A stretch of 64,000 nt of DNA from a bacterium (GCA_963681965.1 OY820579.1:1824001-1888000); one strand, 5' to 3'. Positions 1 through 64,000 are shown, counted from the first letter of the stretch. Notes: generated from the sequence alone by a model not told the origin. Made by a program: numbers and translations.

Positions 1-156
1 TTGTATGTAACTACGCTCGAAGAAGAGAAATTCCGGTCCGAACTGAATGCTGTCTTGGCAAGTTCCGACGATGTCCACCCGGGACGAAGATTATTAACAG
101 CGGTAGCGAAAAACAAAGCACGTCGCTACTTAGCAAACGCTTCCAATTGGTTTTAA
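1..156 (+). CDS. 3' fragment of TRAP transporter T-component (TatT family), truncated by window edge
   Basis: Frame 1 reads ...EEEKFRSELNAVLASSDDVHPGRRLLTAVAKNKARRYLANASNWF*, resembling the TatT C-terminal helix pattern; lies directly upstream of dctPQM. Confidence 0.75.
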   Translation: MYVTTLEEEKFRSELNAVLASSDDVHPGRRLLTAVAKNKARRYLANASNWF

Positions 157-280
157 TCCCCGGGTGAATTTCCCAAAAGGGATTTATTGAATTACAATTT
201 GGGGGAAACCCCGCAGAGAAGACTGATGGCTCTTATTTCTGTTGAAGTTGCCACAGTCGATTTTCTGGAAAAGAGGAAAC

Positions 281-1273
281 ATGAAACGCATTCTTCCGTT
301 CCTGGCGCTACTTTTCATTGCGCCGTTCGTGTTGGCTCAAACTGAAATCAAATTTGCCACAGTGGCTCCCGAGGGAACCTCTTGGATGAAGATCATGCGC
401 CAGATCGCCAAAGAAGTCGGCGATCAAACGCATAATCAAGTCACCTTCAAATTTTACCCCGGTGGCGTGATGGGTGACGAAACCGAAATGTTGCGCAAAA
501 TCCGGATTGGTCAACTTCATTCCGGTGGTTTTACCGGTAATGGGCTTGGCGAAGTCAACTCGGCAATTCGTGTGCTCGAGCTGCCCTATCTATTCCAATC
601 GGAAGAGGAGATCGATACTGCAGTGGCTGCAATTCAAGACGACCTGGAACGTGGTTTCGCCGAAAAAGGCTTTGTTCTGTTAGGTTGGGCTGATGTCGGT
701 TTTGTACATTTCTTCTCGAAAGGACCGATCCGCAATTCTTCCGATTTGAACGGCAAGAAAGTGTGGATGTGGCAGGGTGATCCCTTGGCACGCGCGTTTT
801 TCAAGAGCTATAATGTCAACGCTATTCCGTTGGCACTGCAGGATGTCTTAACGCAACTGCAAACCGGCATGATCGATGTCGTTTACGCCAGTCCTGCTGC
901 TGCGATTGGGCTGCAATGGCAGACGCGCACTAAGTATGTGACCGAACAGCCGATGACCTATGCCAGTGGTGCAGTGCTATTGTCGAAAAAAAGCTACGAT
1001 AAATTGACTGCCGACCAGCAGAACATTCTGAAAAATGTCTCGCGTCGATTGCTGCGACAGTTAACAATTCAATCGCGGAAAGATAATAAAGCCGCTTTTG
1101 CCACATTGAAGGCTTCAGGATTATCAGTCACTCCCATACCGTCTGAATCCGAATTGAAGCATATGGAAGAAATCAGTCTTAGAACGCGTCAGCAACTGGT
1201 CGGGCAGTTGTATTCGCAAAGCATGCTAACAAAAGTCGAATCGGCACTTAAGGCATACCGGGAAAAAAATTGA
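281..1273 (+). CDS. dctP: TRAP substrate-binding protein DctP (TatP-like)
   Basis: Signal peptide MKRILPFLALL..AQ; IKFATVAPEGTSW, FYPGGVMGDE, LQTGMID motifs; RBS AGAGG before ATG 281. Confidence 0.93.
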   Translation: MKRILPFLALLFIAPFVLAQTEIKFATVAPEGTSWMKIMRQIAKEVGDQTHNQVTFKFYPGGVMGDETEMLRKIRIGQLHSGGFTGNGLGEVNSAIRVLELPYLFQSEEEIDTAVAAIQDDLERGFAEKGFVLLGWADVGFVHFFSKGPIRNSSDLNGKKVWMWQGDPLARAFFKSYNVNAIPLALQDVLTQLQTGMIDVVYASPAAAIGLQWQTRTKYVTEQPMTYASGAVLLSKKSYDKLTADQQNILKNVSRRLLRQLTIQSRKDNKAAFATLKASGLSVTPIPSESELKHMEEISLRTRQQLVGQLYSQSMLTKVESALKAYREKN

Positions 1274-1764
1274 AATACTTTCAACTACTTGACAAGATCA
1301 TCATCCGGATTGTCGAAGGGATAATCGTCGCGATCTTGGCATATATGCTACTCGGCCAGTTATATCAAGTAATTGCCCGTAACTTCTGGGGCGGTGGAAT
1401 CGAAGCGGTTGATTTCACCATGCGCTACGGCATCGTTTGGTTGGGTTTGCTCGGTGGCGTTGTAGCGATGCGAACCGGAAATCAGATTCGAATCGATTTG
1501 GTTCTAAAACTGTCATCGTTGCAAGTGCGACGGTGGCTGGAATTAGCTACTTCGATTGCAACTGCCGCAATCTGTATATTTCTGTTAAAAGCATCGCTTT
1601 CTATGATCGCCGCCGAAACCGCTGCTCAGACCAAGCTATTCGGCAATTATACCGTGGTGCCGTTTCTCTGGGTTTATCCTGTTGGCTTTGGTTTGATTGC
1701 AGTCGAAACGCTCATCCGCGGAATTCAAATTGCGATAACCGGTGTGATTGAGGAGCCCCAATGA
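1270..1764 (+). CDS. dctQ: TRAP small permease DctQ
   Basis: 4 TM segments, QVIARN and QIRIDL motifs; overlaps the dctP stop. Confidence 0.88.
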   Translation: MKYFQLLDKIIIRIVEGIIVAILAYMLLGQLYQVIARNFWGGGIEAVDFTMRYGIVWLGLLGGVVAMRTGNQIRIDLVLKLSSLQVRRWLELATSIATAAICIFLLKASLSMIAAETAAQTKLFGNYTVVPFLWVYPVGFGLIAVETLIRGIQIAITGVIEEPQ

Positions 1765-3050
1765 GCCTCATTATTACCGGATTCATCCTTATTGCACTTG
1801 CCGGAGCCCCATTATTCGCAATTTTTGGTGGACTGGCAGTTGCACTATTCACCCGGGACGGGATTGATCCTGCCGCAGCGATCATTGAATTCAATCGTCT
1901 TGCCAGCCAACCGATTTTAATAGCAATTCCCCTTTTCACTTTCGCCGGTTACCTATTAGCGCGCTCGAATGCGCCAAATCGCCTTATCCGTCTATCGCGG
2001 GCATGGATTGGTTGGATTCCCGGTGGATTAGCGTTGGTCACATTACTTGCTTGTGCCGTATTTACCGCTTTCACCGGTGCCAGTGGCGTTACCATTATTG
2101 CGATCGGTGGACTGGTTTATCCGATCCTCTTGCAGGAAAAATACCCTCAAAGATTTAGTCTCGGATTGGTTGCTTCTTCTGGATCGATCGGTCTACTATT
2201 TCCACCTTCTTTACCGGTCATTTTATACGGAATTGTGGCAAAAACTTCGGTTGATCGGCTCTATGTGGGCGGGATGCTTCCGGGTATCATGATGATTTTG
2301 TTTCTGGCATTTTACTCGGTGAAAGTTGCGATGCCGCTCGAACGTATTAAGTTCGATTGGGGCAATGCAATTGCATCGTTAAAAGAAGCCAAATGGGATC
2401 TACCACTACCCTTCATCATTCTATTCGGGATTTACACCGGCAAATTTACGGTAGCCGAAGCGGCTGCTATCACCGCCGGATACGTACTCATCGTCGAAGT
2501 GTTTATTCATCGCGAAGTGTCGTTAACCAAACAACTCCCCAAAATTATGCGCGACAGTATGATTCTGGTAGGTGGTATCAAAATTATTCTTGGCTGCGCA
2601 CTTGCATTTACCAGCTATCTGATCGATGCGCAAGTACCGAATCGGTTGTTCGAGTGGATCAGCACATTTATTGCCAGCAAGTATGTCTTCCTGCTGTTGT
2701 TAAATGTATTCTTACTGCTCGTAGGTACAATGATGGATATTTTCTCAGCTATCGTTGTCGTCGTTCCACTCATTGTGCCGATCGCAAATCAGTTCGGAGT
2801 CAATCCAATTCACCTCGGGATCATCTTTCTCACCAATCTCGAAATCGGGTATCTTTCGCCTCCAGTGGGTATGAATTTATTTATGGCGAGCTACCGGTTT
2901 AAGATTCCGTTGATGAGATTGTACCGTGTAGCATTACCGTTTCTCATTCTGATGTTTATTGCCCTGTTATTGATTACTTATGTACCCGAGTTGAGCTTGG
3001 GTCCGGTGGACTTCTTTTTTCCCAAGGATGTACCTGTAACTACGCCATGA
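1761..3050 (+). CDS. dctM: TRAP large permease DctM
   Basis: AIPLFTFAG, GSIGLLFPPS, IGYLSPPVGMNLF motifs; ~12 TM. Confidence 0.95.
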   Translation: MSLIITGFILIALAGAPLFAIFGGLAVALFTRDGIDPAAAIIEFNRLASQPILIAIPLFTFAGYLLARSNAPNRLIRLSRAWIGWIPGGLALVTLLACAVFTAFTGASGVTIIAIGGLVYPILLQEKYPQRFSLGLVASSGSIGLLFPPSLPVILYGIVAKTSVDRLYVGGMLPGIMMILFLAFYSVKVAMPLERIKFDWGNAIASLKEAKWDLPLPFIILFGIYTGKFTVAEAAAITAGYVLIVEVFIHREVSLTKQLPKIMRDSMILVGGIKIILGCALAFTSYLIDAQVPNRLFEWISTFIASKYVFLLLLNVFLLLVGTMMDIFSAIVVVVPLIVPIANQFGVNPIHLGIIFLTNLEIGYLSPPVGMNLFMASYRFKIPLMRLYRVALPFLILMFIALLLITYVPELSLGPVDFFFPKDVPVTTP

Positions 3051-4564
3051 TCGCGCAAATTCATTCTCGCTATATAAATTACCGACCGATATACAACGCA
3101 TTGAGTATTTGGTTGGTTGTTATCGTTATCGCATTACTCCAATCTGGATATGCAGTAGCCGACCCGACCAATACAACGTATGATCGCGCGATTTTCGCTG
3201 CAGTGAATGGTAATTCGGCAGAAGCGATCACGCTATTCCAATCGCTCGTCGGTTCGAATGATCGAAAACCGTTGGTCTTAAGCAATTTGGCTATTCTATT
3301 AGCTCGAGCGGGTCGCGCATCCGAAGCCGAGTCGGCATTTAGAAAGGCATTGGAGCTGCAAAGTAATCGTCGGATCAATACTGCTTTTGCTGAATTTTTA
3401 CTCACTCAGAATCGCGCTGCTGAGGCGTTGACATTCGCGCAACGGGGAATCAATGATAAACGCGCCGAAGGAAATGTGACCCTCGGACGCGTTTATAAAA
3501 AAATGGGAAATTCTACTGAGGCACGTGCTGCGTTGCAAGAATCACTAACGCGAAATCCCCGCAATTCAGTTGCAATTGAAGAGTTACTTCCGATACTTAT
3601 CGAGACGGGAGATTATGAGACGGCGGCAAGGGTAACGCGAGCGGCAATCGCTGAATTTCCCGAAGGGGCAGCACTTTACTGGTACGGTATTGCAATCGAA
3701 CATCAAGATCATCAACCCGATGCCAAACGTCAATTCGAAAAGTATCTATCGATTTATCCACATGGAAAGTATCGCGATCAGTGTATTGAACATTTAAAAA
3801 CAATCAATCCTACAGTCGATTATACTAGTAGTTCCGAAGCGAGAATACAGACTTATTTAAAACAGCCGGCGAGTCCGATGGGTGATCGTGTATTTTCACC
3901 CGGGAGAAAATGGGTATACCAGATTAGCTGGAAGTTTTTTACACTTGGATCGATGACTGTAGAATCAGTGCGACGGACTGTCCAAAACAATCGACCGGTA
4001 TGGTTGGTTCGAACGACAATAAAGAGCAATCCATCCATACCGTTGATCAAAATCGACGATGTGTATGAATCTTATGTCGATGCCGATTTTCGCTATACCA
4101 ATCGTTACTGGACGGTTTACGCCCAGAGTGGACGCTACGACCAGAAAGTTTATGAATGCGATCTCGAACATGGTTCCTTCGTGGCAAATTGCGTCGATGA
4201 CAACGGTTACCTCTATTTTGTCGAAAAGGATTTACCACTTGACGCCTATGACGGTATCTCTGTACTAACTTGGGCTCGACGTGTGGTTTCATCGAATCGT
4301 GCCGGTAAAGCAATTACTATGATTGACGAAGAATTTAAATATTCGACGGTGTTACCGGGTTTTACCGACGAGAAAATTTCAGTCGGTGGAACGAAATACG
4401 AGACAAAGAAATTCAATGCACAGGTTAATTATATTGGAATTGCCGGTCTGACCGGTAAAGCGACCGGTTGGATTACATCGAATGCCGATGCGCTTCCGGT
4501 GCGAGCGCTGTTCGAAATCACGATTGGATCGATCGATATTCACCTGCAACGGATTGAAGGGTAA
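3047..4564 (+). CDS. Exported TPR-repeat protein with C-terminal DUF3108-like beta domain
   Basis: N-terminal hydrophobic signal, TPR-like helices (LSNLAILL..AG..AE..FRKALE), C-terminal F.PG.KWVYQISW..FTLG...IDDVYESYVD...GWITSNADALPVR. Confidence 0.7.
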   Translation: MIAQIHSRYINYRPIYNALSIWLVVIVIALLQSGYAVADPTNTTYDRAIFAAVNGNSAEAITLFQSLVGSNDRKPLVLSNLAILLARAGRASEAESAFRKALELQSNRRINTAFAEFLLTQNRAAEALTFAQRGINDKRAEGNVTLGRVYKKMGNSTEARAALQESLTRNPRNSVAIEELLPILIETGDYETAARVTRAAIAEFPEGAALYWYGIAIEHQDHQPDAKRQFEKYLSIYPHGKYRDQCIEHLKTINPTVDYTSSSEARIQTYLKQPASPMGDRVFSPGRKWVYQISWKFFTLGSMTVESVRRTVQNNRPVWLVRTTIKSNPSIPLIKIDDVYESYVDADFRYTNRYWTVYAQSGRYDQKVYECDLEHGSFVANCVDDNGYLYFVEKDLPLDAYDGISVLTWARRVVSSNRAGKAITMIDEEFKYSTVLPGFTDEKISVGGTKYETKKFNAQVNYIGIAGLTGKATGWITSNADALPVRALFEITIGSIDIHLQRIEG

Positions 4565-4566
4565 GA

Positions 4567-5517
4567 ATGCCGTTTCCAACCAGTATCCAAAAGCTATTTG
4601 AAATTGAAATTCCAATTATCCAAGCCGGTATGGTTTGGGTATCCGGATGGCGGTTGGCTGCAGCGGTATCGAATGCTGGTGGACTTGGACTAATCGGTGC
4701 CGGTTCGATGAAACCGGAATTGCTTCAAGAACATATCTCCAAACTGCGAATTAATTGCGATAAACCATTTGGAATCAATATCCCGCTTTTACGTCAAGAC
4801 GCAGAATCATTGATTGAAACAGCATTGAATGCCGGTGTGAAAATCTTTTTAACATCTGCCGGAAATCCGAAAACATACACTGAACGATTGAAAAGTGCTG
4901 GATGTATTGTTGTACACGTCGTTCCATCGGTTAAATTTGCACAAAAAGCCGAAGCGGCTGGGGTCGATGCCATTGTTGCCGAAGGATTCGAAGCGGGTGG
5001 ACATAACGGTGCCGACGAGATCGCTACGCTCCCTCTAATTCCGCAAGTTGTCGATGGAGTAAAGATTCCGGTAATTGCGGCTGGTGGAATCGCCGACGGT
5101 CGCGGAATCGCTGCAGCATTCTGTCTCGGTGCCGCTGGCGTACAGATTGGTACCCGGTATGCCGCTACTGTCCAAGCATCCTGTCATCCCGACTACAAGC
5201 AATCAATACTTACCGCTGATGATACCTCCACTATCCTGACTCTCAGGAAAATCGGAAATGCTCGTATGATCCGAAATCAATGGGCAATTCGCGCACTGGA
5301 AGCCGAGCGTGCTGGCGCGACACCGGAACAATTACGCGAATTACTCGGTCAAAAACGCGAACGATTGGGTATCTTTGAAGGTGATCTAACCGAAGGACAA
5401 TTGGAAGCTGGGCAAGCTGCTGGATTGATTCACGATCTCCCCGATGCGGGGCAATTGACTCACCAACTCTGGAACGATACACGAAAAGTGTTATCGGAAC
5501 TCCAATCCTGCATCTAA
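4567..5517 (+). CDS. Nitronate monooxygenase / enoyl-ACP reductase II (FabK) family FMN protein
   Basis: PIIQAGMVWVSG, VSNAGGLG, EGFEAGGH, AAGGIADGRG, GVQIGTR. Confidence 0.9.
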   Translation: MPFPTSIQKLFEIEIPIIQAGMVWVSGWRLAAAVSNAGGLGLIGAGSMKPELLQEHISKLRINCDKPFGINIPLLRQDAESLIETALNAGVKIFLTSAGNPKTYTERLKSAGCIVVHVVPSVKFAQKAEAAGVDAIVAEGFEAGGHNGADEIATLPLIPQVVDGVKIPVIAAGGIADGRGIAAAFCLGAAGVQIGTRYAATVQASCHPDYKQSILTADDTSTILTLRKIGNARMIRNQWAIRALEAERAGATPEQLRELLGQKRERLGIFEGDLTEGQLEAGQAAGLIHDLPDAGQLTHQLWNDTRKVLSELQSCI

Positions 5518-5616
5518 CGCGTGTGATATCAACAACCGTTGTGCAGGTCAATCACATGAGTTGTTTCCGGAAGTCATGTCTTACTATCTTGTTAATTACC
5601 TGAAAAAGGATAGCAA

Positions 5617-6645
5617 ATGAAACTTTTGGTGACCGGGGGTGCCGGTTTCATTGGATCGAATTTTCTGCACTTACTTTTTGCCGAGCGGAGCGATTGGCAA
5701 GTAATTAACGTCGACTTGTTGACCTATGCGGGAAATCTGGAAAACCTGACTGCAATCGAGCAATGGGAAAATTATCGATTTGTCAAGGCAGATATCTGCG
5801 ATCGCGACACGTTAACTTTCTTATTCGAAGCTGAAAAGTTCGATGCAATTGTCAATTTTGCTGCGGAATCACACGTCGACCGCTCGATCCTCGAACCGGA
5901 CATTTTCGTTCGCACGAATGTGACGGGAACGCATACACTGCTGGAATTGGCGAAAAAATGGAAAGTCGCCCGGTTCCTACAAGTTTCAACCGATGAAGTA
6001 TATGGTTCACTTGGTGATGAAGGGCTTTTTTCCGAGACGACACCGCTCGCACCCAACAGTCCTTACAGCGCTGCCAAAACGAGTGCCGACCTGTTCGTTC
6101 GGGCTTATCATCACACATTTGGGATGGATACGATTACGACTCGGTGTAGTAACAATTACGGTCCTTATCAATTTCCCGAGAAATTGATCCCATTGATGAT
6201 CCAGAATGCCCTTGAGGACAAACCGTTGCCGGTCTACGGTACGGGGATGAATATTCGCGATTGGTTGCAAGTGGAAGATCATTGCCGAGCAATTTTGGTC
6301 GCACTGGAACACGGAAAATCCGGTGAAGTGTACAATATTGGCGGCAACAACGAACAACCCAATATCGAAATTGTAAAACGAATTTTATCAATTCTTGGTA
6401 AACCGGAATCGTTAATCCGGTACGTTCCCGATCGTCCCGGACACGATCTGCGTTATGGGATCGATGCCACAAAAATTCGAACTGAATTAGGTTGGGAACC
6501 GCGTCATTCGTTTTCAACCGGACTGAAAGCTACGATCGACTGGTATTTATCGAACCGGACTTGGGTACAGAATGTGTTGACCGGAAATTATCGAGCATAT
6601 TACGATCGGCAATATACCGACCGTCTGGCAGCAGGAAAACCGTGA
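5617..6645 (+). CDS. rfbB: dTDP-glucose 4,6-dehydratase
   Basis: TGGAGFIGSN, FAAESHVDRSI, VSTDEVYG, PYSAAK, RCSNNYGPYQFPEKLIP, DRPGHDLRY. Confidence 0.97.
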   Translation: MKLLVTGGAGFIGSNFLHLLFAERSDWQVINVDLLTYAGNLENLTAIEQWENYRFVKADICDRDTLTFLFEAEKFDAIVNFAAESHVDRSILEPDIFVRTNVTGTHTLLELAKKWKVARFLQVSTDEVYGSLGDEGLFSETTPLAPNSPYSAAKTSADLFVRAYHHTFGMDTITTRCSNNYGPYQFPEKLIPLMIQNALEDKPLPVYGTGMNIRDWLQVEDHCRAILVALEHGKSGEVYNIGGNNEQPNIEIVKRILSILGKPESLIRYVPDRPGHDLRYGIDATKIRTELGWEPRHSFSTGLKATIDWYLSNRTWVQNVLTGNYRAYYDRQYTDRLAAGKP

Positions 6646-7478
6646 ACCTTTATTCAAAACCACTGCGAATCTTTATCGACTTGCTCGCATTGATGCTGGC
6701 ATATGGTGGTGCTTATTTATTCCACTATGAATCAGGCATCTTTAGTGTCAATCATCGTGGTGAATTTATTTCGGCGGCGCTTTTTCTGTCGACTTCCTGG
6801 GTCATCGTTTTTGCGGTATTCGGGCATTATGCCGGTACCTTTGCTTTAGGCTGGATCGCCCATGCAAAGCGAGTCGCGTTGGCTGTGTCGATTGGTGGTC
6901 TTACACTCTTCTGGTTGACTTTTGAAGCGGAAAATCCGCTACCTCCGGGTCGATTTGTATTAGTGGTTTATGGTATCGGTATCATCTTACTCGTCGCATC
7001 GGGTAGAGCTGTGATGTATTATTTTCAACAAGCGCGGTGGAAAAGTGGCAAGGGGTTAGCGCGGACTGCCATTGTAGGTCACGGTCGGTGGGCGGATATC
7101 TTGGCGGAAGAATTTTCTAGTCGACCGGAAAGTGGTCATTCATACGTTGGGATGATTCGGTTACCCGGAGATACCGGCAAACTACCTTCTCCGGTTCTGG
7201 GCGATATGAACGAACTGGAAACGATACTACCGAAAAATCGCATTGAATGTGTCGTATTGGCTTGGGAACACGGGCACACGGAAGAAGTACTTCAAGGAAT
7301 TATGGCATGCAATCATGCCCAAGTTCAAGTACAAGTCTGTCCCGATTTACGCGACGAAGCTGCCTCGTGGGCACGTCTCCAAACCCGCGATGATTTACCA
7401 TTATTTGTTGTAAAATCCGATTTTCACCCCAATTGGGAGCGACTGCTGAAACGAGCAGTTGGAGGAACAAATGCTTGA
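6642..7478 (+). CDS. WcaJ/WbaP-type sugar-transferase N-terminal region (4 TM + Rossmann-like domain) lacking the catalytic PGT domain
   Basis: GTG overlapping the rfbB stop; IDLLAL TM start, RTAIVGHG, PVLGDMNEL; ends at W.RLLKR where homologs continue into the PGT domain. Confidence 0.75.
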   Translation: MNLYSKPLRIFIDLLALMLAYGGAYLFHYESGIFSVNHRGEFISAALFLSTSWVIVFAVFGHYAGTFALGWIAHAKRVALAVSIGGLTLFWLTFEAENPLPPGRFVLVVYGIGIILLVASGRAVMYYFQQARWKSGKGLARTAIVGHGRWADILAEEFSSRPESGHSYVGMIRLPGDTGKLPSPVLGDMNELETILPKNRIECVVLAWEHGHTEEVLQGIMACNHAQVQVQVCPDLRDEAASWARLQTRDDLPLFVVKSDFHPNWERLLKRAVGGTNA

Positions 7479-8751
7479 TATACGCCGAATGCGGGAAGAT
7501 ATCGAAGGCGTCTTGACCGCGATGGCAAATCGAAATCTTCATAACCTACCGATTCGTGAATTGGTTGAAAAAGATGATCGACGACGTGAAATGCTCAGTC
7601 GGATCGAAGATCTGCGTGCACAACTAAATAAAGAATCCAAAGAAATTGGTAAAAAAGTCAAAGAGGGTGGCGATCCCGCGGCACTGAAGGCAGCGTTAAA
7701 AATTGTTTCCGACGAAATCTCCGAACTTGAAAAGTCGATGCGTGAATTGGAGGAGATCATCGAAGCTGATATGCTTCGCATTCCCAACTTACCCTATAAA
7801 ACAACGCCGATCGGAAAATCAGCCGAAGAAAATGTCGTGGTTAAATCTGCCACGCCAGAGAAGTTACCGTTTGCACCGAAAAGTCATTTAGAACTGGCAC
7901 AGCGCTTAAACCTGTTCGATTTCGAACGCGCATCCAAGCTTTCCGGTAGTGGTTTTCCACTCTATTTAGGTATTGGTGCTCGCTTGGAACGTTCACTCTG
8001 GAATTTGTTTCTCGATACTCACACTAAAAACGGTTATCGCGAAGTAATTCCCCCATTGATGGTGAACCGTGAAACTGCGCGTGGTACCGGTCAATGGCCG
8101 AATTTAGCCGACGACATGTACAAGGTTGAAGGGGAAGAACTATATTTAATCCCTACGTCGGAAGTACCTATTGCGAATATCTTCCGGGGCGAAATTCTCG
8201 ACGGTTCTAAAATGCCGTATCGATTTGCTGGATATTCACCTTGTTTCCGTCGCGAGGCTGGTTCCTACGGAAAGGATACCCGCGGTTTTCTGCGCGTTCA
8301 TCAATTCAACAAAGTCGAGATGATCTGGTTGACCTTGCCAGAGCGGTCGTATGATGATTTGGAAGTGATGACTGGTCATGCTGAATCTATCTTGGAAATG
8401 CTCGAGATACCCTATCGTCGATTGGCGCTCTGTTCCGGGGATATCGGTTTCTCCTCGGCAAAAACGTATGACTTGGAAGTTTGGTCGCCATTCGAACAGC
8501 GCTGGCTGGAAGCATCGAGTTGTTCCAATTGTGAAGATTTCCAAGCCCGACGCATGGCATTGCGATTCCGTCGCGAACAGGGAGCAAAACCGGAATTAGT
8601 GCATATTCTCAATGGCAGTGGCTTGGCAACTTCTCGCGTCATGGTGGCATTACTGGAAAATCACCAAACCGAAGAAGGATCGATCGCGATTCCCCCGGTT
8701 TTGAGACCGTATCTCTGTGGAAAAACACATATTACCATTGATGACGTATAA
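7471..8751 (+). CDS. serS: Serine--tRNA ligase
   Basis: MLDIRR N-terminus with coiled arm; LIPTSEVP, CFRREAGSYGKDTRG, HQFNKVE, EASSCSNC, NGSGLA; RBS GGAGG. Confidence 0.98.
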   Translation: MLDIRRMREDIEGVLTAMANRNLHNLPIRELVEKDDRRREMLSRIEDLRAQLNKESKEIGKKVKEGGDPAALKAALKIVSDEISELEKSMRELEEIIEADMLRIPNLPYKTTPIGKSAEENVVVKSATPEKLPFAPKSHLELAQRLNLFDFERASKLSGSGFPLYLGIGARLERSLWNLFLDTHTKNGYREVIPPLMVNRETARGTGQWPNLADDMYKVEGEELYLIPTSEVPIANIFRGEILDGSKMPYRFAGYSPCFRREAGSYGKDTRGFLRVHQFNKVEMIWLTLPERSYDDLEVMTGHAESILEMLEIPYRRLALCSGDIGFSSAKTYDLEVWSPFEQRWLEASSCSNCEDFQARRMALRFRREQGAKPELVHILNGSGLATSRVMVALLENHQTEEGSIAIPPVLRPYLCGKTHITIDDV

Positions 8752-8899
8752 TTATCGAAGGTATCAAATTTTACCTTTCGACGCGTCGACCAAATTATTC
8801 CGATACGAGATTGATCATTCAGGGTCGTATCACTGAGAAATACTAATAAAGGATGTTCTGCCGATTAACAGATTTTCATTAATTCGGCAACATGAAGAG

Positions 8900-9571
8900 A
8901 TGAACTGGGAACACCGAAATCATTTTCAACGCAATTTGCGGATGATCCTCGAAACTGCACACCGGCTTGATGCCAAGGGATTTGTCGCAGCAAACGATGG
9001 CAATATCTCCGCACGAATCGATTCCGAAACGTTTATTTGCACGCGTTCGGGTTCGGTAATGGGTCGGCTTGAACCCACCGACATTCTCGCATCGGATCTT
9101 GCTGGCAAGCGCATTGATAGTCCCTTTCACCCGTTGTTACCGCAAGAGTATCGAGTAACTTCCGAGTGGAAATCGCATTCCGCGATTTATGAAGTTCGAT
9201 CCGATGTACAAGCAATCGTCCATGCCCATCCACCGTTTGCCACAGCATGGGCAACTGCTCGCCAACAATTGCCGGAATGCGTTTTACCGGAAGTAACGGT
9301 CTTACTTCGCGAAGTGCCGTTAATTCCGTTCGCTGTGCCGGGATCGATCGAATTGGCTACTTTTGTGAGTGGAACTGCGCGTGTATCAGATGTCATGATG
9401 CTTTCCAACCACGGAGTCATTGCTATCGGTTCAAGTATTTTCGAGGCGCTGGATCGCCTCGAACGGGTCGAACATGCCGCGAAAATCATGTTACTTTCAC
9501 GGATCTTGAATGGTCCGGTACAACTGATGCCTTCGGAAGTAGCTGCTTTATCGGCGCTATTTTCTTCGTAG
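8900..9571 (+). CDS. Class II aldolase/adducin family protein
   Basis: DGNISAR, TSEWKSH, HAHPP, LSNHG zinc-binding motifs. Confidence 0.9.
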   Translation: MNWEHRNHFQRNLRMILETAHRLDAKGFVAANDGNISARIDSETFICTRSGSVMGRLEPTDILASDLAGKRIDSPFHPLLPQEYRVTSEWKSHSAIYEVRSDVQAIVHAHPPFATAWATARQQLPECVLPEVTVLLREVPLIPFAVPGSIELATFVSGTARVSDVMMLSNHGVIAIGSSIFEALDRLERVEHAAKIMLLSRILNGPVQLMPSEVAALSALFSS

Positions 9572-9599
9572 AGTAAGCAAACCACCATTCACGACAACC

Positions 9600-10541
9600 A
9601 TGCCCAATAACTTACCTCCCAGCACTACTGAAACAGCACTCAAGCGGCGCTGGAGACGTGCTACCGGAGGACATTGGCTTGCCCGGATAATTTCTATCTT
9701 ATTGGCATCGGTTGTTTGGCTGGCGGTATTATCCGAAGAAAATATTGAACGAACCTTATCTATTCCCATTGTTCCGTATGCCGATCGCGACAATTTAATG
9801 TGGATCGGTGATCCCCCTGGCGATGCGGTTGTTCGAGTGCAGGGAAAAGCCCGCTCGATCTGGTGGTTGATTTATATTACGCCCCCCGAAATTCGAATTC
9901 CACTGAGTTCCTTACCATCGGAAGGAGAAGTAAGACTCCGACTCGATATGGTCGAGTTGTCGCAACGCGCCGACGTGAAGATCGTTGCGATATTGAAACC
10001 GGATATTTTGCCAGTACGGGTCGAACGATTTACCAATCGAATTATCCCCATAAAACCGCAAATTACGATTGTGCCGGAAGATGGATTTATTGTCGCGGGT
10101 CAACCAACACCTTTCCCCGCTGGGGTTGAAGTTTCAGGAAACCGAACCAAATTGTTCGAAATCGATTCGGTTGTGACCGAGCCGTTGACGATTAAAAACT
10201 CTGCATCACCCGGAACCGTGCGAATGAAATTGGCAAAGATTCCCGGTGTAAAACTAGGATTGTCCACTGTAGAAGTGCGGTATACAGTCGAGCGACTCGT
10301 CGAAGAACGAATCGAAAATATCCCGGTGACTGTTCCCAATGGTTGGATCGTAGAACCCCCTTGGGTTACGTTGAAAGTGAGTGGTCCCGGTTCATTGTTA
10401 CTCGAATTGCGAAAACATGTACCAAAAGCGCGCTTATCGCAACCGATTACAGCGACCGATGCCGTTCCGGTAATTGAGTTACCGGCAATGGTAAAAATGG
10501 TTAGTATCATTCCGCAAACGGTGAAAGTCCGCCGGAAATGA
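9600..10541 (+). CDS. YbbR/CdaR-like membrane-anchored protein
   Basis: ARIISILLASVVW TM anchor followed by three beta-rich YbbR-like repeats (V.V.G motifs). Confidence 0.75.
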   Translation: MPNNLPPSTTETALKRRWRRATGGHWLARIISILLASVVWLAVLSEENIERTLSIPIVPYADRDNLMWIGDPPGDAVVRVQGKARSIWWLIYITPPEIRIPLSSLPSEGEVRLRLDMVELSQRADVKIVAILKPDILPVRVERFTNRIIPIKPQITIVPEDGFIVAGQPTPFPAGVEVSGNRTKLFEIDSVVTEPLTIKNSASPGTVRMKLAKIPGVKLGLSTVEVRYTVERLVEERIENIPVTVPNGWIVEPPWVTLKVSGPGSLLLELRKHVPKARLSQPITATDAVPVIELPAMVKMVSIIPQTVKVRRK

Positions 10542-11548
10542 TTGTACTCGGCATCGAAACCTCCTGTGATGAGACGGCTGTAGCGCTTGTCAACGAAAAC
10601 TATCAGATATTGGCACAACGTCTCACCCGACAATTAGAGCATGAACGGTGGGGAGGAGTGGTTCCGGAAACGGCATCGCGTGCTCATCTTGAATTACTGG
10701 ATCAAGCAGTCTGCGATGTGTTAAATGAGACGGGGCTAACTGCACCGGAGCTCTCTGCTGTTGCCGCAACGATCGGTCCCGGGCTTGCTGGCGCGCTCTG
10801 GGTTGGTGCCGCCTATGCCGACGGTTTTTCGCTTGCGTCCGGGATTCCACGAATTGGTGTACATCATTTGGAAGCACACTTATGGGCGGTTCTGCTGCAA
10901 CCCGATCCGATTCAGACACCATTTTTATCACTGTTGGTTTCCGGTGGACACACACTCTTGATCGAAGTACGTGGCTTTCGTGATTATCAAATCTTGGGGA
11001 CAACCCGGGATGATGCCGTCGGTGAAGCATTCGATAAAGCTGCAAGACTGTTGAATTTAGGATTCCCCGGTGGTCCTGCCATATCTGCTGCGGCTGCGAC
11101 GGTTTCAGAGGATACGGCATTACCCCCACTTCCTATCGCATCTCTATCTCCCAGTTTCGATTTTAGCTATAGTGGATTGAAGTCGGCACTTCGCCGGGGA
11201 TTGGATCTTCATCCTGAAGTTCCGGCTGCTCTTTGGGCGAAATCATTCGAACGAGTCGCAGTCGAAGCGCTCGTTCGTCCAGTTGTACGAGCGTGGGAAA
11301 CCCGTAAGTCGATGCCGTTGGTGATCGGTGGTGGTGTCGCAGCCAATCGATTACTTCGACATCGACTACAGCAGGAAGCTGATCGAATTGGATCGCGATT
11401 TTACGCTGCACCTCCCGAATATTGCACCGATAATGGTGTTATGATCGCCGTAGCTGGAATCGAGATCCTCCGCAATCGACTCGTTGACGATCAAGTGTGG
11501 ACGATTCATCCGCGTTGGTCGATTACATCGTTAGCAGGGCAATCATGA
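10538..11548 (+). CDS. tsaD: tRNA N6-adenosine threonylcarbamoyltransferase
   Basis: LGIETSCDET, WGGVVPETASRAH, GPGL, HHLEAH, VSGGHT, DDAVGEAFDK, CTDNGVMIA. Confidence 0.96.
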   Translation: MIVLGIETSCDETAVALVNENYQILAQRLTRQLEHERWGGVVPETASRAHLELLDQAVCDVLNETGLTAPELSAVAATIGPGLAGALWVGAAYADGFSLASGIPRIGVHHLEAHLWAVLLQPDPIQTPFLSLLVSGGHTLLIEVRGFRDYQILGTTRDDAVGEAFDKAARLLNLGFPGGPAISAAAATVSEDTALPPLPIASLSPSFDFSYSGLKSALRRGLDLHPEVPAALWAKSFERVAVEALVRPVVRAWETRKSMPLVIGGGVAANRLLRHRLQQEADRIGSRFYAAPPEYCTDNGVMIAVAGIEILRNRLVDDQVWTIHPRWSITSLAGQS

Positions 11549-13560
11549 CTGTAGCAACTTCTTCGGCATTTTCACCACTCTGGTGGATACCAATATTGCT
11601 GATTGCAGTTGCGATCGGTGGTTGGTGGGGATACCGTAAAACAACACCGGATCTGACACGCAAACAACGTATTGGATTAGGTATGTTAAGAGGTGTTGCG
11701 TTAGCGCTTCTAGTATTGGTCTTTGCCGGATTCGAAGCGACACTGGTACGTTTCCATCAGCGACCCTATCGACTATCGGTTCTTATCGATGGTTCCGAAT
11801 CGATGATCCTGTCTGATCGAAATGGATCGAGGCGAGAAGCAGTCCGAACAATTTTAGAGAAGATTCCGTCAGGTCGTATCGATCGAGCAGTATTAGTAGC
11901 TGATTCGATTGTGTATGGTTCGAATCCAGCTGCACTTTGGCAATCGAGTTGGATTCCCGCGAACTACTCCTCTGCCACCCGCATGATGAAGGCGACAGCC
12001 TCCGATCCGCCAACGGACGGTGTCCTTTGGGTGACCGACGGCGCAGTTGAAGAAGCCGATCGCATTCCTTACCCGCAGAAGAGTGTCTGGGCGATTGCAG
12101 TCGGTGATACACTCCCGCCACCCAATGCATATCTTGGTGATCCCGATATTCCACTTCGAGTGATTGCTGGTAAATCGGTTTCGATTACCGTTCCGATTGG
12201 GGCGGAAGGACTGGCAGGTCGGTCCGGATCGCTAGAGCTAAAGATGAGTGGCGGAACTACTACGGTACGCAATCTGACACTTCCCGTAGATGGCGCTCGC
12301 GATACAGTCACTCTATCTATAAAGGCGTCTGCTCCCGGTTGGCGAACCTTGATGATAACGCTTACCGTTCCCGGCGATTCCCTATTGACTGACAATCAAT
12401 TGATCGTCCCGATTTATGTTCGAGTAGCACAACTTCCTGTGACAATAGTCTATGGAAATCTTCATCCGGATATTGCCGCTATCAGACGGGCGCTGGAAGC
12501 TGATTCTGGCTTCTTGGTCACTGCAATTCCCGAAGTACAGGCGAATCAACCTCCGAGTAGTGGTATCCTATTTTTAATGCATTCTCCCCGGGAAGGGATG
12601 CCGTCGGGAAATGTTGTCGCGAAATGGGCAGCAAATTTCGATCGTGGAATGCTTTGGCTACCCGGTTCCGCCGGTTGGTCACCAAATCTCGCCAAGCAAT
12701 TTGCCAATAGCGATCTTCGGTATCGAGGTGCTGGCGAAGTTAAATCGGTTGTGCCGATACCAACCAGAGAACGATTGCTTTCGGGTTCGAGTATCGAACC
12801 GGATTGGGGGCGATTACCTCCCGTTGCCGGAAAACGCAATGCATTTTCAGCAGCATCAAATGTTGCTGCTACAATCGAGGGAACCGATCCAGCAGTTATT
12901 CTTCAATCGGGTAATGTCAATCGCGCCGCAGTATTCGTCTGGGATCTTTGGCGATGGCAACAAGCACCGATTGAATCCGGACGCCCTTCTGCAGTGGATC
13001 GGTTCTGGCGATCGTTAGCGGAATGGTTGGCAGCCGATCGATCGAAAACGTTCCGATCAGTTCCGGATCGTCACTATTCGGTAGGCGTACCCGGATCGCT
13101 GGAAGCGATTTGGTTTGCACCAACTGGCGAACCAATCACTGGTGCTGTGGTTGCGATGGAAACAGGCAAAGAGAAAATCCTTTTGGAAGAACGCGATCCC
13201 GGGCGATATGCCGCGAAATGGCAACCGAAGCAGGCTGGTGAACAGTCACTTCTATTCCGAGGAACGACTACCGATAATCAAATAGCCGTAGATACGCTTC
13301 ATATCGCAGTCGATCGCTTCTCTTACGAACATCAGAATGCCATCGCCTTTCCAAAACGGCTGGCAGAATCTTCACAAACCGGTGGGGGGCTCGTTCCTCC
13401 TGATCGAATCCCAAATCTCCTCGATAGTCTCCACCAAGTATCGGTTCAAGATCGACAAGAATTTCCAATTAAGCTCTGGCATTCAATTTACTCGTTGATC
13501 TTATTGCTGTTATTGCTTTCAGTTGAATGGTTTTGGCGATCGCGAATCGGGTTACTCTGA
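11545..13560 (+). CDS. Membrane protein with vWA-like (MIDAS), Ig-like and GATase-like domains
   Basis: Two N-terminal TMs, LIDGSESM (DxSxS) and VTDG, C-terminal TM ending LSVEWFWR; ATGA overlap with tsaD. Confidence 0.65.
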   Translation: MTVATSSAFSPLWWIPILLIAVAIGGWWGYRKTTPDLTRKQRIGLGMLRGVALALLVLVFAGFEATLVRFHQRPYRLSVLIDGSESMILSDRNGSRREAVRTILEKIPSGRIDRAVLVADSIVYGSNPAALWQSSWIPANYSSATRMMKATASDPPTDGVLWVTDGAVEEADRIPYPQKSVWAIAVGDTLPPPNAYLGDPDIPLRVIAGKSVSITVPIGAEGLAGRSGSLELKMSGGTTTVRNLTLPVDGARDTVTLSIKASAPGWRTLMITLTVPGDSLLTDNQLIVPIYVRVAQLPVTIVYGNLHPDIAAIRRALEADSGFLVTAIPEVQANQPPSSGILFLMHSPREGMPSGNVVAKWAANFDRGMLWLPGSAGWSPNLAKQFANSDLRYRGAGEVKSVVPIPTRERLLSGSSIEPDWGRLPPVAGKRNAFSAASNVAATIEGTDPAVILQSGNVNRAAVFVWDLWRWQQAPIESGRPSAVDRFWRSLAEWLAADRSKTFRSVPDRHYSVGVPGSLEAIWFAPTGEPITGAVVAMETGKEKILLEERDPGRYAAKWQPKQAGEQSLLFRGTTTDNQIAVDTLHIAVDRFSYEHQNAIAFPKRLAESSQTGGGLVPPDRIPNLLDSLHQVSVQDRQEFPIKLWHSIYSLILLLLLLSVEWFWRSRIGLL

Positions 13561-13601
13561 TCGAGTTCGAAAAAAAAATGTATAATTTTTAGCAAGAATC
13601 C

Positions 13602-13630
13602 TTGAAATTTACCGAAGAAACCCATATCAT
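13602..13630 (+). promoter_or_regulatory. Putative sigma70 promoter
   Basis: TTGAAA-17 nt-TATCAT upstream of the MASE1 gene. Confidence 0.55.
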
Positions 13631-13747
13631 TACTCTGATATTCGAATCCAGATCATTCCTGTTTCCATCATCATCGCAGTATTACCAAATTGTTCCTCTT
13701 TTCGACAAATTGCAGTTCTTGTCGTGTAACTATGCGAGGCAAATTCG

Positions 13748-15019
13748 ATGGATAAATTCTTTACCATAGAAAATATTCACCAACGTATCATCGCGATCGT
13801 TTGGGTGGCGCTGGCATTTTTTCTGATGGCGCGTCTTGGTATGCTCTTTGCCTTTGAGAATACAAATGTTACGTGTATCTGGCCCCCTTCAGGTATTGCA
13901 CTCGCGGCATTTCTCCTCTTCGGACCGAAAATTTGGCCGGGGATTTTTATTGGCGAATTCATTGCCAATGCATCACTCTTCCATCAAAACGATGCCGGAG
14001 GGATTACTTCGGTTCTCCTAGTGTCGATCGCATTCGGGTGCGGTGACTCGTTATCGGCATTTATTAGTTATTATCTCATTACGCGTTTTATTCCATCTAA
14101 GCAGTTGATGGAGCGGGTAAAAAATGTATTTGTGTTTGCCGGAATTGCAATGATTGGAAGTCTAGTAGGCTCGATCGTTGGTGCTTCTTCGTTGACGATA
14201 TCTGGCATTTCTGATGTATCGAAATTTGGTTTCTTGATGGGGACATGGTGGATTGGCGATTCGACCGGAGTGATGGTATTTACTCCGTTTATTTTGACGC
14301 TGGTCAAAACCGATTGGAAATTGAATTGGCATAAAATCAGCGAAGGAGTCATCGTTTTTGTATCGCAAATCGTGCTGGGTTTGTTCATATTCGGAATGTG
14401 GCAAACGGGATATTCGATCAATGGTTTAGCGGCACTCATTATTCTTCCGATGATCTGGTCAGTCTTCCGATTGGGATTGGTTGAAACCATTTTTTCGATC
14501 ATTCTTACTGCTGGAGTTGCGGTCTGGGGCACTATACACGGAATTGGACCGTTTGTTGGAGCATCTCAGATTGAATCGCTTTCTCAATTAGTGATCTTTA
14601 TTCTGGTAATAGTATTTACTATTTATATCCTGTCGATTACCGTGTTGGACCGTGCCCGAATAACTGAACAATTTAAATCGGTCAACGATCACTTGGAACA
14701 AATTGTTGAGACACGAACATCGGCATTGGAACACACGAATTCCGAATTGACGAAAGAGGTGGAAGCGCGAAAGCAAGTGGAGCTGGATCTCGAGAAAACA
14801 ATCGAAAACCTGCAATCCGCGCTAGGAAATATTCGAACGCTCTCGGGATTGATTCCAATTTGTGCAAGCTGCAAGAAAATTCGAGACGACAAAGGGTATT
14901 GGAATAGTGTCGAGAAGTATGTTCATGAAAAAACTTCGGCAGAATTGACGCACAGTATCTGCCCGGAATGTATGGCAAGACTCTATCCCGAAGTCGGCAA
15001 AGGTAACACAAAAGCCTAA
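13748..15019 (+). CDS. MASE1 membrane sensor with coiled coil and C-terminal Cys/His domain
   Basis: IWPPSGIALA..LLFG..IWPG, WWIGDSTG MASE1 motifs; C-terminal LIPICASCKKIRDDKGYW...THSICPEC. Confidence 0.85.
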   Translation: MDKFFTIENIHQRIIAIVWVALAFFLMARLGMLFAFENTNVTCIWPPSGIALAAFLLFGPKIWPGIFIGEFIANASLFHQNDAGGITSVLLVSIAFGCGDSLSAFISYYLITRFIPSKQLMERVKNVFVFAGIAMIGSLVGSIVGASSLTISGISDVSKFGFLMGTWWIGDSTGVMVFTPFILTLVKTDWKLNWHKISEGVIVFVSQIVLGLFIFGMWQTGYSINGLAALIILPMIWSVFRLGLVETIFSIILTAGVAVWGTIHGIGPFVGASQIESLSQLVIFILVIVFTIYILSITVLDRARITEQFKSVNDHLEQIVETRTSALEHTNSELTKEVEARKQVELDLEKTIENLQSALGNIRTLSGLIPICASCKKIRDDKGYWNSVEKYVHEKTSAELTHSICPECMARLYPEVGKGNTKA

Positions 15020-15079
15020 GCGTTCGTAAAATTTAAAAATTAATTGTGAAAAATCGGGGGCATCTCAATTGCTCCCGAT

Positions 15080-16414
15080 TTGTTAGAGAGGCGCTTGAAA
15101 ATTCTGCTCGTTTTACCTGCGGGAGAAAATTTCCGGGTGACCACAAAGGATACCCGCGTTCCTCGTCGGAAAATGCTTCGTTTCAGTATTTTACCCCTAA
15201 CTACTATTGCAGCATTGACACCATCTTGTCACGAAGTCGGGATTTGCGATGAAAATGTCGAACCGATTGATTTCGATGCTGATGTCGATTTAGTAGGAAT
15301 CACTTTCATGACGGCGGTAGCCCCGCGAGCCTATCAGATTGCCGCCGAATTCCGGAAACGCGGGAAGATTGTAGTTGCTGGTGGCTATCATACTACTTTA
15401 TGTCCGGACGATGTTGAACCGCATTTCGATTCTCTAGTAATCGGTGAAGCTGAGATACAGTGGCAACAACTGCTTCAAGACGTTGAAGCAAAAAGATTGC
15501 AAAAAAAGTATGTGGCTACACATCCATGCGATCCGGCATTAATTCCAACCCCCCGCCGCGATTTAACGACTCGTAACAAGCATCATTACGTTACGATCAA
15601 TGCCGTTCACACAGGTCGAGGTTGTTTCAATGCCTGCAATTTCTGTTCGATTACGGCTTTCTTCAATCACAATCACCGAAATCGACCACTAGACCATGTT
15701 TTGAATGAATTAAAAGAGTTACCAAAATCGATCTTATTTATCGACGACAACATTATTGCCAATCGCGACTATGCTCGAAAAATGTTCGAGGAAATGATTC
15801 CGCTTCGCAAAAAATGGGTGAGTCAATGCACGATCGATATCGCCGACGATCCCGATTTACTCATTTTGGCAAAGAAATCAGGCTGCATCGGTCTCTTCAT
15901 CGGGATCGAATCGATCCAATCAGGAAATCTAGCAACTTTCAATAAGAAGTTTAATCAGTCTGAATCCTACCCAAAGCGTCTTAAAATAATTCGGAACGCT
16001 GGAATCGCGATATTAGGCTCGCTAATTGTCGGAGGCGACAGTGATGATCCGAGCATATTTGCCGATACCTTGAAGTTTCTCCAACAAAATCGGACGATTG
16101 CGCTGCAATTAAACATTTTAACACCACTTCCGGGTACTCCACTGTTTGAGAAGATGGAGCGAGAAGGACGGATCATCGATCGTGATTGGACGAAATACGA
16201 TTACCGCAATGTGATCTTTCAGCCTGCTAAAATGACACCATCCCAGCTTCAACAGGGAGCAGACTGGTTATACCGCCAATATTACCGGTTGGATCGCATT
16301 TTTCTACATTCTTTATATACATTGTTTAAGTATGGTTTATTCAATGCGATACTAACTTGGCGCTTGAATTTTACTTATCGCTACGACAATCAACAAGAGG
16401 ATCGTAATCGGTAG
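15080..16414 (+). CDS. B12-binding-domain radical SAM protein
   Basis: GRGCFNACNFC (CxxxCxxC), GGYHTT, IGEAE, FIDDN, GIES, TPLPGT. Confidence 0.92.
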   Translation: MLERRLKILLVLPAGENFRVTTKDTRVPRRKMLRFSILPLTTIAALTPSCHEVGICDENVEPIDFDADVDLVGITFMTAVAPRAYQIAAEFRKRGKIVVAGGYHTTLCPDDVEPHFDSLVIGEAEIQWQQLLQDVEAKRLQKKYVATHPCDPALIPTPRRDLTTRNKHHYVTINAVHTGRGCFNACNFCSITAFFNHNHRNRPLDHVLNELKELPKSILFIDDNIIANRDYARKMFEEMIPLRKKWVSQCTIDIADDPDLLILAKKSGCIGLFIGIESIQSGNLATFNKKFNQSESYPKRLKIIRNAGIAILGSLIVGGDSDDPSIFADTLKFLQQNRTIALQLNILTPLPGTPLFEKMEREGRIIDRDWTKYDYRNVIFQPAKMTPSQLQQGADWLYRQYYRLDRIFLHSLYTLFKYGLFNAILTWRLNFTYRYDNQQEDRNR

Positions 16415-16602
16415 AACAATTTTCTCCATGTAAATATTTAAAAATCTACACTTGGCTTCTCCTCCATAGAGGGAAATTCGCTTTATTTATCCCCATTTGT
16501 TATATTAACTAGGCTACATTGACCGGTTGTAACCCCTTTTTTCCGCAAATATCACCGGCTCTTCTTCTTGTACTCCAATGGATTTCAAACGGGATTATTC
16601 CG

Positions 16603-17205
16603 ATGCCGCAACGAATCACATCGCCTGCACTCGAAGAAGCAGTGAAACGACTTGCTAAAATGCCGGGTATTGGAAAAAAAGCGGCAATGCGGATGGCGGT
16701 TTATCTGCTAGAAACTGCACCGGAAGAAGTCGATGCGTTGGCTGAGGCGATCCGGAACGTTAAACGCAGCATTGGCGTTTGCTCGATATGCGGTAATTGG
16801 ACGGAAGTCGATCCGTGTGTAATCTGCGAATCGCCACTACGGGATCGCTCGACGATCTGCGTTGTAGAGACACCGGCAGATGTGTTGGCTGTAGAAAACA
16901 GCGGGTTTCGCGGGCTGTATCATGTATTGGGCGGTGCGTTATCGCCGCTGGATGAGATTGGTCCGGAACAGTTGCGGTTCCGCGAATTGGTAGCTCGGTT
17001 GCGTCAGGGTCAGGTCCAGGAAATAATCGCAGCGACCAACCCGACAGCAGAAGGCGATGCCACTGCAATGTATTTATCGCGATTGTTGGAACCGTTGCAA
17101 ATTAAGGTTTCGCGAATCGGTTTTGGAATCCCAATCGGCGCTGATGTTCGATTGGCTGACGAAGAAACATTATCGCACTCTATGAAGTCTAGACGCGCTT
17201 TATAA
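16603..17205 (+). CDS. recR: Recombination mediator RecR
   Basis: MPGIGKKAAMR, CSICGN..DPCVIC zinc finger, YHVLGG, ATNPTAEGDATA. Confidence 0.96.
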   Translation: MPQRITSPALEEAVKRLAKMPGIGKKAAMRMAVYLLETAPEEVDALAEAIRNVKRSIGVCSICGNWTEVDPCVICESPLRDRSTICVVETPADVLAVENSGFRGLYHVLGGALSPLDEIGPEQLRFRELVARLRQGQVQEIIAATNPTAEGDATAMYLSRLLEPLQIKVSRIGFGIPIGADVRLADEETLSHSMKSRRAL

Positions 17206-17217
17206 CGTAGATAACCA

Positions 17218-17718
17218 ATGGAGTCTTTAATGCACAAACAGCGTAGTTTATTCGTCGCGATCGCGATTGTGCTAATTGTATCGATTGCTTTAGCTGATCT
17301 ACCGGAATGTACACGGATATTGTCGGAACCGGTAAAAGCAGCATTCCAAAATAAATTTCCGTTAGCGATGGTGACTAAATGCGATACTAAAACCGATCAA
17401 AACAGTACGACGTATACGATCAGTTTTACGCAAGATACCACCAAATACGAAGCAACCTACGATGCCGGTGGCAAAGGCATCAAGCTAATTAAGGAAATTC
17501 GAAATTCGAAGGAACTGGCAGCAAAAGCGCCGTTATTGCTCTTATTTGAAGTAGTAGCCAATTTGTATAATGATTTTCCGGATATTTATCTACATCAGTC
17601 GGAAAACTTGTCGAAGCTCAATACAAGCGAAATGACAATTAAAATTCCGGAGAATAATATTGATGCCGTGGTCAATTTCGATTCAACTACTGGCATTACT
17701 CATATTCACATGAAGTAA
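17218..17718 (+). CDS. Secreted PepSY-like/BLIP-like hypothetical protein
   Basis: Signal peptide; PVKAAFQNKFP...YTISF...YEATYDAGG pattern. Confidence 0.55.
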   Translation: MESLMHKQRSLFVAIAIVLIVSIALADLPECTRILSEPVKAAFQNKFPLAMVTKCDTKTDQNSTTYTISFTQDTTKYEATYDAGGKGIKLIKEIRNSKELAAKAPLLLLFEVVANLYNDFPDIYLHQSENLSKLNTSEMTIKIPENNIDAVVNFDSTTGITHIHMK

Positions 17719-17870
17719 ATTCGATTCGACAAATCAAGCGAATCGTATCAGATTTTATTACAACCAGACGATTTACGTCTACTCGAAGCGATGGAATGGT
17801 GTGCCGAGCAGTGCACCGTACAGGTGTTAGCCATCTTCCAGCGCATTTGCTAACTCAGGAGTAATTTCTT

Positions 17871-20800
17871 ATGGCGAAAAAATTCACAACCATCGATGGA
17901 AACGAAGCAGCAGCTTATGTTGCATTCCGAACCAACGAAATTTGCTCGATCTATCCGATTACCCCCTCCTCCAATATGGGCGAATGGGCGGATCAGTGGG
18001 CAGCTTACGGCAAGAAAAATATTTGGGGTACGGTTCCGACCGTTGCCGAGATGCAATCCGAAGGTGGTGCATCCGGCGCAATTCACGGCGCGCTCCAGAC
18101 CGGTGCACTGGCAACCACTTTTACTGCCAGCCAGGGTCTCTTGCTGATGATACCGAATATGTTCAAGATCGCCGGCGAATTGACGAGCACCGTTTTCCAC
18201 GTCAGTGCCCGTGCCGTTGCGACTCAAGCCTTATCGATCTTCGGCGACCACAGCGATATTAACGCTTGCCGAACTACCGGTTGGGGTATGCTCGCTTCCG
18301 CTTCGGTGCAGGAAGTAATGGACTTCGCATTGATCTCGCAAGTTGCGACCCTCAAAGCACGAATTCCCTTCATTCATTTCTTCGATGGCTTCCGAACCAG
18401 TCACGAAGTAAATAAAATCGAAGTTATTCCCGACGAAGTAATGCTCTCGATGATGGATCCGGAATTGATTCGCGCGCATCGCAATCGCGCTCTTTCTCCC
18501 GACCGTCCAGTGCTGCGTGGCTCGGCTCAGAATCCCGATGTGTACTTCCAAGGTCGCGAAACGGTCAATCCGTTTTATACCGCATGTCCAGGAATTGTAC
18601 AAGAAGTAATGGATGACTTTGCCAAGAAGACCGGTCGCCAGTACAAATTGTATGAATATGTCGGAGATCCCGAAGCAGAAACTGTAATCATCTTAATGGC
18701 AAGCGGTTGCGAAACTGCACACGAAACTGTCGATTATCTGACGAAAAAAGGCGAAAAAGTTGGCGTTTTGAAAGTTCGACTCTATCGCCCATTCTCGATG
18801 AAAGATTTCATTACGGCATTACCGAAGACCGTCAAGACGATCGGTGTTCTCGATCGGACGAAGGAACCCGGAAACGCCGGCGAACCGCTTTATCAGGATT
18901 CAATTACTGCCGTATTCGAAAACGCTCACAACGGTTGGCAGCACTTCAGCGCGATGCCGCGAGTGATTGGTGGTCGATACGGTCTTGCCAGCAAAGAATT
19001 CACACCGGCAATGATAAAAGCAGTTTTCGATAATTTGAAACTCCCGAATCCGAAGAATTCCTTCACAGTCGGTATTGTCGACGATGTTACGCATACTTCA
19101 CTTGATTACGATCCCGAATTCTCCACCGAAGGCGAAAAAGTCATTCGCGGCGTATTCTTCGGTCTTGGTGCCGACGGCACGGTCAGTGCGAACAAGAATT
19201 CGATCAAGATTATCGGTGAAGAAACCGACAACTCAGCACAAGGTTATTTTGTCTACGACTCGAAGAAATCCGGATCGATCACGACCAGTCACCTTCGGTT
19301 TGGTCCCGACAAGATTCGCAGTACCTATCTGATCAGTAAAGCCGATTTCGTAGGATGCCACCAGACGGTGTTCCTCGAGACTTACGATATCATGAAGGTC
19401 TGCAAGCCAGGTGCCGTCTTCCTTCTCAATACACAAGTATCGAAAGAAGAAGTTTGGGACTCGCTACCACGTGCCGTGCAAGAAGGAATGATCAAGGCGC
19501 AGGTTAAATTCTATGTCATCGATGCCTATAAAGTCGCACGCGAAGCCGGTCTTGGTGGTCGTATCAATACGATTATGCAAACCTGTTTCTTTGCCATCTC
19601 CGGTATTCTTCCCCGTGAAGAAGCGATTCAGCGCATCAAGGATATGATCAAGAAGACTTGGGCTGCTCGTGGCGATAAGATTGTTCAAATGAATTTCACC
19701 GCTGTCGACAAGACCTTGGAAAATTTATTCGCCGTCGAATTACCGAAGACTGTTACTTCCAAGATCGCACAGCGCCCTGCAATTGCACCGGGTGCACCGA
19801 AGTATGTCGAAGAAGTGACTTCGTTAATGGTGCTGAATCGTGGCGACGAAGTAACTGTCGGGCAAATGCCAGTCGACGGTACTTTCATGACCGCGACTGC
19901 ACAGTGGGAAAAACGCAATATTGCACTCGAAGTTCCAGTATGGGATGCCGAAATTTGTATTCAGTGCGGTAAGTGCGTATTAGTTTGCCCGCATGCCACC
20001 ATCCGCCAGAAAGTATTCGATCCGGCGTTACTAAAGAATGCACCGGAAACTTTCAAAGCTGTCGATTTCAAGGGTGCAGAATACAAGGGTATGAAGTATT
20101 CGCTCCAAGTCGCAGTCGAAGATTGTACTGGTTGCGAATTGTGTGTTTCCTATTGCCCGGTCAAGAGCAAATCCAATGCCTCGCTCAAGGCAATTAATAT
20201 GGCTCCGCAACTTCCGTTGCGCGAACCGGAACGTGCCAACTGGAATTTCTTCCTCACGATACCCGAAGCCGACCGTCGTACTGCCAAGATCGATTCGATC
20301 AAAGGCAGCCAGTTCCTGCGTCCATTATTCGAGTTCAGTGGTGCTTGCGGTGGTTGTGGTGAAACTCCCTATTACAAACTATTAACGCAACTCTTCGGTG
20401 ATCGAGCCGTTATCGCTAATGCAACCGGTTGCTCTTCGATTTACGGTGGTAACTTACCGACCACACCGTTTGCGGTGGACGAAAATGGTCGCGGTCCGGC
20501 ATGGTCGAACAGCTTATTCGAAGACAATGCCGAATTCGGCTTCGGTTTCCGACTAACGTTCGACAAATTGCGCGATATCGCAATGGAAAGTCTCCCGAAA
20601 TTTGCGCCGCAATTGGGCGACGATTTCGTGAATGCGCTTTTGAATGCCGATCAGAAGACTGAAACCGGTATTTACGATCAGCGTGCACGAGTTGCCGAAC
20701 TTAAGAAGAAATTAGCTACTATTTCCGGTAACGACGCATTGAATTTGGCGACGATCGCCGATAACCTAGTCAAGCGTTCTGTCTGGATCGTCGGTGGTGA

Positions 20801-21443
20801 CGGTTGGGCGTACGACATCGGGTACGGCGGATTGGATCACGTACTCGCCAGCGATCGCAACATCAATGTCCTGGTACTCGATACCGAAGTTTATTCCAAT
20901 ACCGGTGGTCAGTGCTCGAAAGCTACGCCATACGGCGCAGTTGCGAAATTCGCGGCTGGTGGCAAGCCGATCGGTAAGAAGGATCTCGGACTGATTTCTA
21001 TGGCGTACGGTCATATCTACGTTGCGCAAGTTGCGATGGGTGCCAACGACTTACAATCGATTCGTGCCTTTATTGAAGCCGATGCATACGATGGTCCGTC
21101 GATCATCATAGCTTACTCGCATTGTATCGCGCACGGTATCGATATGGCAAAGGGAATGGAACATCAGGATAAAGCCGTCAATTCCGGCAGCTTCCCGATC
21201 TACCGTTACAACCCGATGCTGGCGATGGAAGGCAAGAATCCACTCAAGCTCGATTATAAGCAACCGAAGATTAAATCGGTCGACTACATGTACGGTCAGA
21301 CCCGGTTCAATATGCTTACAAAGAGCCACCCGGAAGAAGCCAAACGTCTGTTGAAACTGGCACAGGAACATGCCGATGCCAAGTGGCATTATCTTGAGCA
21401 GATGGCAAATCTTGATTATTCAATAACGCCGGAATCGAACTAA
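17871..21443 (+). CDS. nifJ: Pyruvate:ferredoxin/flavodoxin oxidoreductase (single-chain)
   Basis: YPITPSS, MQSEGGA, GLGADGTV, two ferredoxin CxxCxxCxxxCP motifs, GACGGCGE, GGDGWAYDIG, YSNTGGQ. Confidence 0.98.
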   Translation: MAKKFTTIDGNEAAAYVAFRTNEICSIYPITPSSNMGEWADQWAAYGKKNIWGTVPTVAEMQSEGGASGAIHGALQTGALATTFTASQGLLLMIPNMFKIAGELTSTVFHVSARAVATQALSIFGDHSDINACRTTGWGMLASASVQEVMDFALISQVATLKARIPFIHFFDGFRTSHEVNKIEVIPDEVMLSMMDPELIRAHRNRALSPDRPVLRGSAQNPDVYFQGRETVNPFYTACPGIVQEVMDDFAKKTGRQYKLYEYVGDPEAETVIILMASGCETAHETVDYLTKKGEKVGVLKVRLYRPFSMKDFITALPKTVKTIGVLDRTKEPGNAGEPLYQDSITAVFENAHNGWQHFSAMPRVIGGRYGLASKEFTPAMIKAVFDNLKLPNPKNSFTVGIVDDVTHTSLDYDPEFSTEGEKVIRGVFFGLGADGTVSANKNSIKIIGEETDNSAQGYFVYDSKKSGSITTSHLRFGPDKIRSTYLISKADFVGCHQTVFLETYDIMKVCKPGAVFLLNTQVSKEEVWDSLPRAVQEGMIKAQVKFYVIDAYKVAREAGLGGRINTIMQTCFFAISGILPREEAIQRIKDMIKKTWAARGDKIVQMNFTAVDKTLENLFAVELPKTVTSKIAQRPAIAPGAPKYVEEVTSLMVLNRGDEVTVGQMPVDGTFMTATAQWEKRNIALEVPVWDAEICIQCGKCVLVCPHATIRQKVFDPALLKNAPETFKAVDFKGAEYKGMKYSLQVAVEDCTGCELCVSYCPVKSKSNASLKAINMAPQLPLREPERANWNFFLTIPEADRRTAKIDSIKGSQFLRPLFEFSGACGGCGETPYYKLLTQLFGDRAVIANATGCSSIYGGNLPTTPFAVDENGRGPAWSNSLFEDNAEFGFGFRLTFDKLRDIAMESLPKFAPQLGDDFVNALLNADQKTETGIYDQRARVAELKKKLATISGNDALNLATIADNLVKRSVWIVGGDGWAYDIGYGGLDHVLASDRNINVLVLDTEVYSNTGGQCSKATPYGAVAKFAAGGKPIGKKDLGLISMAYGHIYVAQVAMGANDLQSIRAFIEADAYDGPSIIIAYSHCIAHGIDMAKGMEHQDKAVNSGSFPIYRYNPMLAMEGKNPLKLDYKQPKIKSVDYMYGQTRFNMLTKSHPEEAKRLLKLAQEHADAKWHYLEQMANLDYSITPESN

Positions 21444-21470
21444 CACCGGGACTAATACGAGGAATATCCG

Positions 21471-22466
21471 ATGAATCTCAGAACGACTTATCTTGGATTG
21501 AAGCTCGATCACCCGTTGATTGTCGGGGCTTGTCCGCTTACATCAAATGTCGACGATATTCGTCGACTCGAAGAAAACGGCGCTGCGGCAGTTGTATTGC
21601 CCAGCATCTTTGAAGAACAATTAACTCAGGAAGCCGAAAGTCTGCAATTCCATACCAGTGCAGTGTCGGAATCGTCGGCGGAAGCAATGAGTTATTTTCC
21701 CGAACCCGAAAACTATATTGTCGGACCGGATGAATACCTCAAGTTAATTCGCGCTGCAAAGGCTGCTGTGAAGATTCCCGTCATCGCTTCACTGAATGGT
21801 TACACTGAATCGGGTTGGGTTTCTTATGCCAAGCAGATTGAAGAAGCCGGTGCCGATGCGATTGAGTTGAATATTTACTACTTGGAGACCGATCCCAACG
21901 TCACTGGCGCCGAGATCGAGAAGCACTATATCGATGTGCTCAAGGCAGTCAAGAAAGCAACTAAATTGCCGATCGCAGTCAAGTTAATGCCATTCTTCAG
22001 CAGTCCGGCAGGCATTGCAAAAGCAATGGCTATGGCGGGAGCGGATGGATTGGTGTTGTTCAATCGGTTTTACCAGCCGGATTTCGATCTCGATAAACTG
22101 GAAGTCTTTCCACATCTTCAACTCTCGTCGAGTTCGGAGATTCGACTGGCGCTTCGCTGGATCGCAATTCTGTATGGCAAAATTGGTGCTAATTTGGCTG
22201 CTACCGGTGGCTGCCATACCGCGGTCGATGCAGTAAAGTTGATGATGGCAGGCGCCGATGTGGTACAGATCTCAAGTGCGTTGTTACTGCACGGTCCAAA
22301 ACACATCAAGGCATTGTTGGAAGATATCGAGCAGTGGATGGTAGCCCATGAGTATGATTCGCTAGTTCAAATGAAAGGATCGATGAGCCTGAAGAATGTC
22401 GCCGATCCCTCCGCATTCGAACGTGCGAATTATATGAAGACGCTGCAATCGTATAGCAAGCACTAA
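21471..22466 (+). CDS. Dihydroorotate dehydrogenase-like FMN protein (PFOR-associated)
   Basis: TTYLGLKL, PSIFEEQ, IASLNG, ELNIYY, LFNRFYQPD, FERANYMK. Confidence 0.9.
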   Translation: MNLRTTYLGLKLDHPLIVGACPLTSNVDDIRRLEENGAAAVVLPSIFEEQLTQEAESLQFHTSAVSESSAEAMSYFPEPENYIVGPDEYLKLIRAAKAAVKIPVIASLNGYTESGWVSYAKQIEEAGADAIELNIYYLETDPNVTGAEIEKHYIDVLKAVKKATKLPIAVKLMPFFSSPAGIAKAMAMAGADGLVLFNRFYQPDFDLDKLEVFPHLQLSSSSEIRLALRWIAILYGKIGANLAATGGCHTAVDAVKLMMAGADVVQISSALLLHGPKHIKALLEDIEQWMVAHEYDSLVQMKGSMSLKNVADPSAFERANYMKTLQSYSKH

Positions 22467-22491
22467 TCGCAGTTTACTTCGATTGAAACTC

Positions 22492-22530
22492 ACAGGCGGA
22501 TGCATAAGCGTCCGCCTGTTTATTTTATTT
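22492..22530 (+). terminator. Rho-independent terminator after the PFOR operon
   Basis: ACAGGCGGA-loop-TCCGCCTGT followed by TTATTTTATTT. Confidence 0.85.
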
Positions 22531-22605
22531 GAATGTTGATAACATAAATTAAGAATCGCGAGCAATAGGTTTGTTCACTTACAGACGGAGCTGTATCTTT
22601 TCTCC

Positions 22606-23793
22606 ATGAAAACGGAAATCGTCGTTGTCGGTGCCGGTCCTGCCGGAAGCATTTGTGCAGGTATTCTGAGCCAACTCGGTCACGAGGTGATCCTGCTTGA
22701 TCGCGCAGAATTTCCCCGCGACAAAGGGTGTGGCGACGGTGTCAGTCCGATGGGCATCCAAATTATCGACGAACTTGGTTTGCTTCCCGAATTTGAGCAG
22801 TTGCAATTCACCCCGATCGGGTCTTGCCGACTGACTTACGATTTTTCCTTCTCGGTAGATTTCCGCGGTAAATTCAATTATCTCGGATATATTGCGCCAC
22901 GAAAACAATTTGATGAATTCCTCTTCAATTACGCCATTCGTTCCGGTGCGCGATATATCTGCGCCGACGTGAACAATCTAATTAAAACAGATGACCGTAT
23001 TCACGGCGTGGAAATATATCACAATCAACAAGCGGAGACGATCGAAGCAAAATTTGTTGTGATCGCAAATGGCAGTAACTCGACACTTGCACGCAGCTTG
23101 AATGAAAAACGCCCGCTTCCGATTGCGTATGCGCTGCGCGCTTATATTGAGAACTTGACTACCGATCCCCACTGCGTCGAGATGTTTTACGACAAGCGAA
23201 TTCCCCGGGGGTATGCATGGTTATTTCCAGTGAATGATCATATCGCGAATATCGGAATAGGCGCTTTGATCGAGCACAATCGCTCCACTTCGATTAACGT
23301 GAAAGCGATCTTCAACGATTTTGTGAAACTGTGTATCGCACGATCCCCGATACCGGAGGCAGTTACTGTCGGACCGGTGAAAGGGGGAATGCTCAATCTC
23401 GGTTTTCAGAAAGATTATAAACGCGTGTTTGATGGTGCATTGATCGCAGGCGATGCCGGAAGACTGGTCAGTCCGCTGTTCGGATCCGGAATAACTAGCG
23501 CGATGCTCTCGGGTCGCTATGCTGCCGAGACAATCCATGATGTCGTAAATCGGAGCGCCACTTCTTTCGACGACCTCTTTCAATACGAAGTTCGACTTCG
23601 GAAAGCACTCCAACGCGAACATCGCTTTGCCAAGATCATACGGGATATTCTCCTGTTCCGTCCGACACAGAAAATTATCTTTAAATCGACATATCTTGCC
23701 AAATTCAGTATCGAATTGGCGAAACGGATTCATCCCGATATCGTCGATATTGAGATCGATCCGGTGAAACTACATGTATCTCCAAAATCATGA
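22606..23793 (+). CDS. Geranylgeranyl reductase family FAD oxidoreductase
   Basis: VVGAGPAG, FPRDKGCGDG, GYAWLFP, ANIGIG, GDAGRLVSPLFGSGI. Confidence 0.88.
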   Translation: MKTEIVVVGAGPAGSICAGILSQLGHEVILLDRAEFPRDKGCGDGVSPMGIQIIDELGLLPEFEQLQFTPIGSCRLTYDFSFSVDFRGKFNYLGYIAPRKQFDEFLFNYAIRSGARYICADVNNLIKTDDRIHGVEIYHNQQAETIEAKFVVIANGSNSTLARSLNEKRPLPIAYALRAYIENLTTDPHCVEMFYDKRIPRGYAWLFPVNDHIANIGIGALIEHNRSTSINVKAIFNDFVKLCIARSPIPEAVTVGPVKGGMLNLGFQKDYKRVFDGALIAGDAGRLVSPLFGSGITSAMLSGRYAAETIHDVVNRSATSFDDLFQYEVRLRKALQREHRFAKIIRDILLFRPTQKIIFKSTYLAKFSIELAKRIHPDIVDIEIDPVKLHVSPKS

Positions 23794-23794
23794 G

Positions 23795-23823
23795 TTGATT
23801 TGTTTCGACGATATTGCTACACT
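23795..23823 (+). promoter_or_regulatory. Putative sigma70 promoter with extended -10
   Basis: TTGATT-17 nt-TACACT with TG at the extended -10 position. Confidence 0.5.
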
Positions 23824-23866
23824 TCAAATTCAGATATTGCTTTCAATCTAACTTAGGTGAATTGAT

Positions 23867-24610
23867 ATGACGGAACCGCTCGTTTATTCTCGTTACCGTA
23901 ATCAGCTTGAGAATCTGCTCGCGGCTGACTATCGATTTCGTTCCTTTCCCGATTTTCTTGCAAATGGCGAGCAATCGCAGCCGACAATATTGTTGCGTCA
24001 CGACATCGATTTTGACATCGCTAAGGTTCGAAATCTAGCGGACATTGAAAGTGAAATGGGAATCGCATCGACTTTTTTCTTCATGATCCGAACACTGCAT
24101 TATAATGTTTTCTCACCCGAGGGATCACACGATATCGAGCACATATTATCGCAAGGTCACAACCTCGCACTCCATTTTGATTGTGCGGCATATTCCGCCG
24201 AATTCGCTGCCAATGAGATTGGCAAAGCCGTCAACAATGAAGCAGATTTGCTCGCAAATTGGTTCGGCAAACCGGTCGATATCGTCAGTTATCATCGACC
24301 GAGTCCGATTGTGATGACTGGCGATCCACAACTGTCTACACCACGACCGCATACTTACCAGAAAGTATTTACCGACTCAATCGTCTACCTGTCCGATTCG
24401 CGTGGACAATGGCGACACGGTTTTCCCGATACCACCGAATGGTTTACCGCTCGCAAATCGATGCAACTTCTGATGCATCCAATTTGGTGGAGCGACGAAC
24501 CAACATCTCCACAACAGTCTTTGGAGAAGTATCTCATGCAGACTTCAGAAATTTTGAGTGAATCGACTGCTCGCAATTGTACGATCTTCCAACAAAATCG
24601 CAGGGAATAA
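23867..24610 (+). CDS. Polysaccharide deacetylase-like protein
   Basis: ILLRHDID, STFF, GHNLALH, SYHRP, YLSDSRG, QLLMHPIWW. Confidence 0.75.
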   Translation: MTEPLVYSRYRNQLENLLAADYRFRSFPDFLANGEQSQPTILLRHDIDFDIAKVRNLADIESEMGIASTFFFMIRTLHYNVFSPEGSHDIEHILSQGHNLALHFDCAAYSAEFAANEIGKAVNNEADLLANWFGKPVDIVSYHRPSPIVMTGDPQLSTPRPHTYQKVFTDSIVYLSDSRGQWRHGFPDTTEWFTARKSMQLLMHPIWWSDEPTSPQQSLEKYLMQTSEILSESTARNCTIFQQNRRE

Positions 24611-24623
24611 GTCCCGTCAGTGA

Positions 24624-24741
24624 TATAGTATCTCTTGAAAATAAGTTGTTAACGGTAGTAGGGGCGGACCCCCGCGTCCGCCCGCAGGTCAGGCGTAGCC
24701 TGACACCGAATCATAACAACTTATTTTCAAAAACCACTATA
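24624..24741. mobile_element. 118-bp MITE-like element containing REP-like hairpins
   Basis: Imperfect ~28-bp terminal inverted repeats TATAGT-N5-TTGAAAATAAGTTGTTA / TAACAACTTATTTTCAA-N5-ACTATA; internal GTAG-GGGCGGAC..GTCCGCCC and GTCAGGC..GCCTGAC hairpins. Confidence 0.75.
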
Positions 24742-24752
24742 TTTCTAAAATA

Positions 24753-24783
24753 ATAAATGGCAGGTTGACAACCTGCCATTTAT
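24753..24783. terminator. Bidirectional terminator between convergent genes
   Basis: ATAAATGGCAGGTT-GAC-AACCTGCCATTTAT perfect 14-bp stem. Confidence 0.8.
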
Positions 24784-24801
24784 CGTTCAATTATATCACT
24801 G

Positions 24802-26646
24802 CTAAGCTGCTTGAGCAGCACCTGGCGTCGTTTGTGGTGTGCCCCGTTTGAAAAATGTCTTCACTACCAGAATTACCACGCCGATAGAGAGCAAAAGCAT
24901 CGTAAGATCGGCAACGATTAACGCGTAATTTGCCTTCGCTAGATATTTCTGCAAGAGGATAATAAGCGATCCGAAGGTAGTTGCCAGCATGAATAGTGCT
25001 GGAATTAGTGTGAAGAAGAACTTCTTGCCGCGGGTTTTGAGCCAAGCTGAAACAGTTAACAACACTAGCGCTGCCAGCAATTGATTGGCGGTACCGAAAA
25101 TCGGCCAAAGAGTACTGAATGCATTGGAATAAGCAAAGATCCACATCAGGATGACCGATAATCCCGAATTAAACCAATAGTGCTTTAATAAATTTGGAAC
25201 TTTGGTAAACACGATGCTCCACAATTCTTCGAAGAGATACCGGTTTAACCGAACTGCTGCGTCTAATGTCGTGATCACGAAACCTTCGACCAATAAAATG
25301 CCGAATACTGTTCCCAATGCAATTGGAATCCCAAGCGCCTTATTGAACAGAGTACCTGCCGCTAATGAGAAACCCAGAATGGGATTCGATTTTACTGCTG
25401 GATCGGTCGGCCACACAATCGATTTATAATCGTTGAAGTTGATTGCCGATGCAACAGCGATCAACACGCAGATTGCCAACATCGACTCGAGAAGCATTGC
25501 ATTAAAACCAACTTTTCGCGCATCGCATTCGTTGGAAAGTTGCTTACCGGTTGTTCCCCCTGCAATCATCGAGTGAAATCCCGAGATCGCGCCGCAAGCA
25601 ATCGTGATAAACATCATCGGCCAAAGGTACCCTAAGTTTTTGGTTCCTTCCGCTAAATTTAACGATGGTGCTTGCACCTCCAGACCGCCGATACCAGAGA
25701 CAATGACTGAGACCGCCATCAATAAAATACCACCATACAGAATCTGGACATTGATGAAGTCGCGCGGTTGTAGTACCAGCCAGACTGGAATTCCAGCAGC
25801 AATCAATACATAGATAGACATGATAATCATCCACACTTCAGGAGTGAGGACAACCGGATAAGCAATTCCAATCAATACCGAGAGGATGCAAATCACCGAT
25901 GCTAGCAGATATGCGGGTAGTTGCTTCATCCCGCGTCGGAAGATCAGCCAACCGAGCAGAGGGGCAGTAAGCGTTATGATAATTACTGACGTCGATGCAA
26001 TACCACCAATACGTCCGCGAACCTCTTCTTTTTCGATGAACGCACCTTCCGTCTTACCAACTTCGTGCCCTTCGACAACGGTTCCTTCTGTCTGATTGAC
26101 GGGAATTTTAACTTTCACTGTTTCAGTGTGAAGAATTTTTGTCGCTTCGATACCGCCTAGTTTGTCAATCGGCCATTTCGACGTTAATGAGATCGCAGTT
26201 GCCGAGAGAAACGCCGAAGTAACGAGGACGATCATCACGATTGTCAGTGAAATGAACAACGTAAAACTGGTTTTCCCGAGAGATCGTCGAGCTACTTCCG
26301 CCATCGATTTTCCACCCTCGCGAATCGAAATAAAAAGCGAAGTGAAATCGTGTACGGCTCCAATCAAAACGCCACCAACGATAATCCACAACCATGCAGG
26401 AATGAAACCGTATAGCAACGCCATGGTTGGTCCCAATATTGGACCTGCACCGGCAATTGCCGAAAAGTGATGTGCAAATACGACGAATCGTTTGGTCGGG
26501 ACGTAATCGCGTCCATCGTTAAATTCTACCGCTGGAGTTTTTCGGGTGGGATCTTCTCCCAAGGCTTTGGCGATATACCTCGCATAGAAGCGGATTGCTA
26601 GAGCAAAGATTATGACTGCAATTGTAAGGAAAATTAAAATGTTCAT
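24802..26646 (-). CDS. cstA: Carbon starvation protein A family transporter
   Basis: DGRDYVPT, HHFSAIAGAGPILGP, GAVHDF, WLVLQPRDF, IACGAISGFHS, TTLDAAVR, WPIFGTANQLLA. Confidence 0.96.
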   Translation of the reverse strand: MNILIFLTIAVIIFALAIRFYARYIAKALGEDPTRKTPAVEFNDGRDYVPTKRFVVFAHHFSAIAGAGPILGPTMALLYGFIPAWLWIIVGGVLIGAVHDFTSLFISIREGGKSMAEVARRSLGKTSFTLFISLTIVMIVLVTSAFLSATAISLTSKWPIDKLGGIEATKILHTETVKVKIPVNQTEGTVVEGHEVGKTEGAFIEKEEVRGRIGGIASTSVIIITLTAPLLGWLIFRRGMKQLPAYLLASVICILSVLIGIAYPVVLTPEVWMIIMSIYVLIAAGIPVWLVLQPRDFINVQILYGGILLMAVSVIVSGIGGLEVQAPSLNLAEGTKNLGYLWPMMFITIACGAISGFHSMIAGGTTGKQLSNECDARKVGFNAMLLESMLAICVLIAVASAINFNDYKSIVWPTDPAVKSNPILGFSLAAGTLFNKALGIPIALGTVFGILLVEGFVITTLDAAVRLNRYLFEELWSIVFTKVPNLLKHYWFNSGLSVILMWIFAYSNAFSTLWPIFGTANQLLAALVLLTVSAWLKTRGKKFFFTLIPALFMLATTFGSLIILLQKYLAKANYALIVADLTMLLLSIGVVILVVKTFFKRGTPQTTPGAAQAA

Positions 26647-26883
26647 CGATCACCTATCATCGGTTAACGAATAGACTAATTGTTGTAAACAAAATCGTCC
26701 TCAGTATAATGTGGAGCGAGAGAAGCCGTATACAATGTGGTTACTGGGAACCTGTGCTGTCAAGGATTTATCAAAAATTCTCTATTATTTAGTGGATTGT
26801 ATAATTTGATCAAACCGGATTTTCGAGTTGATCTCTCATAAAAACACTCAAAATCACCGAAGAAGAAAAGCGGCTATTCAGAA

Positions 26884-27783
26884 TCACTTGACATAGTGCA
26901 ACTCGTCAACATGTTGTATCCACACCGGCACTCGACTTTTATGTAACAGCCGCTCGGTAGTAGATCCAAGAATCCATAATTCAAGTTTTTTATGTCGATG
27001 AGGACCAACTACTACCAAATCGATGTTAAATTCGTCGACCACTTCTAAAATTTGATGAGTTGGTTCACCCTCTGTAACAATAATCTCAAACGGCAATGAT
27101 TTCGGGATATACTGATCTGCCATATCGCTGATTTTGCTCTTCGCTTGTTCCATCGATTCCGATTCTACCGCCATAATCGGATCGGTATTCAATGGAGTGA
27201 ATGGCACTAGTAGTGACATTTCCACTGAATGGAGCAAAAATAGTTTTGAGTGCCACATCTCTGCCAATTCAACTGCTTGTTGCAAACCTGCCAGCGAGGT
27301 TTCAGTGAAATCCAGAGCAACCAGGATATTTTGCGGTACTCGAGCCTCCGCCAATAAGGGATCGTTCCCCCGTCCAACTGCCAATAACGGTTTTCGAAGT
27401 TCATGAATCATCGATTCAGTTACCGAACCCAGTAGAAAAGCCGAGATCCCACTCCGCCCGTGAGTTCCCATAATGATTAGATCGACGTCTTCTTCCGCTG
27501 CCGATTCCAAGATTGCATGGCTGATACTATCATCAGTGATAGAGAAACACTCACAGAGGATTTCGCGAGTAGGAGTTCGATTTAGCACATTGCTGACAAT
27601 ATTGATTGCTTCTTGAACAAATTCGTTCAATAATTGATTGCGATTGGATTGATTCGAACCAGTTTGTACGATCGTGATGGCGCGAATAAGCGAATTCGTG
27701 TGATAGGCGATTGCAGCCGCGTAACGAGCAGCACGTGCCGAAGGTTCGGAAAAATCGATCGGAAGCAATATTGTTCGCAACAT
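26884..27783 (-). CDS. Tandem-domain universal stress protein
   Basis: ILLPIDFS...DLIIMGTHG...LLGSVTE; second domain ILVALDFT...ILGSTTERLL. Confidence 0.92.
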   Translation of the reverse strand: MLRTILLPIDFSEPSARAARYAAAIAYHTNSLIRAITIVQTGSNQSNRNQLLNEFVQEAINIVSNVLNRTPTREILCECFSITDDSISHAILESAAEEDVDLIIMGTHGRSGISAFLLGSVTESMIHELRKPLLAVGRGNDPLLAEARVPQNILVALDFTETSLAGLQQAVELAEMWHSKLFLLHSVEMSLLVPFTPLNTDPIMAVESESMEQAKSKISDMADQYIPKSLPFEIIVTEGEPTHQILEVVDEFNIDLVVVGPHRHKKLELWILGSTTERLLHKSRVPVWIQHVDELHYVK

Positions 27784-27843
27784 TTGTCCCCCAGAATGCT
27801 AACTAAACGTATTTGAGATTGACCGTTGGAACTTGAGGTAAGG

Positions 27844-28563
27844 ATGAATCGTAAAAAATCAGTTGATCTTAAATTGAAATCACATAGTGACAGTTGTAAA
27901 TCGAGTAATACATCACTGAATATAAATTCAGATTTGGAGAGAACGGAGCGGATTCTGTCTCTTCTCGTAAGTCATTATCAAACAACAGAATGCGCTTTAG
28001 TTTTCGATACTCCGTATCAACTGCTTGTCGCGACGATCTTATCGGCGCAGTGTACCGATATCATGGTCAATAAAACAACCCCGGCACTGTTTACAATCGC
28101 ACCGACTCCCGGTAAAATGGTGAAATTGTCGCAATCGAAACTTGAAACAATTATTCACGCCACAGGATTTTACTCAAATAAAGCCCGAAATATCCTGGCA
28201 ATGTCGCGATTACTGCTTGACCAGTTCAATGGTGAAATTCCTCGCTCGATGGCAGAACTAATTCAATTACCCGGTGTCGGTAGAAAAACGGCATCCGTTG
28301 TTTTAGGTGTCGCATTCGGAATCAGCGAAGGTATTGTAGTTGACACGCATGTTGGTCGAATCTCCCGGAGATTAGGATGGACACATTGGGATGATGCAAC
28401 TAAGATCGAGCAGGATTTAATGAAAATCATCCCGCAGGATCAGTGGATCGATTTCTCACACCGGATTATTCACCATGGTCGAACGCTATGTAACGCTCGA
28501 AAGCCGGATTGTGCCAATTGCTTTCTTGTTGAATTGTGTCCTTATCCTAGTTCAATTCAGTGA
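27844..28563 (+). CDS. nth: Endonuclease III
   Basis: LLVATILSAQCTD, LPGVGRKTA (HhH), VDTHV, C-x6-C-x2-C-x5-C cluster; start uncertain. Confidence 0.95.
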   Translation: MNRKKSVDLKLKSHSDSCKSSNTSLNINSDLERTERILSLLVSHYQTTECALVFDTPYQLLVATILSAQCTDIMVNKTTPALFTIAPTPGKMVKLSQSKLETIIHATGFYSNKARNILAMSRLLLDQFNGEIPRSMAELIQLPGVGRKTASVVLGVAFGISEGIVVDTHVGRISRRLGWTHWDDATKIEQDLMKIIPQDQWIDFSHRIIHHGRTLCNARKPDCANCFLVELCPYPSSIQ

Positions 28564-28569
28564 TTCAAT

Positions 28570-30759
28570 TTAGGACAGAAACAGCATTTCCTGATATTTC
28601 GGTAACGACCATAATTCATCGTCGACAATCACTTCCAACCGATCTGCAATATCGCGTGCAGCAGTCATGGCTGGTCGAACCTCTTCTTGGAACAATCGCG
28701 CGCACTCGCGCAGATTTTCCTTCGACTGGATCGCATTATTGAGTTTCACATCGAGGATATCAAGTGCTGTGAGAAACTCTTCTAGATTGTTCGCGACTTC
28801 GATTAAGAGTGAGGTTTGTTTTGTTGCTCTGAAATCACTCAGTATCGATGTTATGTGTTGAATGGATTTTGCCAGTCTGCTTTGATAAGTAACCACTGCC
28901 GGTACGATCTGAGTCTTTCCCATTTGAACGACTAGTGTAGCTTCGATCTGAAGTGTCTTCACGAAAGCTTCGAGATCGATATGAAATCGGCTTTCCAATT
29001 CCTCTTTCGTTAAAACACGGTGCTTCTCGAATAGTTCTACCGCTTTGTCGGTTATAAACGCCGGAGCTGCTTCGATAGTATTTCGTAAGTTTGGTAATCC
29101 CCTGCGTGCAGCCTCTTCGTGCCAAGCAATTGAGTAACCATCGCCATCGAAAATGATCGCTTGGTGATGGGTGAACAGTTCCCTGACAATTTCCTGAACT
29201 GACTCGAGAAAGTCCCGTCCTTCTGCATTCTTAATCTCAATACTATCGGCGATGAATTGAAACGAATCTGCCACGATCGTATTCAAAGCCATATTGGCGG
29301 TCGCAACCGATTGCGATGATCCCACAGCACGAAATTCGAATTTGTTGCCGGTAAATGCGAAAGGTGAAGTGCGATTGCGATCGCTATCGTGAGCAGGGAG
29401 GGGGGGGAGCATTGCAACCCCGATATCGAGATAGTCTTTTGGAACATTCTTTGACGACTTACCGGTAATGATAGCATGTACAACTTGATTCAGCATTTCA
29501 CCGAGATAGATACTGATGATTGCCGGAGGTGCTTCGTTAGCCCCAAGTCGATGATCGTTTGCTGGCGATGCAATCGCTGCTCGAAGGATATCGGCATGTA
29601 AATGAACGGCTCGCATTACTGCAGCAAGTACTACCAGGAATTGAGCATTGCTCTGCGGAGTGTTACCCGGATCAACCAGATTGTGACCTTCATTATCCTG
29701 AAGCGACCAATTATTATGTTTACCACTACCGTTGATTCGAGCAAATGGTTTTTCGTGTAATAGACATTCGAAACCGTGGCGGTGAGCAACAGTCTTCATC
29801 ACTGACATCGTCACCATATTGTGGTCGGTTGCTAGATTCATTTCCTCATACAACGGGGCAATTTCAAATTGCATCGGCGCGACTTCGTTATGTCGTGTGT
29901 TGACTGGAATACCGAGTTTGTAAAGTTCAAGTTCCAAATCTTGCATATATGCCAGAACGCGCTCTTTGATTGCACCGAAATAATGATCCTCTAATTCCTG
30001 TCCTTTCGGCGGTTTTGCACCGTAAAGTGTTCGACCGACTGCGACCAAATCGGGTCGTTGAACAAAAAAAGTTCGATCGATCAAAAAGTACTCTTGCTCA
30101 CACCCTAAATTAGCGTAAACCCTGTTAGCAGTATTGTTGCCGAATAACCGTAAGATGCGTAATGCTTGATTGTTCAGGGCTGATAACGACCGTAGCAATG
30201 GTGTTTTCTTATCGAGTGAATGACCACCCCATCCAATGAATACTGAGGGGATGCAGAGCGTTTTTCCATTCAAACCTTCCATGATAAATGCCGGACTGGT
30301 CGGATCCCATCCAGTGTAACCACGGGCTTCGAAAGTGGAACGAATTCCTCCCGAAGGAAAGCTTGAGGCATCCGGTTCGCCGCGCATCAGATCTTTGCCG
30401 GAAAATTCGGAAATTACACCGCCACCACCGATTGGGGTCAAGAACGCCTGGTGTTTTTCCGCAGTTGCACCGGTAAGAGGATGGAACCAATGAGAATAGT
30501 GTGAAGCACCATGTGACAACGCCCAGTCTTTCATCGTAGATGCAATGACGTCCGCAGTGGCAGGATCCAGCATTGCCCCTTCTTCGATGATACTTTTCAT
30601 GTGATCGTAAATCGGGCGAGGAAGGATCGAACGCATCGTCGCTAGTGAAAAAACATTAGTACCAAACAATTCATTCGGTATCGAAATGGTATTCATCGGT
30701 CGAACCCATTCCGAATGCTCTTGGTTAATTGATACTCGATGATGTCGTGTAGAACCCAT
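28570..30759 (-). CDS. glnN: Glutamine synthetase type III
   Basis: HWFHPLTGATAEKH, EPDASSFPSGG, EQEYFL, RHNEVAP, NGSGKHNNWS, HRLGANEAPP, DRNRTSPFAFTGNKFEFR. Confidence 0.96.
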   Translation of the reverse strand: MGSTRHHRVSINQEHSEWVRPMNTISIPNELFGTNVFSLATMRSILPRPIYDHMKSIIEEGAMLDPATADVIASTMKDWALSHGASHYSHWFHPLTGATAEKHQAFLTPIGGGGVISEFSGKDLMRGEPDASSFPSGGIRSTFEARGYTGWDPTSPAFIMEGLNGKTLCIPSVFIGWGGHSLDKKTPLLRSLSALNNQALRILRLFGNNTANRVYANLGCEQEYFLIDRTFFVQRPDLVAVGRTLYGAKPPKGQELEDHYFGAIKERVLAYMQDLELELYKLGIPVNTRHNEVAPMQFEIAPLYEEMNLATDHNMVTMSVMKTVAHRHGFECLLHEKPFARINGSGKHNNWSLQDNEGHNLVDPGNTPQSNAQFLVVLAAVMRAVHLHADILRAAIASPANDHRLGANEAPPAIISIYLGEMLNQVVHAIITGKSSKNVPKDYLDIGVAMLPPLPAHDSDRNRTSPFAFTGNKFEFRAVGSSQSVATANMALNTIVADSFQFIADSIEIKNAEGRDFLESVQEIVRELFTHHQAIIFDGDGYSIAWHEEAARRGLPNLRNTIEAAPAFITDKAVELFEKHRVLTKEELESRFHIDLEAFVKTLQIEATLVVQMGKTQIVPAVVTYQSRLAKSIQHITSILSDFRATKQTSLLIEVANNLEEFLTALDILDVKLNNAIQSKENLRECARLFQEEVRPAMTAARDIADRLEVIVDDELWSLPKYQEMLFLS

Positions 30760-30977
30760 GTTTACCTCTATCGATTTAAGTAGATTTTCTAGATAATATG
30801 ATTTCGTGTTCTGTTATAGAGTACGAGAAGAATAATTTGGGTTGTACTTTTAGCTGTAAGTTTGTGAATATTTAGTCAAACTACCCATTTCCAATCCTTA
30901 TCGATTAATATCAGCATTTTCATATTCCCCACATTTCGTGTAAATTGTTGCTAATGATTGATAAGATGGGATTCGAA

Positions 30978-31658
30978 ATGAATGCACTGATTATTTTAGG
31001 TAGTCCTAGTGGTTTGGATTCGGCATCGGCTCGATTGGCATTGAATTTTGCCAACGGGTTAAAAGATGGCGATTATGAAGTGAACGTCGAAGTATTGGCA
31101 GACAAGCCGATAAACCATTGTCGCGGATGTAAAGCCTGCTGGCTTAATTCACCTGAAAAATGTGCTCAATCCGACGAAATGACTAAAATCCTCGGTTTGA
31201 TGCGAACTGCCGATCTGATTGTATTAGCGACACCGTTGTACTATTTCAGTGTGCCCGGTCGGGTTAAAGATTTTATCGATCGTCAACTTCCACTCAATTA
31301 TGGGTCTTTCCTCAAAGCGATCGGGAAGATACCACTCGATACACCTGTCTGGCCTGAACAGAAAAAAATCATATTGATTTCGCCTTGTGGATTTCCCGGT
31401 GAAAACAACTTTGATGCACTGACGTTAATGATGAAAAAGATTTACGGTAGTGCTTTCGTTGAACAATTTCTGGTGCCCTCTGCTGGATCGCTATCAAACG
31501 ATCACGATCAATCAAAACACCAAGAAATTTATCAACTTATGCGGAGTGTTGGGACTGAATTTGCGAAACATGGTGCGATCTCGCCAGCATCTCGAGACCA
31601 ATTTGGTCGAACAATTGCCACATTGAGTGTAAATCGAATGGTAAATCTCCCTGCGTAA
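30978..31658 (+). CDS. Flavodoxin-fold NAD(P)H-dependent FMN reductase / iron-sulfur flavoprotein-like
   Basis: ILGSP, CRGCKACW...C, ADLIVLATPLYY, KDFIDR. Confidence 0.85.
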   Translation: MNALIILGSPSGLDSASARLALNFANGLKDGDYEVNVEVLADKPINHCRGCKACWLNSPEKCAQSDEMTKILGLMRTADLIVLATPLYYFSVPGRVKDFIDRQLPLNYGSFLKAIGKIPLDTPVWPEQKKIILISPCGFPGENNFDALTLMMKKIYGSAFVEQFLVPSAGSLSNDHDQSKHQEIYQLMRSVGTEFAKHGAISPASRDQFGRTIATLSVNRMVNLPA

Positions 31659-31842
31659 TTCGTACTGTATTTCACACTCTAAATATTTACGTATAACCTA
31701 ATTGGAAATCGTGTCGCAATTGCGATAATCACTGAGTGATCTGCGGATCTCCTCACTGAGTAGTCTCGACTCAAGTTTGAGATCACAATTCATTAGCATT
31801 ACCTTTAAGACTATTGATTCCCTATAAAACGAGGAGTTATTG

Positions 31843-33777
31843 ATGGGTTTGAATTTAACTCAAAAGATTGTAAAAGAACATTTAATCGAAGGGGACTGGA
31901 CAAAACCGGGATCTCCTATTGCGATTCGAATCGATCAGACCTTAACACAGGATGCCACCGGAACGATGGCATATTTGCAATTTGAAGCCCTTGATCTTCC
32001 CCGAGTCAAGACTGAAGTTTCGGTCAGTTATGTCGACCACAATATGCTTCAATCCGGCTTTGAAAATGCCGATGACCATCAATTTCTGCAGGATATTGCT
32101 GCCAAGTTCGGACTCTACTTTTCCAAACCCGGCAACGGCATTTGCCATCAAGTACATCTTGAACGTTTCGGACGTCCCGGTGGAACGCTGCTTGGCTCCG
32201 ATAGCCATACTCCCACAAACGGTGGTATCGGAATGATGGCGATGGGTGCCGGTGGTCTTGATGTCGCACTCGCAATGGCGGGAGTACCCTTCCGTTTAAA
32301 TATGCCGAAAGTTGTAAAAGTACATTTAGTTGGTCAACTTCGCCCATTCGTGAGCGCTAAAGACATTATTCTCGAAGTACTTCGTCGATTAACTGTAAAA
32401 GGTGGTGTCGGCAAGGTCGTTGAATATGTGGGCGAAGGGGTCAAGTCGTTAGGGGTTCCGGAACGATCAACGATTACAAATATGGGAGCGGAATTAGGAG
32501 CAACCTGTTCAATTTTCCCATCCGACGATGTTACACTCGATTTCCTACGTCGGCAGAAGCGTGAAAATATGTGGCGCGAACTCCTTCCTGATCCCGATGC
32601 CACGTACGATGAGATGATCGAAATCGATCTGTCCACTCTTGATTGCTTGATTGCCTGCCCGCACATGCCGGACAATGTAAAAACTGTCCGCGAAGTCGCC
32701 GGAAAATTAGCCGATCAAGTAGCCATCGGTAGTTGCACCAATAGTTCTTATCGCGATCTAATGACGGTATCGGAAATGCTGAAGGGCAAGTACGTACACA
32801 ACCGCGTTAGTGCTGCACTGTTCCCGGGTTCGCGTCAACTTCTCAATCAAATCGTTTTGAATGGCGCGATCGGTCCGATTGTTCAATCCGGATTCCGTAT
32901 CATGGAAAGCGCTTGCGGCGCTTGTATCGGAATGGGTTTCGCACCGCCGTCGGGTGGTGTTACCGTTCGAACATTCAACCGCAATTTCGAAGGTCGTACT
33001 GGAACGAAGTTCTCATTTGCTTATCTTGCCAGTCCGGAAGTTGCGACTGCCACTGCGATTGCTGGCGAGATTACCGATCCACGCGATTTGAATTTCGGGA
33101 AAATCCAATTCGCATTTCCGGAAACGTTCTTTATCGACGATAGCAACATCGTTAAGCCGCTTCCGCAAGAAGCTGCCAGTTCGATTACTGTCCGCCGCGG
33201 TCCCAATATTCAACCGCTTCCAGTGAAGGATCAGATGCCGGTGAAACTATCCGGATCGGTTCTACTGAAAGTCGGCGACAATATTACCACCGATCATATT
33301 ATGCCAGCTGGTGCGAAAGTACTTCCGTTGCGATCGAATATTCCCAAGATCGCCGAATACGTATTTGAGATCGTCGATCCGACGTTCCCGAAGCGTGCCA
33401 AAGAAGCCGGCGGTGGTTTTATTGTTGGTGGCAATAACTACGGGCAGGGATCCAGCCGCGAACATGCAGCGTTAGCACCGATGTATTTGGGTGTGAAAGC
33501 TGTGTTGGTGAAAAATTTCGCTCGAATTCATTTAGCGAATTTAATCAATTTCGGCATCCTTCCGTTATTCTTTGCCAACGAAGCCGATTATGATCGTATC
33601 GAACAGGGCGACGCATTGGAAATCGATACCACGAAGCTAGCTCTTGATGCGCCGCTAACCGTCAAGAACGTTACCAAACAAGAAGCGTATGAAGTACGAC
33701 ATCCTTTGAAGGAACAACGGCAGATCGACGTATTGAAAGCCGGCGGGACGCTGAGTTACATCAAATCGCAGAAGTAA
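31843..33777 (+). CDS. Aconitate hydratase (~645-aa Aquifex-type)
   Basis: TQDATGTMA, GNGICHQ, GSDSHT, IGSCTN, CGACIG, RNFEGR, DNITTDHI, NYGQGSSREHA. Confidence 0.93.
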   Translation: MGLNLTQKIVKEHLIEGDWTKPGSPIAIRIDQTLTQDATGTMAYLQFEALDLPRVKTEVSVSYVDHNMLQSGFENADDHQFLQDIAAKFGLYFSKPGNGICHQVHLERFGRPGGTLLGSDSHTPTNGGIGMMAMGAGGLDVALAMAGVPFRLNMPKVVKVHLVGQLRPFVSAKDIILEVLRRLTVKGGVGKVVEYVGEGVKSLGVPERSTITNMGAELGATCSIFPSDDVTLDFLRRQKRENMWRELLPDPDATYDEMIEIDLSTLDCLIACPHMPDNVKTVREVAGKLADQVAIGSCTNSSYRDLMTVSEMLKGKYVHNRVSAALFPGSRQLLNQIVLNGAIGPIVQSGFRIMESACGACIGMGFAPPSGGVTVRTFNRNFEGRTGTKFSFAYLASPEVATATAIAGEITDPRDLNFGKIQFAFPETFFIDDSNIVKPLPQEAASSITVRRGPNIQPLPVKDQMPVKLSGSVLLKVGDNITTDHIMPAGAKVLPLRSNIPKIAEYVFEIVDPTFPKRAKEAGGGFIVGGNNYGQGSSREHAALAPMYLGVKAVLVKNFARIHLANLINFGILPLFFANEADYDRIEQGDALEIDTTKLALDAPLTVKNVTKQEAYEVRHPLKEQRQIDVLKAGGTLSYIKSQK

Positions 33778-33786
33778 AAAATTAGA

Positions 33787-33823
33787 TCGGGATGTAGAGG
33801 TTCAATCTACATCCCGAATTTTC
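33787..33823 (+). terminator. Hairpin/terminator between aconitase and icd
   Basis: TCGGGATGTAGA-7 nt-TCTACATCCCGA then ATTTTC. Confidence 0.7.
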
Positions 33824-33915
33824 ACAACTACGACTTCAGGAAAACGCCTGCGTCCAATTATTCAACTTTTTTACCGGCTCGATTGAGCCAATCGTTTACC
33901 ATTACAGAGGGAAGT

Positions 33916-35166
33916 ATGGCAACCTACGATAAAATCACACCGCCGAAGGGCGAATCAATCAAAGTCGTGGACGGCAACCTCGTCGTTCCTGACAATCCAA
34001 TCATTCCGTTTATCGCTGGCGACGGTACTGGACGCGATATCTGGAAAGCGTCAGTTCGAGTGTTCGATGCGGCTGTGGAAAAAGTATTTGGAAGCAGCAA
34101 GAAAATTTCTTGGTTCAAAGTATATGCCGGAGAAGAAGCTGTCGATTTTTACGGCAAAGATGTTTGGCTGCCGGACGATACACTTCGCGCAATTGAACAG
34201 TATTATGTCGCGATCAAAGGTCCGTTAACTACACCAGTCGGTGGTGGTATTCGATCGTTAAACGTTTCTTTGCGTCAATTATTGAATCTGTATGCCTGTG
34301 TGCGCCCGGTGCGCTGGTTTACCGGTGTTCCATCGCCGGTGAAACGTCCAGACTTACTGAATATCGTTTTGTTCCGTGAAAATACCGAAGATGTCTATTC
34401 CGGAATCGAATGGCAAAAAGGCTCGCCGGAAGTTCAGAAAGTGTGGGAATTTTTGACCCGGGAAATGGGTAAAAAGATTCGTCCCGATTCCGGTATCGGT
34501 ATTAAACCGATCAGCGAGACCGGTTCGAAACAACTCATTCGCAAAGCACTCAAGTATGCAATCGCGAAGAAATTGCCGTCGGTAACTTTGGTTCACAAAG
34601 GCAACATTATGAAGTATACGGAAGGTGCCTTCCGTGATTGGGGTTATGAACTCGCGCGACAAGAATTTGCCAGCAAGGTTATCACTGAAGACGATGTCTG
34701 GGCGAAATACGATGGTAAAACACCGGAAGGTATGGTAATGCTGAAAGACCGTATTGCCGATTCAATCTTCCAGCAGTTGCTGTTGCGTCCCGACGAATAC
34801 AGCGTACTTGCGACTCCAAACCTGAATGGCGATTACTTGTCCGATGCCGCAGCCGCTCAAGTTGGCGGTCTTGGATTGGCGCCGGGTGCGAACATTGGCG
34901 ATTTCCACGGTTTGTTCGAAGCGACTCACGGTACTGCTCCGAAATATGCCGATAAAGATATGATTAATCCCGGCGCTGTCATCCTAGCTGGTGTCATGAT
35001 GTTTGAGCACCTCGGATGGGATCAAGTTGCCAAGAGCATCATCATCGGTATCGAACGAGCCATCGAACAAAAGACCGTTACTTACGATCTAGCACGTCAG
35101 ATGGAAGGTGCCACCAAGGTTGGTACTGCGGCATTTGGCGATGCCATTATTAAGAATTTAGGGTAA
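33916..35166 (+). CDS. icd: Isocitrate dehydrogenase (E. coli-type homodimer)
   Basis: [53 protein letters not shown]. Confidence 0.97.
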
Positions 35167-35207
35167 TTCTTTAATTCCTGGCTTATTAGATCAGTTTTTT
35201 CTGGATT

Positions 35208-35240
35208 CGAAAAGGGCGTAGCGATACGCCCTTTTCGTTA
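35208..35240 (+). terminator. Rho-independent terminator after icd
   Basis: CGAAAAGGGCGTA-GCGA-TACGCCCTTTTCG. Confidence 0.85.
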
Positions 35241-36034
35241 ATAGAATATTTATATTAAACAAACTGATATATATTATAGTTAATAGTATGTGTGAATATT
35301 GTATTTATACTCAATAAATATACTTATTAAACGAAAGAAATGAGATTAAATGCTGTCGACAATTATTGAGCTAAGATTAGGTGCAAGTCCAGAGATGAAT
35401 CGAAAAGTTAATAAGTAGATCAGAAACTTTACGTTGAAGTAATTTTCGAATTGCATCCTCAACAATGATAAACTCTAGGAGAACTCATTCTTCTCTGACT
35501 CGAAACGTAACAATCGTCAGAAAATTGGATCGGATGTTGTCCAATTTTGTGAATCCCAATTGATATCAGGTCGCAAATCTGGATACCTCATCTTTCGAAT
35601 CGATTTGAATCGTTCCCATTGCGCGATTCTCTTGACATTTTCGATAGTTTGGTTTGGTGCAACGAATCATCGAATAAACACCTCTAACTCTCGCCTCTAG
35701 TGTTGCAAGAGCCGTATTTAGACATTATCTTGAACCCACAAGACACCAAGTAGTTCCCGGCTTTTCCGGCACGGTTTACGAAGTTCCAAATCCTCGCTAA
35801 CGATTAATTTAACTTTACTCTAGCGAGTGGTTACTCACCGGAATTTAGATGAGACTTGATATCCGTTTTACGATTGTTGTTTCGATTTATTCCGAAGTAG
35901 ACATCTTACTTCGGTTAGACGATTTGTCCATTCGGTGACCGAACGAAGTTCGCGCATGTTTGTGTGCTTTTAGATCTTTTTTATCAACCGGTTCCTGTGA
36001 CGCAAACCCACGAAATATTGGAGACGGGGTGGCG

Positions 36035-39000
36035 ATGAGAAGTTCAAAAATTATAGTCATTGTTCTGCTATCGTTGCTAGTGAGCGGATTAGCATTTGGT
36101 GCAACTTCGGGTAAAATCACCGGAAAGGTGATGCTTGACGACACCAAAGAAGGCGCGATTTCCGCATCGGTACTGATTCTCGAATTGAAGACCGGTGCGA
36201 AAACTGACTTTGAGGGAAATTACACCATCCTGAACATTCCCCCGGGAACGTATACATTGCGGTTCTCTTATGTCGGGTATGCTTCCGTCAAAGTCAATAA
36301 CGTGATCGTTACTTCGGGTGTCACATTTACTCAAAATGCGACATTGAAACCGGAAGCGCTTCAACGCGAAGAAATCGTCGTTAAAGCCGACCCGCCAAAA
36401 GTACAATTGGACGTGACCGGTGGCGATAAGACAATCCGTAAACAGGATATGGAGCGTACTTCGGCTAACAGTGTGCAGGATATTATCGCGAAAAAAGCCG
36501 GTGTCAAAGTTGATCATGAAGGCGCGCTTCACGTTCGCGGTGGTCGAAGAGGCGAAGTCGCAATGCTGCTCGATGGAATCGATATCCGCGATCCGCTTGT
36601 GGGAAGGATTAACGATAATGTTAACCTCGACGCCGACGCCATCAGCGAAATTAACTTTTTAACAGACGGTTTTTCGCCGGAATATGGTCAAGCCCTTTCT
36701 GGCATTGCCAACGCCAGTTTCCGCGAAGGCGATCCGGAAAAATATACGGCCAAGGCTGAATACACTTCCGATCAATTCAACAAAAAGTCGTCGTTTGGAC
36801 AGGATCGCATCACACTCTTCGTGAGTGGACCAATCCCCGGTACCCGAAAAGCGCTCAAGAACCCAATCACTTTCATGGTTCAAGCAACTTCAAGCCAAAC
36901 GAACACTTATCTATCCTACGGGATTCACCGTGAACCCAACGATTATCTTGGAATCGGAATCAAATTACCAGAAAAACAATATAATAACTACGATCTAACC
37001 TCGAAGTTTGCTTATCAATTTCCACCGGATAAATCGGGTGGCGCGAAAAAGATCACTCTTACTTACACCGGGTCATTTTCGCAGTGGGATCTCTATCCCA
37101 ATGGTGAAGCGAATGTAAGCGGCGATTACGGATATCGCTACAAATTCAATACCGAAAATCGCCCATGGGCAAGAAGTAACCGAAATTCGGTTAACGTTCA
37201 ATTCACGAACAACTTATCATCCAAGACGAATTACACTGTCAGTTTTACCTTCCAGAATTCACGCACATTGGTGCAACCGCGAAACAAAACGCCGGGTGAA
37301 TTTACGCTCCGCTCGCAAGTGGAAGATTACGAAGCCAATGGTCAGGATTTGAACGGTGACGGTTACCCCGATGGATTCGTCGATGCCAATGGCGACGGTA
37401 TTTATTCCGGTGGTGGACACGGATACGACGACGTGAATAAAAATGGCAAGTGGGATCGTGGCGAAGACTGGGTTGACCTAAATAGTAATGGTGTTTACGA
37501 TGCCTCAGAAACATTCACCGACCTCAACAGCAATGGTGTTTGGGATGTTGGTGAACCGTTCGTCGATCTGAATGGTAACGCCCGTTGGGATCCCGCAGAA
37601 CCCCAACTTCCGGAACAGGACTGGAATCACAATGGTCACTGGGATGGTGAACGATTTCAGGATGCCGACAAAGATAAGAAATTTACCGGTTGGAACTGGG
37701 TCGACAAGAACGGCAACGGTAAAATGGACGATGGCGAGCAACTCTGGGGCAACTCAGGTGAACGATTGGACGGCGACGGATACGACGATACGAATAACGA
37801 CGGTAAATGCAATAAGAAGGAACTCTTCGCTACCAGTCAAGATACACCCGAACCGTACATTGATGGCGATTACTTCTACGATACCGGTGAACCATTTATC
37901 GATCAACCCGATCCAGTCACTGGTGAATACAATGGAACTCGGGATGATAATGAATATTGGGTAGACTTACCTTCGACTAATGTTGGCTTCGGGATGATCG
38001 TAGACACATCTTCGCATTCCCTTCGCGAACCGACGCTTAACGGTAAGTACGACGATCCCGATGGTCAACCGGATGAATACGAACTTTTCTGCTACCCCGC
38101 GACGCCTTCACAATTGCGTGCCGACCCGACCCGCCCGGTAATCTATACCGGTCGATGGGATGGCGATGTTGCCAATTGGCCGCGCAAGAACGGACGACTT
38201 TTCCCCTATTATTTTGTCGATCGTTCCAACTCTGGAATTGCAAGCGATACTTTGCGTTCAACTTGGATCAAGCGAACGACAACTAATCTCGATCCAAAAA
38301 TCTTCAATCCACCTACCGGATCATACGTAGCTGGCGATCCGTTCACCGATTACAACAAGAATGGTGTCTGGAATGGTCGCGACTTGTTCTTAAATCCGGG
38401 ACAGTGGGATGAAAGCGCGATTTGGCAAGATCGTAAATCGGTCGAATATTCTTTGAAAACTACGTGGCAGTCGCAAATCAAGCATCACGAGTTAAAGGCT
38501 GGTGTCGAAGCCAAGTACCGCGACTTGCAGATGCAGTCGATTAGCAGCCCCGATATGGCTTACACTGGTGAAGTTCCGCTTCCGGCAGGTAGTCCCTGGC
38601 CGGATCGTGGTAACACCCGTGACTTCTATCATTACAAACCGATCGAAGGCGCATTCTATTTCAACGATAAGATGGAATTTGAAGGATTGATCGTTAACGC
38701 CGGTATTCGTAACGACTTCTTGATTACCGACCCCGAGTTGCGACAACAAACCAAAGACGCAGTATCTGCCGGTGTTCCGGGAGCTATTGTGGCACAACCC
38801 GGGAAAGCGATTTTCAGTCCGCGTCTCGGTATATCGCACCCGATTACTAAGACCTCGAAGTTATTCTTCAATTACGGTCACTTCTATCAGCGACCCGACT
38901 TCACGAATTTCTTCAAGTCGACCACGTCCAATGTGGCGTCGGGTTCGGTTGTCGGTAATCCCAATTTGGATTACACCAAGACCGTTCAATATGCATTGGG

Positions 39001-39820
39001 TGTCCAGACCGAACTTCCGAACGGTAGTTCGTTCATGATCCAAGGTTACTATAAGGACTATTTCAATCTTATCGGTACCCAAACCGAAAAATACGGTCCG
39101 TTGACGATCGACCGATATGCCAACAAGGCGTATGGTCGTGCTCGTGGCTTTGAAATCGAGCTGGATCATACCATTGAGAATATCGCGCGGGAAGGTGATT
39201 TGCGATTGAATTCCTCCTACGACTTCTCATACACTGCCGGTAAGAGTTCGACCCAAGATGCCGATGCTTTGAACCGACTGAATGGTGTTCCGGCAAATAC
39301 CGAAGAATATCCCTTGGATTGGGATGAACGACATCGTGTGAACGCTAGTTTCGGTTTGCAATTCGCGGAAGGGCGATACCCGTACATTGCAGATTTCAAA
39401 ATTCCGGTAGACGATTGGTTTATGTCGATGGAATTCCAATATGGATCGGGTACTCCTTATACTCCGTCAAAGTACACTACGGGTCTCGATCCTAATTTGA
39501 TCACCGCCAACAGCGCGCGATATCCGTGGACGGAAAATACCAACATGAGAATTGAGAAGTATTTCCGCATGGGTGCAAAATCGGTATCAAACAACCGTTC
39601 CAACAGGGTTATTTTCAGTGTCGGTTTGGATATCAATAACGTGTGGAACCGTCGAAATATACAGGGACTCTATTCGGAAACCGGTAACCCCTATCAGGCA
39701 ATCCACCCCGATGATCCCAATTACAATCCGTTTGATGCTCGGCAGGATTATGACGCAAATCCTCGCAATTTCTCGGCACCACGTCAGATTCTATTCCGCT
39801 TCGGTGTGTCGTGGGAATAA
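36035..39820 (+). CDS. TonB-dependent outer-membrane transporter with N-terminal carboxypeptidase-like domain and large Dx[DN]x[DN]G-repeat insert
   Basis: Signal peptide; GKITGKV...G.Y.ILNIPPGTY; plug HVRGGR.GE...DG...GFSPEYGQALSG; barrel FSPRLGISHPIT, GNPNL, PLDWD; C-terminal PRQILFRFGVSWE. Confidence 0.93.
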   Translation: MRSSKIIVIVLLSLLVSGLAFGATSGKITGKVMLDDTKEGAISASVLILELKTGAKTDFEGNYTILNIPPGTYTLRFSYVGYASVKVNNVIVTSGVTFTQNATLKPEALQREEIVVKADPPKVQLDVTGGDKTIRKQDMERTSANSVQDIIAKKAGVKVDHEGALHVRGGRRGEVAMLLDGIDIRDPLVGRINDNVNLDADAISEINFLTDGFSPEYGQALSGIANASFREGDPEKYTAKAEYTSDQFNKKSSFGQDRITLFVSGPIPGTRKALKNPITFMVQATSSQTNTYLSYGIHREPNDYLGIGIKLPEKQYNNYDLTSKFAYQFPPDKSGGAKKITLTYTGSFSQWDLYPNGEANVSGDYGYRYKFNTENRPWARSNRNSVNVQFTNNLSSKTNYTVSFTFQNSRTLVQPRNKTPGEFTLRSQVEDYEANGQDLNGDGYPDGFVDANGDGIYSGGGHGYDDVNKNGKWDRGEDWVDLNSNGVYDASETFTDLNSNGVWDVGEPFVDLNGNARWDPAEPQLPEQDWNHNGHWDGERFQDADKDKKFTGWNWVDKNGNGKMDDGEQLWGNSGERLDGDGYDDTNNDGKCNKKELFATSQDTPEPYIDGDYFYDTGEPFIDQPDPVTGEYNGTRDDNEYWVDLPSTNVGFGMIVDTSSHSLREPTLNGKYDDPDGQPDEYELFCYPATPSQLRADPTRPVIYTGRWDGDVANWPRKNGRLFPYYFVDRSNSGIASDTLRSTWIKRTTTNLDPKIFNPPTGSYVAGDPFTDYNKNGVWNGRDLFLNPGQWDESAIWQDRKSVEYSLKTTWQSQIKHHELKAGVEAKYRDLQMQSISSPDMAYTGEVPLPAGSPWPDRGNTRDFYHYKPIEGAFYFNDKMEFEGLIVNAGIRNDFLITDPELRQQTKDAVSAGVPGAIVAQPGKAIFSPRLGISHPITKTSKLFFNYGHFYQRPDFTNFFKSTTSNVASGSVVGNPNLDYTKTVQYALGVQTELPNGSSFMIQGYYKDYFNLIGTQTEKYGPLTIDRYANKAYGRARGFEIELDHTIENIAREGDLRLNSSYDFSYTAGKSSTQDADALNRLNGVPANTEEYPLDWDERHRVNASFGLQFAEGRYPYIADFKIPVDDWFMSMEFQYGSGTPYTPSKYTTGLDPNLITANSARYPWTENTNMRIEKYFRMGAKSVSNNRSNRVIFSVGLDINNVWNRRNIQGLYSETGNPYQAIHPDDPNYNPFDARQDYDANPRNFSAPRQILFRFGVSWE
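37421..37600 (+). repeat. Four tandem 45-bp (15-aa) repeats encoding Ca-binding-type loops
   Basis: GYDDVNKNGKWDRGE / DWVDLNSNGVYDASE / TFTDLNSNGVWDVGE / PFVDLNGNARWDPAE. Confidence 0.85.
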
Positions 39821-39837
39821 GGGAGAGGAGTAACCGC

Positions 39838-41835
39838 ATGAAAAAATCGATAGGTATCGCGATTCTCATCGCTCTGCTCGCGATCGGAACCGGATGTAAG
39901 AAAGACGACGACAATAATACCAACAGCGGAAACGTGATTTCCGGGCAATTTTCCGGAAATCAGTCGGGTACATTTATCGTTACGGATGACATCGAAGTTC
40001 CTGCTGGACAAACTTTGACGCTCGCGCCGGGCACGGTGTTGATGTTTCAGGATTCGGTGAAGATGCTTGTCCGTGGACGGTTAATCGCCGAAGCCGATTC
40101 CGTACACATGATTCGCTTCACCTCTGCGAAACCTGTACCATCCTCTGGCGATTGGGGTGGAATCATTTTCTATCCAAACAGCAGCGCCAATTATTCATCG
40201 ATGAAGTTCTGCTTTATTGGATATGGCAATCGGTTCAACAATGCCTACGAGCAAGATACATCGGCAATTTATAACAAGACGCCTGGCGCTGTCTTCAAAG
40301 GAATGGTTTCAATTTACGGTGCAACCGTTAAATTGGAGCGTTGCCAGCTTTTCAAAGCTGGGTGGGAAGGTATCGAAGTCCAAGGTGGTGGATCCGCAGA
40401 AGTCAATTTCTGCAATCTCTTTAAGACTTCGAACTGCGGTATGAGTATCCGTATCGGTGGTACGATTGATGTAAACAACACCAATGTCATCAGTAGTCTA
40501 GACGTTGGTTTGGTCGTTCACGATACCGTCGACATTCACGGCAATCAAATATCTTGCGGCTCTTACACCGGTGGCTACAATAATATTTGGTCGAATCGTT
40601 CCGGAGATTATAAACGAAAACCGACCGGAATATTAACTCCGTTAGCGAACGATATTAGCGAAGATCCGCAGTTTATCAATCCCGACAATTTTAATTTCAA
40701 TCTGAAGCCGAGTTCTCCAATCATCGATATGGGCAATCCATCATCCAAGTGGGACCAAGATACCCCATCGGATAGTTCACGCCCCGATATCGGTGTATTC
40801 TTTTTCCAGAAATCGCCAACGAAATTATTCGGTCCATTGAATCGTCATTTAACGAAAAACGTGTACCGTGTCATCGCCGATTGTTGGGTTCCGGCGGATA
40901 GCACCTTGATTATCGATCCAGGGTGCGTTATCAAGTTCGATAGTCTTTACGGAATTCATGTTCAAGGTACTCTTACTGCAATCGGTACTGCTTCCGATTC
41001 GATCGTGTTCACTTCGAATCGCGATAATCCAGCGGCTGGCGATTGGAAAAATATCTACTTTGATGGATTGACTTCGCACCGTAGTCAAATGCAATACGCG
41101 AAAGTAAAATTCGCAAGTTGGTATCTCCCCGCGCAAACAGCAGGAGCCGGTGCAATTGCATTGAATGGTGTATCCGTCAAATTGAACGACATCACAATTC
41201 AAGATTGTTTCAACAATGGTCTCGATTTAATCAATGGGTGCGGCGATACCATTTCCAATGTTACGATCGAACGATTTGGGTTGTATGGTATTTCGTGCAA
41301 TCTGAATATTAATACCGTCTTTAGACATGTTAAAATTCGCAATGGATTGGGTACCGGTATTAACATCGTCTCGAATTCCAATCCTAATTTGAACAACGTT
41401 CTGATCGCAGACAATGGTGGTAGCGGAATCGTAATGAGTCAGTTAAGCGCACCAATCATGACTAATCTTACGATTGCAAACAATCACTACGACGGTATCA
41501 CAGTTAGAACCAATTCTTCGCCACGGATGACAAATTCGATCGTCGCGTTGAATTATCGGTATGGCATCAATTTGCGGGAATCTTCGCAATTGAATTCCGA
41601 TACTTCGAATTTTTTCTGGTATCAGGGAAGTGTCGACCGCAGTTTCTGGCGCGACGATAGCTCGGGAAGAGCGAATCTGTTTGTGATCCTGCAAAGTGGA
41701 AGAACGGAGTATGTGGCGATTGATCCGACTCGGGTAGTCAATCCGATGTTCGATGAAACTTCCGGAGATAAGTATCGATTGATGAGTGGTTCTCCGGCAG
41801 CTGGTCACGGTGCATTCGCCGGTTGGGACAAGTAG
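39838..41835 (+). CDS. Lipoprotein with two right-handed parallel beta-helix modules
   Basis: Lipobox IGTG-C then KKDDD; duplicated TL.I.PG...G.L.A...I.FTS...GDW..I.F module; PbH1-like N..I..N...GI repeats; RBS GAGGAG. Confidence 0.82.
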   Translation: MKKSIGIAILIALLAIGTGCKKDDDNNTNSGNVISGQFSGNQSGTFIVTDDIEVPAGQTLTLAPGTVLMFQDSVKMLVRGRLIAEADSVHMIRFTSAKPVPSSGDWGGIIFYPNSSANYSSMKFCFIGYGNRFNNAYEQDTSAIYNKTPGAVFKGMVSIYGATVKLERCQLFKAGWEGIEVQGGGSAEVNFCNLFKTSNCGMSIRIGGTIDVNNTNVISSLDVGLVVHDTVDIHGNQISCGSYTGGYNNIWSNRSGDYKRKPTGILTPLANDISEDPQFINPDNFNFNLKPSSPIIDMGNPSSKWDQDTPSDSSRPDIGVFFFQKSPTKLFGPLNRHLTKNVYRVIADCWVPADSTLIIDPGCVIKFDSLYGIHVQGTLTAIGTASDSIVFTSNRDNPAAGDWKNIYFDGLTSHRSQMQYAKVKFASWYLPAQTAGAGAIALNGVSVKLNDITIQDCFNNGLDLINGCGDTISNVTIERFGLYGISCNLNINTVFRHVKIRNGLGTGINIVSNSNPNLNNVLIADNGGSGIVMSQLSAPIMTNLTIANNHYDGITVRTNSSPRMTNSIVALNYRYGINLRESSQLNSDTSNFFWYQGSVDRSFWRDDSSGRANLFVILQSGRTEYVAIDPTRVVNPMFDETSGDKYRLMSGSPAAGHGAFAGWDK

Positions 41836-41859
41836 ATTAACGTCGAAAGGGTTGTTTGA

Positions 41860-44697
41860 ATGCGACGCGGGTTACACATAATACTTCTGAGTTGTCTTTG
41901 TGCAACTTCCTGGGCGATGAACTATGCGCCCAAGGGACAGGATCGCGGACCAGTACGCAAAGGTGTTGCCGTTACTCAACTGTCCAATCAAAATATGCAA
42001 AATCGTGTTCACCGTGCCGGTGGCGTGTGGATGAACATGACCAATTACGGATTTTTCGGAAATGACAATCGCGGCGATGCCAATGCGATGGCCGATCCCG
42101 AATATCCGGGTGTATACGCACCACAGCTAGAATATCCGGGTGGTTCTGGTCGCGAATACCTATTCATGGGTGCGCTCTGGGTTGGAGCACTGATCCAGCA
42201 AACCGGAAAACCCGAATTTCCTCGCGTAAGTACAGGTGTTGATGGATGGGTCAATCCAAGTGGTCGACTGCGCGGTGAATTTTTCCCCGGTGAAGGCAAT
42301 CGAGCAGCAATCATCGAGCGGTCGAAAAATCTGAATATTGTCAATCGCTTGGGTGAAGCGGTGGATACGACTGGGGCGGTTAGTCAACAAGACTTTATCG
42401 CTACCTATACCGATACATTAACGGAAAGTTATTATGTGCCATCCGACGATATCGATGGAACACATATTCCGTTGGGAATTAAGGTCACTCAGAAAAGCTA
42501 TGCCTGGTCGTATAATTATGCTGAGAACTTTATTATTCTCGATTATGAAATCGAAAACATCGCTTCCAATTATTTAAAGAACGTGTATGTCGGAATTTAC
42601 TTGGATGCCGACGTTGGTATGGTAGATGAGACCGATCGTCACATCGATGATATCACTGGATTTCAGGAATTCTACTATCCTCCGGCAACCGAAGGTATTG
42701 AGTACGACTCCCTCCGTGATCGCAAGGTGATCAATTGTGCATGGATTGCTGATAACGATGGACGCCCGAATACGGTGCATAGCGGCAACGATTTCACCGT
42801 ACCCGATGTGATGGCGACTCGCGTACTTCGCGCTCCAAACCCATTTTTAAAGACATCTTACAACTGGTGGGTTTCAAATCAAAATACCGATCTTGACTAC
42901 GGTCCCAGTTGGCAGGATGCCAGTGTCGATGGCGAATGGCCGAATAACGTCAGTACCGCAATGGGTGACAAGCGAAAGTACATGATTTTGTCGAATCGCG
43001 AATTTGACTTTGATCAGACTTCGACGCGGTATGCTGGCGATCAAAGCTGGATCGATGCCGATTCCACCCAACAAGTCGATCTCGACAATCCAACTTTGCC
43101 CAAGCACAAGTGGAAAATGTTAACCGGAAACAAGCGGGACAATGCTACTCGTCTGAGCAATGGTTTCGATACTCGCTTCTTACTGTCTTGGGGTCCGTTA
43201 GGTATTCTTGATGGTGCCGATGAAAATGGAAAACTTCGGTATCGATTAAATCCGCAGGAAAAATTCTGGATCACAATGGCTGTGATCATGGGTAAAGGAT
43301 TTCACAATCCTGACAATGAACAACTTGGTTCCACTATTGAATCCAGTAAATTCCGCTTCGTTCGCTTAACCGAAGCAGCCGCACAAGCAGCGTCGGTGTT
43401 CGATAATTCGATGAAAGACACCCGCACGGTACGGTATCCCCACGGCGACGGTTGGTTTGGAGAAGATGTCGGTGCCGATGGTCTCTATACCGATGCATCG
43501 ACTGGATTCGGAGATAGTATTGTCATCGAAGGTATTTTCAAAACCATGTATCCCGGAAAAGATGACGGCGAGAAAAACGGTCGTATCGATTCGCTGCGTG
43601 TTGCAGCATGGGCTGGTTTAACTGAAGATACCCATCCGTGGTATCCCGATCGACTGACCTATATGAAGGGTAACGGCGTTTTGGATGCTGGTGATGGCGA
43701 TCCCGATTTTCTTGGACCGCCCCCGCCTCCAGCACCGAAAGTCGAAATTGTCTCATCGCCGAATGCAATCACTATTGTCTGGTATGCTTCTTCGGGTGCC
43801 GACGATCCTGAAACGTTCGTAGATCCGTTCTCAACCCAGCGCGATTTCGAAGGATTCCGATTGTATGTTTCGAATTCCGGTTTGGAGAACGATTTCAGTT
43901 TTGTGAAGCAGTGGGATAAAATCGATTTCGGATTTTTCTGGGATGAAGGTCCAAACCGTGGTACGCTAGCCGATTATCCGGTTGGAATGACTCAGGATTC
44001 ATTCGAACATCTTCCTGATTCAATCCGGTTCCGCCGCGTTGACGGTTTACTGCAAGTGATGAAAGCTTCCGGTAAAAATAGCGGATTTAATGGAATTCTA
44101 TCAATCAAACATGTTCCGGTAATGCGGAATGGTGTCTTGGTTGATTCAACTTATCGATGTTTTTCGTACACGATTTCGGATGTATCACCACTTTACGCCC
44201 GATATTATGCAATTACTTCTTACGATTTTGGCGATCCGAAACGCGGTACTGAAGAACTTGAAACGGCGAAGACTGCAACGATGCAGCACACTGCACCATC
44301 AGGTACTCCGGATCGACCGGTTGGTGTCGTACCGAATCCGTATCGCGTTGATCGAGATTACACGCTTCAGCATTCGGGTGGTTTGTCGTGGGAAAATCAG
44401 GACGACGGTACCGTCGATTTCTTCCCGCAGCAAGACCGTCGGATGTGGTTCTATAACTTGCCGAGACAGTGTTTGGTGCGAATCTTCACCGTTTCCGGCG
44501 ATTTGGTTGCGGCAATACCGCACAATATCGAAGGCGATCGACATCTGTGCACTAATTACGATTATGCCGTCTGTTGGAATTTGCATAATCGCAATGAGCA
44601 AATGGTCGTCAGCGGTTTATACCTGTTTTCCGTCGAAGATAAAACTCCGGGTAATTCGGGCAAGATCCAGACCGGCAAGTTCGTTATCATCCGTTGA
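41860..44697 (+). CDS. Large secreted protein of unknown function with FN3-like region and divergent T9SS-type C-terminal domain
   Basis: Sec signal; NMTNYGFFG, EYPGGSG.EYLF.GALWVG, QKSYAWS; PPPAP...DFEGFRLY; C-terminal VVPNPY...FYNLP...RIFTVSGDLV...SGLYLFSVE...GKFVIIR. Confidence 0.75.
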   Translation: MRRGLHIILLSCLCATSWAMNYAPKGQDRGPVRKGVAVTQLSNQNMQNRVHRAGGVWMNMTNYGFFGNDNRGDANAMADPEYPGVYAPQLEYPGGSGREYLFMGALWVGALIQQTGKPEFPRVSTGVDGWVNPSGRLRGEFFPGEGNRAAIIERSKNLNIVNRLGEAVDTTGAVSQQDFIATYTDTLTESYYVPSDDIDGTHIPLGIKVTQKSYAWSYNYAENFIILDYEIENIASNYLKNVYVGIYLDADVGMVDETDRHIDDITGFQEFYYPPATEGIEYDSLRDRKVINCAWIADNDGRPNTVHSGNDFTVPDVMATRVLRAPNPFLKTSYNWWVSNQNTDLDYGPSWQDASVDGEWPNNVSTAMGDKRKYMILSNREFDFDQTSTRYAGDQSWIDADSTQQVDLDNPTLPKHKWKMLTGNKRDNATRLSNGFDTRFLLSWGPLGILDGADENGKLRYRLNPQEKFWITMAVIMGKGFHNPDNEQLGSTIESSKFRFVRLTEAAAQAASVFDNSMKDTRTVRYPHGDGWFGEDVGADGLYTDASTGFGDSIVIEGIFKTMYPGKDDGEKNGRIDSLRVAAWAGLTEDTHPWYPDRLTYMKGNGVLDAGDGDPDFLGPPPPPAPKVEIVSSPNAITIVWYASSGADDPETFVDPFSTQRDFEGFRLYVSNSGLENDFSFVKQWDKIDFGFFWDEGPNRGTLADYPVGMTQDSFEHLPDSIRFRRVDGLLQVMKASGKNSGFNGILSIKHVPVMRNGVLVDSTYRCFSYTISDVSPLYARYYAITSYDFGDPKRGTEELETAKTATMQHTAPSGTPDRPVGVVPNPYRVDRDYTLQHSGGLSWENQDDGTVDFFPQQDRRMWFYNLPRQCLVRIFTVSGDLVAAIPHNIEGDRHLCTNYDYAVCWNLHNRNEQMVVSGLYLFSVEDKTPGNSGKIQTGKFVIIR

Positions 44698-44718
44698 TTG
44701 CTGGCAAGGAGCGTATTC

Positions 44719-45738
44719 ATGAAGAGAAGTTGGCGTAACCTGGCGATTCTGACGCTCGTGATGTGTCTGCCGGGAATAGTGTTCGCGCAAGCAAAAGTCG
44801 GAACTGCGACATTTCAGTTTCTGAAAATCGGTCCTTCCGCGCGAGCTGTTGCGATGGGTGAGTCTTTCATCGCAATCTCGAACGATGCATCGGCGACTTT
44901 TTACAATCCGGGTGCGATGATTACGATCAAGCGTCCGAAATACTTGATGTCGCATGTTTCGTATCCGGCTGGTGTCAGCTACAATTATCTTTCCGGAGTG
45001 TATCCCGTTCCCAGAATGGATGGCGTGTTGGGTGCATTTGTTTCAGGATTGTCAACCGACAATATGAACGAAACAACGCCCGAAATGCCGTACGGAACTG
45101 GAAGAACATTTACTGTTTCGGAGATGACGGCTGGTGTGTCTGCTTGCAGAAAACTAACTGATAAATTTTCGGTTGGGTTAACCGGTCGATTTATCAAATC
45201 AAATCTGGCAGACGTGTCAACTACCGGATGGTCGGCGGATGTTGGAACATACTACGAAACCGGCTGGAATAAAATCCGAATTGCAATGGTGATTCAGAAT
45301 TTCGGTCCGGACGTGAAGTATCTTCAAACTGAAGAAAATCTTCCGATGAATTTTAAATTTGGTGCTGCCGCCGAAGTATTTAATCGAGACGACCAATCGG
45401 TACTGGTAGCCTTGGAAGGATGGCATCCGAACGACAATATCGAAATGATTGCCGTTGGTGCCGAATACGATTATCACAATTTTATTCAATTTCGAATTGG
45501 TAAGAAGGTAAACGGTATCCGTCGGGATTCGTGGAGCGATTACGCTGCCCATCCGACTTCGATGGATCCATTTATCGAATATCCGATCATCAACGAAAAA
45601 GGCGGAATATCTTTTGATGGCGCTTCGGTAGGTTTCGGTTTGAAACTGCCGATGGGGCTTGCGATCGACTATTCGCTATCGAATATCGGCTTTTTCGGCG
45701 ATCTGCACCGTTTTACGCTCAGTTATGCAATGAAGTGA
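44719..45738 (+). CDS. PorV/PorQ-family outer-membrane barrel
   Basis: FLKIGPSARAVAMGE...NDASATFYNPG signature, LTDKFSVG, ADVG, NFG, LPMNFKFG, HRFTL near the C-terminus; RBS AAGGAG. Confidence 0.88.
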   Translation: MKRSWRNLAILTLVMCLPGIVFAQAKVGTATFQFLKIGPSARAVAMGESFIAISNDASATFYNPGAMITIKRPKYLMSHVSYPAGVSYNYLSGVYPVPRMDGVLGAFVSGLSTDNMNETTPEMPYGTGRTFTVSEMTAGVSACRKLTDKFSVGLTGRFIKSNLADVSTTGWSADVGTYYETGWNKIRIAMVIQNFGPDVKYLQTEENLPMNFKFGAAAEVFNRDDQSVLVALEGWHPNDNIEMIAVGAEYDYHNFIQFRIGKKVNGIRRDSWSDYAAHPTSMDPFIEYPIINEKGGISFDGASVGFGLKLPMGLAIDYSLSNIGFFGDLHRFTLSYAMK

Positions 45739-45745
45739 GGGTAGT

Positions 45746-48700
45746 GTGAGAATACTAAGCAAACGACGTTACGTCTTCGTACTCCTGACTGCCACCTTGA
45801 TGGTACTCGGATGCGCGTTAAGTGCATGGGCAATTGATGTGCAGGGTAACCAATCGGGGATTTGGAGTTATAGCAACAGCCCCTATCGCATTACTGGAAA
45901 CGTAACTGTGCCGAAGGGTGACACACTCTTTATCGAAGCGGGTGTGCAGGTAATTTATACGGGTTCGTATGAAATCTTGGTCGACTCCAATGCGACGTTT
46001 ATCGTGCGTGGAGATTCCTCGTACACGAGAACCATAACTTCGATCGACACCGTGAAATTCACCAGCTCGAATGCTTCACCAGATACTTTGTGGGGACGAG
46101 GCGTTCGCTTTATTCTTGCGAACAACAACTCCCAAATTAGATACGCTAAAGTCAATATGATGCACGCTCGGGGAATCTGGCCGAAGAACAATGGTGGCGC
46201 ATTTTACATCGAAGGATGCAGTCCGCGATTTAAATTCGTCGAAGTTTATGGCTGTCGTGCCGATTACTACGGTGGTGCATTTCATTTTTGGTTCTCCAAC
46301 AGTACCCTTGAGCAAGTATTAATCGATACCTGTTTTTCCCAGCAGGGTGGTGCCGGTATCGACGCCTGGTATTCGACGATCAATCTTCGGTTTTCTACTA
46401 TCGTTCGAAACTATATGCCTGACGCAGCATGGATATGGGATCGTGGTGCCGGTTTATACATCGGTTCCAATTCACTTGTCCGAATTTCGCACTGCATTTT
46501 CATGAAAAATAATAATCTTCCTGCTAGTGTGACGCGTGAAAGTGGCATCAATACGACTGGTGAAAACAGCAGTTTTACTTCTGAATATTCATTTTGGAAG
46601 GGAATTGCCTCGGGCAATGGAAACGTGATTTTGGACTTTACAAGTTCCTATTCGCCATTTTTGAGATCTCCACTGTGGTGTCCCACTGTTGCCAGTCCAT
46701 TCGTCGATGTCGGTGATAAAGATTTTGTCGGTGATGCCGATTCTACTTATGGATTCCGATTTGAACCGGCTCCCAATGGTAACCGCATCAATATTGGGTA
46801 TTACGCTGGTACAGTATATGCTGCACGGTCATTGCCGTTGGCAAAAATTAACGGAACGAACGACGAGTCGGTAACCACGAATGATACATTGCTCTGGCTC
46901 AAAGACGGTTCAGCAGTGAATAATGGTGTAACTGTTACCCAAACGATCATCATTAAGAATCAGAGTAAAGTTCCTCACGATGCCAGTGCATTGCGAATGA
47001 GCAATCTTATGGTGCACGATTCATCGCTGACCATCCAATTAACGATTAACGATCGCGATACGATCATTCAGAGTCTTGCTTCGGTACCGCCAATTTTCGG
47101 TCCCAACGCAAACAAAGCCGATACTGCATTAACATTGAAGATTAATTGGACACCCCGCGTAACCGGTGATTCCGTTCGATTCTTATCCCAGATTACCTGG
47201 GATTGGAACGATAGCAATACTGTTCAACAACCCTATATATTCTGGTTTAAAGCGCTGGGAATTAATCCGCATATCGCAGCCGGTATCATCGATAATTCCG
47301 GACACGAAGTAGCAATTGATACGGGCGGTGTCGACTTTGGTGTTCAACGCCTCCACTCGAAAACGATTAAGAAATTACCTGTTCATAGTACCGGTACTAC
47401 AACACTGGACATCTATTACGCTCGATTCGTCAATTCGACTCGCGCCGGTTACTCGGTAGATAAAATCTGGTGGGCGAAATTCGATTCCATTTACACGCGC
47501 GATACCAATGGTTACATGGACAACGTCGGTAAAACATTGACTGCCGGTCGATCGGACACGATTTATTTCGCCTTTACACCGGATTCGGTCGGTGCTTACG
47601 AAGAAACGATGTATATCCTCTCCAGCGATACGACCATCAGTTTCCCGGTGAAAGGTTTTTCGCGAGGTGCTTATCTTCGTACCGATGCTACACACAACTT
47701 CACCAATCGATCGATTGGATTTGTACCTGTCGGGCAAAACCGCCGGATGTACATCAAGATTTCGAATAATGGAAACGATACACTGAAAATCGACAGTATC
47801 CGATTCTTCAAGCGAAATGGCACCGATTATTCCACTACGATGTTAACTGACATGACCCATCAAATCGTCGTGGCACCTGTCGGTGAATCGTATCGTCCGA
47901 CTGCCGATTCAATCCCGGTAGTCTTTGCACCGGATAGTGTCAAATTGGATACGATTCACGGAATGATTTATTCCAACAGTTATCGGAGTGAGCCGATCAG
48001 TGTTATCGTTCGCGGTGTTTTGTTCGGAACCTATTTGTCATCGAACATTTCCGGTACCCTTACATCGGCAAATTCACCTTATGTCGTTACTGGATCGGTT
48101 TTAATTGATAGTACCAGCGCATTGCGCATCGAAAGCGGTTCCAAAGTTCTATTCGAACCGAATGCAACACTCAATATTCGCGGTAAGTTGGTCATCCATG
48201 GAACTGGTTACGATACCACGAAGTCGGTACGGTTTGGTGCACTCGATTCAACCAACAATCGGAAAGCATTGTTGAATTTCGTTGAAACGTCGGAAGACAA
48301 TTCGATTTCTTATACCGAATTTTGTGGTCCATTACGAGACAATACCACTCGCGAACCATTGATTAAGGTAAAACGTTCAACAATTTCATTAGATCATTGT
48401 ACTTTCACGAAGGGTAAATCGGATACCGGGTCGGCGATTAACGCTTATCAGAGCGCAGTCAACCTAACTCGTAATTACTTTACCAATAACAAGAGTACAC
48501 TGGGCGGCGCTTTTTATTCATTTGATAGCCGCGTGGTAATGATCCGAAATCGATTCGAAGCGAATATTGCCGATAGTATTGGTGGTGCGTGCTACACTCG
48601 TGGCAACAATTCGAATTTCTCATCGTACAACGATCTTTATAAATTGAATACTGCTTATAAAGGTGCTGCAATCGGTATCTATGACGGTGCAACGACCGAC

Positions 48701-49960
48701 TTTGTGAATGATGTATTTCATAATAACATCGCCGCTAATGCTGGCAATGCTATTTACGAGCGACAAGCAGTTATCCGAATGAATTCGTCATTGATTGTCG
48801 GACTATCGGGCAGTTCAACGGACATTACTGGACCTTCCGGCTTCTCTGAACCACTTCGGTTCTTCTCTTATATCGAACGCGAAAATGCCGCTTTCAATGC
48901 AGCTGCATTGTGGGGCACCGATACCGTCAATTATCGACTATTGTCCAATGCACCAGCAGTTGATGCCGGCGATTCTGCTTCGACCCGAAACGACTTCTGG
49001 TTCCCACCAGCCGACAGTACCGCAAGAAACGATGCCGGATTGACCGGTGGTCCGTATGCCGGTACCGGTGACATTAACGATGTTGGTATCGTTTTATTTT
49101 CTAATCCTGTAAATGGCGATATGCCGGATGCAATCGTATTCACCAATTCGCAGACAAGTGAGTTGATCACAGTTGATTCACTTCGCTATAAACCGGATTA
49201 CGAGGCAAGTAGAGTTTTGAACTTTGTTGCGATCTCGAATGGATCGACTGTTTATCGGGCACGTATTCCTCAAAGCGGTGCTGCTGTATTGACGGTATTC
49301 GCTCATTCGCCATCACAAGCCTTCGAAGTTTCGCGCCGAATCGGTGTGATTTCTTCCGGTACAATGAAAGTTGGTCCGTGGACCGTTCATGCCGGTAGTG
49401 GTTCCGGATTGGTTAGCTGCCAACTGACAACCCTTGAAGCGATCGACAATATTGGACCGGCAATCGACATCTCGCAACCGGATATGCGATCGACCATTGT
49501 TACTTTTAACGGCGGTTTACCGACTGATACTGAGCTGGGATTATTCAAATTAGTGAATAACGAATGGCAATTGACTGGTCGAATCGATCGCGGAACCGAT
49601 TTCGCTACTGGTTCGGTTTCTGGATCCGGTACCTATCGAATTGCTGCGGTCACTGCGGAATCGAACAATATCGAAATTCCGAACGGTTTCTATATGTCGC
49701 AAGCATATCCGAATCCGTTTAATCCATCGACCAATTTGCGATTGAATATCGCTCGAACGGGTTTGTATACCGTTAAAGTGTACGATCTCTTGGGTCGTGT
49801 CGAAGCCGACTTGTTCAGCGGTACGTTGCAAGCGGGATCGTTCCAGATCAGATGGGATGGCGTCAATGACGACGGTCATACCGCTGCGTCAGGTGTTTAT
49901 TGGGTGAAAGCCACCGGTCCGTCCGGTGTCGCTGTTCGGAAAGTACTGTTACTGAAATAG
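45746..49960 (+). CDS. Large secreted beta-helix/Ig-domain protein with T9SS type A (FlgD-Ig) C-terminal domain
   Basis: Signal peptide; two beta-helix blocks with GGA[FC]/FxxN repeats; ASH/choice-of-anchor-D-like Ig domains (DFG, ISNNGNDTL.I, F.PDS); C-terminal YPNPFNPST...YDLLGR...WDG...ASGVY...RKVLLLK. Confidence 0.85.
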   Translation: MRILSKRRYVFVLLTATLMVLGCALSAWAIDVQGNQSGIWSYSNSPYRITGNVTVPKGDTLFIEAGVQVIYTGSYEILVDSNATFIVRGDSSYTRTITSIDTVKFTSSNASPDTLWGRGVRFILANNNSQIRYAKVNMMHARGIWPKNNGGAFYIEGCSPRFKFVEVYGCRADYYGGAFHFWFSNSTLEQVLIDTCFSQQGGAGIDAWYSTINLRFSTIVRNYMPDAAWIWDRGAGLYIGSNSLVRISHCIFMKNNNLPASVTRESGINTTGENSSFTSEYSFWKGIASGNGNVILDFTSSYSPFLRSPLWCPTVASPFVDVGDKDFVGDADSTYGFRFEPAPNGNRINIGYYAGTVYAARSLPLAKINGTNDESVTTNDTLLWLKDGSAVNNGVTVTQTIIIKNQSKVPHDASALRMSNLMVHDSSLTIQLTINDRDTIIQSLASVPPIFGPNANKADTALTLKINWTPRVTGDSVRFLSQITWDWNDSNTVQQPYIFWFKALGINPHIAAGIIDNSGHEVAIDTGGVDFGVQRLHSKTIKKLPVHSTGTTTLDIYYARFVNSTRAGYSVDKIWWAKFDSIYTRDTNGYMDNVGKTLTAGRSDTIYFAFTPDSVGAYEETMYILSSDTTISFPVKGFSRGAYLRTDATHNFTNRSIGFVPVGQNRRMYIKISNNGNDTLKIDSIRFFKRNGTDYSTTMLTDMTHQIVVAPVGESYRPTADSIPVVFAPDSVKLDTIHGMIYSNSYRSEPISVIVRGVLFGTYLSSNISGTLTSANSPYVVTGSVLIDSTSALRIESGSKVLFEPNATLNIRGKLVIHGTGYDTTKSVRFGALDSTNNRKALLNFVETSEDNSISYTEFCGPLRDNTTREPLIKVKRSTISLDHCTFTKGKSDTGSAINAYQSAVNLTRNYFTNNKSTLGGAFYSFDSRVVMIRNRFEANIADSIGGACYTRGNNSNFSSYNDLYKLNTAYKGAAIGIYDGATTDFVNDVFHNNIAANAGNAIYERQAVIRMNSSLIVGLSGSSTDITGPSGFSEPLRFFSYIERENAAFNAAALWGTDTVNYRLLSNAPAVDAGDSASTRNDFWFPPADSTARNDAGLTGGPYAGTGDINDVGIVLFSNPVNGDMPDAIVFTNSQTSELITVDSLRYKPDYEASRVLNFVAISNGSTVYRARIPQSGAAVLTVFAHSPSQAFEVSRRIGVISSGTMKVGPWTVHAGSGSGLVSCQLTTLEAIDNIGPAIDISQPDMRSTIVTFNGGLPTDTELGLFKLVNNEWQLTGRIDRGTDFATGSVSGSGTYRIAAVTAESNNIEIPNGFYMSQAYPNPFNPSTNLRLNIARTGLYTVKVYDLLGRVEADLFSGTLQAGSFQIRWDGVNDDGHTAASGVYWVKATGPSGVAVRKVLLLK

Positions 49961-49968
49961 GAATTCCT

Positions 49969-50574
49969 ATGAAGAAGTTACTTCCATTGATTTTGTTAAT
50001 GTCAATATTCGTCGGATGCAAATCCGATGATAAAGCGACAGGACCGACTGGAGATGCCAGAACGATCGCGGCGAGCGGTTGGGATTTATTCGAAGTTGGC
50101 GAATATTCGAACGCGTTGAATCTGTTCAACCAAGCTGAAGCGATCGATGGCGGTTTAGTCGACGCTAAAATCGGAATTGGCTGGTCGGAAACGCGCGCAA
50201 GTACACACAACTATCAACGCGCAATTGCCAAGTTCGCTGAAATCTTGAATCCTCAAACGGGATTGGCGAAAAACTCCAATGATGCTCAAGCCGGCTTGGC
50301 ATATGCTTATTATGGAAATTCGCAATTCAACGAAGCGGATTCTGCTGCGACCTATGTTGTTGTGCGATCGTCGATTTGGAACTTTATTCACGATCAATCA
50401 ATATCCGTACAAGATCTCCACGCGTTACGCGCGTCTTGCAGATTTAACGTCGGTAATTTCGATTCCTCGCTGGCTGCTATTCAAAGAATCGACGCCGACT
50501 TTTTTGTCGACGTCAATAGGGCAGATGGTCGAGCATTATTGGCGCAAGAAATCGAGAGGTGGTTGGGAAGATGA
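49969..50574 (+). CDS. TPR-repeat lipoprotein
   Basis: MKK..lipobox FVG-C then KSDDK; GWDLFEVGEYSNAL..F..A and AGLAYAYY TPR helices. Confidence 0.8.
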   Translation: MKKLLPLILLMSIFVGCKSDDKATGPTGDARTIAASGWDLFEVGEYSNALNLFNQAEAIDGGLVDAKIGIGWSETRASTHNYQRAIAKFAEILNPQTGLAKNSNDAQAGLAYAYYGNSQFNEADSAATYVVVRSSIWNFIHDQSISVQDLHALRASCRFNVGNFDSSLAAIQRIDADFFVDVNRADGRALLAQEIERWLGR

Positions 50575-52625
50575 GAAACCGTATCTTCGATCGCATTTTG
50601 TCGATCCGTCCTTGTAACAAAGGTCTAATTCTGTCGATGCTCATTGCAGCGACTCTATTTGGCTGCGGAAAATACGAAGGGTCGGTGAACTCCAATCAGG
50701 CACCGGATGTCGATTTTGCCACGACGCCGCTCGACAGCACGCAATTCAGCGCATCACCGGTTGTATCGTGGTTCGGAACCGATCCCGATGGTTTTGTTGA
50801 GTATTACAGCTATGCCGATATCGTTGACCCGGTATCTCTTGCCGATGTCGGTGCACCGCAACGGTACATTGATAATAAGATGATTCCGCAGGATGCTTGG
50901 ACTAGAACGTCGTCAACTAGCGACACAATTGTGCTTCGAACTTCCGAAGGCGATACGACACGTCACGTTCTATATCTCAAGGCGACTGACGATAAAGGCT
51001 TGGATTCGAAAATCAAGTATCGAATTTTCGATCGCTCGAATCAACCACCGAATCCACCGGAAATCAAAAATCCGACTACCGATGAATGGAAGTCGCGTCT
51101 AGAATTGCCCGATACGATGTATTGTATCGAGAATGTGACTACTCTTTGGACGGGAATTAATTTCAATTGGAAAGCGAGCGACCCCGATTCTAAAATCGGA
51201 CAGAATATTCCGCTGTCTTACAAATATTACTTGATCAAAGCTCCGAACGATACAATCCGTCGGTACGTAACGACTGGTTGGATCACTACGAAAACACTCA
51301 CAATTACCGGTCTCGAAACTGGTTCGTATCGCTTTGAAGTGTACTCGCGAGACGACGGTATGACTACTTCGCGCGCTCCGGGTGTTTGTTACTTTACTGT
51401 TATCAAACCGACGTTCGACAAGAACATCATGATATACATGGAAGCCAATACCAGCAATACCGGCTTCACTTATGCTCGATTAATTCCTGACACGGCGAAA
51501 GCATATTACAAGAATTTACTGCAAACGATTCGAACCAGTTATCCGCAATTCCGCAATCTTCGCTACGATGTGAACAACGATGAAGATGTGAAATTCGTGG
51601 TATTGGATTCGGAACGAGTGCGCGATATTCCGTCAATGATGCAGCTGTCGCGGTATCGCTTGGTCTTATGGATGCAGGATGCCGGATATAATTCGGCGCG
51701 ATTGTTTAGTGGCATCCGATTGCAACGCTTTAATAAGTATCTCAATGTCGGTGGTAGAATGCTGGTCTCGGGACGCTTATTATCGGTCAATCAATTGTCG
51801 GTACCTGCGGCTGCCGATACAGTGTATCGCGTCCAACGTAACGAATTTTTTACCAATTATATGGGTTGCCAATTGGTCGACGACCCAGTTACTCGCGCTT
51901 CAACGAAACCCGATACCTCGGAATTTCGCGCAGCAATTTCTCAAGTTGGCGGTTTGTCGAATCTGACATTCGATTCTACCATCTTCTTTGATCAGTCCAA
52001 GTATTATAACCGTCGCGTTTATCCTGCCAACACGCAGTGGCGAGGTTGTCCCGGCGTCGATTATTTATCGACGACATCGGCTCGAACACTGTATACATTT
52101 ATGTCGGCAACCGAAGATACGGTTTTCTACCCAACGCACTATACGGGTGAACACTCGACAGTCATTGAACGTCGAGACGCAACCATTGGTGGGCAAACGA
52201 TCTCGTATCCTCCAACTCCGACAAATTGTTTAATCCAGATTATTCGCGACGGCGATATTACGTCAATGACTCGAGTTGAGAATATCACTAAACGAAATCT
52301 CGATCCAAATTCGAATTGGCGCGGATCTGTTCGATCGATTACCGGTAGCTATGCCTTCATAACGTACCAATATGGTGAACCGTGGATGGCATCGGATACG
52401 CTCGAAGTCGATTACTCTTATCGTGCTACTTCCCCGCGTACGGGTAAACCAATTTGTACATCCAATGAAATCTCGATGACTTACGGAAATACAACGGTAT
52501 CGGTATTGTTAACGAGAACGGTCTTTTGCTCCTTCCCATTCTATTTCCAGCACCAAGCGGAAGTACCCCAGAATTTTGGGTATTTGCTTAACTGGTTATT
52601 AGGTTCACCGAGCGACAATCTGTAG
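50571..52625 (+). CDS. Lipoprotein with FN3/Ig-like domains and C-terminal flavodoxin-fold (GATase-like) domain
   Basis: Lipobox LFG-C; NQAP..W.GTDPDG and NQPP..W.ASDPD modules, ITGLETGSYRFEV; LSRYRLVLW...YLNVGGRMLVSG...FPFYF; ATGA overlap. Confidence 0.7.
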   Translation: MRNRIFDRILSIRPCNKGLILSMLIAATLFGCGKYEGSVNSNQAPDVDFATTPLDSTQFSASPVVSWFGTDPDGFVEYYSYADIVDPVSLADVGAPQRYIDNKMIPQDAWTRTSSTSDTIVLRTSEGDTTRHVLYLKATDDKGLDSKIKYRIFDRSNQPPNPPEIKNPTTDEWKSRLELPDTMYCIENVTTLWTGINFNWKASDPDSKIGQNIPLSYKYYLIKAPNDTIRRYVTTGWITTKTLTITGLETGSYRFEVYSRDDGMTTSRAPGVCYFTVIKPTFDKNIMIYMEANTSNTGFTYARLIPDTAKAYYKNLLQTIRTSYPQFRNLRYDVNNDEDVKFVVLDSERVRDIPSMMQLSRYRLVLWMQDAGYNSARLFSGIRLQRFNKYLNVGGRMLVSGRLLSVNQLSVPAAADTVYRVQRNEFFTNYMGCQLVDDPVTRASTKPDTSEFRAAISQVGGLSNLTFDSTIFFDQSKYYNRRVYPANTQWRGCPGVDYLSTTSARTLYTFMSATEDTVFYPTHYTGEHSTVIERRDATIGGQTISYPPTPTNCLIQIIRDGDITSMTRVENITKRNLDPNSNWRGSVRSITGSYAFITYQYGEPWMASDTLEVDYSYRATSPRTGKPICTSNEISMTYGNTTVSVLLTRTVFCSFPFYFQHQAEVPQNFGYLLNWLLGSPSDNL

Positions 52626-52646
52626 TATGAATATTTCATTTTCGAA

Positions 52647-52677
52647 AATCCCCCCTCAGTCCGAGGGGGGATTCTTT
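52647..52677 (+). terminator. Hairpin ending the TBDT operon, overlapping the next RBS
   Basis: AATCCCCCCTC-AGTCC-GAGGGGGGATT-CTTT immediately before ATG 52678. Confidence 0.75.
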
Positions 52678-54558
52678 ATGCAGCGACGGCACCTTTATTG
52701 GTTTTGTGCCGCTGTTGTTATTTTGATCTTGATGGCGATCGGTATGTCATCGCCAATCACCGGAGTCGATTCTGGATTAAAGTGGTTAGGTGCTAAACAA
52801 TTTTCGACTACTAACTCGCTGACAATTACTCCCGCTAAAAACGGTATCCTCTCGCAACAGGAGTTTCCACCCTGTCCCGAACCATTTCTCTATCTATTAA
52901 ATGGAAAGCTGTATCCGGTATTTGCAGTTATTCCGATAATATTGAATGGTTATGTCGATCGACTTCTTGGTGACAGATTTTGGTGGTTGTGGTCGGTTTT
53001 GCCGACACTGATTCTATTATTCATTTTTTTTTCCGAAACTAAAAAATTATCGATCGATCCACTTTGGGCTACTTTCGCGCTGTTATTAGCGACTCCCCTT
53101 TCGATCTATGCCGTTACCTATTGGGAACATGCTCTCGCAGCAACTATTGCGAGTGTCGGAATAATTTCATTATCCCGCAAGAAAACTCACAATGCCGTTT
53201 TAGCTGGAATTTTATTGGGACTAGGTCCGTGGATTCGAGTGGAGTTACTGGGGTGGGGAGTACTAGCAGGAATTTTTGCTATCGGATTTATTCCTTGGAA
53301 AAATTGGGTAACTGCCAGTTTCTGCTTCATGTTTTCGCTAGTATGCGGTCTAATAGTGAATCATTTAATGACGGGAAATTGGTTTCCATTACAAGTAATC
53401 GCCAATTACGAAACTGGACAAACGCTGCTTTCCGATTTCCGTTTTTCACGTATCCCGTGGGAAGCATATTTCGAAATGCTGATCGGTGCCGGTTCGGTAT
53501 GGGTTAGCATAGCTCTGTTACTGCTTACGATAGCAGGGATTGTTGGGTGGCGAAAACAAAACAACTGGGTAGTCGCGTTGATGATCATACCGATTGTCTA
53601 TTTCATCACTCGATTGCTTGATCCGCTTCCGGTTTTTCACATGCTCCATGCGAATGGGTTGTTGTATACTTTCCCGGTCATCGTGTTTGCCGGATGGGGT
53701 TGGAAGCGTCTTCCAGCAGCGCGAATATGGCTGGGAGCGGCACTTGGATTATTCGGAATGGTATTACTGATGGGAGGAGTAATTCAGGGTATTCATTGGA
53801 GTGTAAGGTACTTACTCCCACTGTCCGTTCCAGTTGCTTTCGCAGCTTTGTTGGCTTTGAAAGAACGTTCGATCGCTCCACACAATCTCGCAATTGGAAT
53901 CGCAGGAATACTCTGTGTTACAATCTATGGATGGATCTGGCATAACAACATCGCACACCGGCAAATCGAATTTGCCGCAACGATGCAAGCTGATTCAGTG
54001 CTCATAGCCTCCGATGTATCTTGGCTTGGCGGCGATTTAGCGCCCCTCTTGGCAACCCATGAAATCGTCTACGTAGGCGATCGCGAACGTATTGGGAGAA
54101 TGCTGATTACTCTTAAAGCGAATCAAAGGAATCGGTTTCAGTTTGTCCGAATGGCTTCGGCGGTTCCACTATATCGCGAAGGGAATCGACAATGGTTGAA
54201 GTTGATCAAACCGATTGTTCGAAAAAATGCACCAACCCCTGAAGCGGATCACTATTACCGAGTTGAGGAATACGAACTCTGCAACGATTCACTTGCTTAT
54301 TCCCGATTAGCTGGAGAATGCGCTGCATTACGTCTATCACGGGGTGATCCGCGGGGAATCGATGATGCCAGATTGGCTTTGATTTGGGCACTCGATGATG
54401 TTCGTCCAGCGATTCAAATCTTGAGCTATGGCGTGGAAAACAATGATATCGCGCTCATTCGCGAAGGGAGAAGTTATCTCGATGCGAAACCTGTACCCGA
54501 AAAATTCCGATCATTAATCGAACAAGCTGATCGAATGATTTTAAACAATAAAAAATGA
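52678..54558 (+). CDS. Multi-pass membrane protein, putative GT-C-fold glycosyltransferase
   Basis: ~11-13 TM; first-loop D.GLK acidic motif, TPL..YAV.YWEH, W.R.E, RYLLP motifs typical of PMT/ArnT-like GT-C proteins; soluble C-terminal domain. Confidence 0.65.
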   Translation: MQRRHLYWFCAAVVILILMAIGMSSPITGVDSGLKWLGAKQFSTTNSLTITPAKNGILSQQEFPPCPEPFLYLLNGKLYPVFAVIPIILNGYVDRLLGDRFWWLWSVLPTLILLFIFFSETKKLSIDPLWATFALLLATPLSIYAVTYWEHALAATIASVGIISLSRKKTHNAVLAGILLGLGPWIRVELLGWGVLAGIFAIGFIPWKNWVTASFCFMFSLVCGLIVNHLMTGNWFPLQVIANYETGQTLLSDFRFSRIPWEAYFEMLIGAGSVWVSIALLLLTIAGIVGWRKQNNWVVALMIIPIVYFITRLLDPLPVFHMLHANGLLYTFPVIVFAGWGWKRLPAARIWLGAALGLFGMVLLMGGVIQGIHWSVRYLLPLSVPVAFAALLALKERSIAPHNLAIGIAGILCVTIYGWIWHNNIAHRQIEFAATMQADSVLIASDVSWLGGDLAPLLATHEIVYVGDRERIGRMLITLKANQRNRFQFVRMASAVPLYREGNRQWLKLIKPIVRKNAPTPEADHYYRVEEYELCNDSLAYSRLAGECAALRLSRGDPRGIDDARLALIWALDDVRPAIQILSYGVENNDIALIREGRSYLDAKPVPEKFRSLIEQADRMILNNKK

Positions 54559-54618
54559 TTCGATTCTATACGCTCGTTTCGAGAGATGAAATTCGGAAAA
54601 AAATGAGTAGATATGAGA

Positions 54619-54644
54619 AATCCCCCCGTTTAACCGGGGGGATT
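54619..54644. terminator. Bidirectional terminator between the GT-C gene and the cold-shock gene
   Basis: AATCCCCCCG-TTTAAC-CGGGGGGATT. Confidence 0.78.
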
Positions 54645-54684
54645 CTGTTTAAGGTTCTTAATAATACTGGGTACGACCGGGGTT

Positions 54685-54894
54685 TTATTCGTGAGCCGGC
54701 TGTACGTTTTCAGCCTGAGGACCTTTCGGACCGTCCTTTACTTCGAACTCGACTTCCTGTCCATTTTCCAGCGTCCGGAAACCGGAACCTTGAATCGCGG
54801 AATAGTGTACGAATACATCACGACCACCATTGTCCTGCGAAATGAAACCGTAGCCCTTCTCCTTGGAGAACCACTTGACTTTACCTTTTACCAC
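54685..54894 (-). CDS. Cold-shock protein (CspA family)
   Basis: GKVKWF..EKGYGFI (RNP1), DVFVHYSAI (RNP2), KGPQAENV; GTG start with AAGGA RBS. Confidence 0.97.
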
Positions 54895-55031
54895 TGTAGT
54901 ACTTCCTTACTCTCACGGTCCGTGAGTCCTTGATTTTACCGATAACGTCGAGCAAACTTCTTTATTCTAAAAAACGGAATAAAAATTTCAAATCAGTAAT
55001 GAACTAGGTCTGCTCGAACGAACTTCGCTTA

Positions 55032-55060
55032 AGTATAATTATATCGTATCCTCTACTCAA
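55032..55060 (-). promoter_or_regulatory. Putative sigma70 promoter of the csp gene, implying a ~130-nt 5' UTR
   Basis: Minus strand TTGAGT-17 nt-TATACT. Confidence 0.55.
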
Positions 55061-55224
55061 GTACTAACTGTAAAAAAAATAAAATTCCCCAAATCTGTGT
55101 CGAATTAAAAAAAACGGCAAAATTTGCTGCAATGTCGTGAAACAGTAATGCGATACTTATAAAATAGTTATTGTATTTATGAAGTTTACGGTAAATTTGC
55201 AGAGTTAGTCGTGTGTAAAATTAC

Positions 55225-56361
55225 TTAATTTGATTGTGCATTATTAGCGAGATCGGTACAAAAATTAATCACTTTTCCGGGTTTCCAACCCTTTGGAAGG
55301 ATCTTTATGACTTCCTCGGAGAGTATAATTCGATGAAATACACCAATTGGAAGAATATTACCGATAATTAACCAAGCGATCCCACGGGCGATTGTTTCAC
55401 GGGCAGAGTGAGGTGTGAAGCCTAATTCATTTATCGCTTTCGAATTGTCGTAAAAACCGTAGCGCTGATATAAATCGATAAATCGATCTCTGGTCAATAA
55501 GGGGCGTTTTCGCATGATCGCAGCCGAGTATTCCATTATGCCAGTTAAGGTTTTTCCAAGGAATTGATTGAGTGAATATCGTGGTGCCGGAAGTCCGGTT
55601 AAACTTCCAATGATTTCATAAAATTCTCTGACTGTTACCCGCTCGCCGCCCAGTATATACCGTTCACCGGGAATCCCTTTAACGGCTGCTAGAAAATGTC
55701 CTAATGCCGCGTCAGTTGCATCGACCACTGTTAATCCACCCGGAATACTAAACGGCATATTTCGTATCAGTGAATGTAAAACCATCTGCATGGAAGGGGT
55801 AATTTTATAATCGTGAAAACCGATCACAACCGATGGATTCACCACAATCAATGGAAGATTATTCGTAGCTGCAATCTGCCATGCTAGCCTTTCCGATAGT
55901 GTCTTCCCTTCGATATAGGAGTCTGCTGGAGCTTCATTCCAATTGGATTCATTGCGTATTTCGTCATGATTGCGCGAGTATCCGATGGCAGCGGTGGAAG
56001 AAGTATAAACAATCCGTTTGATTGTATTACATCTACTCGCTGCTTCTAACACATTGCGAGTTCCCACCACGGCAGTGTCGATAATTTTCGTTTTAAGTTG
56101 TGGATGAAAAGTAAAGAGCGCTGCAGTATGGAATAACAAAGTGCATCCAGCAAGTATCCCATCCCATCCGTCGCGGTTCATAATATCTTGTTCCACTATT
56201 TCAATAGGCAGTCCGCCTAGCGAGGGATGTGGGCTTCCGGGTCGAATCACTGCTCGAACTGAAATACCGTTTGCAAGCAATACCCGAACCAGATTAGACC
56301 CGATGTGACCGTTTGCACCTGTGACAACCGCTAGTTCTGATGGTTGATTGAATTCTGTCAT
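55225..56361 (-). CDS. NAD-dependent epimerase/dehydratase (dihydroflavonol-reductase/HpnA-like)
   Basis: VTGANGHIG, FHTAA, VYTSS, Y...K (YIEGK), VNPSVVIG, GERYILGG. Confidence 0.88.
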   Translation of the reverse strand: MTEFNQPSELAVVTGANGHIGSNLVRVLLANGISVRAVIRPGSPHPSLGGLPIEIVEQDIMNRDGWDGILAGCTLLFHTAALFTFHPQLKTKIIDTAVVGTRNVLEAASRCNTIKRIVYTSSTAAIGYSRNHDEIRNESNWNEAPADSYIEGKTLSERLAWQIAATNNLPLIVVNPSVVIGFHDYKITPSMQMVLHSLIRNMPFSIPGGLTVVDATDAALGHFLAAVKGIPGERYILGGERVTVREFYEIIGSLTGLPAPRYSLNQFLGKTLTGIMEYSAAIMRKRPLLTRDRFIDLYQRYGFYDNSKAINELGFTPHSARETIARGIAWLIIGNILPIGVFHRIILSEEVIKILPKGWKPGKVINFCTDLANNAQSN

Positions 56362-56892
56362 AATCTCAAAATCCGGTTTGGTTTGTTAATTGTCGAATAG
56401 AATTACTATCCAGTCAATTCAAACGATTGCTCTGACTAGTTAAGTATTGTTATTGTGTTTTCTCACTACGAGCTGCAGAAAAAGAAATAAAAACGCGATC
56501 GAGGTATTGCAGCCGAAAAACTCCTAGACTACTTTAATGCTATGGAATGATCCTAATTGAAAACACTGCGCTTTCCATATCGAAATTGGTGCGATAACGG
56601 GTAATTTTATCCTGTTCATTAATAATATACAATCCGTATCGACGTTACGTATTACTAAATATCTCTCAGCTTGCTATGCTTATCCGTGACGATCGTCGAT
56701 CTGCCAAGGGAATATTTTTGTGTAAAATAGGTCGCTTTGACAGGACAAGTAAGTGGATACGGATGAGACTGTCGAATTTTTCGATGACAAATAGTTTAAC
56801 ATTCGGTCTCAATCAATCCTTAATATAAGTCTGGAAATTATGATTGAACGATACAATCCCGGCAAATCACTACGGTATAGGACGGGTAGCCT

Positions 56893-57399
56893 ATGAAAAA
56901 GATAGCGCTATCGATCGTCTCCGTATTGATTATAGTTCTTCTGATACTTTACTGGTGGCGCCTCAATCAATCCAATGCCGGCTATCAACCGGTACAACCG
57001 ATTGCATTCAGTCACAAACTTCATGTGCAGAGCAATAAAATCGATTGCATGTTCTGTCACACGAGTGTCGAACGCGGTCCGCACGCAACGGTTCCCGCAG
57101 CGAGTATATGTATGAAATGTCACTCGCTGGTGCGTACCGATCGACCTGCGATCCAGAAATTGACCGAAATTTTCAACAGTGGCAAACCCGTCGAGTGGAT
57201 CAGGATTCACCATTTGCCCGATCATGTGTACTTCAGTCATCGCTGGCATATCGCGAAAGGATTCAAATGTACCCAGTGTCATGGTCCGATCGATACCATG
57301 GATGTCGTGCAACAAGTGAATCGACTGGAAATGGGTGATTGTGTCAGTTGTCATCGGCAAAATAACGCACCGACAACATGTAACACGTGTCACCAGTGA
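56893..57399 (+). CDS. actA: Alternative complex III pentaheme cytochrome c ActA
   Basis: TM anchor, QPIAFSHKLH, five CxxCH (CMFCH, CMKCH, CTQCH, CVSCH, CNTCH). Confidence 0.92.
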   Translation: MKKIALSIVSVLIIVLLILYWWRLNQSNAGYQPVQPIAFSHKLHVQSNKIDCMFCHTSVERGPHATVPAASICMKCHSLVRTDRPAIQKLTEIFNSGKPVEWIRIHHLPDHVYFSHRWHIAKGFKCTQCHGPIDTMDVVQQVNRLEMGDCVSCHRQNNAPTTCNTCHQ

Positions 57400-57410
57400 T
57401 TGAGGATGGA

Positions 57411-60400
57411 ATGAGCGAACGGGAAAACAACCCACCCAAATATTGGTCGACTTTCGAAGAGAAAAACGGTGATCCCGAAGTCGAACGCTTGCGATCGGAA
57501 GAATTTTTCGAAAAGCCGGCTGAAATATTGAATGAAGCAGGTGAAGTCAATTTTACCTTGACGCGACGGAATCTATTGAAGCTGTCGGGAGCAGCAATGG
57601 CTCTTGCCGCTGTCGGATGTGCTCGGAGACCGGTCGAGAAAATTATTCCTTACGTCGTCGCGCCCGAAGAAATTACTCCCGGACTGGCAACATGGTATGC
57701 CAGCACCTGTGCCGGTTGTGCTGCCGGTTGCGGTGTTCTGGTGAAAACCCGTGAAGGGCGACCAATCAAGCTGGAAGGCAATCCCAAACACCCGATCAAC
57801 CATGGTCGATTGTGTGCCCGTGGACAAGCAACAGTGTTGGATTTATACGATCCCGACCGTCTCCAACAACCGATTAAATACGGTCGTGGAAAACAGACTC
57901 CGGAAAATTTAACTCTGGCTCAAGCCGATGAAATTATTGTCGATACGATCAAGAAGAATCGATCGGTTGTACTGGTAACACCGTCTATCAATGGATTGGC
58001 GGCTCGTCGCGCACAGCGTGAATTTCTCACTGCCTATCCCAACGTAAAACTTGTTACATACGATGTTCTCGGTGACGACGATCTGATTCGTGCGCAAGAG
58101 ATCTGTTACGGTACAGCAGCCAAACCCCGCTATCGCTTCGAACAAGCGAATTATTTTCTTATGCTTGGCGCCGATCCCTTTGGAGCGTCATCGTCTCCCG
58201 TCGAAGCAGCCTATGGTTACGGTCAAGCGCGTAAACCCGATAAAGACGGAATGGCAAAACTGGTTGTATTCGAACCGGCGATAACATTAACCGGCGGGAG
58301 TGCCGACGAGCGCTTCTTAATCGAACCGCAATACCTTGCAGCGGTTGGATTTGCGTTAGCGAATGCGTTGATGCAAGCGGGTCTTGGACTTTTCGAAAAA
58401 TCCGAAGACAATCAAAAACTGCGTGCGAAACTTGCACAATTCGCGCCGGAAAAGATTGAAAAGCAAGCCGGGCTATCGGATGGTTTGATCAAGCGCATTG
58501 CCAAGGAACTTCAAAAATATCGTGGCAAATCGTTGGTGATAGGTGGCAGTACTGCCGTACAGAATCACAATTCGCTTCAACTTCAAATTGCCGTCAATAT
58601 CCTCAATTCAATGCTCGGAAACGAAGGTAAGACTGTCGATGGCGCATTCGTCTATTCCAAGCAACGCACCGGACTATCCGATTCGCTTCGATCGCTGGAA
58701 AACGATTTGCAGAATGGCAATGTCGATGCCGTCATTTTCGCCGGTACGAATCCGGTATACTCGTATTTCAATCTCACATCGTTCAAAGCTGCAACTGTGA
58801 TTACCCTTTCCGATCGAATCGACGAAACAGCGAAACTATCCGACTATGTATTTCCACTCTCGCATGGATTGGAATCGTGGAACGATCACGAACCGCAGAA
58901 TGGAATCTTTGCCGTCCGCCAACCGGCAATCACACCGCTCTATACGACTCGATCGTTGGAAGAGTATTATCTCAATTGGTCGGCTGCAAAGTCGAAATTT
59001 TCTAAACCACCAGTGATCTTGGAATTTATTCAGGAAACCTGGAAACAAACATTCATGAAAGATGCCTCACAACGCGCGTTCCTCGATTGGTGGGATGATC
59101 GGTTGCGAGAAGGGGTCTTTTCCACAGTGAATCCCGACGGTGCAATTAAAACGCGGGCGTTCATCGATTCCGCTCATATTCGACCGCGCAAATCGGGTAC
59201 TCCTGAAATCAAAGATGAAAGTGCAATCGCGCTCATTCCCGATACTACCGAATCGAAACCCGGTAAAAGCGACAATCGTCTTATGTCCGATATCGATCCG
59301 TTGCAATTTATTACCACCCATGAAGTCGAAACATCCGAACTGCAATTGGTACTTCAAACGAATTCGCTTTCGCACAATGGTTCGCAACGGAATAACGCAT
59401 GGCTTTTAGAAACGCCTGATCCGATTTCGAAAATTTCCTGGGACAATGTCTTGGCGATGGCGCCTTCAACTGCAAAGAGATTGGGTTACTCGACCGGTGA
59501 TCTGGTTCGCATCAATGTCGATAAAACGACACTTGATGTACCGATCAATATTCAACCCGGTGTTCATCCCAAGGTTCTAGCTTTAGCGCTGGGATGGGGA
59601 CGCACTTCGGTTGGAAGAATTGGCAACAATGTCGGTGTCAATGGCTTTAAACTAGCACGAGCGATTTCGTTACCGAACGGTCAAAAGAAACGCATTCTAA
59701 GTTCAATCCCGGTAACACTGACGAAAACGACTGAGACACGCAAACTTGCGAATATGCAGGGTCATAATTATCTCGAAGGTCGTCCGATCGTTCAGGAAAC
59801 CACCTTCGATAAATGGCGCGAGAACCCCGCTTCCGGTGGTCGTGGACCGCGTGAATTTGAGTCGATTTGGGGCGCACCACCTCCCAATCTGAATCCAGCT
59901 TCCGGCGAGCCCGTTCGCTGGTGGATGACGATCGATATCAATTCCTGTATCGGTTGCAATGCTTGTGCCGTGGCGTGTCAAGCCGAGAATAATGTTGCTG
60001 TCGTTGGTAAAGAGCAGGTATTACGCGGTCGCGAGATGTCGTGGATTCGCATCGATCGGTATTACTCCGGAGACGACGACAATCCCGAATTGGTATATTC
60101 GCCGATGCTGTGTCAGCAGTGTTCTCATGCCCCCTGTGAGACGGTTTGTCCAGTTGTTGCAACGACTCACAACGACGAAGGAATCAACGTTCAGACTTAC
60201 AATCGGTGTGTTGGCACCCGCTATTGTTCCAATAACTGTCCATACAAAGTGCGCCGCTTCAATTGGCTCGCCGACAACACACAATACAGTCAACGGAATA
60301 TTCAGCATCCGATGGAGATGGTGCTCAATCCCGATGTCACGGTCCGCTCGATCGGTGTCATGGAAAAATGCAATTTCTGCTTGCAGCGTGTACGCGAAGG

Positions 60401-60680
60401 GCACGAGTACCGGAAAGCCAATGGGTTGACTGCGATACCCGACGAGATGGTCAAACCGGCATGTGCACAAACCTGTCCGACACAGGCGATTTCGTTTGGA
60501 AATATTCTCAATAAATCGTCGAAGGTCGCCGAAAAAGCCAAGGATCCGCGCGGGTATCAAGTGTTGGATGAAGTGAATACCCGTCCGGCGATCATATATC
60601 TCCGCAAATTGCGCAATCGCATGCCAAAGTCGTGGGACAATAGCGAACATGAAGCAAACAACAACAAGCATGAAGCGTAA
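57411..60680 (+). CDS. actB: ACIII ActB: Tat-exported molybdopterin-oxidoreductase-like plus Fe-S fusion
   Basis: YWST.EE N-terminus, TRRNLLK Tat motif with Cys, REGRPIKLEGN; CIGCNAC, CQQCSHAPC..VCP, RCVGTRYC.NNCPYKVRRFN, MEKCNFC. Confidence 0.93.
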   Translation: MSERENNPPKYWSTFEEKNGDPEVERLRSEEFFEKPAEILNEAGEVNFTLTRRNLLKLSGAAMALAAVGCARRPVEKIIPYVVAPEEITPGLATWYASTCAGCAAGCGVLVKTREGRPIKLEGNPKHPINHGRLCARGQATVLDLYDPDRLQQPIKYGRGKQTPENLTLAQADEIIVDTIKKNRSVVLVTPSINGLAARRAQREFLTAYPNVKLVTYDVLGDDDLIRAQEICYGTAAKPRYRFEQANYFLMLGADPFGASSSPVEAAYGYGQARKPDKDGMAKLVVFEPAITLTGGSADERFLIEPQYLAAVGFALANALMQAGLGLFEKSEDNQKLRAKLAQFAPEKIEKQAGLSDGLIKRIAKELQKYRGKSLVIGGSTAVQNHNSLQLQIAVNILNSMLGNEGKTVDGAFVYSKQRTGLSDSLRSLENDLQNGNVDAVIFAGTNPVYSYFNLTSFKAATVITLSDRIDETAKLSDYVFPLSHGLESWNDHEPQNGIFAVRQPAITPLYTTRSLEEYYLNWSAAKSKFSKPPVILEFIQETWKQTFMKDASQRAFLDWWDDRLREGVFSTVNPDGAIKTRAFIDSAHIRPRKSGTPEIKDESAIALIPDTTESKPGKSDNRLMSDIDPLQFITTHEVETSELQLVLQTNSLSHNGSQRNNAWLLETPDPISKISWDNVLAMAPSTAKRLGYSTGDLVRINVDKTTLDVPINIQPGVHPKVLALALGWGRTSVGRIGNNVGVNGFKLARAISLPNGQKKRILSSIPVTLTKTTETRKLANMQGHNYLEGRPIVQETTFDKWRENPASGGRGPREFESIWGAPPPNLNPASGEPVRWWMTIDINSCIGCNACAVACQAENNVAVVGKEQVLRGREMSWIRIDRYYSGDDDNPELVYSPMLCQQCSHAPCETVCPVVATTHNDEGINVQTYNRCVGTRYCSNNCPYKVRRFNWLADNTQYSQRNIQHPMEMVLNPDVTVRSIGVMEKCNFCLQRVREGHEYRKANGLTAIPDEMVKPACAQTCPTQAISFGNILNKSSKVAEKAKDPRGYQVLDEVNTRPAIIYLRKLRNRMPKSWDNSEHEANNNKHEA

Positions 60681-60707
60681 GAACAAAACAACCCGAAAAG
60701 GAAGAGA

Positions 60708-62093
60708 ATGAGTACGGTATCACCGACAGCGGAAACACCGCTCATCGCCGAATCGGTGACGATGACCAAAGTCACGGAGACGATCCTTGCTCCAGCCGAA
60801 CGAATGCCCGGAAATGGTTGGTGGGCACTCTTCGTTGTGGCGTTGGGAATGCTCTCGATCGGTTTGTTGAGTGTTGCGATTCAAATGATTCGTGGTGTCG
60901 GCGTTTGGGGTATCACACACCCCATCGGTTGGGCATTCGATATTACTAATTTTGTTTTTTGGGTCGGAATTGGACATGCCGGAACGTTGATTTCGGCAAT
61001 TCTATTCTTACTCCGACAGAAGTGGCGAACCTCGATCAATCGCTCAGCCGAAGCAATGACCATCTTTGCCGTCATCACCGCACTGATGTTTCCTTTGCTG
61101 CACACAGGTCGACCGTGGTTAGCATTCTACTGGTTGATGCCGTATCCCGGTGACCGGTTACTATGGGTCAATTTCCGTAGTCCATTGCTGTGGGATGTGT
61201 TCGCAGTTTCGACCTATTTCACCATCTCACTCTGTTTCTGGTTCACTGGACTCGTGCCCGATATCGCCGCATTACGCGATCGTGCCAAAGGCGTGATTCG
61301 TAAGAAAGTACTATCGATACTTTCACTCGGTTGGACCGGAACCATGCGGCAGTGGGTGCATTTCGAGAAAGCCTATCTCCTCTTTGCCGGACTCGCAACA
61401 CCATTGGTGTTGTCGGTGCATACGATCGTTTCGTTCGACTTTGCGGTCTCAATCGTTCCCGGTTGGCACACCACAATTTTCCCGCCGTATTTCGTAGCAG
61501 GTGCTATTTTCGGTGGCTTCGCGATGGTGATGGTATTACTAGTGCCACTTCGATCGGCATTCGGGCTACAGGAATTTATCACGGTAAAGCATCTTGAGTT
61601 CATGAATAAGATCATGCTCGGTACCGGGATGATGGTCAGCTATGCCTATGCTACCGAATACTTTATGGCGTGGTACAGCGAGAATCAATACGAACGATTC
61701 ATCTTTTCCAATCGCCTGATGGGGCACTATTGGTGGTCGGTCTGGTTGATGATCACTTGCAATACGTTCATTCCGCAACTCTTCTGGTTCAAGCGTTTCC
61801 GCCGCTCAATTCCAGTGATGTTCTTCGTTGCCGTGATGATCAATGTCGGGATGTGGTTCGAACGATTCAATATCATCGTCACCTCGTTATCGCAGGATTT
61901 CTTACCCTCCAATTGGGACTTCTACCATCCGACACGGTATGATTTCGGTGTCACGATCGGTGCGTTCGGCTTGTTCTTCACCCTATTCCTGTTGTTTATT
62001 CGCGTGCTCCCGACACTGTCGCTGGCGGAAGTGAAATCGATTCTGATTAAACCTGCCGGCTCCTTAAAACCGAAGGGAGGACATCATGCTTAA
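60708..62093 (+). CDS. actC: ACIII ActC (NrfD family quinol-binding subunit)
   Basis: [67 protein letters not shown]. Confidence 0.95.
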
Positions 62094-62649
62094 GTTGAGC
62101 GAGATGATTTCCCAAATTCTTCCTCCGAAGATAGTGCCGGTGATTATCGGCTATTTCGAGACACCGGAGGATCTGTATACTGCCGCGGTAGATGCCGTTG
62201 CCAAAGGGTATCAAGGGGTCGATGCGATCACACCTTACCCGATCCATGGTCTCGACAAAGCGCTCAAGCTTCCTGATTCATGGATTCCTTACGCAACCCT
62301 TGGCGCTGGATTATTCGGATCTTCGTTCTTTCTCTTCTTCCAGTGGTGGACCAGTGCCGTCGATTATCCGTTGAATGTCGGTGGCAAACCGCTTTTTTCC
62401 TGGCCGGCGTTTGCGCCAGTCACATTCGAAGGGGGCGAATTGTTAGCAGGAACGACTACGTTAGCCGCACTATTGATCACAGCGTATTTCTGTCGACCAC
62501 ACGCGATTATCAAAAATCAACTCGATCCCCGATTGACCAACGACCGTTTCGCTTTGATCGTGCCACTGCACAATCCGAGCGAATCCGCATCGATCGAATC
62601 ATTTCTGAAAGGACACGGCGCCGATGAAATCAGCCTGCTCCCTGTCTGA
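62086..62649 (+). CDS. actD: ACIII ActD (DUF3341)
   Basis: [39 protein letters not shown]. Confidence 0.9.
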
Positions 62650-63301
62650 TCGTACCGCAGTCCGGTGGTCGATTGCCCTGCTGTTGATTCTCTCGACAAT
62701 ACTGTCGCTGTCCGGATGCCGCGACAACAGTCAGACCAAACTCGAATATGCCCCGCAGATGTATCGGAGTCCCGCCTACAAGGCACAACGCTACGATCCG
62801 GATGCACCAACCCTGTCGACGATGCGAACGCCGCCAGTGGGCGCTGTACCCGTTAATTTCGAACCGTATCGCTTGACGTTAGCCGATTCGGCTTTGCAGG
62901 ATCAGATGCTGAATCCGTTACCACGTACCGAAGAAGTTCTCAATATCGGTCGGAAGTATTACAACATTTACTGCATTGTCTGTCACGGTCCCAAGGGTGA
63001 CGGCATGGGCTACATCGTTCCGAAAGGATTGCCGGTGCCTCCTTCGTACATAACCGGCGCAACCCGGCAGTGGGGTGATGGTCGGATTTTCCATCTGATT
63101 ACCCGTGGTCGCGGCAATATGTCCAGTTATGCGGCGCAATTGAATCCTGAGCAACGCTGGGCGGTTGTCCATTATATCCGCGCCCTGCAACGTGCCGGTA
63201 ATCCGTCCGATGCCGATCTCCAGAAATTCCGGAGCAGCGGTTTCGATGCGAAAAACGATTTACCCGATACTTCGATCGTAACTACGATCGCCGACAAATA
63301 G
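62624..63301 (+). CDS. actE: ACIII ActE monoheme cytochrome c lipoprotein
   Basis: Lipobox LSG-C, MRTPP, NPLP, YCIVCHG.KGDG.G, G.G.M.SY, RWAVVHYIR. Confidence 0.9.
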   Translation: MKSACSLSDRTAVRWSIALLLILSTILSLSGCRDNSQTKLEYAPQMYRSPAYKAQRYDPDAPTLSTMRTPPVGAVPVNFEPYRLTLADSALQDQMLNPLPRTEEVLNIGRKYYNIYCIVCHGPKGDGMGYIVPKGLPVPPSYITGATRQWGDGRIFHLITRGRGNMSSYAAQLNPEQRWAVVHYIRALQRAGNPSDADLQKFRSSGFDAKNDLPDTSIVTTIADK

Positions 63302-63320
63302 CGCTACGGAGATTGTGTCC

Positions 63321-64000
63321 ATGTCTTTGCACGAATCAAATATTACCGAAGTGATCGATCCCGGACCGTGGCGGATTGCGAAGAAATTCGATTACTATTT
63401 ACTGGCGATGGTCGCGATCGGTGCGATCCTCTGGCTCATCGGTTGGCGTATCAACCCGCTTCGCGGTTGGTCGGCGTACCTGATCAATTTTCTCTTCGTT
63501 CTATTCCTTACGCTCTCCGGCGTCTTCTTCACCGCGCTGGAATATGTCACCAATGCCGATTGGTCGACAGCGCTACGCCGTATCCCCGAAGGGATCGCGT
63601 CGTTTCTTCCGTTTACGTTGATCTTCATGGCGATCTTCGCCATCGCCGTACCGTCGCTCTATAGCTGGCATGCCGACTGGGTGAATCCGGAGGGTCTGAC
63701 CCGCGCGGTAACCCGTACGAAAGTGACGTGGCTCTCGCAACCGTTTTTTACCATCCGGAATCTGGCATTCATCATCATCTGGTCACTGCTCGGTTGGGCT
63801 ATCGTTCGCAATAGTCTCAAGCAGGACAATGCCACCTTGCCGCATCTATCGCGGGTCAATGCGAAATTAGCGATCGCGTTCATGATCCTCTATGCACTTT
63901 CGTTTTCCGTTGCGAGTTACGATCTGCTGATGTCGCTAGAACCGAATTGGTATTCGACCATGTTCGGCGTCTACACGTTTATCGGGATGTTTCAGAGCGG
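63321..64000 (+). CDS. actF: ACIII ActF membrane subunit (runs off the window)
   Basis: Hand-translated open frame from ATG 63321: ...AYLINF...ADWSTALRRIPE...SYDLLMSLEPNWYSTMFGVY. Confidence 0.88.
   Translation, partial: MSLHESNITEVIDPGPWRIAKKFDYYLLAMVAIGAILWLIGWRINPLRGWSAYLINFLFVLFLTLSGVFFTALEYVTNADWSTALRRIPEGIASFLPFTLIFMAIFAIAVPSLYSWHADWVNPEGLTRAVTRTKVTWLSQPFFTIRNLAFIIIWSLLGWAIVRNSLKQDNATLPHLSRVNAKLAIAFMILYALSFSVASYDLLMSLEPNWYSTMFGVYTFIGMFQS

Follow-up and report, generated by a model that had tools for sequence, protein, structure and literature searches.

A conserved operon encoding a TonB-dependent transporter, a T9SS CTD protein and a PorV-family barrel, with a possible role in surface capture, in relatives of Bacteroidota

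We describe a cluster of seven genes (g1-g7), found within a bacterial DNA stretch of 64,000 nucleotides (the window), that is real, strongly conserved in relatives of Bacteroidota and inherited as a unit. In order, the genes encode a TonB-dependent transporter (TBDT), a beta-helix lipoprotein, a 945-aa protein with a divergent type IX secretion system (T9SS) C-terminal domain (CTD), a PorV-like barrel, a 1404-aa CTD protein, a TPR lipoprotein and a lipoprotein of FN3/GATase-like fold. Structure prediction docks the CTD of g3 on the g4 barrel. We put at about even the chance that the operon builds one outer-membrane and cell-surface complex, assembled via two export routes, for polymer capture and TonB-dependent import. 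More tentatively, a T9SS-delivered receptor sitting on its own PorV/PorQ-type barrel, its CTD permanently retained, might serve a TonB-dependent importer as its functional lid or capture arm; the cluster would then be a core machine, nearly universal and passed on vertically, in Calditrichota-like phyla and their FCB neighbours. A literature search found no paper describing the cluster, which is apparently undescribed.

All seven ORFs lie on the plus strand (36035..52625; Table 1). With starts placed by signal peptides or lipoboxes, the gaps from g1 through g6 are 17, 24, 0 or 21, 7 and 8 nt; the g4 frame is open from a TTG at 44698, and the ATG at 44719 is its likely start. The ATG of g7 (50571-50573) and the TGA of g6 (50572-50574) overlap as ATGA. 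These genes, with their order, spacing, overlap and 3' hairpin, were found just as the sequence-only reading had described them. A signal peptide, lipobox or transmembrane segment was present in 8/8 products, counting the downstream gene g8. Family profile searches across the operon and its flanks gave zero matches to SusD, CAZyme, peptidase or regulator families, bearing out the earlier remark that no recognisable CAZyme, peptidase or regulator is encoded here. The operon and its neighbours also lack any gene for a degrading enzyme, a regulator or an uptake protein of the periplasm or inner membrane, which sets the cluster apart from utilisation loci of the usual kind. We presume that the 868 nt between the icd terminator and g1 contain the promoter or leader; in this stretch no Rfam family reached its gathering score and a sigma-70 scan gave no more sites than in shuffles.

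Table 1. Features of the operon and its surroundings (window positions)
Feature	Position	Strand	Basis
Upstream non-coding stretch, 868 nt, icd terminator to g1	35167..36034		sequence read
g1, TonB-dependent transporter, 1261 aa	36035..39820	+	Pfam: CarboxypepD_reg NTE, plug, barrel
g2, right-handed beta-helix lipoprotein, lipobox ...GTGC then KKDDD	39838..41835	+	Beta_helix 55-58 bits; NosD weak
g3, 945-aa secreted protein, signal peptide	41860..44697	+	AF2 model, hhalign; no curated family
g3 divergent CTD, about residues 796-945	44245-44697	+	hhalign
g4, PorV/PorQ-family 14-strand-type barrel	44719..45738	+	NF033709
g5, 1404-aa T9SS cargo, canonical type A CTD	45746..49960	+	TIGR04183
g6, small TPR lipoprotein, 201 aa, Cys then KSDD	49969..50574	+	TPR_2, TPR_19
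g7, lipoprotein, two FN3/PKD-like domains and GATase1/ThuA/GIFT-like C-terminal domain	50571..52625	+	AF2 model
g8, polytopic membrane protein, distant LA_3751/LA_3752 putative glycosyltransferase family	52627..54558	+	NF047440
GC-rich hairpin CCCCCTC/GAGGGGG, 3' of g7 stop	52651..52670	+	sequence

The sequence-only reading had the operon closed by the hairpin. The hairpin is there, but an operon end at this point is unsupported, with g8 directly 3' of g7 on the same strand in 21/80 loci. The g8 frame is open from an ATG 1 nt past the g7 stop codon and runs across the hairpin, so that the hairpin may be inside an eighth gene. Its T tract is poor (ATTCTTTAT). Two readings apply: a weak terminator, or a structure within the opening codons of g8. 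The g8 product has many hydrophobic segments; it scored 112.2 bits against NF047440, under the cut-off of 200, and had no match in Pfam.

Conservation was surveyed in 80 loci around g4 relatives, many of them on contigs that end within the locus. In this set g7 was found in 70, g3 in 69, g2 in 56 (including some cross-matches to g5), g1 in 49, g5 in 38 and g6 in 29. Trees of the four core genes were congruent, with 20-23 of 28 splits common and patristic-distance Spearman coefficients of 0.78-0.95, a level reached by 0/300 permutations. The conserved synteny and co-inheritance on which the sequence-only reading depended were thus recovered. The g4-type barrel occurs in 74/79, 14/16 and 253/285 genomes of three GTDB phyla, gene order is kept across three GTDB phyla, and in its own phylum the module is near-universal and mostly single-copy; a genome titled Caldithrix abyssi carries the cluster. 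Within the set, g5 is an accessory part and g6 another, travelling with g5. Variation was also seen: in an LCP-89/Zixibacteria-titled arrangement g4 comes after g5-g6 and not after g3, and one Delongbacteria-titled genome holds about five g3 homologues versus one g4 orthologue.

The genome was searched for the T9SS core that the proposal presupposes. SprA is present (SprA_N 96.1 bits, in a 2221-aa frame), as it is in 75/79 genomes of the phylum, and so are PorU (619.5 bits), an adjoining PorV (283.1 bits with PorV_fam) and at least 201 CTD tails. GldK models gave partial matches below cut-off. For GldL, GldM and GldN, neither the TIGRFAMs nor PF12081 gave a match here, the TIGRFAM models being silent in control genomes too.

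The architecture of g3 was read from an AF2 model (pLDDT 70.6). A galactose-mutarotase-like beta-supersandwich covers about residues 45-520, a low-confidence D/G/P-rich linker and FN3-like domains (about 627-800) follow, and a C-terminal beta-sandwich is visible. The best structural match was 1lf6_A (Z 18.7, rmsd 2.8, 237 residues aligned), and N-domains of GH94, GH116 and GH15 were retrieved. The tail had no match to TIGR04183 or PF18962. Compared by hhalign with the 201 CTDs of its own genome, it scored 91.3% (E 9e-7) in an alignment reaching the last residue; the reversed control reached 6.6% and none of 8 shuffles exceeded 0.5%. This suggests that the g3 CTD is homologous to type A CTDs, a relationship visible by profile comparison where curated models fail. 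Weak matches of the tail in NCBIfam and PDB were limited to the retained CTDs of PorU and PorZ, and similarity to CHU_C was weak (8/27 members, best E 0.038). The CTD is highly conserved (mean column identity 53%, A4 alignment) and carries a conserved insert, mostly outside the predicted g4 interface. A g3 paralogue in the genome joins the same N-domain to a canonical Por_Secre_tail (39.5 bits).

The partner barrel g4 belongs to the PorV/PorQ family, scoring 180.5 bits against NF033709 (cut-off 90; 177.7 bits in the genome search), and its family profile (A1) matches PorV from F. johnsoniae (6h3i_F, 3.6e-15). It is neither PorV proper (NF033710, 77.6 bits, equivalog cut-off 250) nor PorQ proper (NF033711, 108.4 bits, cut-off 220), and a PorP/SprF barrel was likewise rejected (15.7 bits with TIGR03519, cut-off 90.55). 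Interface prediction was run on the single pair of g4 and the g3 CTD, and here the interface was confident: ipSAE was 0.93 in three runs, versus 0.01 for the best control, with partner pLDDT of 74-76 and at least 96% of contacts common to the runs. The ipSAE mark applied is reached by 116/157 solved pairs and 2/215 mismatched pairs. The g3 CTD is thus predicted to dock on the g4 barrel. Because solved PorV-CTD complexes exist, the docking points to a PorV-like binding mode and not to a private one; the pass may reflect likeness to those structures (8gl6 series) and does not imply preference over the housekeeping PorV.

Could the genes merely be co-transcribed? A set of outer-membrane proteins forming no single complex, in which g4 would be simply one among some eight paralogues of the PorV family and g3 would be ordinary cleaved T9SS cargo, would sit well with the 11 PorV_fam matches in the genome, most of them in unrelated contexts, and the complex prediction could then be a generic PorV-CTD likeness. 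We hold this to be very improbable: gene order is kept across phyla with congruent trees, conservation of the g3 CTD goes far beyond the needs of a disposable signal, and its conserved insert is for the most part away from the predicted interface.

In the T9SS attachment complex of Porphyromonas gingivalis, the PorZ-PorQ and PorU-PorV pairs each have a barrel that holds an exported protein by its uncleaved CTD (PMC10202324, available text). The g3-g4 pair is similar in the family of g4, in the weak resemblance of the g3 tail to PorU/PorZ CTDs and in the predicted docking; that the CTD is retained here too is what we infer. Unlike these pairs, g3 and g4 are encoded side by side within a transporter operon, and g3 is a beta-supersandwich protein instead of a propeller protein or C25 peptidase. 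The likeness raises the possibility, to which we give a low probability, that the cluster is a T9SS or envelope accessory module. Its g3-g4 pair, akin to PorZ-PorQ, would present a glycolipid or process cargo of the very large CTD repertoire, with the transporter and lipoproteins structural and g8 supplying a glycan. The higher score of g4 with the PorQ than with the PorV model, the restriction of tail matches to PorU and PorZ, the conservation of g8 and a g4 prevalence that tracks SprA in the phylum (74/79 versus 75/79) all speak for it. Yet the genome keeps its own canonical PorU-PorV pair and has better candidates elsewhere, namely a PorQ-like barrel (130.8 bits) and a PorZ-like ORF (764 aa, 91.7 + 41.5 bits); moreover, g3 lacks PorZ-like beta-propellers, and T9SS attachment is not known to involve any plugged TonB-dependent barrel.

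In the transporter g1, a signal peptide precedes a CarboxypepD_reg N-terminal extension (NTE) of Oar/SusC type at residues 28-116 (CarbopepD_reg_2, PF13715, 62.3 bits; PF13620, 50.4 bits), a plug (PF07715, 33.4 bits) and a barrel (PF00593, 68.3 bits). Matches to the plug and 22-strand barrel families place it among TonB-dependent transporters, and it is Oar-type by its NTE-plug-barrel architecture alone. The segment EEIVVKA (about residues 112-118), ahead of the plug, resembles a TonB box. Repeats of DxNxNG (EF-hand-like) mark an insert of ~200-250 residues at about residues 445-640. Against solved transporters, the family profile (A5) matched PhuR (8.9e-16) and Cir (6e-13) across plug and barrel; its match to the SusC homologue 9hfj_A (1.5e-7) covered the NTE only. 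No SusC/RagA NCBIfam model matched g1 at E up to 0.01, and a SusC-type identity is unsupported, the SusC likeness being confined to the NTE.

The sequence-only reading had also seen no SusD/RagB lid, and this was confirmed: SusD families are absent from the Pfam matches of all eight proteins, and the models of g3 and g7 show a beta-supersandwich and an FN3-GATase1-like fold rather than a SusD fold. For g2, g5 and g6 the question was decided on sequence alone; at E up to 1, g6 matched TPR and YfiO alone in Pfam, SusD families being unmatched. The operon resembles SusC/SusD (RagA/RagB) utilisomes in its CarboxypepD_reg-NTE TonB barrel and in surface lipoproteins with Ig/FN3 stalks and binding domains; in Foldseek, g7 weakly matched one chain of the levan utilisome (8aa2, chain G, 435 residues). 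It is unlike them in that no SusD protein, SusC/RagA signature, glycoside hydrolase or regulator was matched, and in that two components would arrive via T9SS and a PorV-like barrel belongs to the set.

The same transporter architecture is found in Oar of Myxococcus xanthus, a comparison that covers the shared domains; unlike the g1 cluster, Oar acts in protein secretion without a link to T9SS or a PorV-like barrel. The Oar class can be required for protein secretion, and the same NTE architecture dominates the importing SusC-like transporters of Bacteroidetes (both from the accessible part of PMC6434023), so that g1 can be read in two directions. We consider it unlikely that the cluster is an export or surface-assembly machine in which an operon product, such as a lipoprotein or a glycoconjugate that g8 helps to make, is exported or displayed and no nutrient is imported. 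g3 and g5 would already have their own export route in the T9SS and PopC-like cargo is absent, points to be set against the lack of catabolic or uptake genes nearby, the conserved membrane glycosyltransferase-like gene after the operon and the near-universal, single-copy state of the module, all of which would agree with export.

The remaining products are lipoproteins and a second CTD protein. TIGR04183 (cut-off 23) matches the extreme C terminus of g5, scoring 35.4 bits when the full-length protein is searched and 42.6 bits when the isolated tail is; the beta-helix-like modules of g5 weakly resemble g2 (E 1e-4). The AF2 model of g7 (pLDDT 82.4), which had no family in profile searches, upholds the earlier FN3/GATase-fold assignment. 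Its best match was the IFT52 N-domain (5fms_A; Z 14.6, rmsd 4.2, 207 residues aligned), with a GH42 domain (Z 14.2) and 3rht_A (Z 13.9) among further ones, and no catalytic triad is conserved in the invariant columns of the A3 alignment. The signal rule for lipoprotein surface export is established for Bacteroidota only. Acidic residues follow the lipid Cys in g2, g6 and g7 orthologues; the lipobox is present in 32/41 g2 orthologues (acidic tail in 21) and in 26/30 g6 orthologues (acidic tail in all 26). Such residues are the Bacteroidota criterion for surface export (PMC12578637, available text).

Two further systems offer partial parallels. For type B CTD cargo such as SprB, an adjacent gene (for SprB, SprF) encodes its own barrel, needed for surface anchoring (available portions of PMC9143113 and PMC10202324). 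The cargo gene likewise lies beside the gene for its own outer-membrane barrel here; unlike SprF, g4 is of the PorV/PorQ and not the PorP/SprF family, and the g3 tail aligns with the type A class of CTDs. In BamG-BamH of the Bacteroidota BAM, a FadL/PorV-type 14-strand barrel stands against a larger barrel and its loops hold a surface lipoprotein (PMC12578637 and PMC12611786, in the sections accessible). This is a structural precedent for g4 beside g1, from a different family and function; the operon has no BamA.

Should the cluster form one complex for capture and import, as we propose, the T9SS would carry g3, and perhaps g5, across the outer membrane. g3 would keep its unusually conserved, insert-bearing CTD, by which the g4 barrel would grip it as PorQ does PorZ and PorV does PorU, while the lipoproteins g2, g6 and g7 would be flipped to the surface. 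Parts from g2-g7 would then surround g1 and capture a polymer, which g1 would import with TonB energy. Judged from the folds (beta-supersandwich, beta-helix and GIFT/GATase1-like), the polymer would most likely be a glycan. The g3-g4 pair would stand in for the SusD lid, or for the glycan-binding proteins at the surface, of Bacteroidota utilisomes, and one of the components may be a target for modification by g8, the glycosyltransferase-like membrane protein.

To our knowledge, SusCD utilisomes account for polymer uptake in Bacteroidota only, and the T9SS-bearing FCB phyla besides Bacteroidota are many and abundant in sediments and waters. If correct, the proposal would join T9SS and TonB-dependent transport in one complex, give PorV-family barrels, beyond their work as shuttles, a general role as permanent anchors of surface complexes outside secretion, and offer an alternative, possibly older, solution to that of SusD in Bacteroidota. 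The module would also be a defined and conserved target for structural and genetic work, and its near-universal presence suggests a central place in the physiology of these phyla. The cluster is probably a nutrient-capture machine. As the module is near-universal and mostly single-copy, its substrate is probably general and not a niche polysaccharide. Such a distribution is as compatible with a housekeeping role in the envelope as with nutrient uptake.

The seven co-oriented ORFs of the sequence-only reading were all present, in a genome of 4.24 Mb on one contig, where the window spans contig 1, 1824001-1888000. With starts set at signal peptides or lipoboxes, the intergenic gaps were 17, 24, 0-21, 7 and 8 nt, and the reported ATGA overlap is common to g6 and g7. 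The flanks are housekeeping (aconitase and isocitrate dehydrogenase upstream, an epimerase and alternative complex III downstream), and the flank check agreed with the claimed absence of a CAZyme, peptidase or regulator. In 16 of the 80 related loci, isocitrate dehydrogenase is the gene directly upstream of g1; the window has a spacer between the two, with neither an ORF nor an Rfam match. Rfam at the gathering threshold gave 0 matches over the whole window, and sigma-70 promoter scans returned sites no more numerous than in shuffles, other promoters being possible in these phyla. The hairpin thought to close the operon does exist, but an operon end there is doubtful. The reading frame of an eighth gene, g8, is open from an ATG 1 nt past the g7 stop and its peptide across the hairpin is partly kept in the closest relative, so the operon may not terminate at this site. 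The g8 protein is a distant relative of the putative glycosyltransferases LA_3751/LA_3752 (112 bits, under the cut-off of 200), and 21 of the 80 loci have a homologue directly after g7 in the same orientation.

Features of the locus and related genes (window coordinates, or positions in the source genome G000, contig C1)
Feature	Position	Strand	Description
g1-g7	36035-52625	+	seven co-oriented ORFs
g1		+	TonB-dependent transporter, 1261 aa; CarboxypepD_reg N-terminal extension, plug and barrel
g1 residues 1-185	36050-36604	+	signal peptide and CarboxypepD_reg extension
g1 residues ~445-640	~37367-37954	+	conserved insert, ~8 DxNxNG (EF-hand/dockerin-like) repeats
g2		+	beta-helix lipoprotein
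g3		+	945 aa; no family match
g4		+	PorV/PorQ-family barrel; NF033709 180.5 bits (cut-off 90), under PorV and PorQ equivalog cut-offs
g5		+	1404 aa; type A CTD (T9SS C-terminal domain), TIGR04183 35.4 bits
g6		+	TPR lipoprotein
g7		+	688 aa; no family match
g8	52627-54558	+	polytopic membrane protein
Hairpin	52651-52670		GC-rich
Isocitrate dehydrogenase	33883-35166		upstream of g1
Spacer before g1	35167-36034		868 nt
PorU and adjacent PorV	G000:1801519-1805821		canonical; PorV at 1804865-1805821
Second pair	G000:C1:27700-34010		PorU-like (1738 aa) and PorV-like
g3 paralogue 1	G000:C1:2995365-2998130		full length, 52.5% identity
g3 paralogue 2	G000:C1:3922996-3924666		679 aa, 48.6% identity over residues 26-620
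vWF_A-VWA-YfbK_C protein, N terminus	G000:C1:2451889-2452440		resembles the N terminus of g1

With g4 as the query, 171 relatives turned up in species genomes, and 80 loci were retained. By tblastn, g7 was found in 70 of these, g3 in 69, g2 in 56, g1 in 49, g5 in 38 and g6 in 29, counts in which some g2 hits are cross-matches to g5 and many loci are truncated where a contig stops. The proposed survey of synteny and co-phylogeny gave a positive answer. The prevailing order was g1-g2-g3-g4-(g5-g6)-g7, with the variants g2-g3-g5-g6-g4-g7 and, in genomes labelled Delongbacteria, g1-g3-g7-...-g4. FastTree trees of g1, g3, g4 and g7, built from the window and 30 loci with all four genes complete, were congruent, with 20-23 of 28 splits in common and Spearman correlations of patristic distances of 0.78-0.95 (0 of 300 permutations as high). 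This shows co-inheritance, not contact; a rival explanation is that the genes are co-transcribed and nothing more. The tally of g4-type barrels alone, not of whole clusters, was 74 of 79 genomes for the window's GTDB phylum (E <= 1e-40; mostly one strong copy each; 48 of the 51 high-quality genomes), 14 of 16 for the phylum of a Delongbacteria-labelled genome, and 253 of 285 for that of an Ignavibacteria-labelled genome (E <= 1e-50). Because the window's phylum includes genomes publicly labelled Caldithrix abyssi, KSB1, LCP-89 and Zixibacteria, NCBI labels give an inflated count of phyla. A housekeeping role is likewise compatible with the near-universal single copy. Several genomes in the phylum of the Ignavibacteria-labelled genome carry two g4-type barrels ~3.6 kb apart with identical scores, which look like tandem cargo-barrel repeats kept alike.

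The search for a core T9SS, suggested by the sequence-only reading, was answered in part: SprA (found in 75 of the phylum's 79 genomes), PorU and PorV were present, but none of the TIGRFAM or Pfam models tried for GldL, GldM and GldN had a match in the genome, and for GldK there were partial FGE-domain matches and no others. Since the TIGRFAM control genomes were also without a match, absence of GldL, GldM and GldN is not established; in this lineage, the motor and ring of the T9SS may have diverged strongly or be of another kind. In the second PorU-like/PorV-like pair, a PorV-family barrel (72.6 bits) directly follows the PorU-like gene (Peptidase_C25, 199.5 bits), and a type A CTD ends at least 201 ORFs of the genome. 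An accessory role of the cluster in the T9SS or the envelope is a rival reading. That g3 and g4 are the organism's own PorZ-PorQ is less likely, given a separate PorQ-like barrel and PorZ-like ORF elsewhere in the genome.

Curated CTD models missed the tail of g3, and its only weak matches were to the CTDs of PorU (E 0.013; PDB, E 0.34) and PorZ (E 0.054). Using hhalign, we compared a profile of 27 orthologous g3 tails with one built from 201 type A CTDs of the genome. The two matched with a probability of 91.3% (E 9e-7) in an alignment reaching the last residue, against 6.6% for the reversed control and at most 0.5% for eight column shuffles. The tail is unusually conserved (mean column identity 53%) and carries an insert after VVPNPYR, of ~17 profile columns in this alignment and longer in some orthologues. 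The shorter g3 paralogue shares the N-domain of g3 and has a Por_Secre_tail of canonical type (39.5 bits). Neither paralogue has a PorV-like neighbour, and the idea that the genome holds paralogous operons was dropped, as the two g3 paralogues and other PorV-family paralogues are not beside transporters.

Complex prediction for g4 (alignment A1, of its relatives) with the C-terminal 150 residues of g3 (alignment A4, of g3 tails) returned a confident interface for this pair, with an ipSAE interface score of 0.93 in three runs; the highest of three controls scored 0.01. The partner had a pLDDT of 74-76, and the share of contacts in common was at least 96%. Of solved pairs, 116 of 157 attain the score mark, as do 2 of 215 mismatched pairs; these counts hold only roughly here because custom alignments were used. 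The predicted interface involves invariant motifs of both g4 and the g3 tail; most of the conserved insert lies away from it, and could be turned towards a different partner. As solved PorV-CTD complexes exist (8gl6 series), this result shows that the predicted binding resembles that of PorV, not that it is exclusive.

The structure model of g3 (pLDDT 70.6) has four parts. Residues ~45-520 were modelled as a galactose-mutarotase-like beta-supersandwich (best match 1lf6_A, Z 18.7, rmsd 2.8, 237 aligned residues), in agreement with Foldseek; this is the fold of non-catalytic N-domains in GH15, GH94 and GH116 enzymes, and the (alpha/alpha)6 catalytic domain is absent from the model. A low-confidence D/G/P-rich linker, FN3-like domains and a C-terminal beta-sandwich follow. 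The g7 lipoprotein (pLDDT 82.4) was modelled with two FN3/PKD-like domains and a GATase1/ThuA/GIFT-like domain, in line with its earlier FN3/GATase label; it matched the IFT52 N-domain (Z 14.6), GH42 domains (Z 14.2) and 3rht_A (Z 13.9), and no catalytic triad is kept in the orthologue alignment. Neither model has a SusD fold, consistent with the claimed lack of a SusD/RagB lid. PDB sequence and profile searches with g3 and g7 gave no match at E <= 1, and an Atlas search with g3 returned unnamed clusters only, with no common Pfam family in 30 of 30. These folds point to glycans as the substrate, though the operon encodes no enzyme.

The g1 profile matched siderophore and haem receptors in both plug and barrel, and a SusC homologue in the N-terminal extension alone; phmmer with g1 against the PDB gave no match at E <= 0.001. 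An outward, Oar-like function is a rival reading of the transporter system (excerpts of PMC6434023). The best-supported reading is that the operon products would form a single surface complex around an importing TonB-dependent transporter. The T9SS would deliver g3, and perhaps g5, and g4 would hold g3 through its retained CTD, much as the barrels of PorZ-PorQ and PorU-PorV hold their partners in excerpts of PMC10202324. The lipoproteins would lie beside g3, both groups being arranged around g1. Acidic residues after the lipid Cys, a criterion of surface exposure in excerpts of PMC12578637, suggest that the operon lipoproteins are exposed.

We found no description of the cluster in open PMC papers and bioRxiv. 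The ddbABCDEF loci were rejected as a different system, having nucleases and, in the excerpts of PMC12478041, no PorV-like barrel. In excerpts of the Caldithrix genome paper, B12 and thiamine transporters are the only ones mentioned (PMC5317091).

The D/G-rich linker of g3 is similar to the DxNxNG insert of g1; Pfam has no family in either, and both may be calcium-binding surface elements. The g1 N terminus is 69.7% identical to that of the otherwise unrelated vWF_A-VWA-YfbK_C protein, which points to a recent copying or exchange of the domain.
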